Assembly: GCA_035712145.1 (NCBI GenBank)
Contig: DASTBI010000115.1
Coordinates: forward strand, 3,827-67,826
Length of the DNA stretch: 64,000 bases
Source of the DNA: Candidatus Eiseniibacteriota bacterium
Lineage (GTDB): Bacteria > Eisenbacteria > RBG-16-71-46
Reading direction: 5' to 3'
The notes under the pieces were generated by a model. That model saw only the letters and a program-made list of their open reading frames with translations, made no database searches and had not been told where the DNA came from. The translations under genes were made by a program, and so were the position numbers. Below are positions 1 to 64,000 of this stretch, in pieces; within the stretch, counting starts at the first letter, position 1; each line of letters opens with the position of its first letter.

Positions 1-793
1 TGCGGCTGGTGTTGGTGCCGATGCCGTTCTGCAGGTAGACCGCGTTGCCGTCCTGGCGAAATCCGATGATGCGCCGGTCGCGGTCCATGCCGGCCACCTT
101 GAAGGGCCAGCGCTGGTGCTCCTTCCAGGTGGTATCGCCACGGTCGCGGTAGAGGATCCGTGTGTCGCTCGTCTTCGGATCGAGCGCCACCGCCGCCCGC
201 ACCTGAAAATCCGGGTCCATCGTCCACGTGACGATGTCGCCGGGATTGCGGGTATCGAAGCGGGCCTCGCCGGTCGTCAGGTTCACGCGCCACAGATCGA
301 AGACGCGGGGATCGCGGCGGTTGAGCGCGACCAGCACCTCGTTCGGATGGCGCGGGTGGGTGAAGAACTCCTCGGCCCGCACCTTGGGAAACGGCGTGAG
401 GTCGCGCATCTGCTTCGTGCGTGTGTCGAGCGCCCACAGGTGCCAGTTCTCGTCGCCTTCGCGCTGGCGCAGGGTCAGCAGCGTGTAGCCGTTGCCCGCC
501 CATTCCACGAAGTCGAATCCGTCGCGCTCGTCGAGGAACGAGATGGTGTCACGGCTGCCCAGCGTGACCACTCGTGGCCGCAGCGCGCCCCACGGCGCTC
601 GCTCGAGCCAGACGATCCGCGAGCCGTCGGAGGAGAGCGTCGGCATGATCCGCTCCGGCTCGCCGAACAGCGCCTCGCGAGGGATGAGCGGAGGGAGCTG
701 GCTCTGCGCGCCGGTGGAATGGAACGCCAGAAGAATGCCGAGGAGGACCGGCAGCGTCGCCAAGCCCCTCACGAATCGGACGCAGCGCAGCAT
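1..793 (-). CDS. S9-family serine peptidase (dipeptidyl aminopeptidase / acylaminoacyl-peptidase-like), N-terminal beta-propeller region; gene continues beyond the window edge
   Basis: The minus-strand reading frame opens with ATG at 793..791 and has no stop before position 1. Its translation MLRCVRFVRGLATLPVLLGILLAFHSTGAQS... shows a signal peptide followed by repeated D/W-rich propeller-like segments typical of S9 peptidase N-termini. It is not in the ORF track because it runs off the edge. Confidence 0.5.
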   Translation of the reverse strand, partial: MLRCVRFVRGLATLPVLLGILLAFHSTGAQSQLPPLIPREALFGEPERIMPTLSSDGSRIVWLERAPWGALRPRVVTLGSRDTISFLDERDGFDFVEWAGNGYTLLTLRQREGDENWHLWALDTRTKQMRDLTPFPKVRAEEFFTHPRHPNEVLVALNRRDPRVFDLWRVNLTTGEARFDTRNPGDIVTWTMDPDFQVRAAVALDPKTSDTRILYRDRGDTTWKEHQRWPFKVAGMDRDRRIIGFRQDGNAVYLQNGIGTNTSR

Positions 794-918
794 CTCGGGA
801 ACTTACACCAAGAAGCGCCCGTCCCTGGCAGCGTTCCCCGCGCTCGCATCCTGCAAGCGCGAGGACGCCGCCTCGATCGGAAGGGCCGCACATCGCGCAC
901 CCGTTCCGAAACCAACCT

Positions 919-1311
919 CTAGCCGTGGCCTCGAATGTTGCGGCGGGCCCGGTCGATCTTCGTATCGAGGCTGTCCAGCATCACGGAGAAGCCGGCCTTT
1001 ACGTCTTCCCACTTCTCTTTGCCGGCTTCCTGGAGCCGATCGAATCGGACCTCGAGCGAGTCCTTCTCCACCTCGAGCTTCGCGATCTGGTCCCGCGTGG
1101 CCCCGCTGACCTTGTCCCCCAAGGTCGTGGCCTCGCTCTTCAACGAGTCGAGGCGCGCTCTCGTGGCGTCGAGTTTCGCCTTCATTTCGCTCTCGCTCGC
1201 AATACGCACCGCGACTTCCGTCGAATCCTCGTCGGTCTGGGCCGTGTGGGTCCTGACCTGGCATCCCGCCAGGACGAGAACTGCCGCCATCCAGACGAGG
1301 AATCGCGTCAT
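919..1311 (-). CDS. small coiled-coil lipoprotein (130 aa)
   Basis: Internal ATG at 1311 in track ORF 919..1866 gives MTRFLVWMAAVLVLAGC..., a signal peptide plus lipobox (LAGC), followed by a K/E/L-rich coiled-coil. The upstream 185 codons of the track ORF are Arg/Ser-rich junk. The start ATG overlaps the stop of the upstream small gene (ATGA). Confidence 0.55.
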   Translation of the reverse strand: MTRFLVWMAAVLVLAGCQVRTHTAQTDEDSTEVAVRIASESEMKAKLDATRARLDSLKSEATTLGDKVSGATRDQIAKLEVEKDSLEVRFDRLQEAGKEKWEDVKAGFSVMLDSLDTKIDRARRNIRGHG

Positions 1312-1457
1312 ACCGGGCGCCTGCCTTGAATGACCCGGATCAGGATCGCGGCGACCGCGAGCAGAAGCAGGAGATGGATCAGTCCTCCGACCGTGTATGA
1401 GGTCATCAGTCCGACGGCCCAGAGAAGAAGCAACACGACTGCGATCGTCCACAACAT
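1308..1457 (-). CDS. lmo0937-family small membrane protein (49 aa)
   Basis: Translation MLWTIAVVLLLLWAVGLMTSYTVGGLIHLLLLLAVAAILIRVIQGRRPV matches the conserved ~48-aa lmo0937-type membrane peptide (LWTI...GG.LIH.LL...IQGRR). A strong SD (AGGAGG) sits 6 nt upstream of the ATG. The stop TGA overlaps the ATG of the downstream lipoprotein. Confidence 0.55.
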   Translation of the reverse strand: MLWTIAVVLLLLWAVGLMTSYTVGGLIHLLLLLAVAAILIRVIQGRRPV

Positions 1458-1923
1458 GGGAATCCTCCTGTCGATTTTTCACCCGAGATCGGGATGACCG
1501 CAGCTTGCGTGCCACCGAGGGCCGCGCGTCGTTGAGGCGTTGCGAGAGAGGGGCTTCGAGGAATTGAACGAGTGCCCGAGGAATCGCCCCGATGTCACGA
1601 AGGGAACAAATTCTTGTAGCCCCTACACGGCGCCGGCTCTTTTCCCTGGAATTACATGAGGCTCTTGTCAATAATGCCGTCCTCAAGTCGGCGTGGATCA
1701 TTTGGGTTGGGGAGCCTGAAGGATTCGCGCATCGAAGGGCCCGGCAATCCCACATGCCGTCGCCCCCGGAAATGGACTTCCAACCTGGACGAACAACCTC
1801 GACCGGGGGCTTGTCGTCCTGAGACAAGGCCGTTCTCTCCAAAGCCCGGCCGTTACAGACAACCAAGCCGCAAGGATCGCCCCTCCGTGGATCACGGCAC
1901 GGCGTGGGCGCTAGGGAATCCTT

Positions 1924-2583
1924 ATGCGATTTTTCGCCCTGTTGGTGGCAGTTCTGGTCCTTCCTGTCGTCTTTCCCAATTCAGCTCGTACCGCCAAGGC
2001 GGCGAGCGCGATCGTTCGGTGGCACGCCACCGGCGACGACAGTCTTGTCGGACGAGCGACGATGTACGACCTCCGCTACAGCACGTCGCCGATCACGGTG
2101 ACGAACTTTCCGTCTGCGAGCGGCGTGGGAGGGGTTCCGCCCCCCGCGCCGGCAGGCACCTACGAGAGTTTCATGGTCACCGGACTCCAGGCGGGAGTGA
2201 CGTACTACTTCGCCATCAAAGCCCGCGACGAGGCCGGCAACTGGTCCAAGATCTCCAACGTCGTGTCGAAGGTGGCCACGACGACACTCGATGCCGCCGA
2301 CCAGGTGGCGGTGTTGTCCTTCTCGCAGCCTCGGCCCAATCCGGCGCGGTCCGGCTCCTTGTTCGTGATGCAGCTACCCGCTGCGGCCAATGTGCTGGTC
2401 GAGGCGTTCGACGTCGCGGGCAGACGGGTTCGCACGTTGGCGGATCAGCAGTACGCAGCCGGCGAACATCCAGTCCGCTGGGATCTCTACGACCATCAAG
2501 GCAGGCGAGTGTCGCCCGGGATGTACAAGGTGCGCGCCCGTCTTGGCTCCACGACCTTTACCCGGAACGTGGTGATCATCTGA
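1924..2583 (+). CDS. secreted fibronectin-type-III-like protein with T9SS/FlgD-Ig-like C-terminal sorting domain
   Basis: Signal peptide MRFFALLVAVLVLPVVF. The FN3-like segment reads GVTYYFAIKARDEAGNWS. The C-terminus (...GEHPVRWDLYDHQGRRVSPGMYKVRARLGSTTFTRNVVII) is typical of a Por secretion tail / FlgD-Ig-like CTD. Confidence 0.7.
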   Translation: MRFFALLVAVLVLPVVFPNSARTAKAASAIVRWHATGDDSLVGRATMYDLRYSTSPITVTNFPSASGVGGVPPPAPAGTYESFMVTGLQAGVTYYFAIKARDEAGNWSKISNVVSKVATTTLDAADQVAVLSFSQPRPNPARSGSLFVMQLPAAANVLVEAFDVAGRRVRTLADQQYAAGEHPVRWDLYDHQGRRVSPGMYKVRARLGSTTFTRNVVII

Positions 2584-2900
2584 GGATTTTTGGGTAGGTA
2601 AAACTTCCCTAGCTGAAAAAAAGAACGAGTCTCGACGAGGTGAATGTGGATAACTTCGACGTGGTTTCAATGACTTGCGTGGTTTTGGCAGCTGGCATGG
2701 CCGCTGCTCTTGGGATGGTTAGAGTCAGGGAAGCAGTGGTGCGGGTAGTGCTCGTGGCGGGAGCACGACGGCCTTCGAGCGAGGCGAATCAAAGCCGTCG
2801 TCGTGAACGCCGCACCCAACGCTCATGGCAACCCGGCAGGTAGCCCTAGCGAGAGCGGTCATACATCAGAGGTCGCCAGAGCCAGCAACGCCTGCACATC

Positions 2901-2939
2901 GCGGGCCGCTTTCGCCAGGAAGCGGCCCGTCACCTTTTT
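2901..2939 (+). terminator. candidate rho-independent terminator (stem gcgggccgctt / aagcggcccg, 8-nt loop, then tcaccTTTTT)
   Basis: An 11-bp GC stem is followed by a T5 run in the 400-bp lower-GC region between the FN3 gene and the convergent regulator gene. Orientation fits the + strand only. Confidence 0.3.
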
Positions 2940-2985
2940 CCGGTGCTGGCTTGCCTTCGCGCAACGTCGACAGCGGGCGTGCTCT

Positions 2986-4353
2986 TCACAGGTTGCCCCA
3001 GGACTCCGGTCTGAGCCCCAGCTTGCGCATCTTCTTGTAGAGGTGGCTGCGTTCGAGTCCCAGCCGGCTCGCGGCCTGAGTCATGTTCCCCTCCGTGGAC
3101 TCGAGCGCCGCTTCGATCTCCTTCTTCTCGAACTCCTGGACCGCCTCGGCCAGGCGCCGGCCGCCCGCCGGAACGGGCGTGCGATCGCTCGAAGGCGCCG
3201 TGGCGTGCAGCACGCCGCGAATCTGCTCGGCCCCGATCGTCGATCCGGGGTGGAGCATGAGCAGGCGCTCGACCACGTTGTGGAGCTCGCGCACGTTGCC
3301 GGGGAATGAATAGCGGGCGAGCTGCTCGATCGCCGGCGGCGCGAATCGCGGAACGCGAATGCCGGTCTCCTTCGCGAAGCGGGCCGCGAAATGCTCGACC
3401 AGCGGCGCGATGTCTTCGGCCCGCTCGCGAAGCGGCGGCACGAGGATGGTGAGACCCGCCAGCCGGTAGTAGAGATCCTCGCGGAACTGCTCGGCCGCGA
3501 TCCGCTGGCGAAGATCGCGATTGGTGGCCGCGACCACCGCGACGTCGACCGCGATCAAGCGGTTGCCGCCGACGCGTGTCACTTCCTTCTCCTGGAGGAC
3601 CCGCAGCAGCTTGGCCTGTCCGCGCAGGCTCAGGTCGGCCACCTCGTCGAGGAAGAGGGTCCCTCCGTGAGCCTCCTCGAACCGGCCGCGGCGTGCCTGG
3701 GTCGCGCCCGTGAAGGCGCCCCGCTCGTGGCCGAACATCTCCGACTCGAACAGATCCTCGGGGATCGCCGAGCAGTTCACCGCGACGAATGGACGCGCCC
3801 GCCTCGGACCCGCGGCATGGATGGCTCGCGCCACCAGCTCCTTGCCGGTCCCGTGCTCGCCTTCGATCAGCACGCGGGCGACCGGGTTCCGCCCGGCCGC
3901 CTCGATCATCTGCTCCACGCTTCGCAGTGCTGAGGAGCGGCCGACGAGCGGGAGCGCCCACGGGCGGCGGAGCCGTCGATTCTCGGCCTCGAGATCCTGG
4001 GTCGCGGTGGCATTGCGAAGCACCACCAGCAGCCGCTCGAGCGAGATCGGTTTCTCCATGAAGTCGAAGGCGCCGCGTCGCGTGGCTTCGACCGCCACAT
4101 CGATGGTCGCGTGGCCCGACATCACCACCACCACGGTCTCGGGCGTGTGAGCCGCGATCTCGGCCAGCAGATCGAGCCCGCTGCCGTCCGGCAGCAGCAC
4201 GTCGAGCAGCACCACGTCGCGCGATTCGCGCAGCCGCTCGCGCGCTTCCGCGAGCGTGCCGGCGACATCGGCGTGATAGCCCTCGCGCCCGAGGGCCCCC
4301 TGCAGGCTGCTCCGGATGTTGGCTTCATCATCCACGATCAGAAGCGATGACAT
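2986..4353 (-). CDS. sigma-54-dependent response regulator, NtrC/NtrX family (receiver + AAA+ sigma54-activator + HTH)
   Basis: Receiver domain (LIVDDE...D...LLDVLLPDGSG). AAA+ motifs GEHGTGKE, the GAFTGA loop (ERGAFTGA), and the Arg finger are present. The C-terminal Fis-type HTH reads MTQAASRLGLERSHLYKKMRKLGL. Confidence 0.9.
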   Translation of the reverse strand: MSSLLIVDDEANIRSSLQGALGREGYHADVAGTLAEARERLRESRDVVLLDVLLPDGSGLDLLAEIAAHTPETVVVVMSGHATIDVAVEATRRGAFDFMEKPISLERLLVVLRNATATQDLEAENRRLRRPWALPLVGRSSALRSVEQMIEAAGRNPVARVLIEGEHGTGKELVARAIHAAGPRRARPFVAVNCSAIPEDLFESEMFGHERGAFTGATQARRGRFEEAHGGTLFLDEVADLSLRGQAKLLRVLQEKEVTRVGGNRLIAVDVAVVAATNRDLRQRIAAEQFREDLYYRLAGLTILVPPLRERAEDIAPLVEHFAARFAKETGIRVPRFAPPAIEQLARYSFPGNVRELHNVVERLLMLHPGSTIGAEQIRGVLHATAPSSDRTPVPAGGRRLAEAVQEFEKKEIEAALESTEGNMTQAASRLGLERSHLYKKMRKLGLRPESWGNL

Positions 4354-4355
4354 GC

Positions 4356-5996
4356 TCAGCTCCCAGGCCTTCGAGGAAGGAAGATGCGAAACGTCGTGCC
4401 ACCGCCTCCCGCGGCTTCGGCCACGACGGTTCCGCCATGGTCGTGGACGATCCGCTCGACGATGGTGAGTCCCAGTCCGCTGCCCGAGGTCTTGGTCGTG
4501 AATCCGGGCACGAACAGGTGGGCCCGCTGCTCCGCGCTCAGGCCGGGACCCGTGTCGCTCACCGTGATCTCCACGCCGCCATCCCGGGCAGCCGCCGCCA
4601 GCGTGACGCGTCCATCGCCGTCGATCGCCTCGAGGCCGTTCTTCACCAGGTTGACCAGCGCCTGCCTGAGCTGGGCCGCGTCGGCCGCCAGCGCGCCGTC
4701 GAGCTGCGCGCGATCGATGAGCAGCCGGCCTTCGGAGGCCTCGCGCGAATAGAGCGCCTCGAGATCCGCGAACAGATCGGCGACGTCACACGGCGCGAAC
4801 ACCGGCGCCGGAAAACGGCCGAGCTCGGAGAACTCCTCGAGCAGCCGCTTGAGCGCGTGCACCTCTTCGCCCACCGTGCGCACCGCCTGGTCGAGCACTT
4901 GCGGAAAGTCGGGACGCTTCTGCTCGTAGCTGCGCTTGAGGTCGGAGATGGAGATCGCGATCGGCGTGAGCGGGTTCTTGATCTCGTGCGCCACTTTCCG
5001 GGCCATCTGGCTCCAGGCCGCGTGCCGCTCGCCGATCACGAGCTGCTCGCGATAGCGGCGCAGATCACCGCGCATGCGCTCGAGCGCGGCCACCAGGGTC
5101 TGCAGCTCGCCCACGCTCTTCAGGGCGAGCGGCTCTTCCCACTCGCCTCTCGACAGGCGGTCGGCAAAGGCCGCCAGCGTCACCACCGGGCGCGACACCT
5201 GGGACGACCACATCACGCCGAGGACGACCGCGATGATGACTCCGAGCAGACCGAGGAGCGCAGCGGTGAGCTGGAGCGTGATGATCGTCCGATCCCCGGC
5301 GGCCGCCGGCACGAGACCGATCACCGAGATGGACGAGCCACTCCCCAGATCCAGCGGAAAGCTGCGCGCCAGGTAGGGCTGGCCCGCCACCGTGAGCCGG
5401 GACATCACACCGAGGACGTCCGAAGGCCGATCGGGCGATCCCCCGAGCGTCGAGGCCACGACGCGGTCGCCCTCACGGAGCACCAGATCCACGCCGCGCG
5501 TCTGCCTGAGGCGCCGGAGGAACGTCGAGTCGAGCGCGAGCCCTCCACGCAGCAGACCCGCGTGCTCGCCCTGATAGAGGATCGGCGCCGCACCCGACAT
5601 CGACAAGCCGCGCTCCAGGCTGTCGGGCGCCGCACCGGAGCGCGCCTCGCTGCCGGTGACGACGGCGCCTGCCGTGTCCGACACGGCGAGGAAGTCGAGC
5701 CCGAGGAGGAAGCGCTTCTCCTCGAGATAACGGCGGAGCTCCTGGCGCTCGTCACCGACCAGATAGAGCCGTTTGAGCGTGACGTCGCGCGCCAGGATTC
5801 GCAGCTTCTGCGCGACCTCCTCGGCCTGGACCTCGAGCTCCGACTGCAGCCCGCCGAGTGCCACGTCGAGCCGCTCGCCGGCCTCGGTTCTCATCATGCG
5901 CTCCACCCGGAACGAGAGCAGGAAGATGGCGAGCGCGAGCGGAAGCAAGGCGATGAATGCGGAGCCCAGGATGAGCCGAGAGCGGAGCGACTTCAT
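4356..5996 (-). CDS. sensor histidine kinase, NtrY-like (2 TM + periplasmic domain, HAMP, HisKA, HATPase_c)
   Basis: H-box HEIKNPLTPI. N, G1 and G2 boxes (LVNLVKNGLEA, DTGPGL, GSGLGLTIV). Two hydrophobic segments flank a ~200-aa periplasmic domain. Start taken at the MKSLRS ATG (5996), which overlaps the stop of the upstream gene (ATGA). The track ORF extends to 6020. Confidence 0.85.
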   Translation of the reverse strand: MKSLRSRLILGSAFIALLPLALAIFLLSFRVERMMRTEAGERLDVALGGLQSELEVQAEEVAQKLRILARDVTLKRLYLVGDERQELRRYLEEKRFLLGLDFLAVSDTAGAVVTGSEARSGAAPDSLERGLSMSGAAPILYQGEHAGLLRGGLALDSTFLRRLRQTRGVDLVLREGDRVVASTLGGSPDRPSDVLGVMSRLTVAGQPYLARSFPLDLGSGSSISVIGLVPAAAGDRTIITLQLTAALLGLLGVIIAVVLGVMWSSQVSRPVVTLAAFADRLSRGEWEEPLALKSVGELQTLVAALERMRGDLRRYREQLVIGERHAAWSQMARKVAHEIKNPLTPIAISISDLKRSYEQKRPDFPQVLDQAVRTVGEEVHALKRLLEEFSELGRFPAPVFAPCDVADLFADLEALYSREASEGRLLIDRAQLDGALAADAAQLRQALVNLVKNGLEAIDGDGRVTLAAAARDGGVEITVSDTGPGLSAEQRAHLFVPGFTTKTSGSGLGLTIVERIVHDHGGTVVAEAAGGGGTTFRIFLPRRPGS

Positions 5997-7081
5997 GGCG
6001 TGCGCTCGCGGAGCCTGCACTCGAGCGCGTTCACCAGCGCATCGGGGTCGAGCGAGGTGAGGTAGGGCCGAAGCTCCGGTGAGCTGACGACGGGGCAGCG
6101 GAGCAGGAAAAGCGACTGGATGCGGGTCGATGCTTCCGTCGAGTCGAGCGAAGCGACGTATCGATCGACGTAGGCGAGCCGAACCCGACGCGCCGTCGGC
6201 GGTGCGAAGCGGTCGAGGAATCGCTGCATCTCACGCCAGCCCGGCATGGCGACATCCACCTCGTACCGCACTCGGCCCAGATAACCACCAACGGGATTCC
6301 AGGAAACCAGATCACCGCGGAACAACTCGCGGTTCAGCCGGACGAGTGCCGAATCGGCGCCGACCGGAATGGAATCGTCGACGGCCGCCACCATTCCCCG
6401 CGAGCGCATCCCATACAGGTGGCTCTGCCAGCGCGACTGCTCTCGCATGTGACGCGACAGCTCGCCCGGCCAGAAGACCGCGACGTCCAGCTCGCCGCGT
6501 TCGAGCGCGATCTCCTCATCGTCGGCGTCGTCGAAGAACCGGGCGACCAACGTGTCGGGCCAAGGCGCTCTCAGCTCGACGGCGGGGTCACGCACCCATC
6601 GTGCGGATCGCGCGGTGGAATCCGCGGCGTGGTAAGCGCCGGGCGGAAGCACGAGGCCGACTCGCGCGCACGCGAACAGGAGGTTCGATCTCGCCGCGCT
6701 CGGATACCCGACCCGAAGCAGCGCACGGGAGGCAAGCTGCGAGCGCTCGGCGACGAGAACCTCGATGCGGCCGAGATCCTTCGGCTTCACCTTCGTCAAC
6801 GAGCCGGTCTGGATCATCACTTCAGCGAGCTCGCCGTGGAGCGTGCCGGTGACCAATCCGTGCGCGAGGTCGTCCTTGCGGTAGCGGAACGTGACGCGGT
6901 CTCCGGAGCGAAGCGCCAGAGAATCCCGCAAGGCGAGATACACATGCCGCTCACGAACGAGCACCACCTTGACGGGCGCGGAGCCGGAGTCACCCCGCCC
7001 GGCCAGTGGAATCCCGATCCATGCGAACAGGCTCAAGGCGGCGGCCGGCAGGAGCCGGCTCAGGACCGAGCCGGTCTCCAT
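5993..7081 (-). CDS. periplasmic solute-binding-like protein, first gene of the 3-gene two-component operon
   Basis: Internal ATG at 7081 gives METGSVLSRLLPAAALSLFAWIGIPLAGRG, a signal peptide. Upstream the track ORF is Pro/Arg-rich junk. The remaining ~330 aa have a mixed alpha/beta character compatible with a PBP-like fold. The stop overlaps the kinase start. Confidence 0.45.
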   Translation of the reverse strand: METGSVLSRLLPAAALSLFAWIGIPLAGRGDSGSAPVKVVLVRERHVYLALRDSLALRSGDRVTFRYRKDDLAHGLVTGTLHGELAEVMIQTGSLTKVKPKDLGRIEVLVAERSQLASRALLRVGYPSAARSNLLFACARVGLVLPPGAYHAADSTARSARWVRDPAVELRAPWPDTLVARFFDDADDEEIALERGELDVAVFWPGELSRHMREQSRWQSHLYGMRSRGMVAAVDDSIPVGADSALVRLNRELFRGDLVSWNPVGGYLGRVRYEVDVAMPGWREMQRFLDRFAPPTARRVRLAYVDRYVASLDSTEASTRIQSLFLLRCPVVSSPELRPYLTSLDPDALVNALECRLRERTP

Positions 7082-7395
7082 CAGGCAACGCTCGTGGGAT
7101 CGGATGGGCGGTGTTCCTCCTGCGACTCGCCGGGAAGCGTCGGGCGTGGGCGACCGCGTGTCAAGTTTGACACGAAAGACCGGTCGCGGCTCGAGGCCAC
7201 CGTGAGGCAAGTCGCTGCTATCCATGCGAGTCGCTGCAGGGCATGGGACTTGTGATGAGGACCGACCGTGAAGCGGCGACTGGAAGGGTCGCCGCGGCGG
7301 ACCTGGCCCGTGGGAGAGCCCTTCGCCAGGCGACGGCGGCGGCGCCGGCATCTCGCCGCTCGTCGCAAACCGCCGCCGGTGATGGGGAGAAGCAG

Positions 7396-7950
7396 ATGAG
7401 CAACGAATTCGAAAAGGTGTCTCGCGTGGGACGGGGCGCGCTGGCGCTCGCCGGTGGTTTGGCGCTGGCGCTGGTTGGATGCGGAGGCGACCAGAAGGTG
7501 AGCGAGCGAGCGGACGCGCCATTGCGGGTGCCGGTCGAGCAGACGGCGACGGTCGCCGCCATGAGCGATGTTCCGTCCGCGGCGCATGAGGAGGCCGAGG
7601 TCGTGCCCGCGGCGGACTCGCTGCCGCCGGAGATCGCGGTCGACGTCATGGACCACACCGTCGAGCCCGGAGAGGCCATCGAGATCACGGCGCTTGGCTC
7701 GCCGGACGTCCGCGACGTCATCCTGACCGATGGGTTCGGCCGTTCGACGGCGTTCGTCTACGACATTCCTGCCAAGGCCTGGAAGGTCTGGTACCGCGTG
7801 CCCATGAAGCACGAGGCGGAGCGGCTCGGTCTGTCCGTGACGGCCAAGAACGACGGCAACCGCTGGCGCCGGGTGTGGCTGTTCCTCGAGGTCGCTCATC
7901 CCACCGTTTCGACGGCGACCACCGGAGCGCCGCAGGACTCGACCCGCTGA
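7396..7950 (+). CDS. hypothetical lipoprotein (184 aa)
   Basis: ATG at 7396 gives MSNEFEKVSRVGRGALALAGGLALALVGCGGD, a lipobox LVGC. The upstream part of the track ORF is Ala/Arg-rich junk. Confidence 0.5.
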   Translation: MSNEFEKVSRVGRGALALAGGLALALVGCGGDQKVSERADAPLRVPVEQTATVAAMSDVPSAAHEEAEVVPAADSLPPEIAVDVMDHTVEPGEAIEITALGSPDVRDVILTDGFGRSTAFVYDIPAKAWKVWYRVPMKHEAERLGLSVTAKNDGNRWRRVWLFLEVAHPTVSTATTGAPQDSTR

Positions 7951-8140
7951 GCAAGGAAGGACGTGACGGCCGAGGCTCCGGCGGTTCGACACGCCGGAGC
8001 TTCGCCGTGCGTCTTCAGGCGATCCTTCCCGAGCAAAGTTCTGGACAAGTCATCGAGCCTTGCCCCAGCATTATTGCAGCGCTGCCGAAAACCATGAGGT
8101 GCCGTCCTCGGTTTCGCGGCATCTACATTTCGTGGGACTC

Positions 8141-8749
8141 ATGGGCTTCCGCAGACTCGCATCACTCTACCGACGGCACTTTCGCGATCATCGTCGCGAA
8201 AGGATGTTCCTCGCCTCGATCAGCTTCTTCGTCACCTTCGGCGTAACTCGCTGGCTCACGCACGCCTACCGCAACCACGAGGACCCGCTCCAGGTCCACA
8301 TCGGGGGCGTCCACGTCCATCACCTGGTGTGGGGAATCCTCCTCCTGATCGTGGTCGGCTACATGTGGCTGATCCAGGTCGGAACCAATCACCAGGCGGT
8401 GCGGATGGGACGGATCACGTCGATTCTCTGGGGGGTGGGCGCCGCCCTCACACTCGACGAGTTCGCGCTGTGGCTCAATCTCGAGGACGTCTACTGGGAG
8501 CGGGAAGGCCGCGCGAGCGTGGACGTCACGCTGATGTACGGCGCGCTGGTCTCCGCCGGCCTGTGGGGAGGCCCGTTCCTTCGCGCGCTCGGGCGCCAGG
8601 GGCTGCGCATCCTGGGCTGGTCCTCCAAGCTCCGGGTGCGTCGCCGCCGACCGGTCGAGCCGGAAGTGGGGGAGCTGGCGGAAGAGACCGCGGTCGCCGC
8701 GGTCGAGACTAGTGCGACCAGCGGAACACGGCCTGACGGGCCCCGCTGA
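8141..8749 (+). CDS. hypothetical His-rich integral membrane protein
   Basis: Three or four hydrophobic helices (FLASISFFVTFGV, LVWGILLLIVVGYMWLI, ILWGVGAALTL, LMYGALVSAGLWGG). His cluster HIGGVHVHHLVWG. Start is ambiguous (8141 or 8204). Confidence 0.4.
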   Translation: MGFRRLASLYRRHFRDHRRERMFLASISFFVTFGVTRWLTHAYRNHEDPLQVHIGGVHVHHLVWGILLLIVVGYMWLIQVGTNHQAVRMGRITSILWGVGAALTLDEFALWLNLEDVYWEREGRASVDVTLMYGALVSAGLWGGPFLRALGRQGLRILGWSSKLRVRRRRPVEPEVGELAEETAVAAVETSATSGTRPDGPR

Positions 8750-9209
8750 CGGTCGAGCCGCCTTGCGGCTTCGTGCTCGCTTCGAAGCTCGCGTTCACCG
8801 TGTACTCGCCGGGCGGAGCGGCATAGCGCTCGCCCGAGGCCGAGTAGAGCGTTCCGTCGAACTGGAGCTCGCTCTGAACGCTCTTGTGTGAGGCCAGCTC
8901 GCGGCAGCAGTAGTCGGCGCACGCCGGCATCACCCGAGGATCCCGGAGGTACACGGAGCGACCGTCGGGCCCCCGAATGTCGAGACCGATCACCGTGCCG
9001 GCGCACGGCACCGAGTGGTAGACGCTGGCCCGCCCATCGTTGAAGGCTTCGGCATCGACGGTGACGGGCTGGGTCGGCGATCCCGAGCTGTTGCTGAACT
9101 GGATCACCACGTGGACTCCGGTCTGGTCGACCGGTCCGGTGGTCCTGACCGCGCAAGCCCAGTAGTCGACACCGAGGATGACCGAGACGAACGCAAAGGC
9201 GAGCTTCAT
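8709..9209 (-). CDS. hypothetical secreted Cys-rich protein
   Basis: Signal peptide MKLAFAFVSVILGVDYWACA. The mature part is Cys-rich (8 Cys including CADYCC). No recognisable domain. Confidence 0.45.
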   Translation of the reverse strand: MKLAFAFVSVILGVDYWACAVRTTGPVDQTGVHVVIQFSNSSGSPTQPVTVDAEAFNDGRASVYHSVPCAGTVIGLDIRGPDGRSVYLRDPRVMPACADYCCRELASHKSVQSELQFDGTLYSASGERYAAPPGEYTVNASFEASTKPQGGSTVSGARQAVFRWSH

Positions 9210-9490
9210 GGCAGGGCTCCAACCAGGCGCTAAGTCTACGGGGAGCCCCCGGCCTCGGTGAACCTCATTCTGGTTCGATCCCTGAAGAAATGACCTCGCC
9301 GCGCGTTGGGCGTCTCACTTTTTTGTGACGCTGCGAATCGTGCGGGGTTAAGAATGATGGCGGATGGACGGTGGACGGCGGCTGCCGTCGCGCTGGTCCT
9401 CCGCCCGGCGCCGGTGAACGCCCAGGCCGTTTCCCGTGGCGCGCGGGGCAGCTCCCCCAACAGCCGAGTCCGGGCGGCCATGAGGTCCGC

Positions 9491-11086
9491 ATGCATCGCT
9501 TCGGAAACGCCGCAAGCCTTCGACAGGCTCCTTTGTTCGCCGCGCTTCTCTTGGGCTTGGCCGTCTGTGTCTCGAGCCCGCCGGCGAGCGCGGAGCCACC
9601 GCCGACGTTCGAGCTCGAATGGTCCACGACACCGTACGGCAGCGCGCTGTCCATTCCCACCGGCATCACCGTCGACAACGAGGGGAACGTGACGGTCAGC
9701 GAGCGCTCGCCACAACTCATCATGTCCTTCACCCCAACCGGGACGTTTCGGACAGCCTGGGAGGTGCCTGGGTCCGGCACCTGCTTCCCCCAGCCATTGG
9801 GACTGGATGTGGATGGAAGTGGGAACACCTGGATCACCGACTTCGCTTGTAGTCGTATCGCGAAGTTCGACCCGAATCATGCGTTCGTCGGAGCTCTCAC
9901 CGGTTTCTCTCGGCCCGGTGGAGTCGCGGTCGGGCCGGATGGCAGCGTGTACGTGGCGGACACCTTCAATCACCGGATCCGGAAGTTCATGAACGACGCA
10001 TTCGTCCTGGGCTGGGGAAGCATGGGATCCGACCCTGGGCAATTCAACACCCCCTGGGACGTCGCGACGGACGCTGCCGGCAACGTGTACGTGCTGGACT
10101 CCTTCAACCAGCGGGTCCAGGTGTTCAACAGCTCAGGGGTGCTGCTCAGGATGTTCGGCGAGGCCGGATTCGGGGTCGACCATCTCATCCAGCCGATGGG
10201 TCTGGCCGTGGATGCCACGTTGAATGTCTACGTCGCCGATACGGGAAACAATCAGATCGTGAAGTTCGGACCCACCGGCGAGCGGCTGGCGGTCTGGGGT
10301 GGCTATGGCTTCAGCCCCGGCCAGATGATCGCGCCCAACGACGTGACGGTCGACGCCGCCGGGCACGTGTACGTCGTGGACAGCGGCAACAGGAGGATCC
10401 AGAGGTTCGCGGCGCCGCTCGTCGCGGGTCTGCACGTCGAGCCGCGCACGCTCAACGTTCGATCCGGAGGCCGCTGGGTGACCGCTTACATCGAGCCGCC
10501 AGCGCCTTATCTCCCGGCGGACATCAGCATCGAGTCGCTGACCCTCAATGGCGTGTCGGTCGATGTGGCCGCCCCGGTCGGCACCGACGATCTCGACGGT
10601 GACGGCATCGCCGAGCTCGTCGTGCGCTTCTCGAGGGAAGCCCTCGTCGCCACCGCACCGGGGGGAGCCACGGAGATGACCCTGAGACTCGCGGGTACGG
10701 TGTCGGGGTCGAACTTCACCGGCGAGGACATCGTCAAAGTCGTGGGCAACGGCGACATCCTGACCTGGGACCCGGGATTGGGATCGGCGCAATCGATGCC
10801 GGGAGCAGGCTCGGAGAAGCTCGAGCTGCGGGCCATCATCCCCAACCCGGTACGTGCGGGCTCGTCCATGAGCGTGGCCTTCAGCGCTCGCGCCGACGCG
10901 CCCGCCGTGCTCGAGCTCATCGACCTGTCGGGCCGACGGGTGACGCGAGCCGAGCTGAGCACCGGAGGGCAAGGATGGAGGAGCGCCAAGGTCCCGCTCG
11001 AGCGCGCGCTTCCGTCGGGTCTCTATCTGGTACGGATCACCCAGCATTCACAGGTGGCCACGGCTAAGCTCGCAGTGATCGATTAG
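9491..11086 (+). CDS. NHL-repeat beta-propeller protein with T9SS C-terminal sorting domain
   Basis: ATG at 9491 gives MHRFGNAASLRQAPLFAALLLGLAVCVSSPPASA, a signal peptide. At least five NHL-type blades (YVADTFNHRIRKF, YVLDSFNQRVQVFN, YVADTGNNQIVKF, YVVDSGNRRIQRF). The C-terminal tail ...GLYLVRITQHSQVATAKLAVID is a T9SS/FlgD-Ig-like CTD. Confidence 0.75.
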   Translation: MHRFGNAASLRQAPLFAALLLGLAVCVSSPPASAEPPPTFELEWSTTPYGSALSIPTGITVDNEGNVTVSERSPQLIMSFTPTGTFRTAWEVPGSGTCFPQPLGLDVDGSGNTWITDFACSRIAKFDPNHAFVGALTGFSRPGGVAVGPDGSVYVADTFNHRIRKFMNDAFVLGWGSMGSDPGQFNTPWDVATDAAGNVYVLDSFNQRVQVFNSSGVLLRMFGEAGFGVDHLIQPMGLAVDATLNVYVADTGNNQIVKFGPTGERLAVWGGYGFSPGQMIAPNDVTVDAAGHVYVVDSGNRRIQRFAAPLVAGLHVEPRTLNVRSGGRWVTAYIEPPAPYLPADISIESLTLNGVSVDVAAPVGTDDLDGDGIAELVVRFSREALVATAPGGATEMTLRLAGTVSGSNFTGEDIVKVVGNGDILTWDPGLGSAQSMPGAGSEKLELRAIIPNPVRAGSSMSVAFSARADAPAVLELIDLSGRRVTRAELSTGGQGWRSAKVPLERALPSGLYLVRITQHSQVATAKLAVID

Positions 11087-11096
11087 CCGCGCGGCG

Positions 11097-11672
11097 TCAG
11101 GCGGGCGTGGTGGGCTTTGGAGGTTCCTCGGCGAGCAGCGTTTTCATGGTGGCCAGCGTCCGAGGGTCCCACCAGTCCACCTCGCCCGCCTGGGCGACGG
11201 CGATGCGGCCCGAGCGGTCGAGCACGTAGGTATAGGGGATGCTCGGGCACGGAAGCGCCCGGCGCAGCTCGCCCGGGCCGTCCAGCAGCACGGGAAGTCG
11301 CAGGCGCTGGCGGGCCACGTAGCGAGCCACCGAGGGAAAGGGATCGCTGCACGCGATCACCACGCGCAGGCCCTCGAGCGAGGGCTCGCGCCGCAAGGAG
11401 TCGAGATCCCGGGCCTGCTCGCGTGAGTGGCGCTCCCAGGGCGCCCAGTAGTGGATGAGCAGCACTTCCTCTCCCGCGTGCAAGCGGTGCATGCCCGCGG
11501 GGACCGCGGGCAGCACGACGTCGAAGGCGGCTTTCGTGCGCTCGGCATCGGGGCGCGCGATCAATGGGCGAGGGGCGTCGCCGGGGCGGGCGACGGTGAA
11601 CAGCTCGGCGCGCCACACCCACATCGCCAGCCCCACCACCGCGATCAACGGGATCGCGATGCGGGCTCTCAT
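11097..11672 (-). CDS. TlpA/ResA-like thioredoxin-fold protein lacking the CxxC active site
   Basis: N-terminal TM anchor. The thioredoxin-fold core reads LLIHYWAPWERHSREQARDL, aligning to the TlpA signature FWASWCGPCR with both Cys replaced (E and S). Its start overlaps the cstA stop by 4 nt. Confidence 0.55.
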   Translation of the reverse strand: MRARIAIPLIAVVGLAMWVWRAELFTVARPGDAPRPLIARPDAERTKAAFDVVLPAVPAGMHRLHAGEEVLLIHYWAPWERHSREQARDLDSLRREPSLEGLRVVIACSDPFPSVARYVARQRLRLPVLLDGPGELRRALPCPSIPYTYVLDRSGRIAVAQAGEVDWWDPRTLATMKTLLAEEPPKPTTPA

Positions 11673-13525
11673 GACGACGCCATCGCCTCAGCGGGTTCCG
11701 GCGCTTCGGCCTTCTCCCCCCGGCGCACGGCGCGAGCCCACTGGACGAGGCTGTCCACGATCACGATCACCAGCAGGGCCATGATGATCAGGGTCATGAC
11801 GCTCTGCAGCTTGGCGGGAGCGGGAGCCTGGACGAATGCCGCCCAGATCGACGGCGCTCCGGCCGCGAGCTGGGGCCGCAGGTAGTTGACGCTCAGATTG
11901 AGCCAGCCGGCGGTGAGCGTATTCACGCACATGAAGGCGAGCGGAGCGAGCGTGCACCAGGCGTAGCGGGCCTTGCCCATGTTGATCAGCACCGAGGTCC
12001 CGATGGCGAGCGCGAACGCCGCGAGCAGCTGGTTCGCCACCCCCAGCATGGGCCAGATGGTGCTCACCGTCCCGGTCCACACGAAATAGCCCCAGCCCGC
12101 GGTGGCGAGCGCGCTGAACAGCAACGCCGGCGCCAGGCCCTTCCACTGGCGTAGCGCGGGCATGACCATGCCGCCCACCTCCTGCAGCATGTAGCGAGTG
12201 ACTCGCGTGCCGGTGTCGATCAGCGTGAGCACGAACATCGCCTCGAACATGATGGCGAAGTGGTACCAGAAGCCCATCAAGCCCTTGAGGAAAGGCAGCG
12301 AGGCGAAGATCTGGGCCATGCCGACGGCGAGCGAGACCGCTCCGCCCGGGCGTCCGGCGAGGCTCTCGCCGACCTGCCGTTCGAGCTCGGGGAGATTCTG
12401 CACCGCCATGCCGAGCTGCGCGAACACCTCGGGCCGCGCGTTGATCGCGAAGTAGTCCGACGGATGGAGCGCGCAGGCGGCGATCAGGGCCATGACCCCG
12501 ACGAAGCCTTCGAGCACCATCGCGCCGTAGGAGATGGGGAGGATGTGGCGCTCGCGGTCGATCATCTTGGGCGTGGTTCCCGAGGCGATGAGGGAATGGA
12601 ACCCCGAGATCGCGCCGCAGGCGATGGTGATGAAGACGAAGGGAAAGAGCGTTCCCGGAAAGACCGGGCCGCCGCCATGGATGAACGGGGTGAAGGCGGG
12701 CATCTGCAGGCGCGGATTCACCACGATCACGCCGAGCGCCAGCAGGACGACCGCTCCGATCTTCATGAAGCTCGAGAGGTAGTCGCGCGGGCACAAGAGG
12801 AGCCACACCGGGAGCACCGAGGCGATGAAGCCGTAGGCCATGATCCCGATCGCGATGCCGTGTTGCGGGTACACGAACCAGCCGCGGAACGGAGCATTCT
12901 GCACCCACGCGCCCGCGGCCACCGAGCCCAGCAACAGCACGACGCCGATCGCCGTGACGGTACGCACCGAGCCTGGGCGGATCTTGTAGGACCAGATCCC
13001 CATGCCGAGCGCGATCGGAATGGTGAGGACGATGCTGACCACGCCCCAGGCGCTGTCGCGCAGCGCGTTGGTCACCACCAGCGCCATGGCCGCGAGCGCC
13101 ACCACCATGACGAACACGATCGCCACCGCGGTCGCCGCGCCGGTGAGCGGGCTCACCTCCTCGCGCGCGATGTTGGCCAGCGAGCGGCCGCCGCGCCGCA
13201 CCGACGCCATGAGGATGACGAAGTCGTGCACCCCGCCCGCCAGCACCGAGCCGACCAGGAGCCACAGGAACCCCGGGAAGTAGCCGAACTGCGCGGCGAG
13301 CACCGGTCCGATCAGCGGCCCCGCGCCGGCGATCGCCGCGAAGTGGTGCCCGAACAGGACCACCGGGTGGGTGGGCACGAAGTCATGGCCGTCCCGATGG
13401 GTGTGGGCCGGGGTGCGGCGCAAGTCATCGAGCGTGGCCACTTTGGCGGCCAGGAACGCCCCGTACGTGCGGTAGGCGATCACAGCGACCAGGGCCGAGA
13501 CGACGACCAGGTAGAGAGCGGGCAT
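11669..13525 (-). CDS. cstA: carbon starvation protein A (peptide/pyruvate transporter CstA family)
   Basis: 618 aa, with at least 16 predicted TM helices. Conserved CstA N-terminus (AFLAAKVATLDDLRRTPAH...VPTHPVVLFGHHFAAIAGAGPLIGPVLAAQFGY). Confidence 0.9.
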   Translation of the reverse strand: MPALYLVVVSALVAVIAYRTYGAFLAAKVATLDDLRRTPAHTHRDGHDFVPTHPVVLFGHHFAAIAGAGPLIGPVLAAQFGYFPGFLWLLVGSVLAGGVHDFVILMASVRRGGRSLANIAREEVSPLTGAATAVAIVFVMVVALAAMALVVTNALRDSAWGVVSIVLTIPIALGMGIWSYKIRPGSVRTVTAIGVVLLLGSVAAGAWVQNAPFRGWFVYPQHGIAIGIMAYGFIASVLPVWLLLCPRDYLSSFMKIGAVVLLALGVIVVNPRLQMPAFTPFIHGGGPVFPGTLFPFVFITIACGAISGFHSLIASGTTPKMIDRERHILPISYGAMVLEGFVGVMALIAACALHPSDYFAINARPEVFAQLGMAVQNLPELERQVGESLAGRPGGAVSLAVGMAQIFASLPFLKGLMGFWYHFAIMFEAMFVLTLIDTGTRVTRYMLQEVGGMVMPALRQWKGLAPALLFSALATAGWGYFVWTGTVSTIWPMLGVANQLLAAFALAIGTSVLINMGKARYAWCTLAPLAFMCVNTLTAGWLNLSVNYLRPQLAAGAPSIWAAFVQAPAPAKLQSVMTLIIMALLVIVIVDSLVQWARAVRRGEKAEAPEPAEAMASS

Positions 13526-13563
13526 CCAGACTCCGGATCAAGGGAACGGACGAAGCGCCGATA

Positions 13564-14163
13564 GTGTATGAGGGCGGCGCGATCGTCCACAACGCCGCCG
13601 AGGGAGGGAGCTTGAGAGCTGGCTTCATTCTCATCTGCTTGGCGATCACGGGTTGCGCGAGCGCGCGCGTTCCGGTCGCGCTCAGGACCGAGGCCGACGC
13701 GCGTCCCGTGGAGGGCGAGACCCGAATCTTCCTGCTGAGCGAAACCTCGGTGCCCATGGGCGCCCGCGGCTTCGGCCAGTTCACCGGCGACTCGTTCGTG
13801 GTCTATCGGCCGGTCGAGCAGCAGGGAGGAGCGAGCGCTTACCGCCGGGACGTCTACCGGGTGGGACGGTCGGGAATCCAGGTCGGTGGCTACACGCTCA
13901 CCGACGGCCGTCACCTGCGCTTCAACGGCACCGTGCGGCGGGAAGGTGATCGGCTGGTCTTCCACCGGATCCAGTCGGCGCGCAGCATGGAGAAGGTCGA
14001 GCCGACGACCGAGGTGTCCCTCGCGATGAGCGAGGTCCGGGCGGTGGATGCATTGCTTCCCGACGCGGGCAAGACCGTGATCATGATCAGCGGGGTCATG
14101 CTGATCATCCTCACCGCCCTCGGCCTCGCCTTCAAATCGGCGATGAGCGAGCCGCTGTTCTGA
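13564..14163 (+). CDS. dual-anchored lipoprotein, paralog A
   Basis: Lipobox LAITGC. C-terminal TM helix (VIMISGVMLIILTALGLAF). About 45-50% identical to the downstream paralog (ETRIFLLSE...VVYRP...RSGIQVGGYTLTDGRHLRFNGTVRREGDRLVF). The start could instead be a TTG at 13612, which has a GAGGGAGG SD. Confidence 0.55.
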   Translation: MYEGGAIVHNAAEGGSLRAGFILICLAITGCASARVPVALRTEADARPVEGETRIFLLSETSVPMGARGFGQFTGDSFVVYRPVEQQGGASAYRRDVYRVGRSGIQVGGYTLTDGRHLRFNGTVRREGDRLVFHRIQSARSMEKVEPTTEVSLAMSEVRAVDALLPDAGKTVIMISGVMLIILTALGLAFKSAMSEPLF

Positions 14164-14168
14164 GCCTT

Positions 14169-14223
14169 AGCTCGCGCGCTTGAGCTTGCTGCGGATCCGG
14201 CGCTCGTTGGGCGGCGCTCCGCT
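14169..14223. repeat. 55-nt exact direct repeat, copy 1 (orphan copy of the pilB 3' end)
   Basis: agctcgcgcgcttgagcttgctgcggatccggcgctcgttgggcggcgctccgct is identical to 14892..14946. On the minus strand it encodes ...GAPPNERRIRSKLKRAS, the C-terminus of PilB. The flanks differ. Confidence 0.85.
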
Positions 14224-14319
14224 GGGGGCGCCACCCTTTGTGGCGTAGTCTAGCGCCTTCACCGGCTCGACAACGGCAGGCCGAGTGGCGTGCGAGCATC
14301 CTGGAGGAGGCTGCTGATC

Positions 14320-14886
14320 ATGAATGCCACGCCCCGAGTGATCCTGGTGACGGCCTGGCTGCTTCTCGCCGGCTGTGCGACCGGCAAAGATCGCATCGCG
14401 TTCCGGAGCGAGGAAGGCTCGAGACCACTGGTCGGAGAGAACCGGATCTTTCTGCTCCCGGAGTCTCATGTGCCGGACGGCGCCAGGGGTTGGGGAGAGT
14501 TCGTGGGCGATACGCTGGTGGTCTACCGGCCTGCGCCCGAGATCGGAACCGAGCGCGCCTACTACGAGCGCAAGAGCTATCCGCTGCGCACCTCAGGGAT
14601 TTCGATCGGGAGCTACACCCTCCGCGACGGTCGACAGGTGTCTTTCAAAGGAACAATGCACCGATCCGATGACCGCGTGATCTTTCGCAGCACGCCATCC
14701 CGAGGTATGGAGAAGAAAGCGACTTCGCAGGAGGTCGCGTTTGCCATCCACGAGGTCCGATCGGTGGACCTCGTGACGGCGGAGGCGGCCACGGGCAACA
14801 TGGCGATCGCTCTACTGATCATGGGGGCGATCGCGACGGCCGCGGTTGTTTTGACAGTGCTTGGCGCCGGTTTCTGGATGCTCTGA
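14320..14886 (+). CDS. dual-anchored lipoprotein, paralog B
   Basis: ATG at 14320 with GGAGGAGG SD. MNATPRVILVTAWLLLAGC lipobox. C-terminal TM helix. Paralogous to 13564..14163. Confidence 0.6.
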   Translation: MNATPRVILVTAWLLLAGCATGKDRIAFRSEEGSRPLVGENRIFLLPESHVPDGARGWGEFVGDTLVVYRPAPEIGTERAYYERKSYPLRTSGISIGSYTLRDGRQVSFKGTMHRSDDRVIFRSTPSRGMEKKATSQEVAFAIHEVRSVDLVTAEAATGNMAIALLIMGAIATAAVVLTVLGAGFWML

Positions 14887-14889
14887 AGC

Positions 14890-16857
14890 TCAGCTCGCGC
14901 GCTTGAGCTTGCTGCGGATCCGGCGCTCGTTGGGCGGCGCTCCGCTCGCGGCCGCCTCGCCGGTGACGTCCTCGCCGTCCGACTCCCCGCAGTAGGGGCA
15001 GAAGGTCCACTTGGGATCCATGCGGCGGCGGCAATGCCGGCAGTGCTCGCCGACGTACTCCCCGCAGCTCGGGCAGTAGTCGAATTCCTGGGCGAGCACG
15101 TCATTGCACGAGGGGCACATCTTCACGCCGGTCTCGGCGAGATAGACCACGCGCGTCACTTCCTCGAGCGTGGTCTTTCCGCTCAGCACCTTTTGCAGCC
15201 CGTCCTCGCCGATGGTCCGCATGCCGGCTTCGACGGCGGCCTGCCGGATCGCGCTGTCGGGCGCGGACGCGGAGACCAGGCCGCGCACGGTGTCGTCGAC
15301 GTGCAGCACCTCGAAGATGCCGGTCCGGCCGTGGTAACCCGTCTGGCGACAGTGGGAGCAGCCGCGGCCGCGCGTCAGCGTGACCGAGCCTTCGGCGATC
15401 TCGCGGACGCCGAGCCGGCTCAGGTTGGAGGCGTTGACCTCGTAGGCCTCCTTGCAGCGCGGGCACAGCGTGCGGACCAGGCGCATGCTGACCACGCCGA
15501 TCAGGGAAGAAGCCACCATGAAGGGCTCGAGGCCGAGATCGATGAGCCGCGTGACCGCGCTGGCCGCGTCGTTGGTGTGCACCGTCGTGAGCACCAGATG
15601 GCCGGTCACCGAGGCGCGGAAGGCGATCTGCGCGGTCTCTTTGTCGCGGATCTCGCCGACCATGATCACGTCCGGATCCTGCCGCAGGATGGCGCGCAGC
15701 GCGATGGGGAAGGACTTCTTGGCTTTTTCGTCGACCTGGACCTGATTGATCCCCGCGATCTGGAACTCCACCGGATCCTCGACCGTCACGATGTTCTTGG
15801 TCTCGTGCTGGATGTGGCGCAACGCCGCATAGAGCAGGGTGCTCTTGCCCGACCCCGTCGGCCCGGTGACGAGCAGGATGCCTTGCGGCCGATCGAGGAA
15901 TCGCTTCACGTTCGTCTCGTCGTCGGCGAGGAAGCCGATGTCGCCGAGATCCATGCCGGCCTGCTTCTGGTCGACCACTCGAATCACGACCTTCTCGCCG
16001 TGCGTGGTCGGCAGCGTCGACACGCGCATGTCCACGCGATGGCCGCGGATCTCGACCACCAGACGGCCGTCCTGGGGCTGGCGCTTCTCGGCGATGTCGA
16101 GATTCGAGAGCACCTTGATGCGGGACACGATCGCCCCCTGGGTCCATTTGGGGAGCTTCTGGATTTCGTGCAGCAGTCCGTCGATCCGGAAGCGCACCAG
16201 CAGGTGGCGATCCTGCGGCTCGATATGGATGTCGCTGGCGCGCTCCTCGGCGGAGCGGTGCAGCAGCCAGTTGGTGAGCCGCACGATCGGGCGGCCTTCG
16301 GCTTCGCGGATCAGCTCGTCGATCGCCTCGGCCCGGTCGACATCGCGGATGGTGGCGATCTCGACGTCCTCTTCGGCGCTGATGATGTTGTTGATGACCT
16401 CGTTCATCGAGCGATCGATGTGGTAATAGCGCTCGATCGACTCGGCGATCGCCGAAGGCATGGCCAGCACCGGCTGGATGAACATGCCGCTGTGGAAGCG
16501 CAGGTCCTCGAGCGCCGCCACGTTGAGCGGATCGGCCATCGCCACGACCAGCGTGGAGCGGCCTTCGACCCGGATCGGCAGCGCCGCGTACTTCCGCGCC
16601 AGCTCCTCGCGGATCAGCGTGAGCGCCTGCTCGTCGGCGGATTCTTCGTTGAGGTCGAGGAGCGGAAGGCCGAGCTGCTCCTGCAGAGTCTTCATCAGCG
16701 TGGCTTCGGCGAGGATTCCGAGCCGCACCAGCGTGGCGCCGAGCAGCTCACCCGAGCGGCGCTGCTCCGCGATCGCGTCGGTCAAATCCTGCGGCGTGAT
16801 GACGTTGGCCTCGATCAGCATGTCGCCGAGGCGCTTGTGAGGCTTGGCCATGGGCAC
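14890..16857 (-). CDS. pilB: type IV pilus assembly / type II secretion ATPase (PilB/GspE family) with N-terminal MshEN-type domain and extra C-terminal double zinc-ribbon
   Basis: GSPII_E N-domain (ANVITPQDLTDAIAEQRRSGELLGATLVRLGIL). Walker A GPTGSGKST. Asp box, Walker B and His box present. Canonical tetracysteine motif (CPRC...CSHC). An additional ~75-aa tail carries 8 Cys (CPSC..CPSC..CRHC..CPYC) and a basic end RRIRSKLKRAS. Confidence 0.9.
   Translation of the reverse strand: MPMAKPHKRLGDMLIEANVITPQDLTDAIAEQRRSGELLGATLVRLGILAEATLMKTLQEQLGLPLLDLNEESADEQALTLIREELARKYAALPIRVEGRSTLVVAMADPLNVAALEDLRFHSGMFIQPVLAMPSAIAESIERYYHIDRSMNEVINNIISAEEDVEIATIRDVDRAEAIDELIREAEGRPIVRLTNWLLHRSAEERASDIHIEPQDRHLLVRFRIDGLLHEIQKLPKWTQGAIVSRIKVLSNLDIAEKRQPQDGRLVVEIRGHRVDMRVSTLPTTHGEKVVIRVVDQKQAGMDLGDIGFLADDETNVKRFLDRPQGILLVTGPTGSGKSTLLYAALRHIQHETKNIVTVEDPVEFQIAGINQVQVDEKAKKSFPIALRAILRQDPDVIMVGEIRDKETAQIAFRASVTGHLVLTTVHTNDAASAVTRLIDLGLEPFMVASSLIGVVSMRLVRTLCPRCKEAYEVNASNLSRLGVREIAEGSVTLTRGRGCSHCRQTGYHGRTGIFEVLHVDDTVRGLVSASAPDSAIRQAAVEAGMRTIGEDGLQKVLSGKTTLEEVTRVVYLAETGVKMCPSCNDVLAQEFDYCPSCGEYVGEHCRHCRRRMDPKWTFCPYCGESDGEDVTGEAAASGAPPNERRIRSKLKRAS
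14892..14946. repeat. 55-nt exact direct repeat, copy 2 (native 3' end of pilB)
   Basis: Identical to 14169..14223. It forms the last 17 codons of the PilB-like gene. Confidence 0.85.
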
Positions 16858-16970
16858 TCCCAGTGGGGACTCCGGAGTTATCGGCCGGAGGCGCGCGCCG
16901 ATCCAGGGCGGTTTCGATCGCGCGGGGGGGCTTCTTGTGGGGCTCGAAGCGGCCGTGCTAGCGTGCGGCT

Positions 16971-18749
16971 GTGTCCGACTCGACCTCCGCTCCCGGCGCC
17001 ACGGAGGTCCCGCCGCCGGCAGAGTCCGCGGAAGACCTCCATTCCATTCTGGCCACGCTGGCCGATCGCCCGACCTCGTCCCGCTTCAACGACCTGGTGC
17101 GGGCCGCGAGCCGTCATGCCCGCGAGCTGGTGCGCTGCGAGGTCGCGCGCATCTGGGTGCTGCGGCGCGGAGGCCGCCGCCTGGTGGCGCGCGACTTTCC
17201 GGAAAGCGAGCAGGCGAAGCCCATCGAGCACCGGCTGGCCTCGCATGAAGGCCTGGCCGGGTGGGTGGTGTCGCGCGGACGTGCCGTGCGGCTCGGATCC
17301 GGCGAGCTGCCGCCGGGATTCCTGGGGGAGCCCCCGCGGTTCCGCTCGGCGGTGGTCGTGCCGCTCAGACGCCGCGGCGAAGCCTTCGCCGCGCTCGAGT
17401 GCATCGACCGCCGCGACGGCCTGCCGTTCGACGATGACGACCTGGAGCGGCTGGAAGAGGAGGCCCACCATCTGTCGGTGGCGCTCGACAACGCGCTGCT
17501 CACCGTCGAGCTCGAGCGCAAGGCGCTCGAGAAGGACGTGCTCTTCGAGGTCACGAAGGTCCTTTCGGCCACGCTCGACATCGACGAGGTGTTCGAGGCC
17601 ATCTTCCGGTCGCTTCGCCAGGTGGTGCCTTACGACGCCGCGGCCATCTACCTCGTCAATCCCAAGACGCTGGCGCTCGAGCAGGTGAGCGACGTCGGCT
17701 ACCCCGAAGGATCGGACGAAGCGTTCCATCTCGGCGTGGGCGTGGGTCTCGTGGGGTGGGTGGCCAAGACCGGCGAGGCGGTCATCGTTCCCGACGTGAG
17801 GCACGATGCGCGCTACGTCGCCGCGCGGCCGGCGACGCGCAGCGAGCTCGCCGCCCCGCTCATGGTCGAAGGCCGCACCATCGGCGTCTTCAACCTCGAG
17901 AACGACCTCGAGGACTTCTTCCACGAGAACCATCTCGAGCTGCTCACGGCCTTCGCCTCCCACGCGGCGGTGGCCATCGAGCGCGCACGGCTGACCCGCG
18001 AGCTGCTCGAGCGCCGTCGCCTCGAGAAGGAGCTGGCGATCGCGCGCGACATCCAGCTCTCGTTCCTGCCCAAGCGGGCGCCGCAGATCCCGGGCTTCGA
18101 GCTGGCAGGGGCGGCCCTGCCCCACACCGAGGTGGGGGGCGACTACTACGACTTCATCCCGGTGTCCGACTCACGGCTCGGGCTCGCGATCGCCGACGTG
18201 TCGGGCAAGGGGATCCCGGCGGGGTTGCTGATGGCGGGGTTCCGCATGAGCCTGCTCGCGGAGATCCGCAATGACTTCGCGATCCGCGCCGTGATGCGCA
18301 AGGTGAACACGCTGCTGCACGAGAGCATCGAGCGCGACAAGTTCGTCACCGCCTTCTATGGCGTGCTCGATTACAAGAACCGCGTCCTGATCTTCTCCAA
18401 TGCCGGCCACAATCCGCCGATCCTGGCGCGGGCCGATGGCACGATCGAGCAGCTGGTGGAAGGCGGTGTGGCGCTGGGCGTGCTGCCGGACGCGGTCTAC
18501 GAGGAGCGTCCGATCGCCGTCCACCCCGGCGATGTGCTGCTGCTCTACACCGACGGCGCTACGGAAGCCGAGTCCCCGAGCGGCGAGCAGTTCGGGCAGT
18601 GGCGTCTCGAGCAGCTGGTCTCGAGCTTGCGTGAGCGGTCGGCCGCCGAGATCCTCGAGGCGGTGGTCGACGAAGTGCTCGAGTGGGTGGGGGAGCGCGG
18701 GCAGAACGACGACCTCACGCTGATGGTCGTGAAGGGCAAGCTCGACTAG
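16971..18749 (+). CDS. GAF-GAF-PP2C (SpoIIE/RsbU-like) serine/threonine phosphatase
   Basis: Two GAF-like segments. The C-terminal PPM-type phosphatase domain reads GGDYYDF...GLAIADVSGKGIPAGL...FSNAGHNPP...YTDGATEA...DDLTLMVV. Confidence 0.85.
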   Translation: MSDSTSAPGATEVPPPAESAEDLHSILATLADRPTSSRFNDLVRAASRHARELVRCEVARIWVLRRGGRRLVARDFPESEQAKPIEHRLASHEGLAGWVVSRGRAVRLGSGELPPGFLGEPPRFRSAVVVPLRRRGEAFAALECIDRRDGLPFDDDDLERLEEEAHHLSVALDNALLTVELERKALEKDVLFEVTKVLSATLDIDEVFEAIFRSLRQVVPYDAAAIYLVNPKTLALEQVSDVGYPEGSDEAFHLGVGVGLVGWVAKTGEAVIVPDVRHDARYVAARPATRSELAAPLMVEGRTIGVFNLENDLEDFFHENHLELLTAFASHAAVAIERARLTRELLERRRLEKELAIARDIQLSFLPKRAPQIPGFELAGAALPHTEVGGDYYDFIPVSDSRLGLAIADVSGKGIPAGLLMAGFRMSLLAEIRNDFAIRAVMRKVNTLLHESIERDKFVTAFYGVLDYKNRVLIFSNAGHNPPILARADGTIEQLVEGGVALGVLPDAVYEERPIAVHPGDVLLLYTDGATEAESPSGEQFGQWRLEQLVSSLRERSAAEILEAVVDEVLEWVGERGQNDDLTLMVVKGKLD

Positions 18750-18753
18750 GCGT

Positions 18754-19248
18754 TCAGTCGAGACGCTGGAGCATCCGCGCCGCCGTCAACACCTGAGAGG
18801 CGTGTCCGCGGATCCGCACCTTCCCCCAGGCCGCCGTGATCAGGCCTTGCTTGTCGATCAGCAAGGTCGATCGCCGGAAGAGCTCGATCCCCCAATCGCC
18901 GACCTTGAACTTTCGCATGAGGTCCAGCGCGTTTCCGGCTTTGCGCTCCGGGTCCGACAGCAGCCGGTAGGGCAGCTCGAGCCGCTCCGACCACTTCGCA
19001 TGGCTCTCGAGCGAGTCGGTGCTCACCCCCGCCACCTCGACGCCGGAGGCGACGTAGTCCGGATAGGCCTCGCGAAACTCGCGAAGCTCCCGCAGTCAGC
19101 CCGGGGTGCCGTTCAAGAGGTAGAAGAACAGCACGAGCGGACCCTGACCCACGTATTGGCGGAAGTTGAACTCGGAGCCGTCGCTCGCGGGAAGCGTCAA
19201 ATCCGGGACCGGACGATCGATCAGATCCTGCAGGGGATGCCTGAACAC
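18754..19248 (-). CDS. bcp: Bcp/PrxQ-family peroxiredoxin with in-frame UGA at the peroxidatic-cysteine position (candidate selenoprotein, or pseudogene)
   Basis: The reading frame runs from GTG 19248 through UGA 19098..19096 into the track ORF 18754..19035. The translation MFRHPLQDLIDRPVPDLTLPASDGSEFNFRQYVGQGPLVLFFYLLNGTPG-U-LRELREFREAYPDYVASGVEVAGVSTD... aligns gap-free with E. coli Bcp (..VLVYFYPKAMTPGC45T...27 aa...STD). No canonical ATG start. Confidence 0.45.
19067..19087 (-). promoter_or_regulatory. SECIS-like stem-loop 8 nt downstream of the in-frame UGA
   Basis: mRNA GCUUCGCGA-GUU-UCGCGAGGC forms a 9-bp stem with apical loop GUU. The loop lies ~20 nt after UGA. This is compatible with bacterial SECIS geometry (apical loop with G, 16-37 nt from UGA). 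Confidence 0.3.
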
Positions 19249-19303
19249 TTCGCGATTATGGTGGGGTCAAGAGAGACACGGCAAATGTCACGAGCTGCGA
19301 GGC

Positions 19304-19332
19304 TTGACCCTCTCCGAGTCAGCCGATAGTCT
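19304..19332 (+). promoter_or_regulatory. candidate sigma70-type promoter TTGACC-N17-TAGTCT for the M50 protease gene
   Basis: -35 TTGACC, 17-nt spacer, -10 TAGTCT. The ATG is ~39 nt downstream. Confidence 0.3.
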
Positions 19333-19370
19333 GCCGCGAGCGAAGTTGAACCACGTCTGGAGCGGCTGAA

Positions 19371-20024
19371 ATGCACGTCGGTGTCGAATCCATCGCGTCT
19401 CTTTCGGTGTGTGTCATGAGCCTGGTGGCGCACGAGTGCGCTCATGGCGGCATGGCGCTGGCGCTTGGAGATCCGACCGCACGCGATCAGGGGAGTCTGA
19501 CCGCCAATCCGCGGCCACATCTCGATCTCTGGGGCTCGATCGTGGTGCCGCTCGCGCTCATCGCGACCGCTTCGCCGCTGCTCTTCGCCTGGGCGAAGTC
19601 AGCACCGGTGGATCATGCGAGGCTTCGCCATCCGCGCCGTGACACGCTCCGCGTCGCGGCCGCCGGGCCGCTCGCCAACCTGTTGCTCGCCATCGGATTC
19701 GCCGCGGTGGCTCGCCTGCTGCCGGAAGGAGGCTTGTGGGACTTCGCGCGGGCCATGATGGTGGCGGGGGTGGCCTGGAACTGCGCGCTGGCTCTCTTCA
19801 ATCTGATTCCGATCCCGCCGCTCGACGGCGCCTTCTGCCTCAAGCACTTTCTGAAGCTCCGCCACATCATCGCGCTCCATCACTTTCGTCGCTTCGCGCT
19901 CGCGCTGACGGTGGCGATCGCCGCGCTGCCGCCTTCGCGCTGGCTGTTCGAGGCCTCGCTTCACGGGGCGGTCGGGATGTGTTTTCGCCTCTTCGGCCTG
20001 ACTCCGGACGGAATGCGACATTGA
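19371..20024 (+). CDS. site-2-protease family (peptidase M50) intramembrane zinc metalloprotease
   Basis: HExxH inside a TM helix (LVAHECAHGGMA). Second conserved motif NLIPIPPLDG. Multi-pass membrane protein. Confidence 0.8.
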   Translation: MHVGVESIASLSVCVMSLVAHECAHGGMALALGDPTARDQGSLTANPRPHLDLWGSIVVPLALIATASPLLFAWAKSAPVDHARLRHPRRDTLRVAAAGPLANLLLAIGFAAVARLLPEGGLWDFARAMMVAGVAWNCALALFNLIPIPPLDGAFCLKHFLKLRHIIALHHFRRFALALTVAIAALPPSRWLFEASLHGAVGMCFRLFGLTPDGMRH

Positions 20025-20071
20025 GCGCTTCCGCGCCGCCGCGCCCGTTCCCGCGCCGCATCCTCTCGGGG

Positions 20072-21112
20072 ATGAGACCGACTGGCAGGCTCCATCTCGG
20101 CAACTATGTCGGGGCGCTCGAGAACTGGGTGCGCCTGCAGGACGAAGGCTGGACCAACTTCCACATGGTGGCGGACTGGCACATGCTCACCACCGGCTAC
20201 GAGGCCACGGCCCGTCTGCAGGCGGACATCGACGACATGGTGGTGGACTGGCTCGGCGCCGGTCTCGACCCCAAGCGCAGCGTGATCTTCATCCAGTCGG
20301 ACGTGAAGGAGCACGCCGAGCTCCATCTGCTGTTCTCGATGCTGGTGAGCAAGGCGCGCCTCGAGCGGATCCCGACTCTCAAGGAGCAGATCCGCGACCT
20401 GCATCTCGACGAGGCGACCATCTCCTACGGTCATCTCGGCTACTCGGTCCTCCAGGCCGCCGACATCCTGCTCTACCAGGCCACGCACGTGCCGGTGGGG
20501 GAGGACCAGGTGCCTCACGTCGAGCTGACGCGCGAGATCGCGCGACGCTTCAACCATGTCTATTGCCGTGATCGCTCGCCGGTGTTCCCCGAGCCCGATG
20601 CCATGCTCACGCCCTTCGCGCGGCTGCGGGGCGTGGATGGCGGGCGCATGAGCAAGTCGGTCGGCAACACCATCATGCTCGCCGACTCTCCCGACGCGAT
20701 CGCCGCCAAGGTGAAGCAGGCCTACACCGACCCCAAGAAGATCCGCGCCAACGATCCCGGAAGGCCAGAGCCCGACCTCAGCGAGCTCGACGCGGACGGG
20801 CGACCGGTTCATCCGGGATGCGTGGTGTTCGAATACCATCGCAAGTTCAATCCCACCGGGGCCGACGAGGTGGGCCGCCTGTGTCGCGCGGGAGAGCTGG
20901 CCTGCGTGCCCAACAAGAGGAACCTCTCGAAGATCCTGGCCGATGCGCTGGCGCCCATCCGCGAGCGGCGCGAGCGCTGGGCCCGGGATCCCGACGCGGT
21001 GCGCGACGTGATCGCCGACGGCAATCGCCGGGCCCGCGAAGTGGCCACGGCCACGCTCGAGGAGGTGCGCGCGGCCATGGGACTCAAGCGCGGGGCCGAG
21101 GTGCGATCGTGA
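20072..21112 (+). CDS. trpS: tryptophan--tRNA ligase
   Basis: Class I signature PTGRLHLGNYVGAL (HIGH-type). The KMSKS loop reads RMSKSVGN. The length fits TrpRS. The conserved beta-strand RILSG lies upstream of the first ATG, so the real start may be TTG 20021, which overlaps the protease stop. Confidence 0.85.
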   Translation: MRPTGRLHLGNYVGALENWVRLQDEGWTNFHMVADWHMLTTGYEATARLQADIDDMVVDWLGAGLDPKRSVIFIQSDVKEHAELHLLFSMLVSKARLERIPTLKEQIRDLHLDEATISYGHLGYSVLQAADILLYQATHVPVGEDQVPHVELTREIARRFNHVYCRDRSPVFPEPDAMLTPFARLRGVDGGRMSKSVGNTIMLADSPDAIAAKVKQAYTDPKKIRANDPGRPEPDLSELDADGRPVHPGCVVFEYHRKFNPTGADEVGRLCRAGELACVPNKRNLSKILADALAPIRERRERWARDPDAVRDVIADGNRRAREVATATLEEVRAAMGLKRGAEVRS

Positions 21113-22002
21113 GCGAGCGCGAGACGCCTGCCGCGGCGGAGACTCCGCAGACGCCGGAAGCGGCGCAGGAAACCGCGGCCGCAACCGCGCCGCCGATGGC
21201 GGCTCCGGGTCCTCCGGCGGGACTGCCGGTGCGCGTCCGCGGGAGCGCGCCGGTGGTGGTCAAGCTCGAGCGGTTCGAGGGGCCTCTCGATCTGCTGCTC
21301 CATCTCATCAAGCGGGACGAGATCGACATCTACGACATCCCGATCGCTCGCATCACCCAGCAGTACCTGGCTTACCTGGAGCTGATGCGGGCGCTCGACC
21401 TCGAAGTCGCCGGCGAGTTCCTGGTCATGGCCGCCACGCTGATGCGGATCAAGGCCAAGATGCTGCTTCCCGCGCCGCGCGCGGACGAGGAAGAGGACGA
21501 AGGCGATCCGCGCGAGGAGCTGGTGCAGCGGCTGCTCGAGTACCGGCAGTACAAGGAGGCCGCCTCGACGCTGCGATTGCGCGAGGACGAGCGGCGCCTG
21601 TTGTACGAGCGCGGGCTGCTGCCGTCCGAGGAAGACGCCGGTCCTCTGCCGCTGGCCCCGGCGTCGTTGTTCGACCTCATGGACGCCTTCCACCGCGTGA
21701 TCGCGCGAATACCCGAGCCGGCCGTCTACGAAGTGCGGACCGAGGTGTTCGACGTCGAGGAGAAGATGTCCGAGATCGCGCGAGCGGTCGCCGAGGACGG
21801 GACCGTGATGTTCTCGGCGCTGCTCCTGCGCTGCCGCGCCCGCGCGGAGATGGTCGTGACGTTCGTCGCCTTGCTCGAGCTCATCAAGCTCGGGCAGGTG
21901 ACGGTGATCCAGACCGAGGCGTTCGACGACATCACGATCGTGCACCGCGACCCTGAAGGGAGTCCGCCCCATGCCACCGTCGAATCTCAAAGCGGCGCTT
22001 GA
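21109..22002 (+). CDS. scpA: segregation and condensation protein A
   Basis: ScpA core LERFEGPLDLLLHLIKRDEIDIYDIPIARITQQYLAYLELM. A GTG start with GAGGTG SD overlaps the trpS stop (GTGA). An ATG at 21196 is an alternative start. Confidence 0.75.
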   Translation: MSERETPAAAETPQTPEAAQETAAATAPPMAAPGPPAGLPVRVRGSAPVVVKLERFEGPLDLLLHLIKRDEIDIYDIPIARITQQYLAYLELMRALDLEVAGEFLVMAATLMRIKAKMLLPAPRADEEEDEGDPREELVQRLLEYRQYKEAASTLRLREDERRLLYERGLLPSEEDAGPLPLAPASLFDLMDAFHRVIARIPEPAVYEVRTEVFDVEEKMSEIARAVAEDGTVMFSALLLRCRARAEMVVTFVALLELIKLGQVTVIQTEAFDDITIVHRDPEGSPPHATVESQSGA

Positions 22003-22687
22003 GGCGCTGCTGTTCTCGTCCGACGAGCCGCTGTCGCTCTCGCTGCTCGCCGAGTCGCTCGACGCCGCCTCCGAAGACGTCGCCCGCGAGCTCCTCGAGC
22101 TGGATGCCGACTATCGCGTTCGCGGTGCCGGCGTGGAGCTGCGCGAGATCGCGGGCGGCCATCTGCTGGTCACCGCCCCCGAGCATGCCGAGTGGGTGGG
22201 ACGGCTGCTGCGCGGCCGCAAGCGCGTGCGTCTGTCGCGGGCCGCGCTCGAGACCATGGCGATCGTGGCGTACAAGCAGCCGGTGACGAAGGCCGAGGTC
22301 GAGGCCATTCGCGGCGTGGACTCGAGCGCCGTGCTGGCCACGCTGCTCGAGCGCAATCTGATCACGATTCGCGGGCGATCGAAGGTGGTGGGCCGGCCGC
22401 TCCTCTACGGCAGCACCTCCGAGTTCCTCGACTACTTCGGTCTCAAGGATCTCACCGAGCTGCCGCGGCCCGAGGAGCTGCGAGCGCTCGTGGCGGCCCG
22501 CGAGCCGGAGCAGATGGACATGATCGAGCTGCAAGTGCCCGCCGATCTCGCCGAGACGCTGCCCGAAGGCGCGGCGACCGTTGACGCGAGCGACGAGGGT
22601 GAGATGGCGGAGGAAGCCGAGGAATTCGATGAGCCCTCGGCCGATGAGTCCGAAGAGTCCGAGCCGGCCGAGCAGGAAAAAGTCTGA
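21971..22687 (+). CDS. scpB: segregation and condensation protein B
   Basis: ScpB winged-helix repeats (ALEALLFSSDEPLSLSLLAE..., ETMAIVAYKQPVTKAEVEAIRGV). Acidic C-terminal tail. Overlaps the scpA end. Confidence 0.85.
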   Translation: MPPSNLKAALEALLFSSDEPLSLSLLAESLDAASEDVARELLELDADYRVRGAGVELREIAGGHLLVTAPEHAEWVGRLLRGRKRVRLSRAALETMAIVAYKQPVTKAEVEAIRGVDSSAVLATLLERNLITIRGRSKVVGRPLLYGSTSEFLDYFGLKDLTELPRPEELRALVAAREPEQMDMIELQVPADLAETLPEGAATVDASDEGEMAEEAEEFDEPSADESEESEPAEQEKV

Positions 22688-24099
22688 GCGGCATCCGTCT
22701 CAACAAGCTGCTCGCGGGACGCGGGATCGGATCGCGGCGTGCCTGCGACACGCTGATCGAATCGGGCGTGGTGCGGGTGAACGGCGCCGTCGTCCGCGAG
22801 CCGGGGCGTCGCGTCGAGCCCGAGCGCGACCGGGTGATGGTGCGCGGCCGTCCGCTCCCCGGCAGGAGCGCATTGCGCTACTTCCTGATCCACAAGCCGG
22901 TGGGGATGATCACGACGCTCCACGATCCGGAAGGCCGCGCCACCGTGCGCGACCTGCTCCCGCCTGGTCCGAGGCTCTTTCCGGTGGGCCGGCTGGATGC
23001 GGACACGAGCGGGCTCTTGCTCGTCACCAACGACGGCGAGCTGGCGCACAAGCTCATGCACCCGCGCTACGGAGTGGAGAAGCGCTACCGCGTCCTGGTG
23101 GACGAAGTCCCCGACTCGGCTCAGCTGAGGCGCATGCGCGAAGGCGTGACGCTCGAGCCCGGCGTGCGCACCGGACCGGCCGACGTGCGGCTGGCGCGCT
23201 CCCAGCGCGAGCGGCCCATGGTCGACATCCGGATCCACGAAGGGCGCTACCGCCAGGTGCGGCGCATGTGCGAAGCCGTGGGACTCGGCGTCAAGGCGCT
23301 GCATCGCTATGGGTACGGCCCGCTGCAAATCGGCACCCTGCCGCGCGGCGCGTTGCGCCCGCTGTCCGAAGGGGAGGTGCGGAAGCTGAAGGCGATGGCC
23401 GCGCGGCCGGGCGGCGTGGCACCGCGTCGTTTCCACGGCCCGGCGCCAAGCGGCGAGCGGAGCCGTCCGCCGGTGCCAAAGCGGCCCCGTCGCGAGCGCA
23501 CCTTCGAACAGCCCCGTCGCGAGCACCCTTCCGCCCGGCCACGTGGGGGGCGCACCTCCGATCGGCCGCGTGGCGAGCGGACCTTCGATCGGCCACGGGC
23601 GGGGCGCACCTCCGCCCGGCCACGTCGTGAGCCCACCTTCGATCAGCCGCGTCGCGGGCGCACCTCTGATCGGCCACGTGGCGAGCGGACCTTCGAGCGG
23701 CCCCGTCGCGAGCGCACCTTCGATCGGCCACGTGGCGAGCGGACCTTCGATCAGCCGCGTCGCGGGCGCACCTCCGATCGGGCACGTGGCGAGCGGACCT
23801 TCGAGCAGCCGCGTCGCGGGCGCACCTCCGATCGGGCACGTGGCGAGCGGACCTTCGAGCAGCCGCGTCGCGGGCGCACCTCCGATCGGCCGCGTGGCGA
23901 GCGGACCTTCGAGCGACCACGCCGGGGGCGCACCTCCGATCGCCCGGGTGGCGGACGGACCTTCGATCGGCCACGTGGCGAGCGGCAACCTCGAAGCAAG
24001 CGCGGTCGCCCGATGGGTCAAAGAGCGGGACGCCCTGGGTCCGGGGGCTCACCAAGGCGCCCGGGGGGGCCTCGAAGGCCTCGGGCAGGCCGCGGGTGA
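22684..24099 (+). CDS. rluB: 23S rRNA pseudouridine synthase RluB/RsuA family (S4 domain + catalytic domain) with long Arg-rich repetitive C-terminal tail
   Basis: S4 domain IRLNKLLAGRGIGSRRACDTLIESGVVRVNG. Catalytic motif FPVGRLDADTSGLLLVTNDG. The conserved S4 segment lies upstream of the first ATG/GTG (track ORF begins at GTG 22768). A CTG at 22684 with an AGGA SD gives the canonical N-terminal length, hence the extended call. Confidence 0.75.
   Translation: MSGIRLNKLLAGRGIGSRRACDTLIESGVVRVNGAVVREPGRRVEPERDRVMVRGRPLPGRSALRYFLIHKPVGMITTLHDPEGRATVRDLLPPGPRLFPVGRLDADTSGLLLVTNDGELAHKLMHPRYGVEKRYRVLVDEVPDSAQLRRMREGVTLEPGVRTGPADVRLARSQRERPMVDIRIHEGRYRQVRRMCEAVGLGVKALHRYGYGPLQIGTLPRGALRPLSEGEVRKLKAMAARPGGVAPRRFHGPAPSGERSRPPVPKRPRRERTFEQPRREHPSARPRGGRTSDRPRGERTFDRPRAGRTSARPRREPTFDQPRRGRTSDRPRGERTFERPRRERTFDRPRGERTFDQPRRGRTSDRARGERTFEQPRRGRTSDRARGERTFEQPRRGRTSDRPRGERTFERPRRGRTSDRPGGGRTFDRPRGERQPRSKRGRPMGQRAGRPGSGGSPRRPGGPRRPRAGRG
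23470..24000 (+). repeat. in-frame tandem coding repeat (27/54-nt units) encoding RPRGERTFD/QPRRGRTSD repeats in the RluB tail
   Basis: About 18 imperfect copies of a 9-aa Arg-rich unit. The nucleotide-level periodicity generates the long antisense shadow ORFs seen in the track. Confidence 0.7.
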
Positions 24100-24120
24100 T
24101 GGCCGCCTAAAATATTGTAA

Positions 24121-24149
24121 TTGAAATGCTTCGAGGCCGTTCCTAGACT
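24121..24149 (+). promoter_or_regulatory. candidate sigma70-type promoter TTGAAA-N17-TAGACT
   Basis: AT-rich island (taaaatattgtaaTTGAAAtgcttcgaggccgttccTAGACTtattt) immediately after the rluB stop. It is the best consensus match in the window. Confidence 0.35.
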
Positions 24150-24398
24150 TATTTGCGAAGTCGCGCCCGATGCCTTTGCCGCGGAACGATTCGTGCGGCA
24201 GGAAGCTTCAAGGAAGGGCGTCGCTCGACCGGCAGGGATGTCGGACTCACCGTCACGTCATTCGAGGTCCAGCCTCTCTTGCAGCAATCTCCCGACTCGG
24301 TCTCTCCCGCACCTTCGAATCACACCCAGCCCGCAGAAGCTCCCGAGACGTTTGACGGGACATGCGAAGCCAGTACCGGGGTAGAAGCACACGACCCG

Positions 24399-24869
24399 GT
24401 GGCCAGGACCCAAGCTCGGCGCCGTCCGAAGCTTCGGCTCCTGGTCCTCCTCGGGCTCGGAGCCTTCAGTCTTCTCGGTCAAGGCGAAGAGTGTCGCGTG
24501 GATTCCCGCTTCGTTTCTCCCAGCGCGACGCTCGCCACCTTCTGGGAAGCGCTGAGGGTGGGGGACGCGGACGGGGTATGGGAGTGCTTCGTCGAAGGAC
24601 GCCACGATCTGCCGGTGCCCGGACAGCTCTGGTTCCTTCCTCCGACGGACCGCATCACCCTCGCCGAGTTCCGATCCCTGCCCGTCACGGGAGGGCGCAT
24701 GCTCGTGAGCTACGAGGTGCGCTACGTCCCGCGCGGGCTCGATCAGGAGAGAAGCTTCCGGACGGGGGATGAGCTGGTGCGGCTGCGTGGACAGTGGCGC
24801 ATCGCACGCCCACTCGGGCAGGCCAGTATGCCCGAGTGGGAGCCGACCCCTCGGCCGTTTGACATCTGA
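24399..24869 (+). CDS. hypothetical secreted protein (start uncertain)
   Basis: A GTG at 24399 gives MARTQARRRPKLRLLVLLGLGAFSLLGQG, a signal peptide. The upstream 82 codons of track ORF 24153..24869 are low-complexity. That leaves a ~250-nt leader after the predicted promoter. Confidence 0.35.
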   Translation: MARTQARRRPKLRLLVLLGLGAFSLLGQGEECRVDSRFVSPSATLATFWEALRVGDADGVWECFVEGRHDLPVPGQLWFLPPTDRITLAEFRSLPVTGGRMLVSYEVRYVPRGLDQERSFRTGDELVRLRGQWRIARPLGQASMPEWEPTPRPFDI

Positions 24870-24928
24870 ATCGGCGCGGGCCTAGGCTCGCTGGCCCCAT
24901 TTCATCTGGCCGTTCGAGGCTCCCGCAC

Positions 24929-26047
24929 ATGCGACGACGCGCTCTCTGCGCGATCCTTTCGGCGCTTTCCATGGCAGCCATGGCAGCGTCGGCCCATGCG
25001 ACCAAGTACGCGGGCGAGTTCCTGAAGGTCCCGGTCGGAGCGCGCGCGATCGGCATGGGGAGCGCCTTCGTCGCGGTCGCCGACGACGCGACGGCGCCTT
25101 TCTGGAATCCCGCCGGGCTGATCTACCTGCCGTACCGGGAAGTGCTCCCGATGCACTCCGAGCAGTTCGGCAGCCTGATCAATCATGACTACCTGGGCGC
25201 GGTCTTTCCCCTGGGCGGCGAGAAGGGCAAGCAGCAAGCCCTCGGCGTGGGCCTGATTCGGCTCGCGGTGGACGACATTCCGGTCACGCCTCGCCCCGGA
25301 GGTCTGCGGCCCAATATCGACTTCTGGGACTACGGCACGGACAACGACCAGGGCACCATCGACCCCAACGGGACGCAGGGGAACGGCGTGTGGGATCCGG
25401 GCGAGCGGCTGCTCGACATCGAGCTCTACGAGGCGAGCAGCAGCGACCTCGCGCTGCTCCTCTCGTACGCCCGCCATCGCGGGCCTCACTGGGCGTTCGG
25501 AGGCACCTTCAAGTTCGTGCGTCAGAGCATCCCCGATACGCTTCCGGGCGACCACGTCACCTCGTTCGGGATGGGCATCGACGCGGGGGCGGTGTACATG
25601 CCGTCCGACGCGATCACGATCGGGATCCTGGCCCGCGACCTCACCACCACGTACTTGTCCTGGAGCAACGGCACTCGCGAGCTGGTGGTGCCGACCATCG
25701 ACATGGGCTCGGCCTTCCACTTCTTTCCGGCCGACCGCCATTCGCTGACGTGGGCCGTCGACCTGGCGTGGGGCTTCGAGAACCGGACGCTCGACAGCCA
25801 GATCGAGCTGGGACCGGTCACGGCGGATCTTCGCACCGGAGTCGAGTACTGGTATCGCAACACGCTCGCCCTGCGCTCGGGAGTGAGCGGCAAGGATCTC
25901 GCCTTCGGCGCGGGCGTGCGCTACAAGCACATCGGCGTCGACTACGCCGCCCAGCTCCACCGTTTCCTCGCGGGGAACACCGAAGGCTTCCCGAGCGATC
26001 AGGATCTCGATCCGACTCACCTCGTCTCGGCTTCGTTTTCCTGGTAA
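24929..26047 (+). CDS. PorV/PorQ-family outer-membrane beta-barrel protein (T9SS-associated)
   Basis: Signal peptide followed by the family-typical N-terminal motif KYAGEFLKVPVGARAIGMGSAFVAVADDATAPFWNPAGL. Size ~370 aa. C-terminal aromatic-rich beta-strands ending ...HLVSASFSW. Confidence 0.6.
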   Translation: MRRRALCAILSALSMAAMAASAHATKYAGEFLKVPVGARAIGMGSAFVAVADDATAPFWNPAGLIYLPYREVLPMHSEQFGSLINHDYLGAVFPLGGEKGKQQALGVGLIRLAVDDIPVTPRPGGLRPNIDFWDYGTDNDQGTIDPNGTQGNGVWDPGERLLDIELYEASSSDLALLLSYARHRGPHWAFGGTFKFVRQSIPDTLPGDHVTSFGMGIDAGAVYMPSDAITIGILARDLTTTYLSWSNGTRELVVPTIDMGSAFHFFPADRHSLTWAVDLAWGFENRTLDSQIELGPVTADLRTGVEYWYRNTLALRSGVSGKDLAFGAGVRYKHIGVDYAAQLHRFLAGNTEGFPSDQDLDPTHLVSASFSW

Positions 26048-26182
26048 CGGTTGTTCTGTTCTTGACTCGGACGCCTGGCTAGGCGTCTGATGGCCGAACC
26101 CAGGGAGCGCGGGGACCGGCCGCCCCTCCTCGAACCCCGTGCGCCTTCCTCGTTCCCCAGGGTGTTCTGACCACACTGTCTC

Positions 26183-29125
26183 GTGACCCGACCGGGTTTC
26201 GGGAGCGATCCATTGAAAATAGAACCCCGCCGAGCGTGGGGCCGAGTGGCGCTGCTGGGGCTTCTGGCAGCGTCGCCGGCTCATGGTGGCCGTTTGGATC
26301 CCGCCGATGAAGCAGCAACCCGGAGTCTGGCTGAGTACTGGCAGCATCGCCCAGCGAACAGCGGAGGGATGAAAGGCCGCACCGCAGCTCCGGCGGCACT
26401 TCCCGACGTCTTCGGCCCCGGCGCCGTCCTCACGGTTGGAAACGTGGTGATGAAGGTGACCAACTTCGGCACCATCGGGAACGCATTCGTGACGTCGAGT
26501 GATCCATCAGGACAGTGGCCTGGGGCTTCGGGAGTCGAGTATCTCTTCGCGATGTTCCTGGGCGTGGGCGGCGTGAACCCCAACGCGACCGATCCGACCG
26601 CGATGCGGCGGATGAGCTACATCCCCGAGTGGAATCCCCCGACTCCCGATCCCGAGGACAGGATGTACCGCGCCTATGACGGGATCATCAGCGGGAACCG
26701 GCTGGTGAACGATGACGGGGACTTCAATCCATTCACCGGCGAGCCGAGCATCGACGAGGACTTCCTCGACGGCCGTGACAACGACGGCGACAGCCGCATC
26801 GATGAGGACTATGGCGCGCTGGGTCAGCAGATGTTCTCGTGCGTGATGCGCGACGACACGCCGGCGGCCTTTGCGGCGAGCACGGCCGAAGCCCACGTGC
26901 CGCTGGTGACCGAAGTGCGGCAGCTGGCCTGGGCCTACTCGGTGCCCGGGTTCATGGATTTCAACGTCATCCAGTGGGACGTCTACAACCGCTCCGGCCA
27001 TAGCCTCGACAGTCTCTACTTCGGAGGCCTGGTCGACATGGATGCCGGGCCAACGCCCATCTCGACCTACTTCTCGGACGATCGTGACATTCCCTATTTC
27101 CCGAGCGGCGAGTTCAGGCGGACGGTGGGGCCGGATGATCCGCGCTTCCAGAGTGTGACGCTTCCCGGCGGAGCCAGGGACACTCTCTGTCCGGTGCAGG
27201 CGATTCGCATCAACGGCTTCTCGCTGGTCGACGACAACGGCGACGAGGGACGAACCCCGGGCGTGGTCTCGCTTCTGCTCTTCGGGCACACCCTCGATCC
27301 GCTCGGTATCCGCGCGCCGGCCCGGGTCGGATTCCGCGCGTTCCGCTCGTACGTTCAGGGGACGCCGTATCTGAGCAACGGCGGCCCCACCATCGACCAG
27401 CAGCGTTTCGAATTCCTCTCGAGCCGCCAGAACATCGATCCAGCCACGGGTTTCCTCAGCGCCCCGCCAGGCGATCAGCCCGGCGACTATCGGGCGTGGT
27501 TCTCGGTCGGTCCTTTCCTCGATATTCCCGATGGCGGCATGTTCAGCGCCACCCTCGGAATCGCCGTGAATCGCGGCAGGTTCGTGGACCTCCAGGATTA
27601 TCCGCTCGACTATGCGAGCTACCAGGCGGGCTTGAAGTCGGAGTCCGATCTGTTCGAGAAGTACCCCTCTCTCGAGACCGCCTTCACCGCGCAGATCGCC
27701 TACGAAGGCGTCTATGAGCCGCCGCTGCCGGGCTTCGAGGCGCAGGTCCCCGACTGTCACGGTTGCGAGACCGGGGTCAAGCTCCCGGCGGGCTCGACCC
27801 CCACGGTCATCACCGAGGTCTGCCCCGATCGCGAGGCGGTGTCCAAGCAGGTCACGGACAATGCCTATACCTGGTTCGACCTCGACTGCGATCCCTGCAC
27901 CGGCGCGTGGAACGAGGCCAGCGGACAGGGTTATTACCTGCGGCACTGGAACGCCGAATCGCCTCCACCCAGTCCGAACCTGAACGTCGCGGCATCCCAC
28001 AACTACTCGGACAATCCCGACCGTGTGCGGCCGGCGGGGGACAATCAGGTGACGCTGGCGTGGGACAACGTTGCCGAGACCACAGCAGACCCGAAGGTGA
28101 AGAAGTTCGACTTCCGTTCCTACCGGATCTGGAAGGTGGCGGGCTGGCGGCGTCCGGTCGGCGCCGCGGGTCCCAACGACGAGGATTGGGCCTTGCTGGC
28201 GGAGTATCGCCTGTTCGACTACGCCGACAGCAACTCGACCCGCGATCCGAACGCGGACACGCTGGTCTGCCCGATGGTCTTCGTGCCCAGCCACGACTAT
28301 CCGCCGGGGCATCCGCACTGCAGCGATCCTCTCGCGGATCCGCTCGAGCTTCGGGGTGGCGGCTGCCGGGACACGGCGACCGTGAAGATCTGCCTCCGCA
28401 ACGGTGACTTCTGGGATCGTCAGACCGGGGTGATCCTGCGCCCCGAAGCGGTCGACTGTGTCCGCGGACCCGGAGGAGAGTGCCTGCAGGACAGCGGATG
28501 GGCGCTGGAGGTTCAGGACATCTCCAGGGTTCCTCCGATCAAGAAGTCACGATATCCGGTGGGACGCTACCTCTATCTGGACCGCGAGGTGAAGAACGGC
28601 TTCGTCTACTTCTATTCGGTGACGGCCGGAGACTCGTCGTCAGGCGGTGAGCTCTACGGGCGCCGAACCGCCGTGGAGGCGGACCAGGTGGCCCCCCAGG
28701 GCTCGACCAAGTCCGGAAAGTCGGTATGGGTGGTGCCCAATCCGTATCGCGGATTCACGAGCATCGACGCCCGTCCCTCGGCCTGGGACCTGACACCCAA
28801 CGCGACCGATCCCACCGGAACGCACATCGACTTCATGGGCCTGCCACAGGGCAAATGGAGGATCCGCATCTACACCGTGTCCGGGGATCTGGTCGCGGAG
28901 CTCCACGAGGACGACGCGGTCAACCCTTCGATTCGAAACCCGGTCACGGGGCCGGACAACGTGACCCGTCCCGGGTACAACCGCCAGCAGGACTCGCCGG
29001 ATGACGGCCAGGCTCGATGGGACCTGATCTCGCGGAATGGACAGGACGTGGTGAGCGGCATCTACGTTTTCGTGGTCGACTCCAACGAAGGCGTGCAGCG
29101 AGGAAGGTTCGTCGTGATCCGTTAG
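26183..29125 (+). CDS. large (980 aa) secreted protein of unknown function with T9SS C-terminal sorting domain
   Basis: Signal peptide (RVALLGLLAASPAHG). Asp-rich Ca-binding-like repeats (NDDGDFNPFTGEPSIDEDFLDGRDNDGDSRIDED). C-terminal ~80 aa ...WRIRIYTVSGDLVAEL...VSGIYVFVVDSNEGVQRGRFVVIR is a Por_Secre-tail-type CTD. The start may instead be TTG 26213. Confidence 0.7.
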   Translation: MTRPGFGSDPLKIEPRRAWGRVALLGLLAASPAHGGRLDPADEAATRSLAEYWQHRPANSGGMKGRTAAPAALPDVFGPGAVLTVGNVVMKVTNFGTIGNAFVTSSDPSGQWPGASGVEYLFAMFLGVGGVNPNATDPTAMRRMSYIPEWNPPTPDPEDRMYRAYDGIISGNRLVNDDGDFNPFTGEPSIDEDFLDGRDNDGDSRIDEDYGALGQQMFSCVMRDDTPAAFAASTAEAHVPLVTEVRQLAWAYSVPGFMDFNVIQWDVYNRSGHSLDSLYFGGLVDMDAGPTPISTYFSDDRDIPYFPSGEFRRTVGPDDPRFQSVTLPGGARDTLCPVQAIRINGFSLVDDNGDEGRTPGVVSLLLFGHTLDPLGIRAPARVGFRAFRSYVQGTPYLSNGGPTIDQQRFEFLSSRQNIDPATGFLSAPPGDQPGDYRAWFSVGPFLDIPDGGMFSATLGIAVNRGRFVDLQDYPLDYASYQAGLKSESDLFEKYPSLETAFTAQIAYEGVYEPPLPGFEAQVPDCHGCETGVKLPAGSTPTVITEVCPDREAVSKQVTDNAYTWFDLDCDPCTGAWNEASGQGYYLRHWNAESPPPSPNLNVAASHNYSDNPDRVRPAGDNQVTLAWDNVAETTADPKVKKFDFRSYRIWKVAGWRRPVGAAGPNDEDWALLAEYRLFDYADSNSTRDPNADTLVCPMVFVPSHDYPPGHPHCSDPLADPLELRGGGCRDTATVKICLRNGDFWDRQTGVILRPEAVDCVRGPGGECLQDSGWALEVQDISRVPPIKKSRYPVGRYLYLDREVKNGFVYFYSVTAGDSSSGGELYGRRTAVEADQVAPQGSTKSGKSVWVVPNPYRGFTSIDARPSAWDLTPNATDPTGTHIDFMGLPQGKWRIRIYTVSGDLVAELHEDDAVNPSIRNPVTGPDNVTRPGYNRQQDSPDDGQARWDLISRNGQDVVSGIYVFVVDSNEGVQRGRFVVIR

Positions 29126-29206
29126 TGCGCGATGTTCTTGCCGTCGCGCCTCGGGTTCCTCTAGCTTCCCCCGACCGCCGGTTCGGAAGGCGGTCGGGAG
29201 GGATCT

Positions 29207-30448
29207 GTGCAAGACACGATGGCGCTCGTACTGGCGGGAGGCCGAGGCGCTTCCCTGAGCGTTCTGTCGGCAGAGCGCGCGGAGAGCGCGCTTCCCTTCG
29301 GCGGCAAGTACCGGGTCGTCGACTTCGTCCTCAGCAACTGCTGTCACTCCGGGATCGTTCGCGTCGGCGTGCTCACCCAGCACGCGCCGACGTCGCTGCA
29401 CGACCACATCGGGTCCGGCCGTCCGTGGGATCTCGACCGGCGTGATGCCCGCGTCTTCATCCTCCAGCCATTCCTCACCCGCGAGAGCTCCGGCTGGTAT
29501 CGCGGCACCGCCGACGCGCTGGCCCAGAACCGGGACCTGATCGAGGAGAGCCGGGTGCGCCGCGTGCTCGTGCTTCCGGGCGACCACGTGTACAAGATGG
29601 ATTACCGCGAGCTGGCGCGCACCCACGAGGAGCGCGGCGCCCGCGTCACGCTCGCGGTGACGCCGGTGCGGGCCGAGGAGACGCGGCGCTTCGGCATGGT
29701 GACCGTGGCCGACGGCGACCGCGTCGTGGCGCTCGACGAGAAGCCGCCCGCCACGTCGTCGCGCCTTGCCTCGATGGGTGTCGTGTTGTTCGAGGCCGAC
29801 GTATTGCTGGAGGCGCTGGACAGGAAGCCGGTCGACCTGACGCTCGACATGCTGCGTCCGATGATCGAGTCCGGCGAGCGCGTTTTTGCCCATCACTTCC
29901 GCGGCTACTGGGAGGACGTGGGAACGCTCGCCACCTATTACCGCGCCAATCTCGATCTGCTCGCTCCCGAGCCCGGTCTGACGCTCGACGATCCGGAGTG
30001 GCCGATCCTCACCCGCGACGAGGAGCGCCCGCCGGTGCTCGTCCTGCCCGGCGCCGAGCTGGAGGGGAGCCTGGTGGCGAACGGCTGCCGCGTGGCGGGC
30101 TGCGTGCGTCATTCGATCCTGTTCCCGGGCGTCACCGTCGAAGCGGGCGCGGAAGTCACCGCGTCGGTGGTGCTTCCCGACGCCTGGATCGGACCGGGTG
30201 CGCGGCTCGACCGCACGATCCTCGACAAACATTCGTGGATCGGCGAAGGGGCGCGCGTGGGTCTGGGCGTCGCCACGGGGCACGCGCCGCTCACGCTGCT
30301 CGGCAAATACGTCCACGTTCCCGAAGGCGCGGAGGTGGGTCGTGGAGCGGTGCTCGGCGTCGGCGCCGGCCCGCAGGATTTCCGCGACCGGAAGATCGAG
30401 CCCGGCACGCGCGTGCCCGATCGTCAGGGGCTGGAGGTGCGGCCGTGA
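29207..30448 (+). CDS. glgD: glucose-1-phosphate adenylyltransferase paralog, probably regulatory/non-catalytic (GlgD-like)
   Basis: ADP-glucose pyrophosphorylase fold (LAGGRG...FGGKYRVVDF...GDHVYKMDY, left-handed beta-helix C-domain). Catalytic signatures are degenerate: GASLSV instead of GTRL, RAESALPF instead of RAKPAVPF. Confidence 0.75.
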   Translation: MQDTMALVLAGGRGASLSVLSAERAESALPFGGKYRVVDFVLSNCCHSGIVRVGVLTQHAPTSLHDHIGSGRPWDLDRRDARVFILQPFLTRESSGWYRGTADALAQNRDLIEESRVRRVLVLPGDHVYKMDYRELARTHEERGARVTLAVTPVRAEETRRFGMVTVADGDRVVALDEKPPATSSRLASMGVVLFEADVLLEALDRKPVDLTLDMLRPMIESGERVFAHHFRGYWEDVGTLATYYRANLDLLAPEPGLTLDDPEWPILTRDEERPPVLVLPGAELEGSLVANGCRVAGCVRHSILFPGVTVEAGAEVTASVVLPDAWIGPGARLDRTILDKHSWIGEGARVGLGVATGHAPLTLLGKYVHVPEGAEVGRGAVLGVGAGPQDFRDRKIEPGTRVPDRQGLEVRP

Positions 30449-31722
30449 GCGCTCAGCGCTACGCGTTCATCCTCGCCGGCGGCCTGGGAACGCGGCTCTG
30501 CCTGTTGTCGGAGCAGCGCGCGAAGCCGGCGGTGCCGTTCGCGGGCAAGTACCGCATCATCGATTTCACGCTCTCCAACTGTGTCAACTCGGGCATCTTC
30601 GACGTCGGGGTGCTGACGCAGTACCGGCCCACATCCCTGCACCGGCACATCGGCATCGGACGACCGTGGGACCTGGACCGGACGCGCGGAGGCGTGCAGC
30701 TCCTCCAGCCGTCGCTCGGCGCCGTGTCGGGCGAGTGGTATCAAGGCACCGCGGACGCGATCTATCGCAACCTGATCCACATGCGGCGGCGCAACGCCGA
30801 GGAGCTGCTCGTGCTCTCCGGCGACCACGTGTACAAGATGGACTACGGCGTGCTCTACGCCTTCCATCGCGCCAATCATGCGGCGGCCACGGTGGCGGTG
30901 ACCGAGGTCCCCGCCGACTCGGTGGGCGCCTTCGGCATCGTGGAGGCGGACGCCACGGGCCGCGTCACCGGATTCCTCGAAAAGCCCAAGCAGGCGCGCT
31001 CGAGACTGGCTTCGATGGGCATCTACCTGTTCGAGCGTGAAGCGTTGATCCGCTGGCTGGTGGAAGACGCGGGAATGCCGGAGTCGAGCCATGATTTCGG
31101 GAAGGATCTGCTGCCGCGGCTGGTGGAGCGCGGCGAGCGGCTATTCGCGTATCGGTTCCGCGACTACTGGCAGGACGTCGGCACGCTGGATTCCTACTAT
31201 CAGAGCAATCTCGCTCTGCTCTCGGCGGAGCCGCCGCTCGAGCTGCGCGACGCCGAATGGGTGGTGCACACACAGAGCGCGGACCGGGCGCCGGTGCGCT
31301 TTCAGGCGGGCAGCCGCGTCGAGCAGAGCCTGATCTGCAACGGCTGTCGCGTGGCCGGCGAAGTGGTGCACTCGGTGCTCTCGCCAGGCGTCACGGTGAT
31401 GCCGGGGGCCGTGGTGCGCGACAGCATCGTGATGAACGACACCGTCGTGGGCCGAGGCGCGGTGCTCGATCGCGCCGTGGTCGACAAGAACGTGAGGGTC
31501 GGCGATGGCGCGCGGATTGGTCACGGCTCCGCCGACGTGCCGAACCAGGCTTGCCCGGAGCACCTCTCTCAGGGGCTGGTGGTGGTGGGCAAGGACGCTC
31601 AGCTGCCCGCGGAGGTGTCGATCGGCCGGAACGCGCGGATCGGGGCGCACGTCCGGCTCGAGGCGTTCACGGGAGACGTGCCCAGCGGAGGTGTGGTGCA
31701 CGGCCCCGCGGCCGAGCACTAG
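30445..31722 (+). CDS. glgC: glucose-1-phosphate adenylyltransferase (catalytic subunit)
   Basis: Intact motifs [49 protein letters not shown]. The GTG start with GGAGGTG SD overlaps the upstream paralog's stop (GTGA). Confidence 0.85.
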
Positions 31723-31762
31723 GGCAGGCTGCCCTCGGCTTCTTCGGCAGCCTGCGAAGCGT

Positions 31763-33775
31763 CTAGGCGGGGATTCTCAGGCGCTGTCCCGCGCGAATCA
31801 CCGAAGAGCGGAGCCCGTTCGCGGCCTTGAGGCGGCTGATCGTGGTCCCGTTGCGGCTGGCGATGTTGCCCAGCGTATCCCCCGGCCTCACCACGATCAC
31901 GCGTTTCACCGATCCCGAGTAGGCGCTGCCGCGACGCGACGGCCGTGGGGGGGTGAACGAGGCGACGCGTGCGCTGTCGGCGGCCAGATCCTCGGCCGTG
32001 ATCTGCGTCGCATCGCCGGTGCGGATCTTCAGCCGCGTGCCTCGCCTCACCGCGGAGGTCTTGAGGCGGTTCCAGCGCTTGATGTCCTCGACCGTCGTTC
32101 CGGTGCGAGCGGCGATCGAGGCGAGCGTCTCGCCGCGGCGGACGGTCACCGTCTGGCGGCCTTCCGCGTCCGACTCGCCGTCGAGCTTGGCCGGCACGCC
32201 GATCTTGCGCGGCGGCACGTAGGCCGTGGAGCGCCGCGGGTCGTCATCTTCCAGGGCCGCGACTTCCACCGGCGCGCGGTGATGCGAGCGGATGGTGAGC
32301 ACCATGCCGCGGCGCAGAGGCCGCGCCTTGCTGATGCCGTTGTCGCGAGCGAGCCTCGTGGCGTCCACGTGGTACTGGTTCGCGATTCGCTGGATCGTCT
32401 CGCCGCGGCGCACGCGGTGCTTCACCGACAGATCGGTGGCGGCAATCTTCTCACCGCTCTGCAGCTTGGCGAGCACGGTCTCGGCCTTGCCATCTGGAAC
32501 GCGCAGCACGGTGATTCCATCCTTCGCCGGCGCCGCGCTGCCGCGCACCGCGGGGTTCAGCTCGCGCAGCGTCTCGTAGTCGCACTCCGCCAGCCGCGCG
32601 ATCGCGCGCAGGTCGACGCTGCCCTTGAGCGCGAGCTCGTCGAAGTCCATGGGGTCGTCGAAGTCGACTTCGGCGAAGCCGTACTTCTCGGGCTCCCGGG
32701 CGATGGTCAGCACCGCCATGAAGGCCGGCACGTATTCCTCGGTCTGCTTGGGAAGGCGAAGGTCCCAGTAGTTCGTGGTGCCTTGGCGCTTGATGGCCCG
32801 CAGCACGGTGCCTTCGCCTGCGTTGTACGAGGCCAGGGCCAGCGGCCAGTCACCGAAGATCGTGTAGAGGTGCTTGAGGTAGCGCGCCGCGGCGACCGTG
32901 GATTTCTCCGGATCGCGCCGCTCGTCGACCCACTGATTCACGGTGAGTCCAAAGAGGCGTCCGGTCGAGCGCAGGAACTGCCAGGGACCGACGGCCGCCG
33001 AAACGGACTTGGCGTGGACGTTGAACCCGCTCTCGACGAACACGAGGTGAACGAGATCGGGCGGGAGGCCTTCCTTGCGCAGCACCTCGCGGAAGAGCTT
33101 CATGTAGCGGCCGGAGCGCTTGAGCCAGCGCTCGAAGGTGGACCGGCCCTGGCCGGTGAAGAACTGGATGTGACGCAGGACGTCGGCGTTCATCTGCGGC
33201 CGCAGCTCATCGACCGCCGGAGCGTTCAGGACCTTCGGGTCCGCGCTTCCGTCATCGGGGGCCTTGGGTTCCTTGGCGTCGTCTTTCGAATCCGGCGCCT
33301 TGGCGCCGTCCTTCTCCTCGATCGCTTTGCGCGACGCGTCGCGCAGCGCGGACATCTTGGATTTGAGCTCGACCAGGTCGCGGCGCCGCGACGCATCGAG
33401 ATCGCCATCCAGCACGCGGTCGAGTTGGCCGAGCGACGCTTCGGCGGTGGCCACGGCGGACCCATGGTCGCCGGATTCGCGCTGCGCCCACGCGGACTCG
33501 TAGGCCGCGCGCGCGGACTGGGCGACCGTGGCGATGGAATCCGGAGCCGCCGCGGTCTGAACCTGCACCTCGGGCGCAGGGGCTTGGACCTGAACCGTGG
33601 GCGTCGGGGCCTGGACCTGAACGGACGGGGCCGGGGCCGACGATTGAACTTGAACGATGGGGGCTGGGGCCCCAGCCACGAGAATTTCGGGTTCTACGGC
33701 CCAACTCGGAGTTGGGTCGGAAACCGCAGCCGCGGCCAAGAAGGCCGTCAGGATCAGGGCTCGAACCGGCGTCAT
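31763..33775 (-). CDS. mltD: membrane-bound lytic murein transglycosylase D-like (SLT domain + 4 LysM domains)
   Basis: ATG at 33775 gives a signal peptide MTPVRALILTAFLAAAAVS. SLT catalytic region (LVFVESGFNVHAKSVSAAVGPWQF...ASYNAGEGTV). Four LysM repeats near the C-terminus (HRVRRGETIQRIA..., VTVRRGETLASIA..., VIVVRPGDTLGNIA...). Confidence 0.85.
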   Translation of the reverse strand: MTPVRALILTAFLAAAAVSDPTPSWAVEPEILVAGAPAPIVQVQSSAPAPSVQVQAPTPTVQVQAPAPEVQVQTAAAPDSIATVAQSARAAYESAWAQRESGDHGSAVATAEASLGQLDRVLDGDLDASRRRDLVELKSKMSALRDASRKAIEEKDGAKAPDSKDDAKEPKAPDDGSADPKVLNAPAVDELRPQMNADVLRHIQFFTGQGRSTFERWLKRSGRYMKLFREVLRKEGLPPDLVHLVFVESGFNVHAKSVSAAVGPWQFLRSTGRLFGLTVNQWVDERRDPEKSTVAAARYLKHLYTIFGDWPLALASYNAGEGTVLRAIKRQGTTNYWDLRLPKQTEEYVPAFMAVLTIAREPEKYGFAEVDFDDPMDFDELALKGSVDLRAIARLAECDYETLRELNPAVRGSAAPAKDGITVLRVPDGKAETVLAKLQSGEKIAATDLSVKHRVRRGETIQRIANQYHVDATRLARDNGISKARPLRRGMVLTIRSHHRAPVEVAALEDDDPRRSTAYVPPRKIGVPAKLDGESDAEGRQTVTVRRGETLASIAARTGTTVEDIKRWNRLKTSAVRRGTRLKIRTGDATQITAEDLAADSARVASFTPPRPSRRGSAYSGSVKRVIVVRPGDTLGNIASRNGTTISRLKAANGLRSSVIRAGQRLRIPA
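33541..33673 (-). repeat. in-frame tandem coding repeat (APAPxVQVQ x4) in the MltD N-terminal linker
   Basis: Peptide AGAPAPIVQVQSSAPAPSVQVQAPTPTVQVQAPAPEVQVQ. The nucleotide repeat unit is ~ggacctgaac... Confidence 0.5.
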
Positions 33776-34008
33776 CTGTCGGTAGTCCTTCCTGGGGCCT
33801 CGAGTGCCCGCAGGGTTGCGGGATATCCGGCGCAACTTAAGAGCGCTGAATGCAGGTTGCAATCCTTCTCTTCGATTGCACCGGCGCAAACCCATATCGG
33901 GGGAGCGCCTGTTGGAATGCCACCAATGATGATACGGCAAACCGCGTGCCACAACGCCTTCGCGCATTGACACTTGCGGAGCCGTCCGATAGGTTGCGGC
34001 ACGGCCTG

Positions 34009-36249
34009 ATGCCGCTGTCAATGAAACGCCAATCTTTTGACGAGGGGCTCGACCGCATGCCGTATCTGACGGCTGATACCGACCGGTGGTTGGTTTCGGC
34101 CCGAGTCGGCGGCGAAGTCTTGACCACCCGAGCCTCCGTCAAGGGTCTCGAGCTCGATCTGCTGGGTCCAGTCGAGGGCTTTGCACCCGCAGAGCTCGAG
34201 AGCTGGCTTCAGAGCCTGGCTCAGTCGGTCGCGGAGGGTGTGGCCGAGGTCCCGCCAGGTGATCCGGTGCCGCCCATGCTGCGAGAGGCGCTGGGCGGTC
34301 TGCTCTTCTCGCGCGCCGAGGTCTGGAACCGCGGCACGCCGCCCTGCGCGATCGCGCTCGTGGCCGGCGAGGAGAGAATCGGGTTCGGCTGGGTCGGCGA
34401 GGCTTCGGTCCAGGTCATCCTCGATGGAGCTCGTCTCGATTCGGAGTGGGTGTCGATCCGGGACCCGCAAGGCCGCGAGGCGCGCGCTTGGTGTGGTTCG
34501 CCTCGACACGACGTGCGCATCGAGCTCTCGTGGTCGCCGGGTCCGGCGCAGGAACCGGTGAGCATCGAGGTGCGCTGGAACGGAGCCGTCGCGATTTCGG
34601 CCGCGGCTTCCGAGATGGCGTCCATCGACGAGCGCCTGCCGGCCCCCGAAGCCGTGGAGCCGGCCGCGTCGATGTCGCAGACGTCGTCCGTGGAGCTCTC
34701 GCCTCCCGAGGGTGAAGCGCCGTCTTCGGGCGTGGCGCGCTGGCTGGCCCAGCACCTCCAGTGGGATCGCCCCGAGACTTCGGTCGGGGAGAGCTCGCCG
34801 ACCATCGAGGAGCCCGTCGAGGCGGAAGCGGCGCTGCCCGAGCTCATTCCGCCGACCCCCGAGCCGGCCGAGGTCACCGACGCCTCGATCAGGCCCGACA
34901 CGCCGGAAGCGCTGGAACCCATCGACCCGACGCCGGGCGCCGCGGCGCAAGGGACGGCCGAGCCGCCGATCGATCGGATTCCATCGGAAGCGCTCGACGC
35001 CATGGCGACGCCGGAGCCGGAAGCGCTGCGAGAGCCCGAGCGCAGGCGGCCGCCCCCGCGCCATCCGCAGTGGCCCGAGCCGCCCGAGGACGAAGCCTCG
35101 CCGCTGGCGCGCCGCTGGAAGCCGATCGCGCTCTGGTCCGCGGTGGTGCTCGCGCTCTTCGGCATCGGATGGTTCGTCGGCTCCATGCAGGAGCAAAGCG
35201 GTCCGGAGCAGACGCGCCGCCCCTCGGGTCTGGTGCTCTTCCTCCGCCGCGTCGGGCTCGCGCCGCCGCGCTTCGAAGTCGCCGTCACCAGCCGGCCGCC
35301 GGGAGCCTGGATCGCGATCGACGGCAAGGAGCTGTCGGTGCGCACGCCGGCGACGCTCGAGCTGGCGCCGGGCGAGCATCGGGTCGAGCTCTCGTTTCCC
35401 GATCTAGGCAGCGCCGCGTACCGCGTGACCGGCGGCAAGGGCGATCGAGTCTCGCTCGACGCGCCGCTGTGGGGATCGCTGGAAGTGATCGCGAGCGAGT
35501 CACGAGCTCAGGTCGAAGTCTCGCTCGACGGACAATCCATCGGCTTCGTTCCGATCCGTCTCGACAGCGTGGCCCCCGGACCTCACGAGCTGCGCTTCAC
35601 CGCGGGATCGACCGCCTGGGGATCGACGATCGAGGTGCGCGTGGGAGAAGCGCGCGAAGTCCTCGCCTATCCGTTGCAGTCCCCGGCGACCGGACTCCTG
35701 CAAGTGCGGGCGACCCAGAGCGAGGATGGGGAGACCACTCCGCTCGAGGGCGCGCGGGTGTGGGTGGATGGCGTGTCGCGCGGCGTGACGCCGCTCACGC
35801 TCGAGTTGTCCCGCGGTCCGCACAGCGTGCGCGTCGTGCACCAGCGCGAGGTCGCGCCGATCCAGGTGATCGACCTGCCGGGCGGCAATCAGCGCTTCGC
35901 CACGTTCGATTTCGGGCTGCGCTCCGACCTGCCGGAGCTCACGCTCAAGGCCCCGCCGCTATTCACGGTCGACGAGCCCGGCCTGGTGTCGGCGACGCTC
36001 AACGAGATCGGCACGGCCGAGGTGCGCGAGATGTGGCTCCACGTCCGCACGCCGGAAAATCGCTGGCGGCGCTATCCGATGACGCTGCTCGACGCGCAGG
36101 GCAGCGTCGTGGGCGCGGCGCCGTTCCCGATCGCGCTCTTGGCCGAGGACGGACAGCAGCTCTATTACGTGAGCGCGCTGACCACGCAGGGCGACGAGAT
36201 CTTCACCGAGATGCAGACCGCCCGCGGCCCCGCCACCGCACGGCGCTGA
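34009..36249 (+). CDS. PEGA-domain membrane protein with uncharacterised ~270-aa N-terminal domain
   Basis: A central TM helix (IALWSAVVLALFGIGWFVG) is followed by at least 4 PEGA-like beta-sandwich repeats (AWIAIDGKELSVRTPATLELAPGEHRVELSF; VSLDGQSIGFVPIRLDSVAPGPHELRF; VWVDGVSRGVTPLTLELSRGPHSVRVV). A candidate promoter TTGACA-N17-TAGGTT sits at 33967..33995. Alternative starts at 34021 and 34057. Confidence 0.6.
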   Translation: MPLSMKRQSFDEGLDRMPYLTADTDRWLVSARVGGEVLTTRASVKGLELDLLGPVEGFAPAELESWLQSLAQSVAEGVAEVPPGDPVPPMLREALGGLLFSRAEVWNRGTPPCAIALVAGEERIGFGWVGEASVQVILDGARLDSEWVSIRDPQGREARAWCGSPRHDVRIELSWSPGPAQEPVSIEVRWNGAVAISAAASEMASIDERLPAPEAVEPAASMSQTSSVELSPPEGEAPSSGVARWLAQHLQWDRPETSVGESSPTIEEPVEAEAALPELIPPTPEPAEVTDASIRPDTPEALEPIDPTPGAAAQGTAEPPIDRIPSEALDAMATPEPEALREPERRRPPPRHPQWPEPPEDEASPLARRWKPIALWSAVVLALFGIGWFVGSMQEQSGPEQTRRPSGLVLFLRRVGLAPPRFEVAVTSRPPGAWIAIDGKELSVRTPATLELAPGEHRVELSFPDLGSAAYRVTGGKGDRVSLDAPLWGSLEVIASESRAQVEVSLDGQSIGFVPIRLDSVAPGPHELRFTAGSTAWGSTIEVRVGEAREVLAYPLQSPATGLLQVRATQSEDGETTPLEGARVWVDGVSRGVTPLTLELSRGPHSVRVVHQREVAPIQVIDLPGGNQRFATFDFGLRSDLPELTLKAPPLFTVDEPGLVSATLNEIGTAEVREMWLHVRTPENRWRRYPMTLLDAQGSVVGAAPFPIALLAEDGQQLYYVSALTTQGDEIFTEMQTARGPATARR

Positions 36250-36435
36250 CATCACGGTCGTCACTTCGACGACGACCGTAACGCCGTCGTCCGTTGGGTC
36301 GCTGAACGGGTGCCCGACTCGCCCGGTCGCGTTTCGGACTCGCGTCGCAACCGCTGACACGGGGCGCCGTCGCGCCGTTCAACGCCGATCAGCCGGTCAG
36401 AAGACGACTGGCACGCCACTCGCCGATGGCCCGGC

Positions 36436-38820
36436 ATGGGTGGGTGCACCGCCGTATGGATCGCCGCGACCGTGTGGGTCGGGCTCGCCGTCGGCCGTGA
36501 GCTGCCGCCGTTCTGGATCTCGGGCTTCGCCGTGGCCGCGGTCGGACTCGCGTGGCTCGCGCGCCGCGCGCCCGACCGGCTCGGCACGCTGGCGCTCGTG
36601 CTCGCCGTGCTGTGCGGCTCGCTCGCGCGTGGCGGCGCGGCCGGCGCCGTTCCTGGCGCCGCATCGGGCCGGCTGAGCCCGGAGCCGCCCGCCACGTGGA
36701 TGTCCGCTCGCGTCGTAGACCATCCTGCCCGCGAGTCCGGAGACGTGGTGGCCATCCTCGAGACCACCCGCGCGTGCGAGCTGCTGCCGCGCGGCGCGCG
36801 CGTGCGCCTGCGCCTGCCGGCAGGAACCCGCGCCGAGTGGGGGGACACGCTGCGCGTGCTGGCACGGGTGGAGGCCCCGTCGCTCGCGCGGGTCCCCGGC
36901 GTTCCCTCGCAGCGCGAGGCCTCATGGGCGCAGGGCATCGTCGCGCGCGGGCGAGGCCTCTGGGTCGAGGACGGCGCTTCGCACACGCTCGCGCGCGCCA
37001 CGATCGTGCGCTGGCGCCGCCATCTCGAGACCTGCTTCACCCGCGAGCTGTCTCCCGACGCGCGCGAGATCGTCACCCCGCTCGTGACCGGCGATCGCAC
37101 CGGACTCGATCCCGATCTTGGCGCGGTGTTCCGATCCTCCGGCCTCGTGCACCTGCTCGCGCTCTCCGGCCTGCACGTCGTATGGATGGCGGGCGTCGCG
37201 CGGGGCATCACCGGAGCGCTCGGGGGCGGCCTGCGCGCCCGCGCGTGGACCGGCGCGGCGTGCGCCCTCTTCTATGTCGCGATCGCCGGGCCTCTTCCAT
37301 CGCTCGCACGAGCCGCTGCGACCGAGGCGCTGGCCGCCGTCGCCAGTCTGCGCGGCCGCCTTCTCGATCCCTTGCAGGCGCTCGCGCTCGCCACGATCGT
37401 GCTGCTCGCGGCGACGCCGTCGTGGGCCGCCGATCTCGGCTTCCAGCTCTCGTGCGCGGCGACGCTCGGGCTCACGACGCTCGCGCGCCGCGCGGGAGAG
37501 TGGCTCGAGCGCAAACCCACCATCGGCGCGTCGACGCTGAAGTTGTTCGTGCCCACCGCGGCGGCGCAGGTGACCGCGCTGCCCATCGTGCTCGATCGCT
37601 TCCACGCGCTGCCATGGACGGCGCTCGGCTCGAACCTGGTGGCGGTGCCGGTGTGCGATCTGCTGATGGCCTCGGCCTGGCTCGGCGCCGGGCTCGAGGC
37701 GCTCATTCCCGGCGCCGGGCGATGGTGCTTCGCCGCCTGCGAGCCGCTCAGCCGCGTGCTGATCGGCGTCGCGCAGGCCGGCGCCGCCGCACCTCGCGCG
37801 CTGTGGGCGACTGGCCATTCGTTCGGGCCTCCCTTCCTGGCTGGACTTGGCGCCGCGCTTTTCGTGATCGCGTGCCTCGACGCACGCGATCTCGTGCACG
37901 CGCGCCTTCCGGCCTCGCGCACGCGCGTCGCACTCTCGTGGATGGGGCCGCTCGCGCTCCTGCTCGCGATCGTTCTCGGCGCCAGTGCGCCGGCCATGCG
38001 TCCTCCACCGGGACGCTGGTGGCTGGTGGTGCTCGATGTGGGACAGGGGGACGCGCTGGCGATCGGCGGCGCCAACGGCTGGCGATTGGTGGATTGCGGG
38101 CCGCGGTCGCCGGGCTACGACGCCGGCGCCGGAGCGGTCGTTCCGTTCCTCCACTGGGCCGCGGTGCGGCGTCTCGATGACGTCATTCTCACGCACGAGC
38201 ATGGCGACCACATCGGCGGTGTCACGGCCGTGCGGCGCGCCGTGCCGGTGGTGCGATGGTGGCGGGGAGGATCCCCGCGCCGACGCGGCACGCCGGACGA
38301 AGCGCAAGACGTGCACGCCGGCGACACGCTCGGCCTCGAGCCGATGCTCGTGGCGCGCTGGCCGGCCGCCGGATTCGCCTCGCGGGATCTCAACGCCGGG
38401 TCGCTGACGCTCGAAGCGGGGGAGGGCGAGGGCCGCGCGCTGCTCGCGGCGGACATCGACAGCACGATCGAAGACCGTGTGATCGTGGGTGGCCGCTGCG
38501 CCGTGCTCAAGGTCGCCCATCACGGCGCAGCAGCGTCCTCTGGACGACGTTTCCTGGAACGCGTGCGCCCGCAATGGGCCATCGTGTCGTGCGGCGCCCG
38601 TAATCCGTTTGGACATCCCGACGTGCGAACGCTCGCGCGACTCGCGACGTGCGGCGCGCAGGTGCGGCGCACCGACCAGGTCGGGACGGTGTGGCTCGAG
38701 CTGGGACCCGACGGCGTGACGGAGATCGACTGGCGGCGCGACGCGGTCCGCGAGACGCACCGCGCGCCTTCGCCGGTCGTGACGGGCGGTGCACTTGCCC
38801 ATGCTCCAGCCCGCTGCTAG
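36436..38820 (+). CDS. comEC: DNA internalization-related competence protein ComEC/Rec2 (competence domain + metallo-beta-lactamase domain)
   Basis: Multi-TM N-terminal region. Competence signature GLVHLLALSGLHVVWMAG. C-terminal MBL motif LTHEHGDHIGG with WWLVVLDVGQGDALAI. Confidence 0.85.
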   Translation: MGGCTAVWIAATVWVGLAVGRELPPFWISGFAVAAVGLAWLARRAPDRLGTLALVLAVLCGSLARGGAAGAVPGAASGRLSPEPPATWMSARVVDHPARESGDVVAILETTRACELLPRGARVRLRLPAGTRAEWGDTLRVLARVEAPSLARVPGVPSQREASWAQGIVARGRGLWVEDGASHTLARATIVRWRRHLETCFTRELSPDAREIVTPLVTGDRTGLDPDLGAVFRSSGLVHLLALSGLHVVWMAGVARGITGALGGGLRARAWTGAACALFYVAIAGPLPSLARAAATEALAAVASLRGRLLDPLQALALATIVLLAATPSWAADLGFQLSCAATLGLTTLARRAGEWLERKPTIGASTLKLFVPTAAAQVTALPIVLDRFHALPWTALGSNLVAVPVCDLLMASAWLGAGLEALIPGAGRWCFAACEPLSRVLIGVAQAGAAAPRALWATGHSFGPPFLAGLGAALFVIACLDARDLVHARLPASRTRVALSWMGPLALLLAIVLGASAPAMRPPPGRWWLVVLDVGQGDALAIGGANGWRLVDCGPRSPGYDAGAGAVVPFLHWAAVRRLDDVILTHEHGDHIGGVTAVRRAVPVVRWWRGGSPRRRGTPDEAQDVHAGDTLGLEPMLVARWPAAGFASRDLNAGSLTLEAGEGEGRALLAADIDSTIEDRVIVGGRCAVLKVAHHGAAASSGRRFLERVRPQWAIVSCGARNPFGHPDVRTLARLATCGAQVRRTDQVGTVWLELGPDGVTEIDWRRDAVRETHRAPSPVVTGGALAHAPARC

Positions 38821-38849
38821 ATTGCGGTGTGGCTCCTCCTTCACCCTCC

Positions 38850-39479
38850 ATGCACACTCTCGCGGTGCTCGCCTCGGGGCAGGGGACCAACTTCGAGGCG
38901 CTTGCGCTGGCCGATCAGCGCCATCAGCTCGGTGGCCACATCGCCCTGCTCGCCACCGACCGACCCGATGCCGTGGCACTGGATCGCGCTCGCCGGCTCG
39001 GCGTCGAGGCGCTCGTACTCCCCGCCGGCACGCGCTGGCGCACGAGGCTCGAGGACGAGACGCCGTGGATCGACGCGCTTCTCCAGCGCGGCGTCGACAC
39101 CGTGCTCCTCGCCGGCTTCATGCGGCGGCTGCACGCGCCGTTTCTCGGAGCGTTCGAGGGACGCATCCTCAATATCCATCCTTCGCTTCTTCCCGCATTT
39201 CCCGGAGTCGACGCCATCGGCCAGGCCTTCTCGCACGGGGTCAAGGTGACGGGATGCACCGTGCATCTGGTGAACGAGGCGCTCGATGCCGGACCGATCG
39301 TCGATCAGGCCGTCGTCGAGGTACGAAGCGACGACACGCGCGAAGCCCTCGAGGCCCGGATCCACGAGGCCGAGCACCGGCTCTATCCGGCCGCGGCGCG
39401 GCGTTTCCTCACCACGCCGTGGCGGATCGAAGGCCGCCGACTCGTCTTTGCCTCCGAGGTGAAGGAGGGCGTTCGATGA
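38850..39479 (+). CDS. purN: phosphoribosylglycinamide formyltransferase
   Basis: MHTLAVLASGQGTNFEAL... Active-site region GRILNIHPSLLPAFPG, with the folate-binding motif VHLVNEALDAGPI. Confidence 0.85.
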   Translation: MHTLAVLASGQGTNFEALALADQRHQLGGHIALLATDRPDAVALDRARRLGVEALVLPAGTRWRTRLEDETPWIDALLQRGVDTVLLAGFMRRLHAPFLGAFEGRILNIHPSLLPAFPGVDAIGQAFSHGVKVTGCTVHLVNEALDAGPIVDQAVVEVRSDDTREALEARIHEAEHRLYPAAARRFLTTPWRIEGRRLVFASEVKEGVR

Positions 39480-40234
39480 GCCATGCCCGCCCGGCGCTGG
39501 AGGCGGTGGTGTTCGACGCCGGCGGCACGCTCGTGCGGCTCGACTTCGAGTGGATGGCCGAGGCGCTGACCCGGATCGGGGTGAACACCGAGGCCTCGAC
39601 GCTGCGGCGCGCCGAGGTGGAGGGACGCCGCCGCTACGACGCGAGTCAGAGGGCCGGCCGTCACGATGCGTCCCCGCTGGGCGGTCCGGGGGACGTGCGC
39701 GCCTATCTCGGCGGCATGCTCCACCACGCCCACGTGCCGGCGGAGAAGATCGACGGCGCCGTGGACGCGTTCCTGGCGCACGAGAAAGCGAACGGCCTGT
39801 GGGCCCGACCGATGGAAGGCGCCCGCGAGGCGATCGACGCGACCTCTGAGCTGGGCCTGCGACGGGCGGTGGTGTCGAACTCCGACGGACGCGCGGAGTG
39901 GCATCTGCGGCACTCGGGCGTGCTCGATGGCATCGAGTTCGTCGTCGATTCGCACCTCGTGGGCCTCGAAAAGCCCGACCCCGCGATCTTCCGTCTCGCG
40001 CTCGATCGCCTGAAGATTCCCGCCGAGCGCGCGCTCTACGTCGGGGACATTCGCTCGGTCGACGAGCGTGGCTCGAGGGCTGCCGGCATGCACTTCGTGT
40101 TGATCGATCCATCGGGGGATTACGCGGGGGCCACGCCTTCGATCCGCGCCATCGCCGACCTGCCGTCATGGATCACGACCCACTTCGAAGTCCCGCGCGC
40201 CGCCCAGGCGGGCCGGGAGGCGATAGGAGGCTGA
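39476..40234 (+). CDS. HAD-superfamily hydrolase (subfamily IA)
   Basis: Motif I VVFDAGGTL. Motif III/IV ...YVGDIRSVDERGSRAAGM. GAAGGAGGG SD. The start overlaps the purN stop (ATGA). Confidence 0.75.
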   Translation: MSHARPALEAVVFDAGGTLVRLDFEWMAEALTRIGVNTEASTLRRAEVEGRRRYDASQRAGRHDASPLGGPGDVRAYLGGMLHHAHVPAEKIDGAVDAFLAHEKANGLWARPMEGAREAIDATSELGLRRAVVSNSDGRAEWHLRHSGVLDGIEFVVDSHLVGLEKPDPAIFRLALDRLKIPAERALYVGDIRSVDERGSRAAGMHFVLIDPSGDYAGATPSIRAIADLPSWITTHFEVPRAAQAGREAIGG

Positions 40235-40235
40235 C

Positions 40236-41129
40236 ATGCTGAGCACCAAGGACGCGATTTCACACGTGGATCTGCCCGGCATCGAGCCGTGGCGACGCGG
40301 CAAGGTGCGAGCCGTGTACGAAGCCGGCCCCGAGCGTCTGATCATCGTGGCGAGCGACCGGCTGTCGGCGTACGACCATGTTCTGCCCACGCCCATTCCG
40401 AACAAGGGCCGCGTGCTGACCGAGCTGTCGATCTTCTGGTTCGAGACCCTGAAGAGTGCTGCGCCTCACCACTTCATCAGCGGGAGGCCCGCGGAGTATC
40501 CCGCGCCATTCGAGCGGCACGCCGCCCTGCTCGAAGGCCGCAGCATGCTGGTGCGGCGCGCCGAGCGCATCGACATCGAGTGCGTGGTGCGCGGCTACCT
40601 CACCGGATCCGGATGGAAGGAGTACAAGCGGGACGGCACCGTATGCGGCCTCGCGCTGCCCAAGGGACTGAAGGACGGCTCGCGTCTCGACCCGCCGATC
40701 TTCACCCCGGCCACCAAGGAGGATACGGGGCACGATCAGAACATCTCGTTCGAGCGCATGACCGAGATCACGGGGCGCGAGGTCGCCGAGGCCCTGCGGA
40801 CCCGCAGCATCTCGATCTACGAGGAGGCACGGGCTCACGCATGGGCGCGTGGCCTGGTGCTGGCCGACACCAAGTTCGAGTTCGGCCGGGTGGACGGTGC
40901 ACTGACGCTGATCGACGAAGTGCTCTCTCCGGATTCCTCCCGCTATTGGGACCGCGCGGAATACGAGGCCGGCCGGCTGGTCTCCTTCGACAAGCAGTTC
41001 GTGCGCGACTGGCTGGATCATTCGGGCTGGAATCACGAGCCCCCCGCGCCGGCGCTGCCCGAGGACGTGGTGTCGAAGACCAGCGCGTGTTACCTCGAAG
41101 CCATGCGGCGGCTCACGGAGCGCGGATGA
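40236..41129 (+). CDS. purC: phosphoribosylaminoimidazole-succinocarboxamide synthase (SAICAR synthetase)
   Basis: GKVRAVYEAGPERLIIVASDRLSAYD...LADTKFEFG, typical PurC motifs. Confidence 0.9.
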   Translation: MLSTKDAISHVDLPGIEPWRRGKVRAVYEAGPERLIIVASDRLSAYDHVLPTPIPNKGRVLTELSIFWFETLKSAAPHHFISGRPAEYPAPFERHAALLEGRSMLVRRAERIDIECVVRGYLTGSGWKEYKRDGTVCGLALPKGLKDGSRLDPPIFTPATKEDTGHDQNISFERMTEITGREVAEALRTRSISIYEEARAHAWARGLVLADTKFEFGRVDGALTLIDEVLSPDSSRYWDRAEYEAGRLVSFDKQFVRDWLDHSGWNHEPPAPALPEDVVSKTSACYLEAMRRLTERG

Positions 41130-42655
41130 CCTGGCCGCGGGCCGCGCTGCTGTCACTCTCGGACAAGAGCGGCGCGGTCGAGTTCGCGCGCGCGCTGGCC
41201 GCGCGCGGGACGCGCATCGTGGCGTCGGGAGGCACCGCTCAGCACCTGCGCCAGGCAGGGATCGAGGTGACCGCGGTGGAGGAGTGGACCGGATTCCCCG
41301 AGCTGCTCGGCGGCCGCGTGAAGACGCTGCACCCTCACGTGCATGGTCCGATCCTGGCGCGGCGCTCCGAGCCGGGGGACCTGGCGGCGCTGGCGGAGCG
41401 CGGCGTCGAGCCCATCGATCTCGTGGCGGTCACGCTCTATCCGTTCGAGCAAAAGGCCGCGACGCTCGACGAGGCGGGCGCGGTGGAGGAGATCGACATC
41501 GGCGGCGTCGCGCTGCTGCGCGCGGCGGCGAAGAACTACGCCGACGTCATCGTGGTCCATGATCCGGCTCAGTATGCCGACGTCCTGCGCGCGCTCGAGA
41601 CGGGAGTGACCACGGACCAGCGGCGCACCTGGGCGCTGCAGACCTTCGCTCGGACCGCCCGCTACGACGCGGCGATCGGCGCCGAGCTGGCACGGCGCCT
41701 CGCGCCCGACGATCCGCCGCCGCTCCATCTGATGGCGCTCGAGCGCGTGCGAGCGCTGCGATACGGCGAGAACCCGCATCAGGCGGCCGCTCTCTATCGC
41801 CGGACAGGGGACCGGAACGCGCTTCATGCAGAACGTGAAGGGAAGGAGCTTTCCTACAACAATCTCCTGGACCTCCATTCGGCCGTCTTGCTGGCCTTCG
41901 AGCTGGCCGACCCGGCCTGTGTGATCGTCAAGCACAACCAGCCATGCGGCGCGGCCACCGCTGAAACCGTGGGCCAGGCCTACGAGGCGGCGCTGGCCGC
42001 CGATCCGCAGTCGGCCTTCGGAGGGATCGTCGCCTTCAACCGCGCGGTGGACGTGGACGTCGCACGGGCGCTCGCCCGGCAATTCGTCGAGGTGGTCTCG
42101 GCGCCCGAGTTCTCCAAGGATGCCGAGAGCGCGCTCATGGAAAAGAAGCAGCTGCGGATCGTCCGGATGACGGCGAAAGACCTGTCCTCCACCGATCCCT
42201 GGAGCGTGCGCCTGCTCGGACCCTGGGCGCTGCTCGAGCGCGAGGACCGGGACGCCGCTCCCGCGTGGCGTTGCGTCACACGAAGCACCCCCAGCGACGA
42301 GGAGATGGAAGGGCTGCGCTTCGCATGGAAGGTCGTGGCGAGCGCGCGCTCGAACGCCGTGGTCCTGGCGCGCGGCCCCCGACTGATCGGTCTGGGCTCC
42401 GGCCAGACCAGCCGGGTCGATGCCGTGGACGTGGCCTTGATGAAGGCCCGCCGAGCCGGACATGATCCGATGGGCGCGGTGCTGGCGAGCGACGGCTTCT
42501 TTCCCTTCGCCGACAACATCGAGCACGCTGCCGCGGCCGGGATCAAGGCCATCGTCCAGCCCGGCGGATCGAAGCGAGACGCCGAGGTGATCGCGGCCTG
42601 CGACACCCACGGCGTAGCCATGATGTTCACCGACCGACGAGTCTTCCGGCATTGA
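41126..42655 (+). CDS. purH: bifunctional AICAR transformylase / IMP cyclohydrolase
   Basis: MGS-like N-domain ALLSLSDKSGAVEFARALAARGTRIVASGGTA. KTLHPHVHGPILARR. The C-terminal AICARFT domain ends ...RRVFRH. The start overlaps the purC stop (ATGA). Confidence 0.9.
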   Translation: MTWPRAALLSLSDKSGAVEFARALAARGTRIVASGGTAQHLRQAGIEVTAVEEWTGFPELLGGRVKTLHPHVHGPILARRSEPGDLAALAERGVEPIDLVAVTLYPFEQKAATLDEAGAVEEIDIGGVALLRAAAKNYADVIVVHDPAQYADVLRALETGVTTDQRRTWALQTFARTARYDAAIGAELARRLAPDDPPPLHLMALERVRALRYGENPHQAAALYRRTGDRNALHAEREGKELSYNNLLDLHSAVLLAFELADPACVIVKHNQPCGAATAETVGQAYEAALAADPQSAFGGIVAFNRAVDVDVARALARQFVEVVSAPEFSKDAESALMEKKQLRIVRMTAKDLSSTDPWSVRLLGPWALLEREDRDAAPAWRCVTRSTPSDEEMEGLRFAWKVVASARSNAVVLARGPRLIGLGSGQTSRVDAVDVALMKARRAGHDPMGAVLASDGFFPFADNIEHAAAAGIKAIVQPGGSKRDAEVIAACDTHGVAMMFTDRRVFRH

Positions 42656-42671
42656 AAACGACGGGAGAGCC

Positions 42672-44282
42672 ATGACCTTGACCGCGGACCCACCAGCGAC
42701 GAAATCACCCGCCCGGAGCACCCGGGATCGCGCCGCGCGCGCCGTGGCCTCCGAGCGCGTGGTGATCCTCGACTTCGGATCGCAGTACACCAATCTGATC
42801 GCGCGGCGCGTGCGGGAGGCCGGGGTGTACTCCGAGATCGTGCCGGGCACCACACCGGTTGGCGAGATCGCCGCCATGCGTCCCCATGCGCTGATCCTGT
42901 CCGGCTCGCCGGCCAGCGGATACCGCGATCAGGCGCCTCTGCCCGATCCCGGCATCTACCGCCTGGGCAAGCCGCTGCTCGGCATCTGTTACGGATTCCA
43001 GGCCACCGCTCACCTCACCGGCGGTCGCCTGGCGAAGGCCGATGCCGCCGAATACGGCACCGCCACGTTCGTCATCGATCGGCGATCGCCGCTCTTCGCC
43101 GGCGTGCCCAAGCGCTTCCGCGCCTGGATGAGCCACGGCGACGAAGTGCAGGCGCTCGGCGAGGACTGGGTCCCCGTCGCCCATACCGCGAATTGCGCGT
43201 TCGCGGCCGCGTTCCACCGCGTCCATCCCTACCACCTGATCCAGTTCCACCCCGAGGTCGTGCACTCGCCGTTCGGCAAGCGAGTGATCCACAACTTCCT
43301 GTTCCGGATCGCGAAGCTCAGGGGCGGCTGGAGCATGAAGAGCTTCCTGCGCCGCGCCGTGGCCGACATCCGCGCTCAGGTCGGCGACGGGCACATCCTG
43401 TGCGGCCTCTCGGGCGGGGTCGACAGCACGGTGGTCGCCACCTTGTGCCATCGCGCGGTCGGTCGCCGGCTCGTGTGCGTGCTGGTCGACCATGGTCTGC
43501 TGCGCCAGGGCGAGGCCGAAGAAGTGGCGCGCGAGCTGGGTGAGAAGCGCAAGCTCCAGCTCGTCGTGGTCGATGCGCGGGAGCGGTTCCTCGCGAAGCT
43601 CGCGAACGTCACCGACCCCGAGCGCAAGCGCAAGATCATCGGCGCCGAGTTCATCGCCGTCTTCGAAGAGGAAGCGAAGAAGCACGGGCCGGTCGAATTC
43701 CTGGCCCAGGGGACGCTCTATCCCGACGTGATCGAAAGCGCCTCGGCGGGCTTCGGCGCGCAAGTCATCAAGACCCATCACAACGTCGGCGGGCTTCCGG
43801 AGCGCATGCACCTCAGGCTCATCGAGCCGCTGCGGCTCCTCTTCAAAGACGAGGTGCGCGAGCTGGGTCGCGAGCTCGGCCTGCCGGATCATCTCGTCGA
43901 CCGCCATCCTTTCCCCGGGCCGGGGCTGGCCGTGCGCACGCTCGGAGCGGTCAATGCCGAGGATCTCGAGGTGCTGCGCCGCGCCGACGCCATCTACATC
44001 GAGGAGCTGCGGCGCTCGTCGTGGTACGACAAGACCTGGCAGGCATTCGCCGTGCTGCTGCCGGTCTCGACGGTGGGGGTCAAGGGTGACGAACGCTCCT
44101 ACGAGCGGGTGATCGCGCTCCGCGCCGTCAACAGCGAGGACGGCATGACCGCCGACTGGACGCGGCTTCCCGAATCGCTCCTGGCCAGGGTCGCGAGCCG
44201 GATCGCGAACGAAGTGCGCGGCGTGAACCGGGTGGTGTTCGACATCACGTCGAAGCCGCCCGCCACCATCGAGTGGGAGTAG
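42672..44282 (+). CDS. guaA: GMP synthase (glutamine-hydrolysing)
   Basis: GATase catalytic triad region GICYGFQ. PP-loop CGLSGGVDSTVVA. Conserved C-terminus ...IEWE. Confidence 0.9.
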   Translation: MTLTADPPATKSPARSTRDRAARAVASERVVILDFGSQYTNLIARRVREAGVYSEIVPGTTPVGEIAAMRPHALILSGSPASGYRDQAPLPDPGIYRLGKPLLGICYGFQATAHLTGGRLAKADAAEYGTATFVIDRRSPLFAGVPKRFRAWMSHGDEVQALGEDWVPVAHTANCAFAAAFHRVHPYHLIQFHPEVVHSPFGKRVIHNFLFRIAKLRGGWSMKSFLRRAVADIRAQVGDGHILCGLSGGVDSTVVATLCHRAVGRRLVCVLVDHGLLRQGEAEEVARELGEKRKLQLVVVDARERFLAKLANVTDPERKRKIIGAEFIAVFEEEAKKHGPVEFLAQGTLYPDVIESASAGFGAQVIKTHHNVGGLPERMHLRLIEPLRLLFKDEVRELGRELGLPDHLVDRHPFPGPGLAVRTLGAVNAEDLEVLRRADAIYIEELRRSSWYDKTWQAFAVLLPVSTVGVKGDERSYERVIALRAVNSEDGMTADWTRLPESLLARVASRIANEVRGVNRVVFDITSKPPATIEWE

Positions 44283-44562
44283 GCGCGACCCCCCAGCTCG
44301 CCCGAGGAGACCCGTCACGCCGAATCGAGCCCACCGTCGTGAACGGGAGGTCGCGGCCGATCCACTGGCGCCGCTGCGCACGCGCTCCTGGCTCAGCGAA
44401 GCCCAGCGCAAGGCGATCCATATCGGCTCGCTGATCCTTCCGCTCGGTCTCCTGTTCGAATGGCTGCCATGGCCGCGCGGCCGCGCTCAGTGGCGATGGT
44501 TCCTCATCGGCTGCACGCTGATCGCGATCGCGATCGACCTGCTGCGCATCCACGAGGACCGC

Positions 44563-44985
44563 GTGCGCCGGTTCTTCAAGGATTTCTTCGGGCAGATGAT
44601 CCGCGACCACGAGCGCTTCAGCCTGCTCGGCTCGACCTATCTGCTGATCGCGGCGCTGCTGGCGGTCGAGATCTTTCCGCGCCCGGTGGCCGCGGCGGCG
44701 CTCGGCTTCACGGTGCTGGGGGACAGCTTCGCGGCGCTGGTGGGGAAGGCGTGGGGACGGCACCGGTTCTTCGGCAAGACCTTCGAAGGCGCGGCGGCAG
44801 GGCTGGTGGCATGCCTGCTGTGGGCCTGGTTCCTCGTCCTCGCCGGCTTCCTGCCGTGGCCGGTGGCCCTGGCGGGGGCACTGGTCGCAAGTCTGGTGGA
44901 AATGCTGCCGATACCTCTCGACGACAACCTCGGCGTCACGCTGTTCTCCGGTTACGTCATGAAGCTCCTCTGGGGCACCCCATGA
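44563..44985 (+). CDS. CTP-dependent polyprenol/diacylglycerol-kinase-like membrane protein (CTP_transf_1 / dolichol-kinase-like family); N-terminus unresolved
   Basis: C-terminal motif GDSFAALVGKAWGRHRFFGKTFEGAAAGLVA. Several TM helices. The same frame stays open and protein-like (TM-rich) upstream to ~44227 without any ATG/GTG/TTG. Confidence 0.45.
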   Translation: MRRFFKDFFGQMIRDHERFSLLGSTYLLIAALLAVEIFPRPVAAAALGFTVLGDSFAALVGKAWGRHRFFGKTFEGAAAGLVACLLWAWFLVLAGFLPWPVALAGALVASLVEMLPIPLDDNLGVTLFSGYVMKLLWGTP

Positions 44986-45926
44986 GTCCTCGTCCGCTGC
45001 CGTCTTCAGGATCGTTCGAAGCTTTCGTCGACCTGGCCAAGGGCGGCCAGCATCTCCAGGCGCTCGAGAAGCTGGCTCGCGCGCTGGCCGACCAGCCGCT
45101 GCACGCGCAGGTGCGCGGCGCCGCGGTCGAAGCGCTGAGCCGCATCGGCCGCATGGCCGAAGCCGCTTCGGATCTGGGCTCCGCGGTGCGAGCCCTGGAA
45201 GAGGCGGCGAGGATCGCTCCGCGCTACGCCGACGTGCACTACCAGCTGGCGCGACTCCAGATCCAGAGCCGCCAGACCGCGGCCGCGCGCAAGAGCCTGG
45301 CGTCGGCGCTGCGGATCAATCCCGGATACGTGGCCGCGCGCGTGGAGCTGGCCCTGCTCGACGCGCGCGAAGGCCAGCTGGGGGAAGCGATCGAGACGCT
45401 GCGACACCTCGATCTTGGACGCTCGCCGCACGAGCCGCGGCTCTTCCACCGCGGCATCGAGAGCCTCGAGCACGCCGATTGGCAACAGGCCGAGTCGCTG
45501 CTCCGCCAGGCCTTGCATCTGGATGAGCCAGGACTGAGCGAGACGCTCGAGGAGGTGCGGACACGGATGAACCGGGGCGATCGCGCATCCGCGGCGCGAT
45601 TGATTCGCGAAACCCTGGTGAAGCACCCGGGCTATGTCGACCTGCACTGCCTGCTCGGTATCGCGGAGCTGGAAGACGGCCACCTGGACGACGCCATCGC
45701 CACGCTGGCCCACGCGCTCGAGCTCCATCCCGACTATCACGCGGCGCGCGTGCAGCTGGCTCGCGCCCTCGAGGCATCGGGGGACCTGGCGCAGGCCGAA
45801 GAGCAGGTGGCCCTGGTCCTCGAAGTGGACCCCCAGAATCCCCAAGCGCTGGAGTTGTCGGAGCGTTGGGGACGCTGGCACCGCCGGCGGCGGCGTCCCT
45901 CGGCCACGCCGCGCAAAGCCTCTTGA
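44982..45926 (+). CDS. tetratricopeptide-repeat (TPR) protein
   Basis: At least 6 TPR-like helix pairs (AxxxLxxALxxxPxYxxAxxxLA pattern). The start overlaps the upstream stop (ATGA). Confidence 0.65.
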   Translation: MSPRPLPSSGSFEAFVDLAKGGQHLQALEKLARALADQPLHAQVRGAAVEALSRIGRMAEAASDLGSAVRALEEAARIAPRYADVHYQLARLQIQSRQTAAARKSLASALRINPGYVAARVELALLDAREGQLGEAIETLRHLDLGRSPHEPRLFHRGIESLEHADWQQAESLLRQALHLDEPGLSETLEEVRTRMNRGDRASAARLIRETLVKHPGYVDLHCLLGIAELEDGHLDDAIATLAHALELHPDYHAARVQLARALEASGDLAQAEEQVALVLEVDPQNPQALELSERWGRWHRRRRRPSATPRKAS

Positions 45927-46003
45927 CCCGGACCCCCTGAAGGGGCCAACCTCGAATTGCGTCCGGGTGCTTCTTGAGTACTTGCTGCCAGGGAGGATCC
46001 CCC

Positions 46004-46207
46004 ATGGCGCGTGGCACCGTGAAGTGGTTCAACGATAACAAAGGTTATGGATTCATCACCCCGGAGGAGCAGCAACAGGACGTCTTCGTACACTTCTCCT
46101 CCATCGAAGGTAGCGGCTTCAGAACCCTCCACGAGGGCGACCAGGTGGAGTTCGAGGTCAAACCCAGTGAACGAGGGAATGAAGCAGCGCACGTCGTGAA
46201 AGTCTGA
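46004..46207 (+). CDS. cspA: cold-shock protein (CspA family)
   Basis: [22 protein letters not shown]...DVFVHFSSI, the RNP1/RNP2 motifs of a cold-shock domain. GGGAGGA SD. Confidence 0.9.
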
Positions 46208-46230
46208 CGCTCCTTGCCCGGATGCCCGTG

Positions 46231-46262
46231 GCCCGATGCGATGCATCGGGCCATGTCGTTTC
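46231..46262 (+). terminator. candidate cspA terminator (9-bp perfect stem gcccgatgc-gat-gcatcgggc followed by a weak U-rich tract)
   Basis: Hairpin 24 nt after the cspA stop, followed by catgtcgtttcg. Confidence 0.3.
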
Positions 46263-46356
46263 GAGCATCCCAAGGAGGCAGACCCTCGCGCGGCCGCACC
46301 ATTCCCTGACGAGCGCGCTCGCATGAGCGCGACCATCGCTTGACACCCCTTCTATA

Positions 46357-49300
46357 GTGGGGCCGATGCTCGAAACCCTCATGAAGTCGGTGTTCGGCTC
46401 GAAACACGAGCGGGACCGCCGGCGGGTTCAGCCGATCGTCGAAGAGATCAACCGGGTCTACGACTCCTTCCAGGGCCTGACCGACGATCAGCTCCGCGCC
46501 AAGACCACGGAGTTCCGAGGCCGTCTCGCCGAGGCTCTGAAGGACGTTTCCGATCCCGAAGAGCGCAAGCGCATCGAGCGCGAGACGCTCGACGACCTGC
46601 TCCCCGAGGCCTTCGCCGCGGTCAAGCTGGCCTGCGCGCGGCTGGTCGGAAAGACCTGGCCGGTGGTCGGCATCCCGATCAGCTGGGACATGATCCCCTA
46701 CGACGTGCAGCTGATCGGCGGCGTGATGCTGCACGAGGGACGGATCGCCGAAATGGCCACCGGCGAAGGCAAGACCTTGGTGGCGACCATGCCGCTCTAC
46801 CTCAATGCCCTGACCGGGCGCGGCGCGCACCTCGTCACCGTCAACGACTACCTGGCGCGGCGTGACAGCGAGTGGATGGGCGAGGTCTACAAGTTCCTCG
46901 GTCTCACCGTGGGCTGCATCCAGAACCAGATGGATCCGCCGACGCGCCGCCTCCAGTACCAGTGCGACATCACCTACGGCACCAACAACGAATTCGGCTT
47001 CGACTACCTGCGCGACAACATGGCGGTGCGCCCGGAGCACCGCGTCCAGCGTGGGTTCGTGTACGCGATCGTCGACGAAGTCGATTCCGTGCTCATCGAT
47101 GAGGCGCGAACGCCGCTCATCATCAGCGGTCCGGTGGAGCACAGCGATCAGGGCTTCGACGATCTGAAGCCGCTGGTGGAGCGCCTGGTGAAGGCGCAGA
47201 ACGCGATGGTGGTCGGCTGGCTCGCCGAGGCCGAAGGCCAGCTCGCCGAGGCCGAGAAGGGCGGCGACGCGGGGCTCACGCTGCTGCGAGTCCAGCGCGC
47301 TTCGCCCAAGCACAAGCGCTTCCTCAAGCTGCTTTCCGAGCAGCCTGGGGTCAAGAAGCTGATCACGACCACCGAGCTCGAGTACCTGCGCGACAAGCGC
47401 ATGCACGAGGTCGACGAGGCGCTGCTCTACGCCATCGACGAGAGGAACCGCAACGTCGATCTCCTGGAGCGCGGCCGCGAGCAGATGTCGCCGCAGGATC
47501 CCGAGCGGTTCGTGGTGCCCGACCTCACCGGGCAGCTGTCGGCGCTGGAGGGCGACGAGGAGCTCGATCCAGCCGCCAAGGTGCAGCGCCGGGACGAGAT
47601 CTACCGGGCGTACGCCGCCAAGAACGAGAAGATCCACAACGTCCAGGCGCTGCTGAAGGCCTACTCGCTGTACGAGCGCGACGTCGAGTACGTGGTGCAG
47701 GACGGCAAGGTCCTGATCGTCGACGAGTTCACCGGCCGGCTGATGCCGGGCCGCCGCTACTCCGAAGGCCTTCACCAGGCGATCGAAGCCAAGGAGGGAG
47801 TGAGGGTCGAGGGCGAGACCCAGACGCTGGCCACGATCACGCTGCAGAATTTCTTCCGCATGTACGAGAAACTCGCCGGGATGACCGGAACGGCGGAGAC
47901 GGAATCGCGCGAGTTCTGGGAGATCTACAAGCTCGACGTCTCGATCATTCCCACCAACAAGCCGATTCACCGCGCCGATCACGACGACGTCGTCTACCGG
48001 ACCAAACGCGAGAAATACAACGCGCTGCTCGAGGAGATCGCGAGCTGCCACGAGCGCGGGCAGCCCGCGCTGGTCGGCACGATCAGCGTCGAGGTCAGCG
48101 AGCTGCTGTCGCGCATGCTCAAGCGCCGCGGCATCAAGCACAACGTCCTCAACGCCAAGTACCACCAGCAGGAGGCCGAAATCGTCGCCTCCGCCGGGCA
48201 GCGCGGATCCGTCACCATCGCCACCAACATGGCCGGCCGCGGGACCGACATCAAGCTCGGCGCCGGTGTCGCCGATCTCGGAGGCCTGCACATTCTCGGC
48301 ACCGAGCGTCACGAATCGCGGCGCATCGACCGGCAGCTGCGCGGACGCGCGGGACGACAGGGCGATCCGGGCTCGTCGCGCTTCTACCTCTCGCTCGAAG
48401 ACGATCTCATGCGCTTGTTCGGCAGCGAGCGCATCTCCGGCCTGATGCAGCGCATGGGCGTCGAGGAAGGAGAGGTGATCGAGCACCCCTGGGTGACCAG
48501 CTCGATCGGGCGCGCCCAGAAGCGCGTCGAGGCCCACAACTTCGACATCCGCAAGCACCTGCTCGAATACGACAACGTGATGAACCAGCAGCGCACCGTC
48601 GTGTACGAGATGCGCAACAAGGCGCTGACCAGCGAGGACATGAGCGAGACGGTGCTCGACGCCATCGAGGACGTGGTCCGTGATCGCATCGCCAAGATCA
48701 CCGGCGGCGCGGAGGCCCATCGCGAGGAGTGGAATCTCAAGTCGCTGGCCGACGAGCTGTCGTTCCTGCTGATGCGGCCGATCGCGCTCACCGACCTCGA
48801 GACCACGGACTACGAGGAGCTCGAGGAGAAGGTCGTCGCGTCCGCCGAGGCCGCCTACCGGGCGCGCGAGACCGAATTCGGCGCTCCGGTGCTGCGCGAT
48901 CTCGAGCGCCATCTGTACCTGTACACGCTCGACGAGCACTGGCGGGATCATCTCTACGAGCTCGATCACCTCAAAGGCGGCATCGGCCTGCGCGCCTACG
49001 GGCAGCGCGATCCGCTGATCGAGTACAAGAAGGAAGCGTTCAACCTGTTCGATACGCTGCTGCGCGAGACCAACGAGGACTTCGTCCAGCGCTTCTTCCG
49101 CGTCCAGCTGGTGCCCGAGGCGGAAGCCATGGTCGAGCGCCGCCCTTCGCCGCGACGGATGGTCGAGCAGCACGCGGCCGCGGAAGCATTCGGCGGAGGG
49201 CTCCCGGCCGAGGGCGCGGAGGCGAGCGAGACGCGGGCGCCGCGGGCGGCGCCGGCGCCAGCGGCCACGGTTCGAGCCGCGCCGAGGGTGGGGCGCAACG

Positions 49301-49380
49301 ATCCCTGTCCGTGCGGAAGTGGGAAGAAGTACAAGAAGTGCCACATGCCCATCGATCAGGGCGTCGGGAGTGGAGCATGA
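46357..49380 (+). CDS. secA: preprotein translocase ATPase SecA
   Basis: DEAD-motor motifs ([39 protein letters not shown]). C-terminal zinc-binding [13 protein letters not shown]. The likely start is ATG 46366 (MLETLMKS). Confidence 0.95.
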
Positions 49381-49818
49381 GCGACCAGGGCGATCGCGAA
49401 GCCGTGCAGCGCCTGCTCGGCGTTCTCGCGCGCCACCTCGAGGACTTCTTCGAGGGAGACGAGCTGGCGCTCGAGTCGCTGGGCGCGGCGCTCGAGGACT
49501 CCGAGTTCACCGCCGACCAGATCCAGTCGGCGGTGCTCACCCTGAAGAGCCTGGCAGGAAGCCGCTCCGCGGCGGCTCAGGCCCCGGCGGATCCCCCCGG
49601 CCGCAGCGCGCAGCGCGTGCTGAGCGATCAGGAGCGCGGCTCGATGAGCCCCGAGGCCTGGGGCTACCTGCTCGACCTCCGGCGCCGCGGGTCGCTCGAC
49701 GCGGGCCAGTTCGAGTGCGTGCTCGATCGTCTCGCCGCGAGCGGTGTGCGCCCGATCGGCGTCGAAATGGCGCACGACATGGCGGTGCGCGTCGCGTTCG
49801 GCGCCGGGGCCGTGACGG

Positions 49819-52356
<2,538 letters not shown>

Positions 52357-53223
52357 GGCGCTCGAGCTGTTCCTGATCGAGCTGGCGGCGCGCCGCGCCT
52401 CACGCCACACCGTCGAGGCTTATCGGCGCGACGTCACCCGCGTGCTCGACCTCGCCGCCGGAACCGGAAAGGACTTGCCGCCCTCGGGATGGAATCGCGA
52501 GCTGCTCGAGCGCGCGATGCGGGATCTGCATCGCACGGCGCATGCGGCCTCGAGCGCGGCCCGCGCCCTCGCCGCGTGGCGCAGCTTTTCGCGGTTCTGC
52601 GTGCGCCGCGGAATGCTTTCCGACGATCCCGCGCGCAAGCTCCCGTTCCCGCGCCGGCCGCGGCGCCTGCCTCGAACGCTGCCGGAGCGCGACCTGACGC
52701 GCGCGCTCGACGGGCTCTCGGCGGAGGATCCGGCGAGCGTCCGCGACCGGGCGCTGATCGAGATGACGTACTCCTCGGGCCTGCGCCTCTCCGAGCTCGT
52801 CGGCCTCAATCACGGCGATGTCGACGCCGGCGCCGGACTGCTCCGCATCCGGGGAAAGGGACGTCGCGAGCGCATCGTCCCGGTAGGAAAGGCGGCGCTC
52901 GAGTCGCTGCGCCGTTATCTGGGCGAGCCGGTCACGCGGGCGGGTCGCGACGCACCCGTGTTCCTCAACGCCCGCGGCGGGAGGCTCTCGGGGCGCACGG
53001 TGCAGCGCGTGGTGCGCCACCGGCTGGGCCAGGTCGCGGGCGGCCTCGGCGTCACGCCGCACGCGCTCCGGCACTCCTTCGCCAGCCACCTGCTGGATCG
53101 CGGCGCCGACTTGCGCGCGATCCAGGAGCTGCTCGGCCACCGCTCGCTCTCCAGCACCCAGATCTACACCCACGTCTCGCGGAGCCGGCTGCGTCGCGCC
53201 TACGAACAGGCCCACCCGCGCGC

Positions 53224-54261
53224 ATGACCGGCGTCCGGCGACTCGCGCTCGCCGTGGGGGTGTGCTTCGTGGCGATGGGCTGCGCCAAGAAAGCGCCTCC
53301 GAGCGGAGGGCCGCCCGACATCGATCCGCCACGGCTGATCGCCTCGCATCCCGACTCGGGCGCCGCCTCGGTGGCTCTCGATGCGCCTCTCTCGATGACC
53401 TTCAGCGAAGGCATGGAGCCGCGCTCGACCACCGAGGCGATCGCGCTGTCACCACCGGTCGAGATCCGGCGCTTCCGCTGGTCGGGCAGGACCGTCACCG
53501 CGGTGCTCGCCGAGCCTCTGAAGAAGAGCCAGACCTACACCTTGTTCATCGGCTTCGGCGCGCGCGATCGGCACGGCAACATGATCGACCGCGGGCGCGC
53601 TCTCGTGTTCACCACCGGCGATTCGTTTCCCCGGGGCCTCATCGAGGGCCAGCTCGAGGCGAAGGGGTTCGCGGCGGGGAACGCGTATCTGTGGTGCTAC
53701 GAGGCGTCGCGGGCGCCCGACAGCACGGCGCGCGATTTCGACGCCATCGGCCTCGTCGATCCCGATGGGCAGTTCCGCATCGCGGGACTCGACGTGCCGA
53801 AGCGCTACCGCGTCTGGACATTCGCCGACATCAACAACAATCGCTCGTTCGAGCCCGCGACCGATCTGCTGGCGCCGATCGATACGGTGCTGTCGCTGAC
53901 CACGGAGCATCCCACGGCGAGCGGCATCCAGCTGCGGGTCACGAACCCGCGCGCGCCCGCTCGCGTCAAAGGCACTGTGCTAGACTCGCTCGTCGTGCGC
54001 GACGGCGATCTGCTGGTGGTCGCCGTGGCCGACACCGACACGACGCGGCGCGTGTTGGCGTCGACGAACGACCGTCTGAGCTTCGACCTCCAGCTGGAGC
54101 CGGGCTCCTGGACGGTGCGGGCGTTCCGGGACGCGGATCGGAATCGCATGTGGGATCGCGCACGGGAGTCGTCGAGCGATCCGTTGCCGGTGCGCGCCGA
54201 TCCGGCGGCGGAGATCGTCGACGTGGTGCTGGTGCTCAGACCGCCGCGCGAAGGCCGGTAA
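53224..54261 (+). CDS. lipoprotein with Ig-like (SbsA/Big-type) domain
   Basis: MTGVRRLALAVGVCFVAMGC lipobox. The Ig-like segment reads PPRLIASHPDSGAASVALDAPLSMTFSEGM. ATGA overlap with xerC. Confidence 0.6.
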   Translation: MTGVRRLALAVGVCFVAMGCAKKAPPSGGPPDIDPPRLIASHPDSGAASVALDAPLSMTFSEGMEPRSTTEAIALSPPVEIRRFRWSGRTVTAVLAEPLKKSQTYTLFIGFGARDRHGNMIDRGRALVFTTGDSFPRGLIEGQLEAKGFAAGNAYLWCYEASRAPDSTARDFDAIGLVDPDGQFRIAGLDVPKRYRVWTFADINNNRSFEPATDLLAPIDTVLSLTTEHPTASGIQLRVTNPRAPARVKGTVLDSLVVRDGDLLVVAVADTDTTRRVLASTNDRLSFDLQLEPGSWTVRAFRDADRNRMWDRARESSSDPLPVRADPAAEIVDVVLVLRPPREGR

Positions 54262-55097
54262 TGGCGAAGATCCCCTTCCTCAAGATGCATGGCGCGGCGA
54301 ACGACTTCGTGGTCGTCGACCATCGCCAGCCCTTTCTCGGTGATCCGCCCGCCGAGCTGATCCGCCGTCTCTGCGACCGACGGCGTGGCGTGGGGGCGGA
54401 CGGGCTTCTGCTGATCGAGAAAGACGCCGAGCTGGACTTCGCGATGCGTTACTTCAACGCCGACGGCGGAGTGGCGGAGTTCTGCGGCAACGGCGCGCGC
54501 TGCGTGGCGCGCCTGGCCCTCGAGCTCGGGATGGGGAAAGGGGGCGAAGTCCGCTTCCGCACCGCTTCGGGCGTGATGCGCGCGCGGGCGAGCGACGACC
54601 AACGCCGCATCGAGCTCTTTTTCGGCCAGGTCGCGCGTCCCTCGGATCCGATCGAGGTCGAAGCCGCGGGGCGATCCTTCCACGGCCAGACGGTGGTGGC
54701 CGGTGTTCCGCATTTCGTGGTGCCGGTCGAGCGCGTGGAGTGGGTGCCGGTCCAGGAGTGGGGCGCCGCGCTCCGCCACCATCCGCGCTTCGAGCCGCAT
54801 GGGACCAACGTCGACTTCGTCGCCCGCCTCGGCTCAGGACGGGTGGCCATGCGCACCTACGAGCGCGGCGTCGAGGCCGAGACGCTGGCGTGCGGCAGTG
54901 GAGCGATGTCGGTCGCCGTGTGGAGCGTGTCGGCGGGCGATCGCTCGCCGGTCTCGGTGATGACGGCGGGAGGGGACGAGCTCACGGTGCGTCTCGAACC
55001 GCATTCCGGAGGCTTCGAGGTGGCGTTGATCGGACCGGCGGAAGTGGCATTCCACGGCGAGTGGAGCGAAGCCGCTCCGGTGGCCGCCGCGCGCTGA
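54261..55097 (+). CDS. dapF: diaminopimelate epimerase
   Basis: MAKIPFLKMHGAANDFVVVD, and FNADGGVAEFCGNGARC and ACGSGAMS with the two catalytic Cys. Confidence 0.9.
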   Translation: MAKIPFLKMHGAANDFVVVDHRQPFLGDPPAELIRRLCDRRRGVGADGLLLIEKDAELDFAMRYFNADGGVAEFCGNGARCVARLALELGMGKGGEVRFRTASGVMRARASDDQRRIELFFGQVARPSDPIEVEAAGRSFHGQTVVAGVPHFVVPVERVEWVPVQEWGAALRHHPRFEPHGTNVDFVARLGSGRVAMRTYERGVEAETLACGSGAMSVAVWSVSAGDRSPVSVMTAGGDELTVRLEPHSGGFEVALIGPAEVAFHGEWSEAAPVAAAR

Positions 55098-55115
55098 GAT
55101 GGAACGGAGGCGATC

Positions 55116-56006
55116 ATGTTCGAAGGACTGACGGTGGCCATGGTGACGCCCTTCCGGGGCGGCGAGGTGGATCTCGACGGTGCAGCACGGCTGATCGAGT
55201 TCATGCTGGAAGGCGGAGTGCAGAACCTGGTGGTCTCGGGCTCCACCGGCGAAGCGGCGACCTGCAGCGTCGAGGAGCGGCGCACCTTGTGGCGCTTCGT
55301 GCGCGAGCGCGTGGCGGAGCGTATTCCCGTCCTGGCCGGCGCCGGAACCAATTCGACCTCCGAGAGCGTGACCCTCAGCAAGATGGCGGAGGAGATCGGG
55401 CTCGACGGCGTGATGCTGGTGACGCCTTACTACAACAAGCCCACGGCGAAAGGTCAGATCGCCCACTTCACGACGGTCGCCCAGGCCACCCGGCTCCCGG
55501 TGATGCTCTACAACGTGCCGAGCCGAACCGGCACGAATACGCTTCCCGACGTCTTCGAGAAGCTCGAGAGCGTGCAGAACATCGCCGCCGTCAAGGAAGC
55601 CTCTGGCAGCCTCGATCAGGCGAGCGCGATCAAGGCCAGGACCTCGTTCACCTTGCTCTCCGGTGACGATTCGTTGACGCTCCCCATGATCGCCGTCGGG
55701 GCCGAAGGCGTGGTCTCGGTGGTCGGCAACGCCGCGCCGAGGCGGATGCGGGAGCTCTGCGATCACGCCCGGGCGGGGCGCCGGGACGCGGCGGAGACCT
55801 CCCATCGGCGATTGCTCCCGCTCTTCAAGGCCTTGTTCGCGGAGTCCAATCCCGGCCCGGTCAAGTACCTCCTGTCCGCGATGGGCTTGATCGAGAACGA
55901 GCTGCGGCTGCCGCTCGTGCCGGTCGAGCCCGCCACCCAGAAGCTCATCCTGGACGCCGCCCAGTCGGCTGGCCTGACCGTGGCCTCGGCGGTATCCCGG
56001 ACGTGA
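55116..56006 (+). CDS. dapA: 4-hydroxy-tetrahydrodipicolinate synthase
   Basis: TIM-barrel DHDPS motifs (VAMVTPF, GSTGEAATCS, YNVPSRTG, active-site Lys in AVKEASG). Confidence 0.9.
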   Translation: MFEGLTVAMVTPFRGGEVDLDGAARLIEFMLEGGVQNLVVSGSTGEAATCSVEERRTLWRFVRERVAERIPVLAGAGTNSTSESVTLSKMAEEIGLDGVMLVTPYYNKPTAKGQIAHFTTVAQATRLPVMLYNVPSRTGTNTLPDVFEKLESVQNIAAVKEASGSLDQASAIKARTSFTLLSGDDSLTLPMIAVGAEGVVSVVGNAAPRRMRELCDHARAGRRDAAETSHRRLLPLFKALFAESNPGPVKYLLSAMGLIENELRLPLVPVEPATQKLILDAAQSAGLTVASAVSRT

Positions 56007-56797
56007 TCCCGATCGTGGTGGTCGGGGCCGCCGGCCGCATGGGCCGCGCGGTCGTTGAAACCGCGATGGCCGATCCGGGGTTCAACGTGAAAGCTGGCGT
56101 CGACCGGGCGCCATGCCCCAAGGACTGGGATCGAAAGCTCCCCTTTGTCGACGATGCCGGGAAGGTGCTGGCGCGAGGAGATGTGGTGGTGGAATTCGCG
56201 GGTCCCGAGGGCGCGGTCGATGCCGCTCGGGCGGCCGCTCGAAGCGGCGCGGCACTGGTCTCGGGCGGCACCGGGCTCTCGGGCCCTCAGGAGCAGGCGC
56301 TTCGAGCGGCCGCCGATTCGATCGCCATCTTGCGCAGCGCCAACTTCAGTCTGGGGATTCTGGCCCTTCGGCAGGCCTTGAAGGCCGTGCTTTCCGCAAT
56401 TCCGGCCTGGGACATCGAGATCGTGGAGAAGCATCATCGCAACAAGCAGGACAGTCCCTCCGGGACCGCGCTCACGCTCGCTCGAGACGCCGCGAGCGCG
56501 CGCGGTTATCCGGCCTCCTCTTTGCGTCATGGCCGTGATGGACACGTCGGCGTGAGGCCGGTCGAGGAAATCGGAGTGCATGCGGTTCGGGGGGGATCGT
56601 GGGTTGGAGAGCACACCGTCATGCTCGCGGGACCTGGAGAGTCCCTCGAGCTCCGTCACGTGGCCCAGGACCGGGTGGCATTCGCGCGCGGAGCCCTCAC
56701 CGCAGCGGAATTCCTGGCGCATGCTCAGCCAGGGCTCTACACTTTCGAGGACGTTTTGAGAGCAGCCGCACGGTCGGAAGGAGGTCGGCTCACGTAG
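56003..56797 (+). CDS. dapB: 4-hydroxy-tetrahydrodipicolinate reductase
   Basis: N-terminal Rossmann fold IVVVGAAGRMGRAV. The catalytic region reads EIVEKHHRNKQDSPSGTA. Confidence 0.85.
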   Translation: MIPIVVVGAAGRMGRAVVETAMADPGFNVKAGVDRAPCPKDWDRKLPFVDDAGKVLARGDVVVEFAGPEGAVDAARAAARSGAALVSGGTGLSGPQEQALRAAADSIAILRSANFSLGILALRQALKAVLSAIPAWDIEIVEKHHRNKQDSPSGTALTLARDAASARGYPASSLRHGRDGHVGVRPVEEIGVHAVRGGSWVGEHTVMLAGPGESLELRHVAQDRVAFARGALTAAEFLAHAQPGLYTFEDVLRAAARSEGGRLT

Positions 56798-56799
56798 TA

Positions 56800-59646
56800 A
56801 TGAGAAACGCGCGCCAGGCGCTGGTTTCACTGACCTCCGCCTTCCTGCTTGCCCTGGTCGCTTACCCCGCCGCCGCCCAGTCATTCGGCAAGAACAAAGT
56901 GCAGTACGAGCCCCTGGATTGGGCGGTCCTCGAGACGCCTCATCTGCGGCTTCATTTCTACGCCGAGGAGGAGAGTCTCGCGCGGTACCTCGCCGCGCAC
57001 GCCGAGTCGGTGTGCGTCGAATACGATCGGCGCTTCCGCATCCAGTTCAAGCGCCCGATCGCGGTGCTCTTCTACTCGACCCATCATCTCTTCCAGCAGA
57101 CCAATGCCACGCCCGGCCTGATCTCCGAGTCGGTGGGGGGGATCACCGAGCTGATCAAGGGCCGCGTGCTCCTTCCGCACAACGGATCGTGGGCGCGCCT
57201 GGCGTGGGTCACTCGCCACGAGCTGGCGCACGCCTACATGCTCGAGAAGCTGGCGCGGGTGATGCGCGAGAACAAGCGCAGCCACGGTTACCTGCCGCCG
57301 CTGTGGTTCATCGAGGGGCTGGCGGAATTCTGCGGCACCACCTGGGACGCTGACGCCGAGGGACTGCTGCGCGACGCGGTCCTCACCGGGCGCGCGCCGA
57401 TGCTCACCCGCAGCGAAGAGATCGCCGGCACGGTGCTCATGTACAAGGAAGGCCAGTCCTTCCTGCTCTATCTCGGCGAGCGCTTCGGTCCCGACAAGGT
57501 CTTCGACCTGATGGACAACTGGTACCGCGCCGACGACTTCGAGACCGTCTTCCGGCTCACTTACGGCGAGAAGCTCGTCAACGTCGATCGAGACTGGCAC
57601 GAGTGGATCAAGCGTCGCTACTACCCGGAAGTCGCTTCGCTGCGCACCGCGACCGAGCAGGGCACGCGTCTCACACAACGCGGTCCATACAATCTCGGGC
57701 CGCGCGTGCTGCCATCGGCCTCACCCAACGACACGCTCGTTCGCTTCTGCTATTTCATGGCGCGCGAGAGCGGCGTGGAGCTGATGCTCAGCGAGCCGGG
57801 GAAGAAGGGGGAGCGCAAGGAGCGGCGGCTGCTGCGCGCGGGTCAATCGGCGTCGTACGAGTCCTTCCATCTCTTCCAGAATCGCCCGGACGCCTCGAAG
57901 TCCGGCCTCATCGCCCTTTCCGCGAAGCACGGAGGACGTGACGCCCTTTACCTCGTCGATTCCAGGAAGGGCCGCGTGATTCAGCGGATGGAGTTCCCGC
58001 ACCTGGTGGCGATTCTCGATCCCAGCATCGTCCCCGGAGACACATCGGTCGTGTTCTCCGCGCAGGACTATGCCGGCCGCTCGGACCTCTATCGCGCGAC
58101 ATGGAGCAAGGGCCGCGTCAAGCTCGAGCGGCTGACGCAGGACTTCTTCGACGACGTCGAGCCGGACGTTTCTCCCGATGGCCGCTGGGTGGCGTTCTCG
58201 TCCGATCGCGGCGGCATCGAGCACCACGCGATCTATCGCCTCTCCCTTTCGGGAGGCGTGCCGGAGCGGGTCAGCCAGCCCCCGGATGGCGATGATCGGC
58301 AGCCGGTCTATTCACCGGATGGCAAGTGGCTCGCCTTCCGCTCCACTCGGGGCGGGACCAGCGACCTCTACGTGCGCCCGGCTGAGCCGAGCTTCGAAGC
58401 GCGCCGCGTCACCCGCATGGCGGGCCCCGTCTACGACCCCGACTGGCTGGCGGGAGGCCGTGGCCTGCTCTACACCGGCCAGGAGCGCGTGGAGTTCCAG
58501 AGCTACCTGACCCACTTCGATCCCGAGACCCTGCAGGTCGAGACCGAGACCGACATGGAGGCGCGGCCCGTGGCCTCGCTCGTCAGCGACGCGGTGATCG
58601 CCGGCGGGCTCGGCACGCCCAAGGAGAGCGGCGTCTACAACGGACCCAAGCACGAGTACGAACGCCGCCTCAGCCTCGACCTGGTGCAGAACGCGTTCGC
58701 CGTCGATCCCGCGCTCGGCGCGGGTGGCGGAGGGCAGATCGCGATCAGCGACGTGCTCGGCAACGAAAAGATCCACCTCTATCTGTCCAACGACTCCGAG
58801 CGCTTCGGAACCAGCTTCTGGGATGGCTTCGAAGGCGGCGTGACCTACATCAACCAGAGCCGGCGCCTGAACTACGGCGTCGGACTGTTCCGCCTCACCC
58901 AGATGTACGATCCCGAGCTCGACCTGGTGCGGCGCGAGCGCCGCGTGGGCGTGCTCGGCCTGGCGATGTATCCCTTCAACCGTTTCACCCGGCTGGAGGG
59001 ATCGATGCTGGTACGCCACGCGAGCGACCACCGTCTCCGCAACGGCACATCGAAGGACGTCGATCTCATCTCTCACTATCTGTCCCTGGTGCACGATAAC
59101 AGCGGTTGGTCGATGCTCGGGCCGAGCACCGGCACGCGCTTCCTCATCTCGGGCGGGTTCACCCGGGACATGACTTCGGGCGCCGGAGACTTCGCCAGCA
59201 TGGTGGTGGAGGCCCGCCACTACGAGCGACCGCTGCCGGTCCTGGTCTCCGCGACTCGTGTCCAGGGTCAGGCGAGCTTCGGCAATGATGCCCAGCGCTA
59301 CTACCTGGGCGGGCTGGTCTCCCTGCGAGGCTACGATCGTCGCACGATTTCCGGCACCAAGACGCTGCTCGTCCAGCAGGAATTCCGGCTCCCGGTGGTG
59401 CGCGGCCTGACCTTCGCCCTGCCTCGGGCATGGCAGTTCCCGACCATCAGCACCGCGCTCTTCGCGGACTACGCCATGGCGATCGACGGGAACTTCGTCG
59501 ATCGGCGCGGAGCGGTCGGCGCGGGAGCTTTCATCGGCGGAGGGTATTATCCGGTCATCCGATGGAACTTCACCTGGGTCACCCCCGACTTCCAGACGTT
59601 CTCGCACCGGCCGCGGACCACCTTCCTGATCGGCTACAACTTCTAG
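56800..59646 (+). CDS. outer-membrane multidomain protein: HExxH peptidase-MA-like domain + TolB/PD40 beta-propeller repeats + C-terminal beta-barrel
   Basis: ATG 56800 with GGAAGGAGG SD. Signal peptide. HELAH...EGLAE zinc-peptidase motif. PD40 repeats (VSPDGRWVAFSSDRGG, YSPDGKWLAFRSTRGG). Long C-terminal region with alternating beta-strand pattern ending ...TTFLIGYNF (terminal Phe). Confidence 0.65.
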   Translation: MRNARQALVSLTSAFLLALVAYPAAAQSFGKNKVQYEPLDWAVLETPHLRLHFYAEEESLARYLAAHAESVCVEYDRRFRIQFKRPIAVLFYSTHHLFQQTNATPGLISESVGGITELIKGRVLLPHNGSWARLAWVTRHELAHAYMLEKLARVMRENKRSHGYLPPLWFIEGLAEFCGTTWDADAEGLLRDAVLTGRAPMLTRSEEIAGTVLMYKEGQSFLLYLGERFGPDKVFDLMDNWYRADDFETVFRLTYGEKLVNVDRDWHEWIKRRYYPEVASLRTATEQGTRLTQRGPYNLGPRVLPSASPNDTLVRFCYFMARESGVELMLSEPGKKGERKERRLLRAGQSASYESFHLFQNRPDASKSGLIALSAKHGGRDALYLVDSRKGRVIQRMEFPHLVAILDPSIVPGDTSVVFSAQDYAGRSDLYRATWSKGRVKLERLTQDFFDDVEPDVSPDGRWVAFSSDRGGIEHHAIYRLSLSGGVPERVSQPPDGDDRQPVYSPDGKWLAFRSTRGGTSDLYVRPAEPSFEARRVTRMAGPVYDPDWLAGGRGLLYTGQERVEFQSYLTHFDPETLQVETETDMEARPVASLVSDAVIAGGLGTPKESGVYNGPKHEYERRLSLDLVQNAFAVDPALGAGGGGQIAISDVLGNEKIHLYLSNDSERFGTSFWDGFEGGVTYINQSRRLNYGVGLFRLTQMYDPELDLVRRERRVGVLGLAMYPFNRFTRLEGSMLVRHASDHRLRNGTSKDVDLISHYLSLVHDNSGWSMLGPSTGTRFLISGGFTRDMTSGAGDFASMVVEARHYERPLPVLVSATRVQGQASFGNDAQRYYLGGLVSLRGYDRRTISGTKTLLVQQEFRLPVVRGLTFALPRAWQFPTISTALFADYAMAIDGNFVDRRGAVGAGAFIGGGYYPVIRWNFTWVTPDFQTFSHRPRTTFLIGYNF

Positions 59647-59660
59647 CAGCGGTCGGCAGG

Positions 59661-62207
59661 GTGGAGGCATTCGGGCTAAAGGGCCAGTGCCTCCGCGCCT
59701 CGGTGATCTTCCTCGTCCTGGGACTGGCCTGGTCGCCGGCGGCTTTCTCGCGCGACGCCGAGATCGACCAGCAGGTCCGGACGCTCAAGGCCATCCAGCA
59801 GGAGATGACCCTCGGCGGCGCCGGGCGAAAGATCGAAGCGATGCGCGCGCTGGCGAGCCAGCGGCGCGCCCGGAAGCTCAAAGGTCAGCGCAGCCGTCCT
59901 CCTCGTGACCATCAGGAGGCCCTCGGCGCCCAGGGCACGTACGGTCCTGCGGTGGGCCTGCGCTCTCGAACCGCGGAGCAGCCGGCGAATCGATTGATCA
60001 CCACGTCGGCGCAGCCCTTCACCACGCAATCCGAGGTTTCGGTGGCGGGAACGCGGGCCGCCATGGTGGCGGCGTGGAACGACGCGGGGTCCCATCAGAA
60101 CCAGTTCAATGCCATCAGCTTCGCCACCTCCACGGATGGCGGACAGGTGTGGCGCGAGGGCGGGCCGTTACCGGTGGGCGGCCAGGTGCTGGTGTGGGTC
60201 TCCGACCCCGTGGTGGCGGTGGACGCGCGACGAGGCGATTTCTACGTCGCGGGGCTGGTGATCGCGACGGGCGCCTCCAGCGGCGTGGCCGTGGCGCGTG
60301 GACGCTTCGGTGAGAGCGGTTTTCAGTGGGAGGCGCCACGGGTGGCCCGGGCCGTCCGGGACTCGTTCCCTGACAAGCCGTGGATGGTGGCGGACTCGCT
60401 CACCGGAAACCTCTATCTCAGCTACACCACCTTCTACCGTCGCGACGGAAAGTCCACCGACCGGATCGAGTTCCAGCGCTCCGAGGATGGAGGACTGACC
60501 TGGAGCTCCGTGGCGAGGCTCTCGCCGGAAAGCGAGGAAGGCCTGGTCCAGGGATCGCGCCCGGCGGTGGGTCCCTTGGGCGAGCTGCACGTGGTGTGGA
60601 AGACGATCGACACCACCGCCGCCGCCGGAGGCGAGGACGCCATGCGGATCCGCAGCTCCTGGGACGGCGGGCGCACGTTTTCGGAGACCGCCACGGTCGC
60701 GCGGCTCTACACGAACTTCTGCAGCGGTCCGCCGGGGTTCGACCGCGGGTTCGGCCTGGGATTCCCGTCGATCGCCGTCGATCGCAGCGCCGGACCGCAT
60801 CGCGGTCGAATCCACGTCGGTTGGGAAGAATCCCTCAATTTCTACGACGACCGCCTGGCCGCGGCCGGCGGGGTGCAGGAAGAAGCCGAGCCCAACAACC
60901 GGCACCGCGACGCCACGCCGTTCACCGTCGGCGACGTGCTGCGCGGCACGATCAGTCCGGCGCATGACGTCGACTGGTTCCGCTTCCACGGCGAGGCGGG
61001 ACGCACCGTGGTGCTCTACGTCGACTCGCTGGATGCACATCTCGACGTGGCGCTCCGGCTGTGGTGCGGGGACGGAAGCACCCGGCTCGCGTACAGCACG
61101 TCGCTCAACGTCCGCCAGCGGATCGTGCTCTTCACGGTGACGACTCCGGGCGATTATTACGTCTCGATCGCGCCGCACGATGATTCGACCGGCGTCTATC
61201 GCCTGGCGTCGGGATGGGCCGAGCGCGGCTCCGAGCGCGGGCGAGACCAGCGCGACATCTTCGTCGCCCACTCGGACGATGGAATCACGTGGAGCACGCC
61301 CGCGCTCGCGGGAGACGCGCCGGCGGGATTCGACGACTGGCTTCCGGAACTGGCGGTAGGCACCAACGGAACGCCTTACGTGGCGTGGTACGACTTCCGG
61401 GAGGGCGATCCCTCCGGTTGCGGCGCCGCCTCGCACATCCGCCTGTCGCGCTCCGACGACGGTGGCGACCACTGGGTCCCGGTCGGACTCGTCACCGACT
61501 ACCCCACGCTGTGGTCTGGAGTCTTCAGCAATCAGTCGCCCAACATGGGGGACTACATCGGCCTGCTCGCCGGCCAGGATGGCATCGTGCCGGCGTGGGC
61601 GGATGGCCGGGACGCGAATCCCGATGTGTACGCCGCCTTCTGGCCGACGGCTGAAGCGGCGCGCGACATCGCGCCTCTGGCCAGCGAGCCTTCATCGGGC
61701 GGCGTGGTCCTGCGCTGGCAGGCGCCGCCGATTCCCGTGACCGGCACGGTGTGGCGACGCGTGTCGGGTGGAAGCGCTCGGGCGCTGGCCGATATCGACC
61801 CTGATCCCCAGGGTGTGATGAGCTATCTCGACGTCGACCTCGATCCCGGATTTCGCTACCACTACGAGCTCGCGGTGCGCTCCAGCGAAGGCGAGGTCCG
61901 CGTCGGCCAGCAGTCGATCGATGCGCCGGGCGCTTCGGCGGCGGCGCTCGCCCTCGAGCGTGTGGCGCCGAACCCGAGCCATGGCGTGTTCCGGATCGCG
62001 TTCAGTCGTCCGCATCTTGCGCCCGCTCGGCTCGACGTGCTCGACGTAGGCGGCCGCCGCGTGATGGGCGTGGATCTCGGCGAGGAGTATGGCACTCGCG
62101 GCGTCCTCGACCTGGGACGACAGACGCGGCTCGATCCTGGTCTCTACCTGGTGCGGTTCGTCCAGGCCGGAGAGTCGGTCAGCGTGAAGGCTGTCGTGGT
62201 CCGGTAG
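59661..62207 (+). CDS. BNR/sialidase-like repeat secreted protein with T9SS C-terminal sorting domain
   Basis: A GTG at 59661 gives a signal peptide. BNR-type S-x-D-x-G-x-T-W motifs (STDGGQVW, SEDGGLTWS, SWDGGRTF, SDDGITWS, SDDGGDHW). C-terminal tail ...LDPGLYLVRFVQAGESVSVKAVVVR. Confidence 0.7.
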   Translation: MEAFGLKGQCLRASVIFLVLGLAWSPAAFSRDAEIDQQVRTLKAIQQEMTLGGAGRKIEAMRALASQRRARKLKGQRSRPPRDHQEALGAQGTYGPAVGLRSRTAEQPANRLITTSAQPFTTQSEVSVAGTRAAMVAAWNDAGSHQNQFNAISFATSTDGGQVWREGGPLPVGGQVLVWVSDPVVAVDARRGDFYVAGLVIATGASSGVAVARGRFGESGFQWEAPRVARAVRDSFPDKPWMVADSLTGNLYLSYTTFYRRDGKSTDRIEFQRSEDGGLTWSSVARLSPESEEGLVQGSRPAVGPLGELHVVWKTIDTTAAAGGEDAMRIRSSWDGGRTFSETATVARLYTNFCSGPPGFDRGFGLGFPSIAVDRSAGPHRGRIHVGWEESLNFYDDRLAAAGGVQEEAEPNNRHRDATPFTVGDVLRGTISPAHDVDWFRFHGEAGRTVVLYVDSLDAHLDVALRLWCGDGSTRLAYSTSLNVRQRIVLFTVTTPGDYYVSIAPHDDSTGVYRLASGWAERGSERGRDQRDIFVAHSDDGITWSTPALAGDAPAGFDDWLPELAVGTNGTPYVAWYDFREGDPSGCGAASHIRLSRSDDGGDHWVPVGLVTDYPTLWSGVFSNQSPNMGDYIGLLAGQDGIVPAWADGRDANPDVYAAFWPTAEAARDIAPLASEPSSGGVVLRWQAPPIPVTGTVWRRVSGGSARALADIDPDPQGVMSYLDVDLDPGFRYHYELAVRSSEGEVRVGQQSIDAPGASAAALALERVAPNPSHGVFRIAFSRPHLAPARLDVLDVGGRRVMGVDLGEEYGTRGVLDLGRQTRLDPGLYLVRFVQAGESVSVKAVVVR

Positions 62208-62213
62208 CTGCGA

Positions 62214-62371
62214 GAGCGACACCCCCGCGGCCAGCCGCAGGCATGTCGAAGGGACCCACAGACGCCGTAGCCATGGATGGTGGAGGCGTCGAGGACCGAG
62301 CGAGGCGGAGCAGGATGCGGAGCCGACGCGTGCCCGAGACATGCCTGCGGCTGGCCGCGGGGGTGTCGCTC
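62214..62371. repeat. perfect 34-bp inverted repeat (gagcgacacccccgcggccagccgcaggcatgtc / revcomp) separated by a 90-nt spacer, in a convergent intergenic region
   Basis: Arms at 62214..62247 and 62338..62371 are exact reverse complements. This explains the mirrored peptides TCLRLAAGVSL in track ORFs on both strands. The total 158 bp is in the MITE / long-terminator size range. Confidence 0.8.
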
Positions 62372-62383
62372 GGGTGCGCTAGA

Positions 62384-63625
62384 TTAGCGCCCTGGATCGA
62401 CGGCGACGCCGAGCGGCTGCGCGAAGGCCGAGAGGCGGCTCATGATGGTTCCCGTGCTCGAGATGCGCACGACCTGTCCTTCCTCCTCCAGGACCGCCCA
62501 CACCTGGCCGGTGCCCTGATCGACCGCCACGTCGCTCACCGAGTTGAGGCCCGAGACGCGGAACTGGACGGTGCCGCTGCGATCCAGCGCCACCAGCTGA
62601 TCCGCGATGGCATCGGCGACCCAGATGCGTCCACGATGCGCGTCGACCGCGACTCCGACCGGACCCTGGAAACCCTGGAGGGTGGCCTCGATGAACGTGA
62701 AGGAGGGAGGCACTCGAGTGACCGTGCGTGACTGAAACGAAGTCACCCACGCCCGCCTCGTGACGCTGTCGATCGCGACCCGGCTGGGCCGGTTCACCGT
62801 GATCTCCGCGAGCGGACTGTGATCCGGAGCGTAGCGGCGCAGCCGGTTGCCGTCGCGCTCGCACACCACCACCGAGCGGTCGAAGACGTCGACGGCCACT
62901 CCGATCGGGAACTGGAGCGGCTCGATCGCGCCGCCGATCGGCCGGCCGAAGGGATCGAACGACCACAGCCTGCCCGGCTCGTCGCACACCCATGCCATCC
63001 CCTGGAGCGGGTCGACCGTGAGAGTCGAGGGATAACCCAGGCCGGGAACGTTGATCGTGACGCCGGTCGCGGGATTCAGGATCGCGACGCGGCCGGCGAG
63101 TCGATCGGATACCCAGACGAAGCCGGTGACCGAATCGACGGCCACCGCGACCGGACCGCTGAAGCCGCCAAACGTTCTGACCACGCGGCGGCCATCGGGC
63201 GTGATGCGGTAGAGCGCTTGACGTTTGTTATCCACGACCCAGCCGCGCGCGCGGCCGGGTGTCGCCACGTCGGACGCGGGAGGCTGGCGGTCCACGCCCT
63301 CCTCGTTCACCAGGTAGAGACGATACCGATGCTCGAGACCGTTCAGCGTGCCGAGGTCCGCGTAGCCCGCCGACGCGGGCGGCAGGAGCCCGCTGATCAG
63401 TTGATAAGGGTTCGATCCCGTCTGACGGTAGAGGTGGAAACCCAGGATCCCGCTCGTGCCGGTGACCGGGGACCAGCTCAGATCGACGCGACCGTCGCCG
63501 GCGATGGCCATGAAGCCGGCGGGACCTCCGCCGGTGTTCGGATTGTCGGGATCGAGTGGATTCGTGTGCTCGCGCTGGCTGCACCCGGCCAGCAGCAGCG
63601 CTAGAAGGAGTAGGCGAGAGCGCAT
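62384..63625 (-). CDS. beta-propeller (NHL/YVTN-like) lipoprotein
   Basis: MRSRLLLLALLLAGC lipobox. Repeated blade motifs (GPVAVAVD, FPIGVAVD, GPVGVAVD, QPLGVAVD) every ~45 aa. Confidence 0.65.
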   Translation of the reverse strand: MRSRLLLLALLLAGCSQREHTNPLDPDNPNTGGGPAGFMAIAGDGRVDLSWSPVTGTSGILGFHLYRQTGSNPYQLISGLLPPASAGYADLGTLNGLEHRYRLYLVNEEGVDRQPPASDVATPGRARGWVVDNKRQALYRITPDGRRVVRTFGGFSGPVAVAVDSVTGFVWVSDRLAGRVAILNPATGVTINVPGLGYPSTLTVDPLQGMAWVCDEPGRLWSFDPFGRPIGGAIEPLQFPIGVAVDVFDRSVVVCERDGNRLRRYAPDHSPLAEITVNRPSRVAIDSVTRRAWVTSFQSRTVTRVPPSFTFIEATLQGFQGPVGVAVDAHRGRIWVADAIADQLVALDRSGTVQFRVSGLNSVSDVAVDQGTGQVWAVLEEEGQVVRISSTGTIMSRLSAFAQPLGVAVDPGR

Positions 63626-63915
63626 CGGTCGGGGCCGAGCAACAGGGAGACCCGTGCCGTCGGCTGCGGTCTCAGGAAACGCAGATAGAGTCCGCCGACG
63701 ATCAGCAGCTCACCCGTGATCAGGCTGGCGCTCGAGACACGATCGTAGAGCACGGTCCGGTCGTAGAGCTCGGTGATCTGCTCTGGATCGGTCGCCACCA
63801 GGTACTCATCGTACGTGCTGTTGGCGCGGTCGCGGAGCACGAAGGACGTGGCCACCAGGCCGACGCCCGAGGCCAGCGCCAGGTAGGCGCCGAAGTGGCT
63901 CTGCTTCTTGGGCAT
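63601..63915 (-). CDS. hypothetical small protein
   Basis: 104-aa ORF with one hydrophobic helix. Its start overlaps the downstream lipoprotein gene. No recognisable domain. Confidence 0.3.
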   Translation of the reverse strand: MPKKQSHFGAYLALASGVGLVATSFVLRDRANSTYDEYLVATDPEQITELYDRTVLYDRVSSASLITGELLIVGGLYLRFLRPQPTARVSLLLGPDRCALAYSF

Positions 63916-64000
63916 CTGAACGGCGACGACTGGAAACGGAGAGGCCGCCTGCGCCCATGCGCAGGCGGCCTCGAGCGGTTGGGCCAGAAGGCCGATCGCG

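Follow-up and report, generated by a model that had tools for sequence, protein, structure and literature searches.

The locus lies in a window of 64,000 nucleotides, the whole stretch of DNA analysed, from an Eisenbacteria metagenome-assembled genome (MAG) whose source habitat is soil. Two small plus-strand genes, lipoA (13612–14163, 183 aa, NCBI VFQ05_06860) and lipoB (14320–14886, 188 aa, NCBI VFQ05_06865), occupy the interval between two minus-strand genes: cstA on the left (11669–13525; carbon starvation protein, Pfam CstA, E = 1e-204) and a pilB-type ATPase gene on the right (14890–16857, with Pfam and NCBIfam hits; the NCBI start is at 16851 and the NCBI protein has 653 aa). The PilB product carries an MshEN c-di-GMP-binding N-terminus, a T2SSE ATPase domain, a C-terminal double zinc ribbon and a basic tail. 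For lipoA, the initial annotation placed the start at the GTG at 13564, which is probably not correct; the TTG at 13612 is the most likely start, favoured by an upstream Shine-Dalgarno sequence, GGAGGGAG, and by the 183-aa NCBI call.

Both ORFs encode an N-terminal signal peptide ending in the lipobox pattern [LVI][ASTVI][GAS]C, with ITGC in LipoA (…LAITGC) and LAGC in LipoB (…LLLAGC), and its Cys is nearly invariant in alignments of the family; as first annotated, both products are thus predicted substrates of signal peptidase II. The C-terminal transmembrane (TM) helix suggested as a second anchor is likewise probable, as the AF2 model of LipoA (pLDDT 86), a protein with a predicted all-beta domain, places a helix at residues 152–178 and all family members have a hydrophobic C-terminus. 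Only 21 representatives of the family were found among 1.8 billion proteins, and no known family was matched in Pfam, NCBIfam, PADLOC, PHROGs or a PDB sequence search. As to a pilus or secretion association, neither sequence nor fold homology to type IV pilus/T2SS accessory lipoproteins of the PilP or pilotin type was found. The closest likeness is a weak match (49 residues aligned, 10% identity) to the SH3/Sm-like beta-barrel lipoproteins represented by the putative lipoprotein PDB 3bdu, but, unlike these small proteins, the family members have two barrel-like halves and the C-terminal TM helix. LipoA and LipoB share 41–43% amino acid identity, not the 45–50% given previously, and the genes are ~55% identical as DNA. 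Their third-codon-position identity is 0.44, which is saturated, compared with 0.65–0.73 for pilB and cstA against other species, and the GC3 of lipoB is 0.76 as against 0.87–0.93 for the adjacent genes.

Each lipoprotein gene is followed by the same 55 nt, AGCTCGCGCGCTTGAGCTTGCTGCGGATCCGGCGCTCGTTGGGCGGCGCTCCGCT, the two exact occurrences (14169–14223 and 14892–14946) forming a direct repeat, as had been noted from the sequence. The 64 kb contain no other long dispersed exact repeat, nor a third copy of this 55-mer with three or fewer mismatches (chance expectation, 0), and the saturation of the third positions means that the contrast between the diverged genes and the 55/55 identity of the repeat is real. 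The repeat comprises the last 18 sense codons of pilB (17 in the initial annotation) and the first base of its stop codon. Its second copy (V copy 2, 14892–14946, minus strand) is the functional 3′ end of pilB, which closes with …SGAPPNERRIRSKLKRAS-stop, and the first (V copy 1, 14169–14223, minus strand) is, as proposed, an orphan pilB 3′ end, which still has a stop codon (TAA, against TGA in pilB). In both units the lipoprotein stop codon is separated from the pilB-type stop codon by 3 nt, a geometry also seen in relatives with a single gene. The flanks of the repeat had been described as unrelated, and this holds for the right flanks only, since 9 of the 13 nt before the repeat match on the left. 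The minus-strand ORF at 14167–14469, previously read as an orphan pilB-tail pseudo-ORF, exists (100 aa) and has no family match; as it lies antisense to the 5′ end of lipoB in DNA of 67% G+C, it is probably a chance ORF and should not be annotated as a gene.

The upstream regions show a common layout. Cassette 1, that of lipoA, has an upstream region at 13526–13611 (plus strand) with box 1 TAGTGTAT (13562–13569), box 2 TCGTCCACAACG 13 nt further on and the GGAGGGAG Shine-Dalgarno sequence. Across nine loci, box 1 follows the consensus [TC]AGT[CGT]TA[GT] and stands 36–41 nt from the cstA start codon. The region between V copy 1 and lipoB (X, 14224–14319, plus strand) contains box 1 TAGTCTAG (14246–14253), a sequence found a single time in the 64 kb (expectation, 0.05), box 2 TCGACAACG (14267–14275) and a Shine-Dalgarno sequence, GGAGGAGG; the boxes are again 13 nt apart, which is also their spacing before lipoA and in the relatives. 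To the left of box 1, X has just 22 nt, compared with the 36–41 nt found elsewhere. Local alignment of X with intergenic regions gave no significant overall similarity, so that it is the two short boxes and their spacing that suggest homology between X and the other upstream regions. Both boxes at their native spacing, with ~15 nt missing on the cstA side, indicate that lipoB probably once lay directly after cstA; they also mark the second unit as a whole cassette of upstream region, lipoB and pilB end.

Comparison with related loci identifies the cstA–pilB interval as a conserved slot for this unannotated family, whose members combine a lipobox and a beta domain with a C-terminal TM helix. 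The cstA gene adjoins the slot in 10 of 11 related loci, the exception being L010, whose left neighbour has just 35% identity to cstA, and pilB is convergent to the slot in every related locus long enough to include it (the L013 contig breaks off where the 55-mer ends). The order cstA, one or two family members, pilB is seen in L001/L002, L004–L006, L007, L008, L009, L011, L012 and L014, with a single slot gene in L008, L009, L011 and L012, the pair lipoS and P0002 in L001, and a degraded lipoA with lipoS′ in L004. Copy number at orthologous loci thus varies between one and two, and conservation of the 55-mer is confined to its first ~20 nt. The two stacked genes of L001 overlap, with no tail between them. 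The lone slot gene of L008, the one locus recovered in a scan of JGI metagenomes, is 68% identical to lipoA; outside the lineage of the window and L014, no orthologue of lipoB was found. Exact look-ups with the pilB and lipoB of the window gave no match, and the lone match of the family alignment among the GTDB species genomes, which do not include the source species, is weak and likely to be spurious (52 residues in L003, Saccharospirillum). A candidate for a second relic tail, in the 58-nt spacer of L011, was discarded because its score was equalled or exceeded by 215 of 1000 dinucleotide shuffles.

Two of these loci, L013 (SRR25158272) and L014 (SRR28285674), are independent k=31 Logan contigs, the latter from a different sample than the window. 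L014 and the window share 96.5% identity over cstA and again over the stretch that begins 19 nt before lipoB and includes pilB. The similarity ends at the cstA start codon, beyond which the order in L014 is lipoC, an orphan pilB-tail fragment, lipoB (lipoB2) and pilB. LipoC is 42% identical to LipoA at the amino acid level, with no DNA alignment, and its upstream region also differs, while LipoB and LipoB2 are 93% identical. The near-identical flanks therefore enclose different alleles at the first position. With lipoC in place of lipoA in this close relative, and one gene or some other pair in the slots of more distant ones, lipoA and lipoB have the behaviour of alternative cassettes stacked side by side; the initial description of tandem paralogues needs revision, as the two genes do not look like an in-place duplication that diverged. 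The orphan tail of L014 is 22–24 nt long, with one mismatch to the 55-mer of the window and two to its own pilB tail, and its position behind lipoC and before lipoB demonstrates that stacking with a displaced pilB tail is real and variable. L013, a contig from a 99.7%-identical strain, contains lipoA and the full 55-mer and ends exactly at 14223; a break at the last base of the 55-mer is what an assembly graph that branches behind a repeat would produce.

These contigs also bear on the concern, raised with the initial annotation, that the structure is an assembly artefact, for instance one in which co-occurring strain haplotypes, lipoA–pilB and lipoB–pilB, were joined through a k-mer common to both. 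At 55 nt the repeat is as long as the default maximum k of metaSPAdes, and the slot is hard to assemble: the SPAdes scaffold L007 has an N run inside the lipoprotein gene. Variants of lipoA (P0146) and pilB (P0156) were each located on an ENA contig of 19,346 nt, whereas the sole lipoB member in ENA is incomplete, on a contig of 617 nt, as would fit a collapsed or skipped loop. However, a graph path from V to X needs reads that contain the V–X joint, X starts without a copy of the left anchor, and the stacking in L014, where the orphan tail is shorter than k = 31, is not a graph artefact. Assemblies in the SMAG soil catalogue were made with MEGAHIT at k = 27, 37, 47, 57 and so on (PMC10640626); if the MAG belongs to SMAG, as we tentatively infer, 55 is not a k value. 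The repeat survey, L013 and L014, together with these k values, led us to downgrade a k = 55 artefact. Independent assemblies thus support both lipoA with the 55-mer (L013) and a stacked slot (L014), which largely answers the concern and makes an artefact improbable; the exact V/X joint, 14223|14224, was recovered in no contig but that of the MAG, since L014 lacks 14191–14300.

We consider it probable that a recent recombination event, anchored in the flank and with one illegitimate joint, stacked two allelic cassettes, and that the duplicated pilB tail is its scar. A cassette would comprise a fast-evolving lipoprotein gene and, before it, a short region carrying the two conserved boxes, residing in the variable cstA–pilB slot, and two very different cassettes, those of lipoA and lipoB, would have been brought together. 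One end of the exchange would lie in conserved flanking sequence (cstA or pilB), and the other would be an illegitimate joint connecting the pilB 3′ end, at a depth of 55 nt, with the other cassette, ~15 nt into its upstream region. A joint at that point in pilB would leave its last 18 codons present twice, the tail behind lipoA being a displaced, non-functional remnant. As an illegitimate joint predicts, the two 55-mers have unrelated sequences on their right and truncated X is fused directly to tail position 55, and the pairing of 96.5%-identical flanks with first-position alleles of 42% amino acid identity matches a flank-anchored gain. The two tails would be identical because the event was recent and the partners shared the same pilB tail, rather than through selection on the 55-mer; the value of the identity as a mark of recency is upheld by the relatives, which match the 55-mer at only 30–38 of 55 positions in the pilB tail, the fastest-evolving part of pilB. 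As no donor or single-cassette lipoB haplotype (cstA–X–lipoB–pilB) was found among the related loci, we infer the mechanism and direction of the event from its product. Sliding-window identity along pilB showed no recombination breakpoint. The differences between the window and L014 may reflect two independent stackings or one stacking together with a 110-nt deletion and a cassette swap, alternatives that are inseparable here. As a by-product, the 55-nt direct repeat could mediate loss of lipoB and provide right-hand homology for swapping cassette 1.

The principal competing explanation is an ancestral tandem duplication of a unit of upstream region, lipoprotein gene and pilB tail, followed by in-place divergence to 41% identity while the tails were homogenised by gene conversion from the functional pilB end, either repeatedly or once recently. 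The units are indeed alike (two boxes, gene, 3-nt spacer and tail), and the nearest family relatives of LipoB are of the LipoA type (40–44% identity, against 29–37% for others). In addition, stacking older than the split between the window and L014 (dS ~0.06) predicts ~2–3 substitutions between the 55-mers, whereas none is seen (P ~0.08), which leaves room for some gene conversion. Set against this, relatives at the species level have single genes or other pairs and no second tail, the gene at the first position differs in L014, and the truncated orphan of L014, two of 22 positions away from its own pilB tail, is not being homogenised, so that neither a shared tandem nor homogenised repeats were found. 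A 55-nt tract with unrelated right flanks is, given minimal homology lengths, a poor substrate for sustained conversion. The synonymous saturation of lipoA and lipoB and the restriction of lipoB orthologues to the window and L014 imply that in-place divergence would need many independent losses. We therefore regard an old duplication as unlikely.

The initial annotation had ascribed the repeat to recent gene conversion or to selection on the 55-mer; conversion is possible yet not needed, and selection fared poorly. Compared with shuffled sequences, the 55-mer gains no folding stability (plus strand, z = +0.58; minus strand, z = −0.04), the terminator scan made no call on it and Rfam gave no hits at E ≤ 1, so that a role as a terminator or RNA element is not supported. 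A selected nucleic-acid element, whether such a shared motif or a conserved handle kept for cassette exchange, would account for an orphan tail behind the first cassette in two different stacked loci (the window and L014), where it could in principle supply homology for swaps of cassette 1. The first ~20 nt, moreover, are conserved at 18–19 of 20 positions in most relatives and can form a 5–6-bp hairpin (AGCUC-N8-GAGCU). This stretch encodes KLKRAS-stop, however, and coding with G+C-rich preferred codons accounts for its conservation; the last 35 nt match at 16–19 of 35 positions (~50%) in relatives, and the orphan, 55 nt long in the window, is reduced to ~22 nt in L014, while the stacked genes of L001 have none between them. 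With neither conservation beyond coding nor presence at each copy, selection on the 55-mer is very unlikely.

The arrangement may be compared with several known systems. Homology-facilitated illegitimate recombination, in which a one-sided homology anchor is combined with an illegitimate joint, occurs in Acinetobacter, Pseudomonas stutzeri and Streptococcus pneumoniae. It is resembled here by the 96.5%-identical flanks (cstA and pilB, window against L014) beside an unrelated block, by the V|X joint without homology and by the addition of a foreign cassette beside resident DNA, and differs in that neither a donor nor a recipient haplotype was found here, the mechanism being read from the end product. 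The rhs and CDI (cdiA-CT/cdiI) loci undergo C-terminal displacement and carry orphan modules; as there, the functional 3′ end is kept while an older 3′ tip persists as an orphan beside a variable small gene, and arrays vary between close strains. Unlike in those loci, the displaced piece is 18 codons of basic tail with no toxin domain and the variable genes are convergent to pilB, and no toxin or immunity signature was found at the slot in Pfam, NCBIfam or PADLOC. Two head-to-tail members with the same upstream boxes and downstream 55 nt also recall tandem duplication with concerted evolution, but here the genes are synonymously saturated beside an identical repeat, the gene at the first position is another one in a 96.5%-identical genome, and the tandem is absent from relatives.

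Under the favoured recombination scenario, the odd conserved 55-mer can be read as the trace of a recent exchange of cassettes in a soil phylum without cultured members. A further proposal, which we hold to be distinctly doubtful, is that the displaced pilB tail serves as a movable handle of homology for a cassette system that operates at the level of the population, parallel to the conserved 3′ repeats in pilin cassette recombination or to the rhs/CDI orphan modules. If so, incoming lipoprotein cassettes would bring or meet a pilB-tail segment, allowing stacking, swapping (lipoA for lipoC) and precise loss by recombination between 55-mers, and the variants would represent an exposed, diversifying lipoprotein beside a c-di-GMP-sensing PilB ATPase. 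The lipoprotein genes change far faster than those beside them, with a dN/dS of 0.7 (lipoB and its L014 counterpart) compared with 0.1–0.2 for the neighbours, and with alleles that are 42% identical where the flanks are 96.5% identical; such a picture is typical of diversifying pressure (as on phage or toxin targets) or of relaxed constraint. The analysis thereby flags a small, unannotated, fast-evolving lipoprotein family sited between cstA and a stand-alone pilB, and exact repeats like the 55-mer as sites at which a cassette may be collapsed or skipped in the assembly of MAGs. Finally, the MFE and centroid folds of 14150–14270 place a G+C-rich hairpin over the V/X joint (14208–14235, plus strand; GGGCGGCGCUCC-GCUG-GGGGCGCCACCC, then UUUGU), which drew no call in the terminator scan and is possibly a weak terminator for lipoA.

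The 55-mer, denoted V, lies within a gene block at 11669-16857 of the window, which derives from a soil MAG and has a G+C content of ~67%. The block comprises cstA (11669-13525, minus strand; Pfam CstA), two lipoprotein genes and pilB; NCBI locus tags VFQ05_06860 to VFQ05_06870 cover the proteins at this position. A spacer of 86 nt separates cstA from the first lipoprotein gene, lipoA (13612-14163, plus strand), which is followed by a 3-nt spacer and TTA; the first copy of V occupies 14169-14223, and a 96-nt spacer, X (14224-14319), leads to the second lipoprotein gene, lipoB (14320-14886, plus strand). After a further 3-nt spacer comes the convergent pilB gene (14890-16857, minus strand), which encodes MshEN, T2SSE ATPase and double zinc ribbon domains with a basic tail. 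The second copy of V (14892-14946) constitutes the first 55 plus-strand nucleotides of pilB beyond T and C of its stop triplet. The initial annotation, which described two adjacent genes each followed by an identical 55-mer, proved correct: V occurs exactly twice (no further copy at up to three mismatches; 0 expected by chance) and is the sole long dispersed exact repeat within the 64 kb. The lipoA and lipoB DNA sequences are ~55% identical, with saturated third codon positions (identity 0.44), and the proteins are 41-43% identical, not 45-50% as first estimated; that they have diverged substantially beside a 100% identical tail nevertheless holds. A lipobox and, at the C-terminus, a hydrophobic helix are common to both proteins. 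The AF2 prediction, which is confident (pLDDT 86, from a 17-sequence alignment), comprises a signal helix, some 11 strands forming an all-beta domain, and a helix spanning residues 152-178 at the C-terminus. Of 1.84 billion cluster representatives searched exhaustively with HMMER, only 21 were members of the family.

The perfect identity of the two copies had been taken to imply either very recent gene conversion or selection on the 55-mer as a nucleic-acid element, for instance a terminator or RNA element. No sign of the latter emerged. Neither strand of V folds more stably than its dinucleotide shuffles (z = +0.58 and −0.04), the corresponding z values for the 121-nt contexts around V lie between −1.9 and +0.4, the terminator scan did not call the 55-mer and an Rfam search with it returned nothing at E ≤ 1. 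Conservation among the related loci is limited to the first ~20 nt, which encode KLKRAS-stop (14-19/20 positions, and 18-19/20 in all except the more distant locus L007), and the remaining 35 nt match at 16-19/35 positions; the tail is also the most variable part of pilB, with an identity of 0.56-0.72 in the first 120 nt versus 0.8-0.95 elsewhere. We found no positive evidence that the 55-mer is a selected element or a recombination handle and assign this reading a low probability. The agreement of the two copies at 55/55 positions must stem from a recent event. The V/X joint (14208-14235) forms a G+C-rich hairpin of 11 bp with UUUGU after it; although not called by the terminator scan, this hairpin is a candidate that might serve as a makeshift terminator of lipoA transcripts.

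In every fetched related contig that reaches both flanks, the interval between cstA and convergent pilB (the slot) contains one or two members of the lipoprotein family; the left neighbor in L010 is only 35% identical to cstA. Locus L008, in which the pilB part is 84% identical to the window at the nucleotide level, has one lipoA orthologue (68% amino acid identity). The more distant loci have a single gene of another type (L009, L010, L011 and L012), a single gene broken by a run of N (L007) or a short member, lipoS, overlapping a P0002-type gene (L001/L002), and L004-L006 (PilB 93% identical in amino acids) contain a degraded lipoA and a short member. No second pilB tail is present in L001/L002 or L004-L012. 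In L004, the closest species-level relative, the degraded lipoA (6493-6756, minus strand) holds the first slot position; the beta domain is deleted, and the upstream boxes and the start of the gene run straight into the PDAG...TM helix part from the C-terminus.

Two conserved boxes lie between cstA and the first slot gene. In the window (13562-13569) and in nine related loci, box 1 (8 nt, [TC]AGT[CGT]TA[GT]) is located at a distance of 36-41 nt from the cstA start codon, and box 2, TCG(T)CACAACG or TCTCAACG (alternatively written TC(G/T)..CAACG), is 13 nt beyond it. Both boxes probably serve as promoter or operator elements for cstA and the lipoprotein genes, which are divergently oriented. 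The same boxes recur in X at unchanged spacing, as TAGTCTAG (14246-14253; found once in the window versus 0.05 expected) and TCGACAACG (14267-14275), and only 22 nt remain to the left of box 1. On these sequence grounds, X is the slot upstream region minus ~15 nt of its cstA side, and unit 2 is a complete cassette (upstream region and lipoprotein gene) that formerly stood directly after cstA.

Two strain-level relatives, the Logan contigs L013 and L014, were reached via cluster look-ups; each was assembled independently, at k=31, from a different run. L013 (SRR25158272) shares 99.67% identity with 13323-14223 of the window and carries lipoA with the full 55-mer; it terminates precisely at the last base of V, the assembly behavior expected at a branch point past a repeat. 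L014 (SRR28285674) matches the window at 96.5% identity over two stretches, the first comprising cstA up to its start codon and the second starting at 14301, 19 nt short of lipoB, and extending across lipoB and the tail into pilB for 750 nt. The sequence between them differs from the window in both its upstream region and its gene, lipoC, which encodes a protein of 180 aa (42% identity to LipoA and 51% to P0002). Downstream of lipoC come TAG, CGC and then TCAGCTCGCGGGCTTGAGCTTGCT, an orphan pilB tail 22-24 nt long with one mismatch to V and two to the pilB tail of L014 itself, joined directly to the lipoB Shine–Dalgarno region. Since L014 thus also carries a first cassette, a displaced pilB tail, lipoB and pilB, comparison of the sequences indicates that this stacked order is real; it varies in both the identity of the first cassette and the position of the joint.

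That the arrangement is instead an assembly chimera, as cautioned in the initial annotation, would fit the repeat length of 55, which is the default k of metaSPAdes. The slot is also troublesome for assemblers, as in the L007 SPAdes scaffold, where the N run (8347-8400) falls inside the slot lipoprotein gene and points to heterogeneous strains or low coverage at precisely this place; furthermore, lipoA and pilB apparently share a contig of 19,346 nt in one ENA assembly, where a fragment of lipoB is found on another of 617 nt. However, the graph path could arise only from reads that cross V-X, the stacking in L014 is of the same kind and has an orphan shorter than its k of 31, and L013 contains lipoA with the full 55-mer. 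Moreover, if this MAG belongs to the SMAG catalogue, as we infer, the assembler was MEGAHIT at k = 27 + 10n (PMC10640626). We therefore regard a chimera as quite unlikely. An old in-place duplication followed by gene conversion, which would account for diverged genes with identical tails, is also unlikely: it requires many losses and is contradicted by the unhomogenized orphan in L014.

The striking contrast between saturated genes and the perfect 55-mer beside them is instead probably due to recent recombination, which left a scar in a variable locus of the cassette type. Cassettes of the lipoA, lipoC and lipoB types would be alternative occupants of a single slot, with recombination at its conserved flanks exchanging them among related genomes. 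In the window lineage, one exchange would have had its homologous end in cstA or in pilB, and its other end would be an illegitimate joint linking position 55 of a pilB tail to a point ~15 nt into a slot upstream region, such that a second cassette was added without replacement of the first and the pilB tail was left duplicated. Under this model, the identity would begin at the pilB stop codon because the variable cassette ends there and would stop abruptly at an arbitrary codon because the joint lies there; the truncation of X and the unequal orphan lengths in the window and L014 would follow as well. The two arrangements may have arisen separately, or from a single event after which 110 nt were deleted and cassette 1 was swapped. 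Homology-facilitated illegitimate recombination would work likewise, and the displaced pilB tail resembles the orphan modules created by C-terminal displacement in rhs and CDI loci. The feature would thus be a further instance of known genome dynamics, in an uncultured phylum and an uncharacterized lipoprotein family, and the 55-nt direct repeat could in turn act as a substrate for precise loss of lipoB or as right-hand homology for replacement of cassette 1. The GC3 of lipoB (0.76) is lower than those of lipoA (0.87), pilB (0.91) and cstA (0.93), and between the window and L014 its dN/dS is 0.7 (dS 0.057), compared with 0.21 for partial pilB (dS 0.061) and 0.12 for partial cstA (dS 0.10); together, these values suggest that lipoB is of foreign origin, under relaxed constraint or under diversifying selection.

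The pilB-type ATPase gene stands alone, with no adjoining pilus genes, and a GAF-GAF-SpoIIE phosphatase gene (16971-18749) is divergent from it. Its product combines an MshE-type c-di-GMP-binding N-terminus with the C-terminal double zinc ribbon and basic tail, an architecture kept in >100 Eisenbacteria-like homologues. A PilB homologue, P0150 (from a 59,100-nt JGI contig), has an annotated length of 790 aa, of which the C-terminal ~220 residues are an out-of-frame read-through into the slot, probably from a frameshift or assembly error of that contig. Elsewhere in the window, a tandem array at 23482-23984 (period 54 nt, 9.3 copies, 85% matches) would encode an 18-aa repeat in a long ORF on either the plus (22768-24099) or the minus (22432-24021) strand, and the only long inverted repeat, a perfect 34-nt pair with arms at 62214-62247 and 62338-62371, 90 nt apart, sits where two minus-strand ORFs meet.

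What the first reader, a model, noticed from the sequence alone, without database searches (positions are those of the whole stretch)
24929..29125. T9SS module: PorV-like outer-membrane protein followed by a 980-aa uncharacterised cargo; four more CTD-bearing proteins in the window
The 372-aa protein has the PorV/PorQ N-terminal signature (EFLKVPVGARAIGMGSAFVAVADDATAPFWNPAGL). The downstream 980-aa protein ends in a Por-secretion-tail-like domain and contains Asp-rich Ca-binding-like repeats but no recognisable catalytic domain. Other CTD proteins in the window are the FN3 protein (1924..2583), the NHL protein (9491..11086) and the BNR protein (59661..62207). A dedicated PorV paralog next to a single large cargo suggests a cargo-specific shuttle pair. 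The cargo's function is unknown.
Basis: partly seen in the sequence, partly recalled or inferred. Interest (0 to 1): 0.5.

Follow-up and report, generated by a model that had tools for sequence, protein, structure and literature searches.

The report
PorV-like barrel beside conserved surface protein
In this uncultured Eisenbacteria genome, a PorV-type outer-membrane barrel sits beside a large sugar-binding-type surface protein with a type-IX secretion tail, but that protein is a phylum-wide conserved component that normally sits in a five-gene outer-membrane operon and was only recently moved next to this barrel.

The parts
24929..26047 (+). PorV/PorQ-family (FadL-like) outer-membrane beta-barrel, the 'PorV2-like' paralogue, 372 aa. 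It has a signal peptide, the N-terminal PorV signature at residues 29-66, and an insertion of about 55 residues (residues ~100-165) relative to PorV317.
   Evidence: NCBIfam PorV_fam 98.9 bits (cutoff 90). The best hit is PorVQ2 NF052325 at 163 bits (cutoff 325, not met). hhalign against PorV317 gives probability 99%, E 2.5e-18. PDB sequence hit 6h3i_F. Foldseek top hits are the PorV chains. Orthologues are 66-91% identical.
26183..29125 (+). Large secreted CTD-bearing protein ('BIG'). The ORF is 980 aa, and the probable start is TTG 26213 (970 aa).
   Evidence: 489 word-index homologues. 2358 cluster representatives at E<=1e-3 and 247 at E<=1e-30.
26213..26287 (+). Probable Sec signal peptide (M/L)KIEPRRAWGRVALLGLLAASPAHG. 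There is no lipobox cysteine.
   Evidence: Read from the sequence; aligns with the orthologue N-termini. The cleavage site is inferred.
26405..27580 (+). N-terminal galactose-mutarotase-like beta-supersandwich domain (residues ~75-466).
26702..26818 (+). Two invariant Asp-rich, Ca-binding-type loops (NDDGDFNPFTGEPSIDED / DGRDNDGDSRIDEDY) inserted in the supersandwich.
   Evidence: Invariant D177 D178 D191 E192 D196 G197 D199 D201 D203 D207 E208 D209 in 55 sequences. Low pLDDT in the model. Metal binding is inferred, not shown.
27713..28717 (+). Middle region (residues ~511-845): a Cys-containing segment (invariant C547, C569, C572, C759) and FN3-like beta domains. It is the least conserved part.
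   Evidence: FN3 matches; majority fraction 0.58-0.62.
28718..29122 (+). Divergent T9SS type-A C-terminal domain (residues 846-980). It is a 7-strand sandwich with an invariant insert WDLTPNAxDPTGTH and a variable loop, and it ends in GRFVVIR.
   Evidence: 30 of 31 family C-termini hit TIGR04183, and 31 of 31 hit the PorZ CTD. 9 of 31 hit Pfam Por_Secre_tail. Strand pattern. It is the most conserved domain, majority fraction 0.80.
24153..24869 (+). Small conserved hypothetical protein (the real start is probably internal, about 150-215 aa) that precedes PorV2 in every PorV2 locus examined.
   Evidence: Synteny in L006-L009. No family hit.
1924..2583 (+). FN3 protein with a FlgD_ig / type-A CTD-like C-terminus (another CTD-bearing protein in the window).
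   Evidence: FlgD_ig 35.4 bits (cutoff 27). TIGR04183 22.5 bits (cutoff 23).
9491..11086 (+). NHL-repeat protein with a bona fide type-A CTD.
   Evidence: TIGR04183 33.9 bits (cutoff 23).
59661..62207 (+). BNR/PPC protein with a sub-threshold CTD-like C-terminus.
   Evidence: TIGR04183 16.9 bits, PF18962 17.2 bits, both at the extreme C-terminus.

Best explanation
What is shown. The 372-aa gene encodes one of two PorV/PorQ-family barrels found in Eisenbacteria loci. The 970/980-aa gene encodes a Sec-exported protein with no recognisable catalytic domain. It consists of a carbohydrate-binding-type beta-supersandwich carrying two Asp-rich loops, a less conserved FN3-like stalk, and a divergent type-A T9SS C-terminal domain. 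It belongs to an undescribed family that is found across the phylum. The ancestral home of that family is a five-gene outer-membrane operon: hyp540, then a TonB-dependent-receptor-like barrel, then this protein, then PorV317, then a GWxTD protein. In the window's lineage the gene alone was relocated to the slot downstream of the other paralogue, PorV2.

What is inferred about the mechanism. The protein crosses the outer membrane by the CTD route. Its CTD is kept rather than cleaved, as in the T9SS components PorA, PorU and PorZ. The protein then stays on the cell surface, docked through this highly conserved CTD onto a PorV-family barrel, normally PorV317 and possibly also PorV2. There it acts as the extracellular ligand-binding (probably glycan-binding) partner of the TonB-receptor-like barrel. 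This is analogous to a SusD or surface-glycan-binding protein, but held by a PorV-type barrel instead of a lipid anchor.
For: Identity of the parts: PorV family; fold; CTD.

Operon. PorV317 lies immediately downstream in 55 of 58 assessable species-representative loci. The TBDR-like barrel lies immediately upstream in 48 of 51. The same operon surrounds a very divergent member on a closed 4.58 Mb genome.

Core-like conservation. TBDR is 71% and PorV317 75% identical, compared with GAPDH 75%, PGK 71% and PrfB 72%. The large protein is 52% identical, as expected for an exposed partner.

Retained-CTD inference. The CTD is the best-conserved domain (0.80, against 0.71 and about 0.6). It contains an invariant insert that is kept even in paralogues of 35-42% identity. 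All 31 C-termini match the CTD of PorZ. PorA, PorU and PorZ are known to keep their CTDs (PMC11285876).

Pairing with the TonB-type barrel. Extra paralogue pairs of TBDR plus the large protein occur in L064 and L090.

Link to PorV barrels in general. After relocation the gene again lies beside a PorV paralogue, possibly through two independent events: L006 groups with L003, while the window clade groups with L005.
Against: CTD retention is inferred from conservation only.

In the window's lineage the gene is separated from the TBDR-like barrel, which argues against an obligate TBDR partnership, or at least against a need for co-transcription.

Solitary paralogues lack PorV or TBDR neighbours: 8 of 13 divergent loci have no PorV317 downstream.

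The slot next to PorV2 holds transposase fragments in another genome, so relocation there may reflect a recombination hot spot rather than selection.

The supersandwich fold also occurs in enzymes (mutarotases, polysaccharide lyases), so a catalytic role is not excluded.

T9SS core genes in Eisenbacteria were not demonstrated. The roles of GWxTD and hyp540 are unknown.
Confidence: 0.4

Rival explanations
1. PorV2 is a dedicated, cargo-specific shuttle for the large protein, which is an ordinary T9SS cargo of unknown function.
For: The two genes are adjacent on the same strand in the window, L009, L010 and L006. The tree suggests the gene may have been brought next to PorV2 twice. PorV2 carries a lineage-specific loop insertion that could give specificity.
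Against: PorV2 is near the large gene in 0 of 80 species-representative loci. PorV2 keeps its syntenic slot and its 66-91% conservation whether or not the gene is beside it. The intergenic gap is 135-320 bp, against about 30 bp for the gap to PorV317. The usual neighbour is PorV317. Transposase fragments at the same slot in L008 suggest a neutral insertion hot spot. The CTD is too conserved for a disposable signal.
Confidence: 0.12
2. The protein is a PorZ-like (or other) structural component of a T9SS attachment complex. In this model it is a CTD-retaining, polysaccharide- or LPS-binding subunit that sits on a PorQ/PorV-type barrel and presents the glycan anchor to a sortase. The operon would then be secretion machinery rather than an uptake system.
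For: All 31 CTDs match the PorZ CTD, and 3 match the PorU CTD. The fold is of carbohydrate-binding type. The gene order of large protein then PorV mirrors porU then porV of Bacteroidota (my own knowledge). The barrels are conserved at housekeeping level. There are two PorV-family paralogues per genome, as with PorV plus PorQ.
Against: There are no beta-propellers and no similarity to PorZ outside the CTD: 15-33 bits against a cutoff of 260. There is no gingipain- or caspase-like fold and no PorU HMM hit for the window protein. A TonB-receptor-like barrel and a GWxTD protein are not known T9SS parts. Paralogues duplicate together with the TBDR (L064, L090). No sortase candidate was identified.
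Confidence: 0.2
3. BAM-canopy analogy. The FadL-type barrel(s) and the large surface protein form an extracellular structure associated with outer-membrane protein biogenesis, like BamG-BamH(-BamM) of Bacteroidota. In that complex a FadL-family barrel anchors a surface protein with a carbohydrate-binding fold and a Ca-rich partner.
For: The precedent is in PMC12611786 and PMC12578637. Those papers also describe a paralogous bamG2-bamH2 operon. The barrels here are conserved at housekeeping level. A BamG-like barrel gene lies next to the operon in L093 (58.7 bits). The large protein has Asp-rich Ca-type loops and a carbohydrate-binding-type fold.
Against: PorV2 and PorV317 do not hit the BamG model even at E<=10 and clearly fall in PorV_fam. 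The large protein is not a lipoprotein and carries a CTD. The operon is not at a bamA locus in any locus seen. The BamG hit in L093 is far below its cutoff of 250.
Confidence: 0.08

Closest known systems
PorU-PorV and PorZ-PorQ pairs of the Porphyromonas gingivalis T9SS attachment complex
   Same: A PorV/PorQ-family 14-strand barrel is paired with a large secreted protein whose type-A CTD is not removed (PMC11285876). The gene order of large protein then PorV matches porU then porV. The CTD of the Eisenbacteria protein best matches the PorZ CTD.
   Different: There is no C25 peptidase fold (PorU) and no beta-propellers (PorZ). The body is a mutarotase-like supersandwich. The protein is embedded in an operon with a TonB-receptor-like barrel and a GWxTD protein. 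The barrels fail the PorV and PorQ equivalog cutoffs.
PorV as substrate shuttle on the SprA translocon (Flavobacterium johnsoniae; PDB 6h3i, 8gl6)
   Same: The N-terminal signature and the overall barrel resemble PorV. CTD-bearing proteins are encoded in the same genome region.
   Different: The score on the PorV equivalog model is 39.5 bits against a cutoff of 250. No SprA or motor genes were seen or could be searched. PorV is a general carrier, not one encoded beside a single client.
BamG-BamH(-BamM) extracellular canopy of the Bacteroidota BAM complex
   Same: A FadL-family barrel serves as a platform for a surface protein with a carbohydrate-binding fold. It involves Ca-binding acidic regions, is core-conserved, and has paralogous barrel-plus-partner operons.
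   Different: The partner here has a CTD instead of a lipid anchor. The barrels are PorV-type, not BamG-type. There is no link to bamA.
TonB-dependent transporter plus surface-exposed binding partner (SusC/SusD; P. gingivalis IhtA with surface-exposed IhtB)
   Same: The gene for a 22-strand TonB-type barrel with an N-terminal CarboxypepD_reg domain is followed immediately by the gene for a surface protein. The pairs duplicate together. The IhtA/IhtB arrangement is described in PMC12094164.
   Different: The partner is not SusD-like and not a lipoprotein. Additional PorV-type barrel and GWxTD genes are invariably present. Conservation is far higher than for typical substrate-specific loci.
N-terminal beta-supersandwich domains of GH15, GH65, GH94 and GH116 enzymes, and aldose 1-epimerases
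   Different: There is no (alpha/alpha)6 catalytic domain. Sequence identity is 5-12%. The domain carries an Asp-rich insert.

Membership tests
PorV/PorQ family (NCBIfam NF033709, subfamily model) - 372-aa protein | Score at or above the curated cutoff of 90 bits | tested here: met
   98.9 bits, E 4e-28
PorV/PorQ family - 372-aa protein | Conserved N-terminal signature shared with structurally characterised PorV | tested here: met
   Profile hit to 6h3i_F, residues 29-66 aligned to 30-67, E 0.021, the only PDB hit. hhalign to PorV317 over the full length, probability 99%.
PorV/PorQ family - 372-aa protein | FadL-type 14-strand barrel fold | tested here: inconclusive
   The AF2 model has pLDDT 49.7 and about 13-14 strands. 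The top Foldseek hits are PorV 8gl6_F (E 8e-7) and 6h3i_F, then FadL/TodX, but the model is of low confidence.
T9SS PorV proper (NF033710 equivalog) | Score of at least 250 bits | tested here: not met
   39.5 bits
T9SS PorQ (NF033711 equivalog) | Score of at least 220 bits | tested here: not met
   51.7 bits
'PorV2' (NF052325 equivalog) | Score of at least 325 bits | tested here: not met
   163.2 bits. This is the best-scoring model, but at half the cutoff.
BamG (NF053685) | Any significant HMM match | tested here: not met
   No hit for PorV2 or PorV317 at E<=10
T9SS type-A sorting domain (TIGR04183 / PF18962) - large protein | HMM score of at least 23 bits (TIGR04183) for the window copy | tested here: not met
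   11.7 bits in the full-length protein. 18.7 bits, E 0.0013, on the isolated domain. No Pfam hit.
T9SS type-A sorting domain - large-protein family | Homology of the family's C-terminal domain to the CTD model | tested here: met
   30 of 31 members at E<=0.01, best 3e-7. The orthologue in L093 scores 24.6 bits, above the cutoff.
T9SS type-A sorting domain - large protein | Located at the extreme C-terminus, forming a 7-strand Ig-like sandwich | tested here: met
   Strands 849-851, 881-885, 892-898, 903-908, 943-947, 959-967 and 970-978 in the AF2 model
T9SS (system level) | Core genes (SprA/Sov, PorK/L/M/N or GldK/L/M/N, PorU) in the same genome | not testable with these tools
   None lies in the 64-kb window. 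No SprA-sized ORF lies in the 1.54 Mb of fetched Eisenbacteria loci. No whole-genome access and no query sequence were available. No literature exists.
PorZ (NF052228 equivalog) | Full-length match of at least 260 bits; two beta-propeller domains | tested here: not met
   Only the CTD matches, at 15-33 bits. The body is a supersandwich, not a propeller.
PorU sortase (NF033707; C25 gingipain-like peptidase) | HMM match and a caspase/gingipain-like catalytic fold | tested here: not met
Galactose-mutarotase-like supersandwich superfamily | Fold match to solved members | tested here: met

The most novel reading that the evidence does not exclude
The five-gene operon (hyp540, TonB-receptor-like barrel, CTD-bearing supersandwich protein, PorV317, GWxTD), together with PorV2, encodes a previously undescribed core outer-membrane machine of Eisenbacteria. 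In it a 22-strand TonB-type barrel and PorV-type barrels cooperate with a CTD-retaining surface subunit. One possibility is a SprA-independent route for exporting or anchoring CTD proteins. Another is an outer-membrane biogenesis device parallel to the Bacteroidota BAM canopy. Either would differ from a nutrient-uptake locus.
Probability: 0.15. Interest if true: 0.8.

Novelty: new variant of a known kind. Interest (0 to 1): 0.45.

Why it matters
PorV-type barrels and CTD signals have been studied experimentally almost only in Bacteroidota. Here an uncultured soil phylum keeps two PorV paralogues and a CTD-bearing protein of a family with no Pfam or NCBIfam model. These sit in an operon with a TonB-type barrel, and the barrels are conserved as strongly as glycolytic enzymes.

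If the CTD is a permanent docking module, that would extend the known set of FadL-like barrels that act as platforms for surface proteins. The known examples are PorV/PorQ and BamG. It would also suggest a way to tether a partner of a TonB-dependent transporter without a lipid anchor. For annotation, it shows that a PorV gene next to a CTD protein need not mean a shuttle-and-cargo pair, and it defines a new protein family and operon for Eisenbacteria genomes.

Tried and rejected
(1) PorU-analogue hypothesis, prompted by the large-protein-then-PorV gene order. Rejected: there is no PorU HMM hit and no peptidase fold.

(2) BamG identity for the barrels. Rejected by HMM.

(3) hyp540 as a third PorV-like barrel. 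Only weak hints: hhalign E 0.0017 at probability 15%, and a PorV_fam C-terminal hit at E 0.005. Left open.

(4) Sequence searches of PDB with profiles of the large protein, GWxTD and hyp540 found nothing meaningful.

(5) The promoter/terminator scan of 24000-29400 was uninformative.

(6) Looking for the window MAG's own PorV317 and operon remnant. No VFQ05-tagged hit appeared, and the best candidate, P0242, turned out to be a standard operon.

(8) The PorV2 structure came out at low confidence.

(9) An apparent fusion of the large protein with PorV317 in L038 is a small deletion or assembly error. It removes the last CTD strand and the stop codon, so it is not used as evidence.

(10) Literature searches for PorV2, GWxTD and Eisenbacteria plus T9SS found nothing relevant.

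(11) A search for SprA-sized ORFs in the fetched loci found none, but the regions covered are limited.

(12) Taxonomy of distant relatives through cluster names: the only named one was again Eisenbacteria.

Full report
THE OBSERVATION

The window is high-GC DNA (64-74%) from a Candidatus Eisenbacteria MAG. The large protein is 100% identical to NCBI VFQ05_06925. ORFs 24929-26047 (372 aa) and 26183-29125 (980 aa) are present on the + strand with coding-type GC3.

The 372-aa protein contains the quoted N-terminal string. It scores 98.9 bits on the NCBIfam PorV/PorQ subfamily model (cutoff 90). Its best hit is the 'PorV2' equivalog at 163 bits, which is half the cutoff of 325. The PorV and PorQ equivalogs are far from met. 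Its only PDB sequence hit is F. johnsoniae PorV. A low-confidence AF2 model (pLDDT 49.7) still retrieves the two PorV chains first, followed by FadL, TodX and TbuX. It does not hit the BamG model.

The 980-aa protein has no Pfam family. The likely start is TTG 26213, which has a GGGAG Shine-Dalgarno 7 nt upstream and aligns with the orthologue starts. This gives a signal peptide without a lipobox.

ANATOMY OF THE LARGE PROTEIN

An AF2 model built from 55 homologues has pLDDT 80.6 and pTM 0.73. Its parts are:
- Two invariant Asp-rich loops inserted at residues 177-210.
- A helical hairpin, a Cys-containing segment and FN3-like domains.
- A seven-strand C-terminal sandwich (residues 849-978).

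No gingipain- or caspase-like fold appears. I therefore rejected the PorU-analogue idea that I had entertained because of the gene order.

IS THE TAIL A CTD?

The window copy alone fails the HMM cutoffs: 11.7 bits in the full-length protein and 18.7 bits on the isolated domain, against 23. Across 31 orthologues and paralogues, 30 hit TIGR04183 at E<=0.01 (best 3e-7). All 31 hit the C-terminal domain of PorZ (best 8.5e-7), and three hit the PorU tail. A very divergent orthologue passes the curated cutoff at 24.6 bits. So the tail is a genuine but divergent type-A CTD.

It is the most conserved domain of the protein, with a majority fraction of 0.80 against 0.71 for the N-domain and about 0.6 for the middle. 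It carries an invariant insert, WDLTPNAxDPTGTH, that is kept even in paralogues of 35-42% identity. PorA, PorU and PorZ are known to keep their CTDs after secretion (PMC11285876). The conservation pattern here fits such a retained, functional CTD better than a disposable signal. This step is an inference.

GENOMIC CONTEXT

The protein has 489 word-index homologues, and the top 120 are over 50% identical at full length. An exhaustive profile search finds 2358 cluster representatives at E<=1e-3 and 247 at E<=1e-30. A scan of GTDB species representatives finds 346 loci. Every named record among the best 80 is Eisenbacteria, apart from one labelled Limnocylindria.

In 55 of 58 assessable main-type loci a 317-aa PorV/PorQ-family gene (PorV_fam about 200 bits) follows at a median gap of 32 bp. 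In 48 of 51 a TonB-dependent-receptor-like gene (CarboxypepD_reg plus Plug plus barrel) precedes it. The full operon is hyp540, TBDR, large protein, PorV317, GWxTD. It usually lies between prfB/pgm and pfk/gap-pgk-tpi-secG. A member so divergent that only its N-domain aligns sits in the same operon on a closed 4.58 Mb genome.

Measured against L003, the TBDR (71%) and PorV317 (75%) are as conserved as GAPDH (75%), PGK (71%), PrfB (72%) and PGM (73%). The large protein (52%), GWxTD (51%) and hyp540 (41%) evolve faster.

THE WINDOW'S ARRANGEMENT IS DERIVED

PorV2 occupies a fixed slot: trpS, scpA, scpB, rluB, small hypothetical, PorV2, glgC, glgC, mltD, PEGA, comEC. In genome GCA_040961615.1 that slot holds PorV2 followed by transposase fragments, while the large gene of that genome lies in the standard operon on another contig.

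The window, L009 and L010 have the order PorV2, large gene, glgC. L006 has PorV2, large gene, PorV317, GWxTD. None of the 80 species-representative loci has PorV2 nearby.

A neighbour-joining tree nests the window clade among standard-arrangement sequences and places L006 beside L003. Relocation next to PorV2 may therefore have happened twice. That could mean selection for linkage with a PorV barrel. It could equally mean an insertion hot spot, which the transposase remnants suggest.

The other operon genes are not in the window. I could not find them for this MAG. PorV2 and PorV317 are clear full-length homologues (hhalign probability 99%, E 2.5e-18), and PorV2 has an extra loop of about 55 residues.

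PARALOGUES

Some MAGs carry two or three copies of the large gene. Two extra copies are paired with TBDR paralogues (L064, L090). Others are solitary, in varied contexts.

INTERPRETATION

Shown: a PorV-family barrel; a CTD-bearing protein with a supersandwich fold and no recognisable catalytic domain, belonging to an undescribed family found across the phylum; its usual home in a five-gene outer-membrane operon; and a lineage-specific relocation.

Inferred (confidence about 0.4): the protein is exported by the CTD route, keeps its CTD, docks on a PorV-type barrel, and serves as the surface ligand-binding partner of the TonB-type barrel. Precedents are PorU-PorV and PorZ-PorQ, BamG-BamH (PMC12611786, PMC12578637), and TonB-type receptors with surface partners such as SusCD or IhtA/IhtB (PMC12094164).

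Rivals:
- A PorZ-like attachment-complex subunit (0.2).
- A BAM-canopy-like device (0.08).
The remaining probability is unassigned.

LIMITS

The presence of T9SS core genes in Eisenbacteria is untested. None lies in the window, and no SprA-sized ORF lies in the 1.54 Mb of fetched loci. I had no whole-genome access and no query sequence, and no literature exists. No protein-protein interaction was modelled. GWxTD and hyp540 could not be submitted for structure prediction.

VERDICT

The finding is a new variant of a known kind and is of moderate interest.

Noticed in passing
window 23482-23984 (inside ORF 22768-24099): A 54-bp tandem repeat, 9.3 copies at 85% matches, encodes an Arg/Pro/Gly-rich 18-aa repeat (RPRGERTFDRPRRGRTSD-like). 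It forms the C-terminal tail of an RluB-type pseudouridine synthase.
   Followed up: partly
window 24153-24869; L006 6110-6832; L008 9297-9941; L009 8776-9243: A small hypothetical protein with no family hit always lies immediately upstream of PorV2, between rluB and PorV2. It may be a functional partner of PorV2.
   Followed up: partly
L008 11170-12364 (GCA_040961615.1, contig JBFONE010000014.1): Transposase (Transposase_mut) fragments occupy exactly the slot between PorV2 and glgC where the window has the large gene. This suggests a recombination or insertion hot spot.
   Followed up: partly
L001-L005, L011-L060 and others (for example L003 3199-13460): A phylum-wide five-gene operon: hyp540, TonB-receptor-like barrel, large CTD protein, PorV317, GWxTD. 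Its barrels are conserved like glycolytic enzymes. The GWxTD and hyp540 proteins have no known function and no PDB relatives by sequence.
   Followed up: yes
L003 3199-4815 and orthologues (alignment A4): hyp540 ends in an aromatic residue, like an outer-membrane barrel. Its N-terminal motif (RLLGMGRLTLxVDDxHNxxxLWDFAGNPxG) echoes the PorV signature. The statistical support is weak (hhalign E 0.0017 at probability 15%; PorV_fam C-terminal hit at E 0.005).
   Followed up: partly
L093 4077-5453: An extra gene just upstream of the operon in a closed 4.58 Mb genome weakly matches the BamG family (58.7 bits, cutoff 250) and carries a PorV-like N-terminal motif.
   Followed up: no
L038 13340-13360: The large gene lacks its last CTD strand and its stop codon, and reads in frame into the signal peptide of PorV317 (a 1454-aa open frame). 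This is probably a small deletion or an assembly error in that MAG, not a true fusion.
   Followed up: yes
L064 8923-14383; L090 7037-12757: Second-copy pairs of a TBDR paralogue (54-57% identity) and a large-protein paralogue (42-53%) occur without PorV317 or GWxTD. The order is inverted in L064.
   Followed up: partly
window 56599-59646 and 59661-62207: A 1015-aa protein combines a Peptidase_MA-like region, PD40/TolB-type propeller repeats and a weak Omp85-like C-terminal barrel. It is followed 15 bp later by the BNR/PPC protein with a CTD-like tail.
   Followed up: no
window 14890-16857 (-) and 29207-31722 (+): A PilB/T2SS-E-type ATPase with a MshEN domain and C-terminal double zinc ribbons, and two tandem glucose-1-phosphate adenylyltransferase (glgC-like) paralogues directly downstream of the large gene. 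Both are syntenic in L008 and L009.
   Followed up: no

What the first reader, a model, noticed from the sequence alone, without database searches (positions are those of the whole stretch)
62214..62371. Perfect 34-bp inverted repeat with 90-nt loop between convergent genes
Two exact reverse-complement 34-mers (GC-rich) flank a 90-nt spacer. The element sits precisely between the stop codons of a BNR-repeat T9SS protein (62207) and a convergent lipoprotein (62384). Such a long perfect stem is far beyond an ordinary intrinsic terminator. The 158-bp size and perfect terminal inverted repeats are MITE-like. It could also be a bidirectional terminator or RNA-processing element, or a recombination or protein-binding site. 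Nothing else in the window resembles it.
Basis: seen in the sequence. Interest (0 to 1): 0.6.

Follow-up and report, generated by a model that had tools for sequence, protein, structure and literature searches.

The report
Orphan palindromic insertion between convergent genes
A real 158-bp hairpin-forming DNA segment with perfect 34-bp inverted ends was inserted, in this Eisenbacteria lineage only, between two convergent genes. It looks like a small non-coding mobile element, but no second copy could be found anywhere, so it remains an ordinary-looking orphan.

Summary
62214-62247 and 62338-62371 are exact reverse-complement 34-mers separated by 90 nt. They are the strongest inverted repeat and the lowest-energy fold in the 64-kb window (RNA fold z = -10.7). 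The window comes from a 'Candidatus Eisenbacteria' MAG.

The main new result is an empty-site comparison. Six orthologous lineages (lipoprotein 62-77% aa identity, 11 contigs) keep the same convergent gene pair, but with only 1-22 nt between the stop codons. The window has 176 nt. The element is therefore a lineage-specific insertion of about 165-175 bp that left both genes intact.

A 10-nt look-alike of the BNR gene's 3' end (GGTGCGCTAG versus GGTCCGGTAG) sits where the ancestral stop codon should be. This suggests, but does not prove, a target duplication.

Every search for a second copy or a parent transposon was negative: the window, about 220 kb of fetched loci, GTDB genomes, JGI metagenomes, IMG/VR, plasmids, phages, 5.8 billion proteins and Rfam. 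The rest of the source genome could not be searched.

There is no U-tract, promoter, coding capacity or nearby transposase.

Best reading: an orphan MITE/REPIN-like insertion that by default gives both mRNAs a 3' hairpin. Interest is low to moderate.

The parts
62214..62247 (.). Left arm of the inverted repeat, 34 nt, exact.
   Evidence: On its own it can also form a small imperfect hairpin (-12.8 kcal/mol).
62248..62337 (.). 90-nt core between the arms. It is partly self-complementary (13 of 25 pairs next to the arms) and folds into two small hairpins at a three-way junction.
   Evidence: No promoter-like site, no tRNA, no Rfam family at gathering score. No GTT, AAC, TTTT or AAAA in the element.
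62338..62371 (.). Right arm of the inverted repeat, 34 nt, the exact reverse complement of the left arm.
   Evidence: Its outer 30 nt are present at the end of the independent Logan contig L001.
62208..62213 (.). 6-nt spacer CTGCGA between the BNR stop codon and the left arm. It may belong to the inserted DNA.
62198..62207 (+). Functional 3' end of the BNR/T9SS-tail gene, GGTCCGGTAG (..V R stop). Candidate left copy of a 10-bp target duplication.
62373..62382 (+). GGTGCGCTAG, a look-alike of the BNR 3' end. It matches at 8 of 10 positions, and both differences are synonymous for V-R-stop. It lies 1 nt from the lipoprotein stop, where the BNR stop lies in ortholog L003. Probable relic of the ancestral BNR 3' end, or the right copy of the target duplication.
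   Evidence: P(>=8/10 at a fixed place) = 7e-4, and P(>=5/7 given a stop codon) = 0.034. A generic local-alignment test is not significant (31% of random 20-mers score as well).
62376..62390 (.). Mini-palindrome GCGCTA-GAT-TAGCGC, formed by the relic Arg-stop and the lipoprotein Arg-stop. It is the ancestral junction, not part of the insert.
   Evidence: The orthologous junctions CGCTGA-c-TCAGCG (L003) and CGCTGA-ccg-TCAGCG (L026) appear.
59661..62207 (+). Left flanking gene: a secreted BNR-like/PPC protein with a T9SS-type C-terminal tail. The longest ORF starts at 59430, but GTG 59661 (848 aa) fits the ortholog lengths of 823-852 aa. Its C-terminus ..VKAVVVR* is intact.
   Evidence: Ortholog lengths.
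62384..63625 (-). Right flanking gene: a 413-aa lipoprotein with an NHL/SGL beta-propeller. Its C-terminus ..VAVDPGR* is intact.

Best explanation
The element is a lineage-specific insertion of a small, non-coding, palindromic element of the MITE/REPIN kind: two identical 34-bp inverted ends around a 90-bp core.

Inferred mechanism: a transposase encoded elsewhere, or since lost, recognised the inverted ends and inserted the element into the last ~10 bp of the BNR gene. That site lay 1-4 nt from the stop codon of the convergent lipoprotein gene. Duplication of the target (GGTSCGSTAG) regenerated the V-R-stop end of the BNR gene on the left and left a relic copy on the right, so neither gene was damaged and the insertion survived.

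Today the element most likely acts only passively. Transcripts of either gene that read into it gain a very stable 3' hairpin. Without a U-tract this hairpin is more likely to block 3' exonucleases, and to slow read-through into the opposing gene, than to act as a classical intrinsic terminator.

Shown: the repeat itself, that it is an insertion, the intact flanking genes, and the absence of coding capacity. Inferred: transposase-mediated origin, the target duplication, and any RNA-level effect.
For: (1) Filled versus empty site. Six orthologous lineages on 11 contigs from ENA, JGI, Logan and NCBI keep the order rpsT - small ORF - lipoprotein -> <- BNR/Por_Secre_tail gene. The spacers between their stop codons are 1, 22, 4, 18, 3 and 3 nt, against 176 nt in the window.

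(2) Perfect 34-bp terminal inverted repeats with a sharp boundary to a poorly paired core. This TIR-plus-core architecture does not look like a uniformly decayed palindrome.

(3) Size 158-175 bp and no coding signal. None of the translated frames has a relative among 5.8e9 proteins.

(4) Very stable fold on both strands, a classic MITE property (Delihas 2011, PMC3184786).

(5) A 10-nt look-alike of the BNR 3' end sits at the ancestral stop position.

(6) The repeat is present in an independent k=31 assembly.
Against: No second copy and no parent IS were found:
- the 64-kb window;
- about 220 kb of fetched loci, including about 58 kb of relatives;
- GTDB species genomes;
- JGI metagenomes;
- IMG/VR;
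- PLSDB plasmids and INPHARED phages.

The window has no transposase or RAYT gene.

The candidate target duplication is imperfect (8/10) and does not abut the repeats: it is 6 nt away on one side and 1 nt on the other. It is not significant in a generic test.

If that duplication is real and has diverged at 2 of 10 positions, then 34 of 34 perfect pairs is not what neutral decay predicts (P about 1e-3 at d = 0.1). That points to selection or homogenisation of the arms, or to a false duplication.

The rest of the source genome could not be searched, so copy number is unknown.
Confidence: 0.5

Rival explanations
1. A selected structural element. It is a U-tract-less bidirectional terminator, or a 3'-end stabiliser or insulator, that separates two convergent genes which otherwise abut. 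Whatever its origin, its perfect stem is maintained because the hairpin is useful on both strands.
For: It lies exactly between convergent stops and folds equally well on both strands. All 34 pairs are Watson-Crick, so the stem works in both transcripts. If the 8/10 flanking duplication is real, the arms are better preserved than neutral decay allows. The orthologs have no spacer at all, so read-through collision is a plausible problem that a hairpin would relieve.
Against: There is no T-run after the stem on either strand. A 34-bp stem with a 90-nt loop is far outside the geometry of known intrinsic terminators. Six related lineages manage without it. With a single sequence there is no covariation to test, and no expression data are available.
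Confidence: 0.2
2. A palindrome with no transposon origin. A short piece of foreign or filler DNA was captured at a double-strand break in the tiny intergenic gap, then made palindromic by fold-back priming or template switching, or by quasi-palindrome correction. This would create two identical arms at once.
For: The arms are perfect while the core is only weakly paired. No perfect target duplication abuts the arms. No family member exists anywhere that was searched.
Against: No source sequence for arm or core was found in the window or its flanks. The orthologs show that neither arm is ancestral local sequence. The mechanism leaves no specific signature that could be tested here.
Confidence: 0.15
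3. An invertible segment (inverton) or other recombinase or protein target. The 34-bp repeats would be the crossover sites for a site-specific recombinase that flips the 90-bp core, for example to direct an antisense promoter at one gene or the other.
For: Inverted repeats flanking a short segment are the defining geometry of invertons. A tyrosine recombinase gene lies at 52319-53227.
Against: That recombinase is a XerC/D-type housekeeping gene next to topA, 9 kb away. No sigma-70-like promoter was found in the core. No invertase gene is adjacent. Only one orientation is available.
Confidence: 0.05
4. An assembly artefact of the MAG, that is, a chimeric or fold-back join.
For: The source is a short-read metagenome-assembled genome, and only one sample carries it.
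Against: The join connects the two genes that are neighbours in all orthologs. The core is not palindromic, and neither the core nor the arms copy flanking sequence. An independent k=31 assembly shows the lipoprotein flank running 30 nt into the arm and breaking exactly where a true inverted repeat should break it.
Confidence: 0.03

Closest known systems
Bacterial MITEs, such as Nezha (cyanobacteria), Chunjie (Geobacter) and Correia elements (Neisseria), as reviewed in Delihas 2011 (PMC3184786)
   Same: Size under 200 bp. No transposase. Terminal inverted repeats around a core. RNA fold of the order of -100 to -130 kcal/mol. Intergenic location next to gene ends. A filled site here against empty sites in relatives, the same argument used for Nezha.
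   Different: No second copy has been found. No IS with matching ends is known. No clean direct repeat abuts the ends. The 34/34 perfect repeat is longer and cleaner than in most families. It is G+C-rich, whereas many MITEs are A+T-rich.
REPINs (REP doublets forming hairpins, mobilised by RAYT transposases). This comparison rests on my own knowledge of Bertels & Rainey 2011 and was not checked in a paper here.
   Same: Two identical short G+C-rich units, each about 20-40 nt, in inverted orientation. They are separated by a less conserved spacer of tens of nt, and the whole folds into one long hairpin in extragenic space, often between convergent genes. Each arm can itself form a small imperfect hairpin.
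   Different: REPINs occur in tens to hundreds of copies together with a RAYT gene. Here there is one copy in 64 kb and no Y1 transposase in the window. No conserved GTAG-type flank motif could be established.
Intrinsic (Rho-independent) terminators, including bidirectional ones between convergent genes
   Same: A G+C-rich hairpin immediately after two converging stop codons, symmetric on both strands.
   Different: No U-tract on either side. The stem is 34 bp with a 90-nt branched loop, against stems of roughly 5-15 bp and loops of 3-8 nt. It is absent from the orthologous junctions.

Membership tests
MITE | Small (generally under 200 bp, up to about 400 bp) and without a transposase gene. 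| tested here: met
   158 bp, or 165-175 bp with the extra inserted bases. No translated frame has a protein relative. Criterion taken from PMC3184786.
MITE | Terminal inverted repeats around a core. | tested here: met
   34/34 exact, with a sharp boundary to the core.
MITE | Flanking target-site duplication (direct repeats abutting the ends). | tested here: inconclusive
   No perfect repeat abuts the ends. In the 8-bp register the match is 5/8. A 10-nt 8/10 repeat (62198-62207 and 62373-62382) is offset by 6 and 1 nt. P = 7e-4 to 0.034 under the ortholog-guided hypothesis, but 0.31 in a generic test.
MITE | Multiple dispersed copies in the genome. | tested here: inconclusive
   One copy in the 64-kb window and none in any public collection searched. 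The remainder of the source genome was not available, so copy number is unknown.
MITE | Ends shared with an autonomous IS. | tested here: not met
   No IS or other sequence with these ends was found in GTDB genomes, JGI metagenomes, IMG/VR, plasmids or phages. No transposase in the window. Sensitivity was limited to exact 17-24-mers, 8-codon seeds, or blastn in the smaller collections.
MITE | Evidence of past mobility: filled versus empty orthologous sites. | tested here: met
   Six ortholog lineages have 1-22 nt between the stops, against 176 nt here.
REPIN / REP-RAYT system | Two inverted REP units plus a spacer, forming one hairpin. | tested here: met
   Two 34-nt units, a 90-nt spacer and a single long hairpin. 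Each arm folds weakly on its own.
REPIN / REP-RAYT system | High copy number and a cognate RAYT (Y1 transposase) gene in the genome. | not testable with these tools
   No other copy and no Y1_Tnp gene in the window.
Intrinsic terminator | A short G+C-rich stem-loop followed by a U-tract. | tested here: not met
   No T-run follows the stem on either strand: + strand GGGTGCGCTAGATTAG, - strand TCGCAGCTACCGGACC. The scan found no terminator-like site. No TTTT or AAAA in the element.
Integron attC site | Core sites RYYYAAC and GTTRRRY at the ends of an imperfect palindrome, within a cassette array next to an integron integrase. | tested here: not met
   The element contains no GTT or AAC at all. 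Its neighbours are conserved chromosomal genes.
Any Rfam RNA family | Score at or above the family's gathering threshold. | tested here: not met
   The only hit is MIR918, at 33.9 bits against a gathering score of 268. It is a generic long-hairpin match.

The most novel reading that the evidence does not exclude
The insertion is old. Its flanking duplication has already diverged at 2 of 10 positions, yet the two 34-bp arms have stayed identical. That would mean the arms are actively maintained, by selection or by intramolecular gene conversion. The element would then be a single-copy, lineage-specific functional device: a U-tract-less bidirectional insulator between two otherwise abutting convergent genes, or a DNA-level cruciform, recombinase or inversion site.
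Probability: 0.12. Interest if true: 0.5.

Novelty: new member of a known kind. Interest (0 to 1): 0.25.

Why it matters
If the element proves to be multi-copy, it would be the first small mobile repeat described for the uncultured phylum Eisenbacteria. It would also be a useful marker for strain typing and for explaining assembly breaks, since it already splits k=31 assemblies.

If it is single-copy but maintained, it would be a clean natural case of a hairpin recruited to separate two convergent genes whose stop codons otherwise nearly touch.

Either way it does not bear on a long-standing open question. As the evidence stands, it is a well-documented but ordinary intergenic insertion.

Tried and rejected
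(1) Exact 24-mer of the arm in GTDB genomes and JGI metagenomes: no hits.

(2) Two 17-mers in IMG/VR: 15 single hits, consistent with chance, and none with a second arm. One hit, L012 3267-3307, extends to 43 nt at 88%. It lies inside the C-terminus (DACPTCLRLAA) of a 743-aa ORF that I take, from its HPNCRC-type C-terminal motif and not from a family search, to be a Mu-F-like phage head protein. My rough estimate for the whole collection is E about 0.03-0.1, and INPHARED gave nothing, so I treat it as probably chance.

(3) The element translated as a pseudo-protein, so that the search for related loci would seed with six degenerate 8-codon patterns: 395-600 seed hits per collection, none confirmed, in viral, genome and metagenome collections. 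The figure of 600 may be a cap, so weak relatives could have been missed.

(5) Six-frame concatenated peptide against 5.8e9 proteins: nothing at E <= 10.

(6) blastn in 'distant' mode against plasmids and phages: only chance-level fragments.

(7) Rfam, tRNA, promoter and terminator scans: nothing.

(8) Look-ups of the BNR protein with four alternative start codons, to recover the Logan contig on the left side: not on record.

(9) Extending the inverted repeat outward, and perfect abutting direct repeats of 2-12 bp: none seen by reading the sequence.

(10) Replacement of the BNR 3' end by a paralogue: rejected, because the DNA upstream of the stop aligns with the orthologs at about the same level as the rest of the gene.

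(11) Long inverted repeats in about 58 kb of related contigs: none comparable.

Full report

Yes. Positions 62214-62247 (GAGCGACACCCCCGCGGCCAGCCGCAGGCATGTC) and 62338-62371 are exact reverse complements, with 90 nt between them. The next pair inward (G62248/A62337) is a mismatch, so the perfect stem is exactly 34 bp. Weaker complementarity continues inward: 59-nt arms are 80% complementary, which is 13 of 25 for the inner part.

No shuffle of the window produced a match. The region folds at -130.4 kcal/mol on the + strand and -122.3 on the - strand, with z-scores of -10.7 and -10.0. As DNA, z = -11.2.

Across the whole window the next-best inverted repeat is 34 nt at only 71%. The element is also the lowest-energy 160-nt stretch of 3192 tested. 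A blastn of the element against the window found no second copy or half-copy.

**2. Surroundings and source**

The element lies between the TAG stop (62205-62207) of a + strand ORF and the TAA stop (62384-62386) of a - strand ORF.

The + strand protein has weak BNR_2, PPC and Por_Secre_tail matches, all below Pfam cut-offs. The tail match runs to the last residues. Its start is more likely GTG 59661 (848 aa) than ATG 59430, judging from ortholog lengths of 823-852 aa.

The - strand protein has a lipobox (LLAGC) and an NHL/SGL beta-propeller. An identical protein is recorded at NCBI as a hypothetical protein (locus tag VFQ05_07045) of a 'Candidatus Eisenbacteria bacterium' MAG, on an 85-kb contig.

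The rest of the window is ordinary chromosome: secA, topA, a xerC/D-like recombinase, guaA, purC, tyrS/trpS, comEC, a pilB-like ATPase, cstA and others. It has no transposase and no Y1/RAYT gene.

**3. Is it an assembly artefact?**

This is unlikely. A Logan (k=31) contig from run SRR25158272 carries the lipoprotein gene and 12 nt of flank, then stops exactly 30 nt into the arm. That is what a de Bruijn graph does when it meets a true inverted repeat of at least 31 nt.

The two genes joined across the element are neighbours in every ortholog (see section 4). Neither the arms nor the core copy any flanking sequence.

**4. The key result: filled versus empty site**

Relatives of the lipoprotein at 77, 72, 70, 67, 65 and 62% amino-acid identity were traced to 11 contigs from ENA, JGI, Logan and NCBI. 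All keep the same local order: uvrC, rpsT, a small ORF overlapping the lipoprotein start, the lipoprotein, then the convergent BNR/Por_Secre_tail gene.

| Loci | Lipoprotein identity to the window | nt between the two stop codons |
|---|---|---|
| L002/L003 | 77% | 1 |
| L004 | 72% | 22 |
| L021/L022 | 70% | 18 |
| L005 | 67% | 4 |
| L023/L024 | 65% | 3 |
| L025-L027 | 62% | 3 |
| window | - | 176 |

The multiple alignment shows coding sequence aligning on both sides and a single block of about 170 nt present only in the window. Both C-termini are intact and identical in pattern to the orthologs (..VKAVVVR* and ..VAVDPGR*).

The element is therefore a lineage-specific insertion into a gap of a few nucleotides. 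This is shown, not inferred.

**5. The insertion site**

Read on the - strand, the window is: ...GGGCGC TAA T CTAGCGCACC C [158-bp element] TCGCAG CTACCGGACC ACGAC...

The first CTA lies 1 nt after the lipoprotein stop, exactly where the BNR stop lies in L003 (TGA C TCA GCG GAC). The 10 nt CTAGCGCACC resemble the orthologous BNR ends: TCAGCGCACC in L026, CTAGCGGATC in L005. They also match the window's functional BNR end CTACCGGACC at 8 of 10 positions, and both differences are synonymous for V-R-stop.

Significance depends on the test:
- At a fixed position, at least 8 of 10 matches has P = 7e-4 in this window.
- Given a stop codon, at least 5 of 7 matches has P = 0.034.
- In an unguided local-alignment test the similarity is not significant: 31% of random 20-mers score as well.

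I read this as a probable relic of the ancestral BNR 3' end, that is, a target duplication of about 10 bp that restored the gene. It is suggestive only. The repeat does not abut the arms (6 nt and 1 nt away), and no perfect abutting direct repeat of any length exists.

There is also a tension. If a real duplication has drifted at 2 of 10 positions, then 34 of 34 perfect pairs is not expected under neutral decay (about 1e-3 at d = 0.1). So either the duplication is spurious and the insertion is recent, or the arms are maintained.

**6. Is it a repeat family?**

Every test available was negative:
- No exact 24-mer of the arm in 185,579 GTDB species genomes or in the JGI metagenome collection.
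- Two 17-mers in IMG/VR gave only single, chance-level hits.
- blastn at 65-70% sensitivity against plasmids and phages gave nothing meaningful.
- Translating the element and using it as a pseudo-protein gave six degenerate 8-codon seeds with tblastn confirmation. Nothing was confirmed in viral, genome or metagenome collections.
- A concatenated six-frame peptide found nothing among 5.8e9 proteins.
- About 58 kb of related Eisenbacteria contigs contain no comparable inverted repeat and no similarity to the element.
- Rfam has no family for it. The MIR918 hit, 34 bits against a gathering score of 268, is a generic long-hairpin match.

These searches have limits. The source MAG itself was not retrievable: not even the window was found in the collections, and only the Logan fragment was available. 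Copy number in the source genome therefore remains unknown. The seed-based scans also need 17-24 conserved bases, and they may be capped at 600 candidates.

**7. How it most likely works**

The anatomy fits a non-autonomous transposable element as defined for bacteria in Delihas 2011 (PMC3184786). It has identical terminal inverted repeats with a sharp boundary, an unrelated core and no coding capacity. It is 158-175 bp long, folds very stably, and occupies a site that is empty in relatives. It fits equally well the REPIN architecture of two inverted REP units forming one hairpin; that comparison rests on my own knowledge.

I commit to this reading at about 50%: a transposase acting in trans inserted it into the last bases of the BNR gene. 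Only an insertion that regenerated the stop and spared the abutting lipoprotein gene could survive.

Its present effect is most likely passive. Both convergent mRNAs would acquire a very stable 3' hairpin. Neither side has a T-run, so it fails the definition of an intrinsic terminator. It could still block 3' exonucleases or impede read-through into the opposing gene. These functional steps are inference.

**8. Rivals**

| Rival | Confidence | Main argument |
|---|---|---|
| A selected, U-tract-less bidirectional hairpin | 0.2 | Favoured by the symmetric all-Watson-Crick stem and by the tension in section 5. Disfavoured because six related lineages lack it. |
| A non-transposon palindrome, made by DNA capture at a break plus fold-back or template-switch copying | 0.15 | Favoured by the absence of a family and of a clean duplication. 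No source sequence was found. |
| An inverton or recombinase site | 0.05 | The geometry fits. There is no promoter and no adjacent invertase; the only recombinase is a XerC/D-type gene 9 kb away. |
| An assembly artefact | 0.03 | See section 3. |

**9. Novelty and verdict**

The sequence has no known relatives, so it would define a new family if further copies exist. The kind of object, a small palindromic intergenic insertion, is well known.

Interest is low to moderate (0.25). The one unusual aspect is the combination of perfect 34-bp arms with an apparently diverged flanking duplication. If real, that would imply maintenance of the stem. I give that reading about 12%.

Noticed in passing
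window 62376-62390; L003 1921-1933; L026 about 3615-3629: The two convergent genes both end in Arg-stop, so their stop-to-stop junction is itself a small perfect palindrome. It reads CGCTGA-c-TCAGCG in L003, CGCTGA-ccg-TCAGCG in L026 and GCGCTA-gat-TAGCGC in the window. It may be coincidence, or a conserved mini-hairpin or target at the junction.
   Followed up: partly
L012 3267-3307 (IMG/VR contig IMGVR_UViG_3300014027_000079): 43 nt at 88% identity to the right arm plus 14 nt of the core. The match lies inside the C-terminal DACPTCLRLAA...HPNCRC motif of a 743-aa ORF that looks to me like a Mu-F-like phage head protein (not checked against a family library). The element read with a frameshift gives ADACP/TCLRLAAG. 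My rough estimate is E about 0.03-0.1 for the whole collection, so it is probably chance, but it is the only extended similarity found anywhere.
   Followed up: partly
L001 4779-4808 (Logan SRR25158272 contig end): The k=31 Logan contig stops exactly 30 nt into the arm. The inverted repeat therefore fragments de Bruijn assemblies, and contigs ending in GAGCGACACCCCCGCGGCCAGCCGCAGGCA would mark any other copies in that sample.
   Followed up: partly
window 59430-59661: The longest ORF of the BNR gene starts at ATG 59430 and overlaps the upstream PD40/peptidase gene (ends 59646) by 217 nt. GTG 59661 gives 848 aa with a signal-peptide-like start, matching ortholog lengths of 823-852 aa. None of the four start variants tried is on record as a called product.
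   Followed up: partly
window 63601-63915 (-) and L001 3235-3549, L002 3697-3960, L004 3577-3867, L005 9615-10025: A small ORF of 85-153 aa with no Pfam hit precedes the lipoprotein gene in every ortholog and overlaps its start by exactly 25 nt each time. This looks like a conserved, translationally coupled pair of unknown function.
   Followed up: no
window 36400-38800: The ComEC/competence gene region reaches 78-82% G+C. It gives the next-lowest folding energies in the window, with no discrete inverted repeat.
   Followed up: no
window 52319-53227: In the window, a XerC/D-type tyrosine recombinase lies directly after topA. In the orthologous contigs, a recombinase with the same Pfam domains sits next to uvrC, on the far side of the lipoprotein gene. 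If these are the same gene, local gene order differs between lineages.
   Followed up: no
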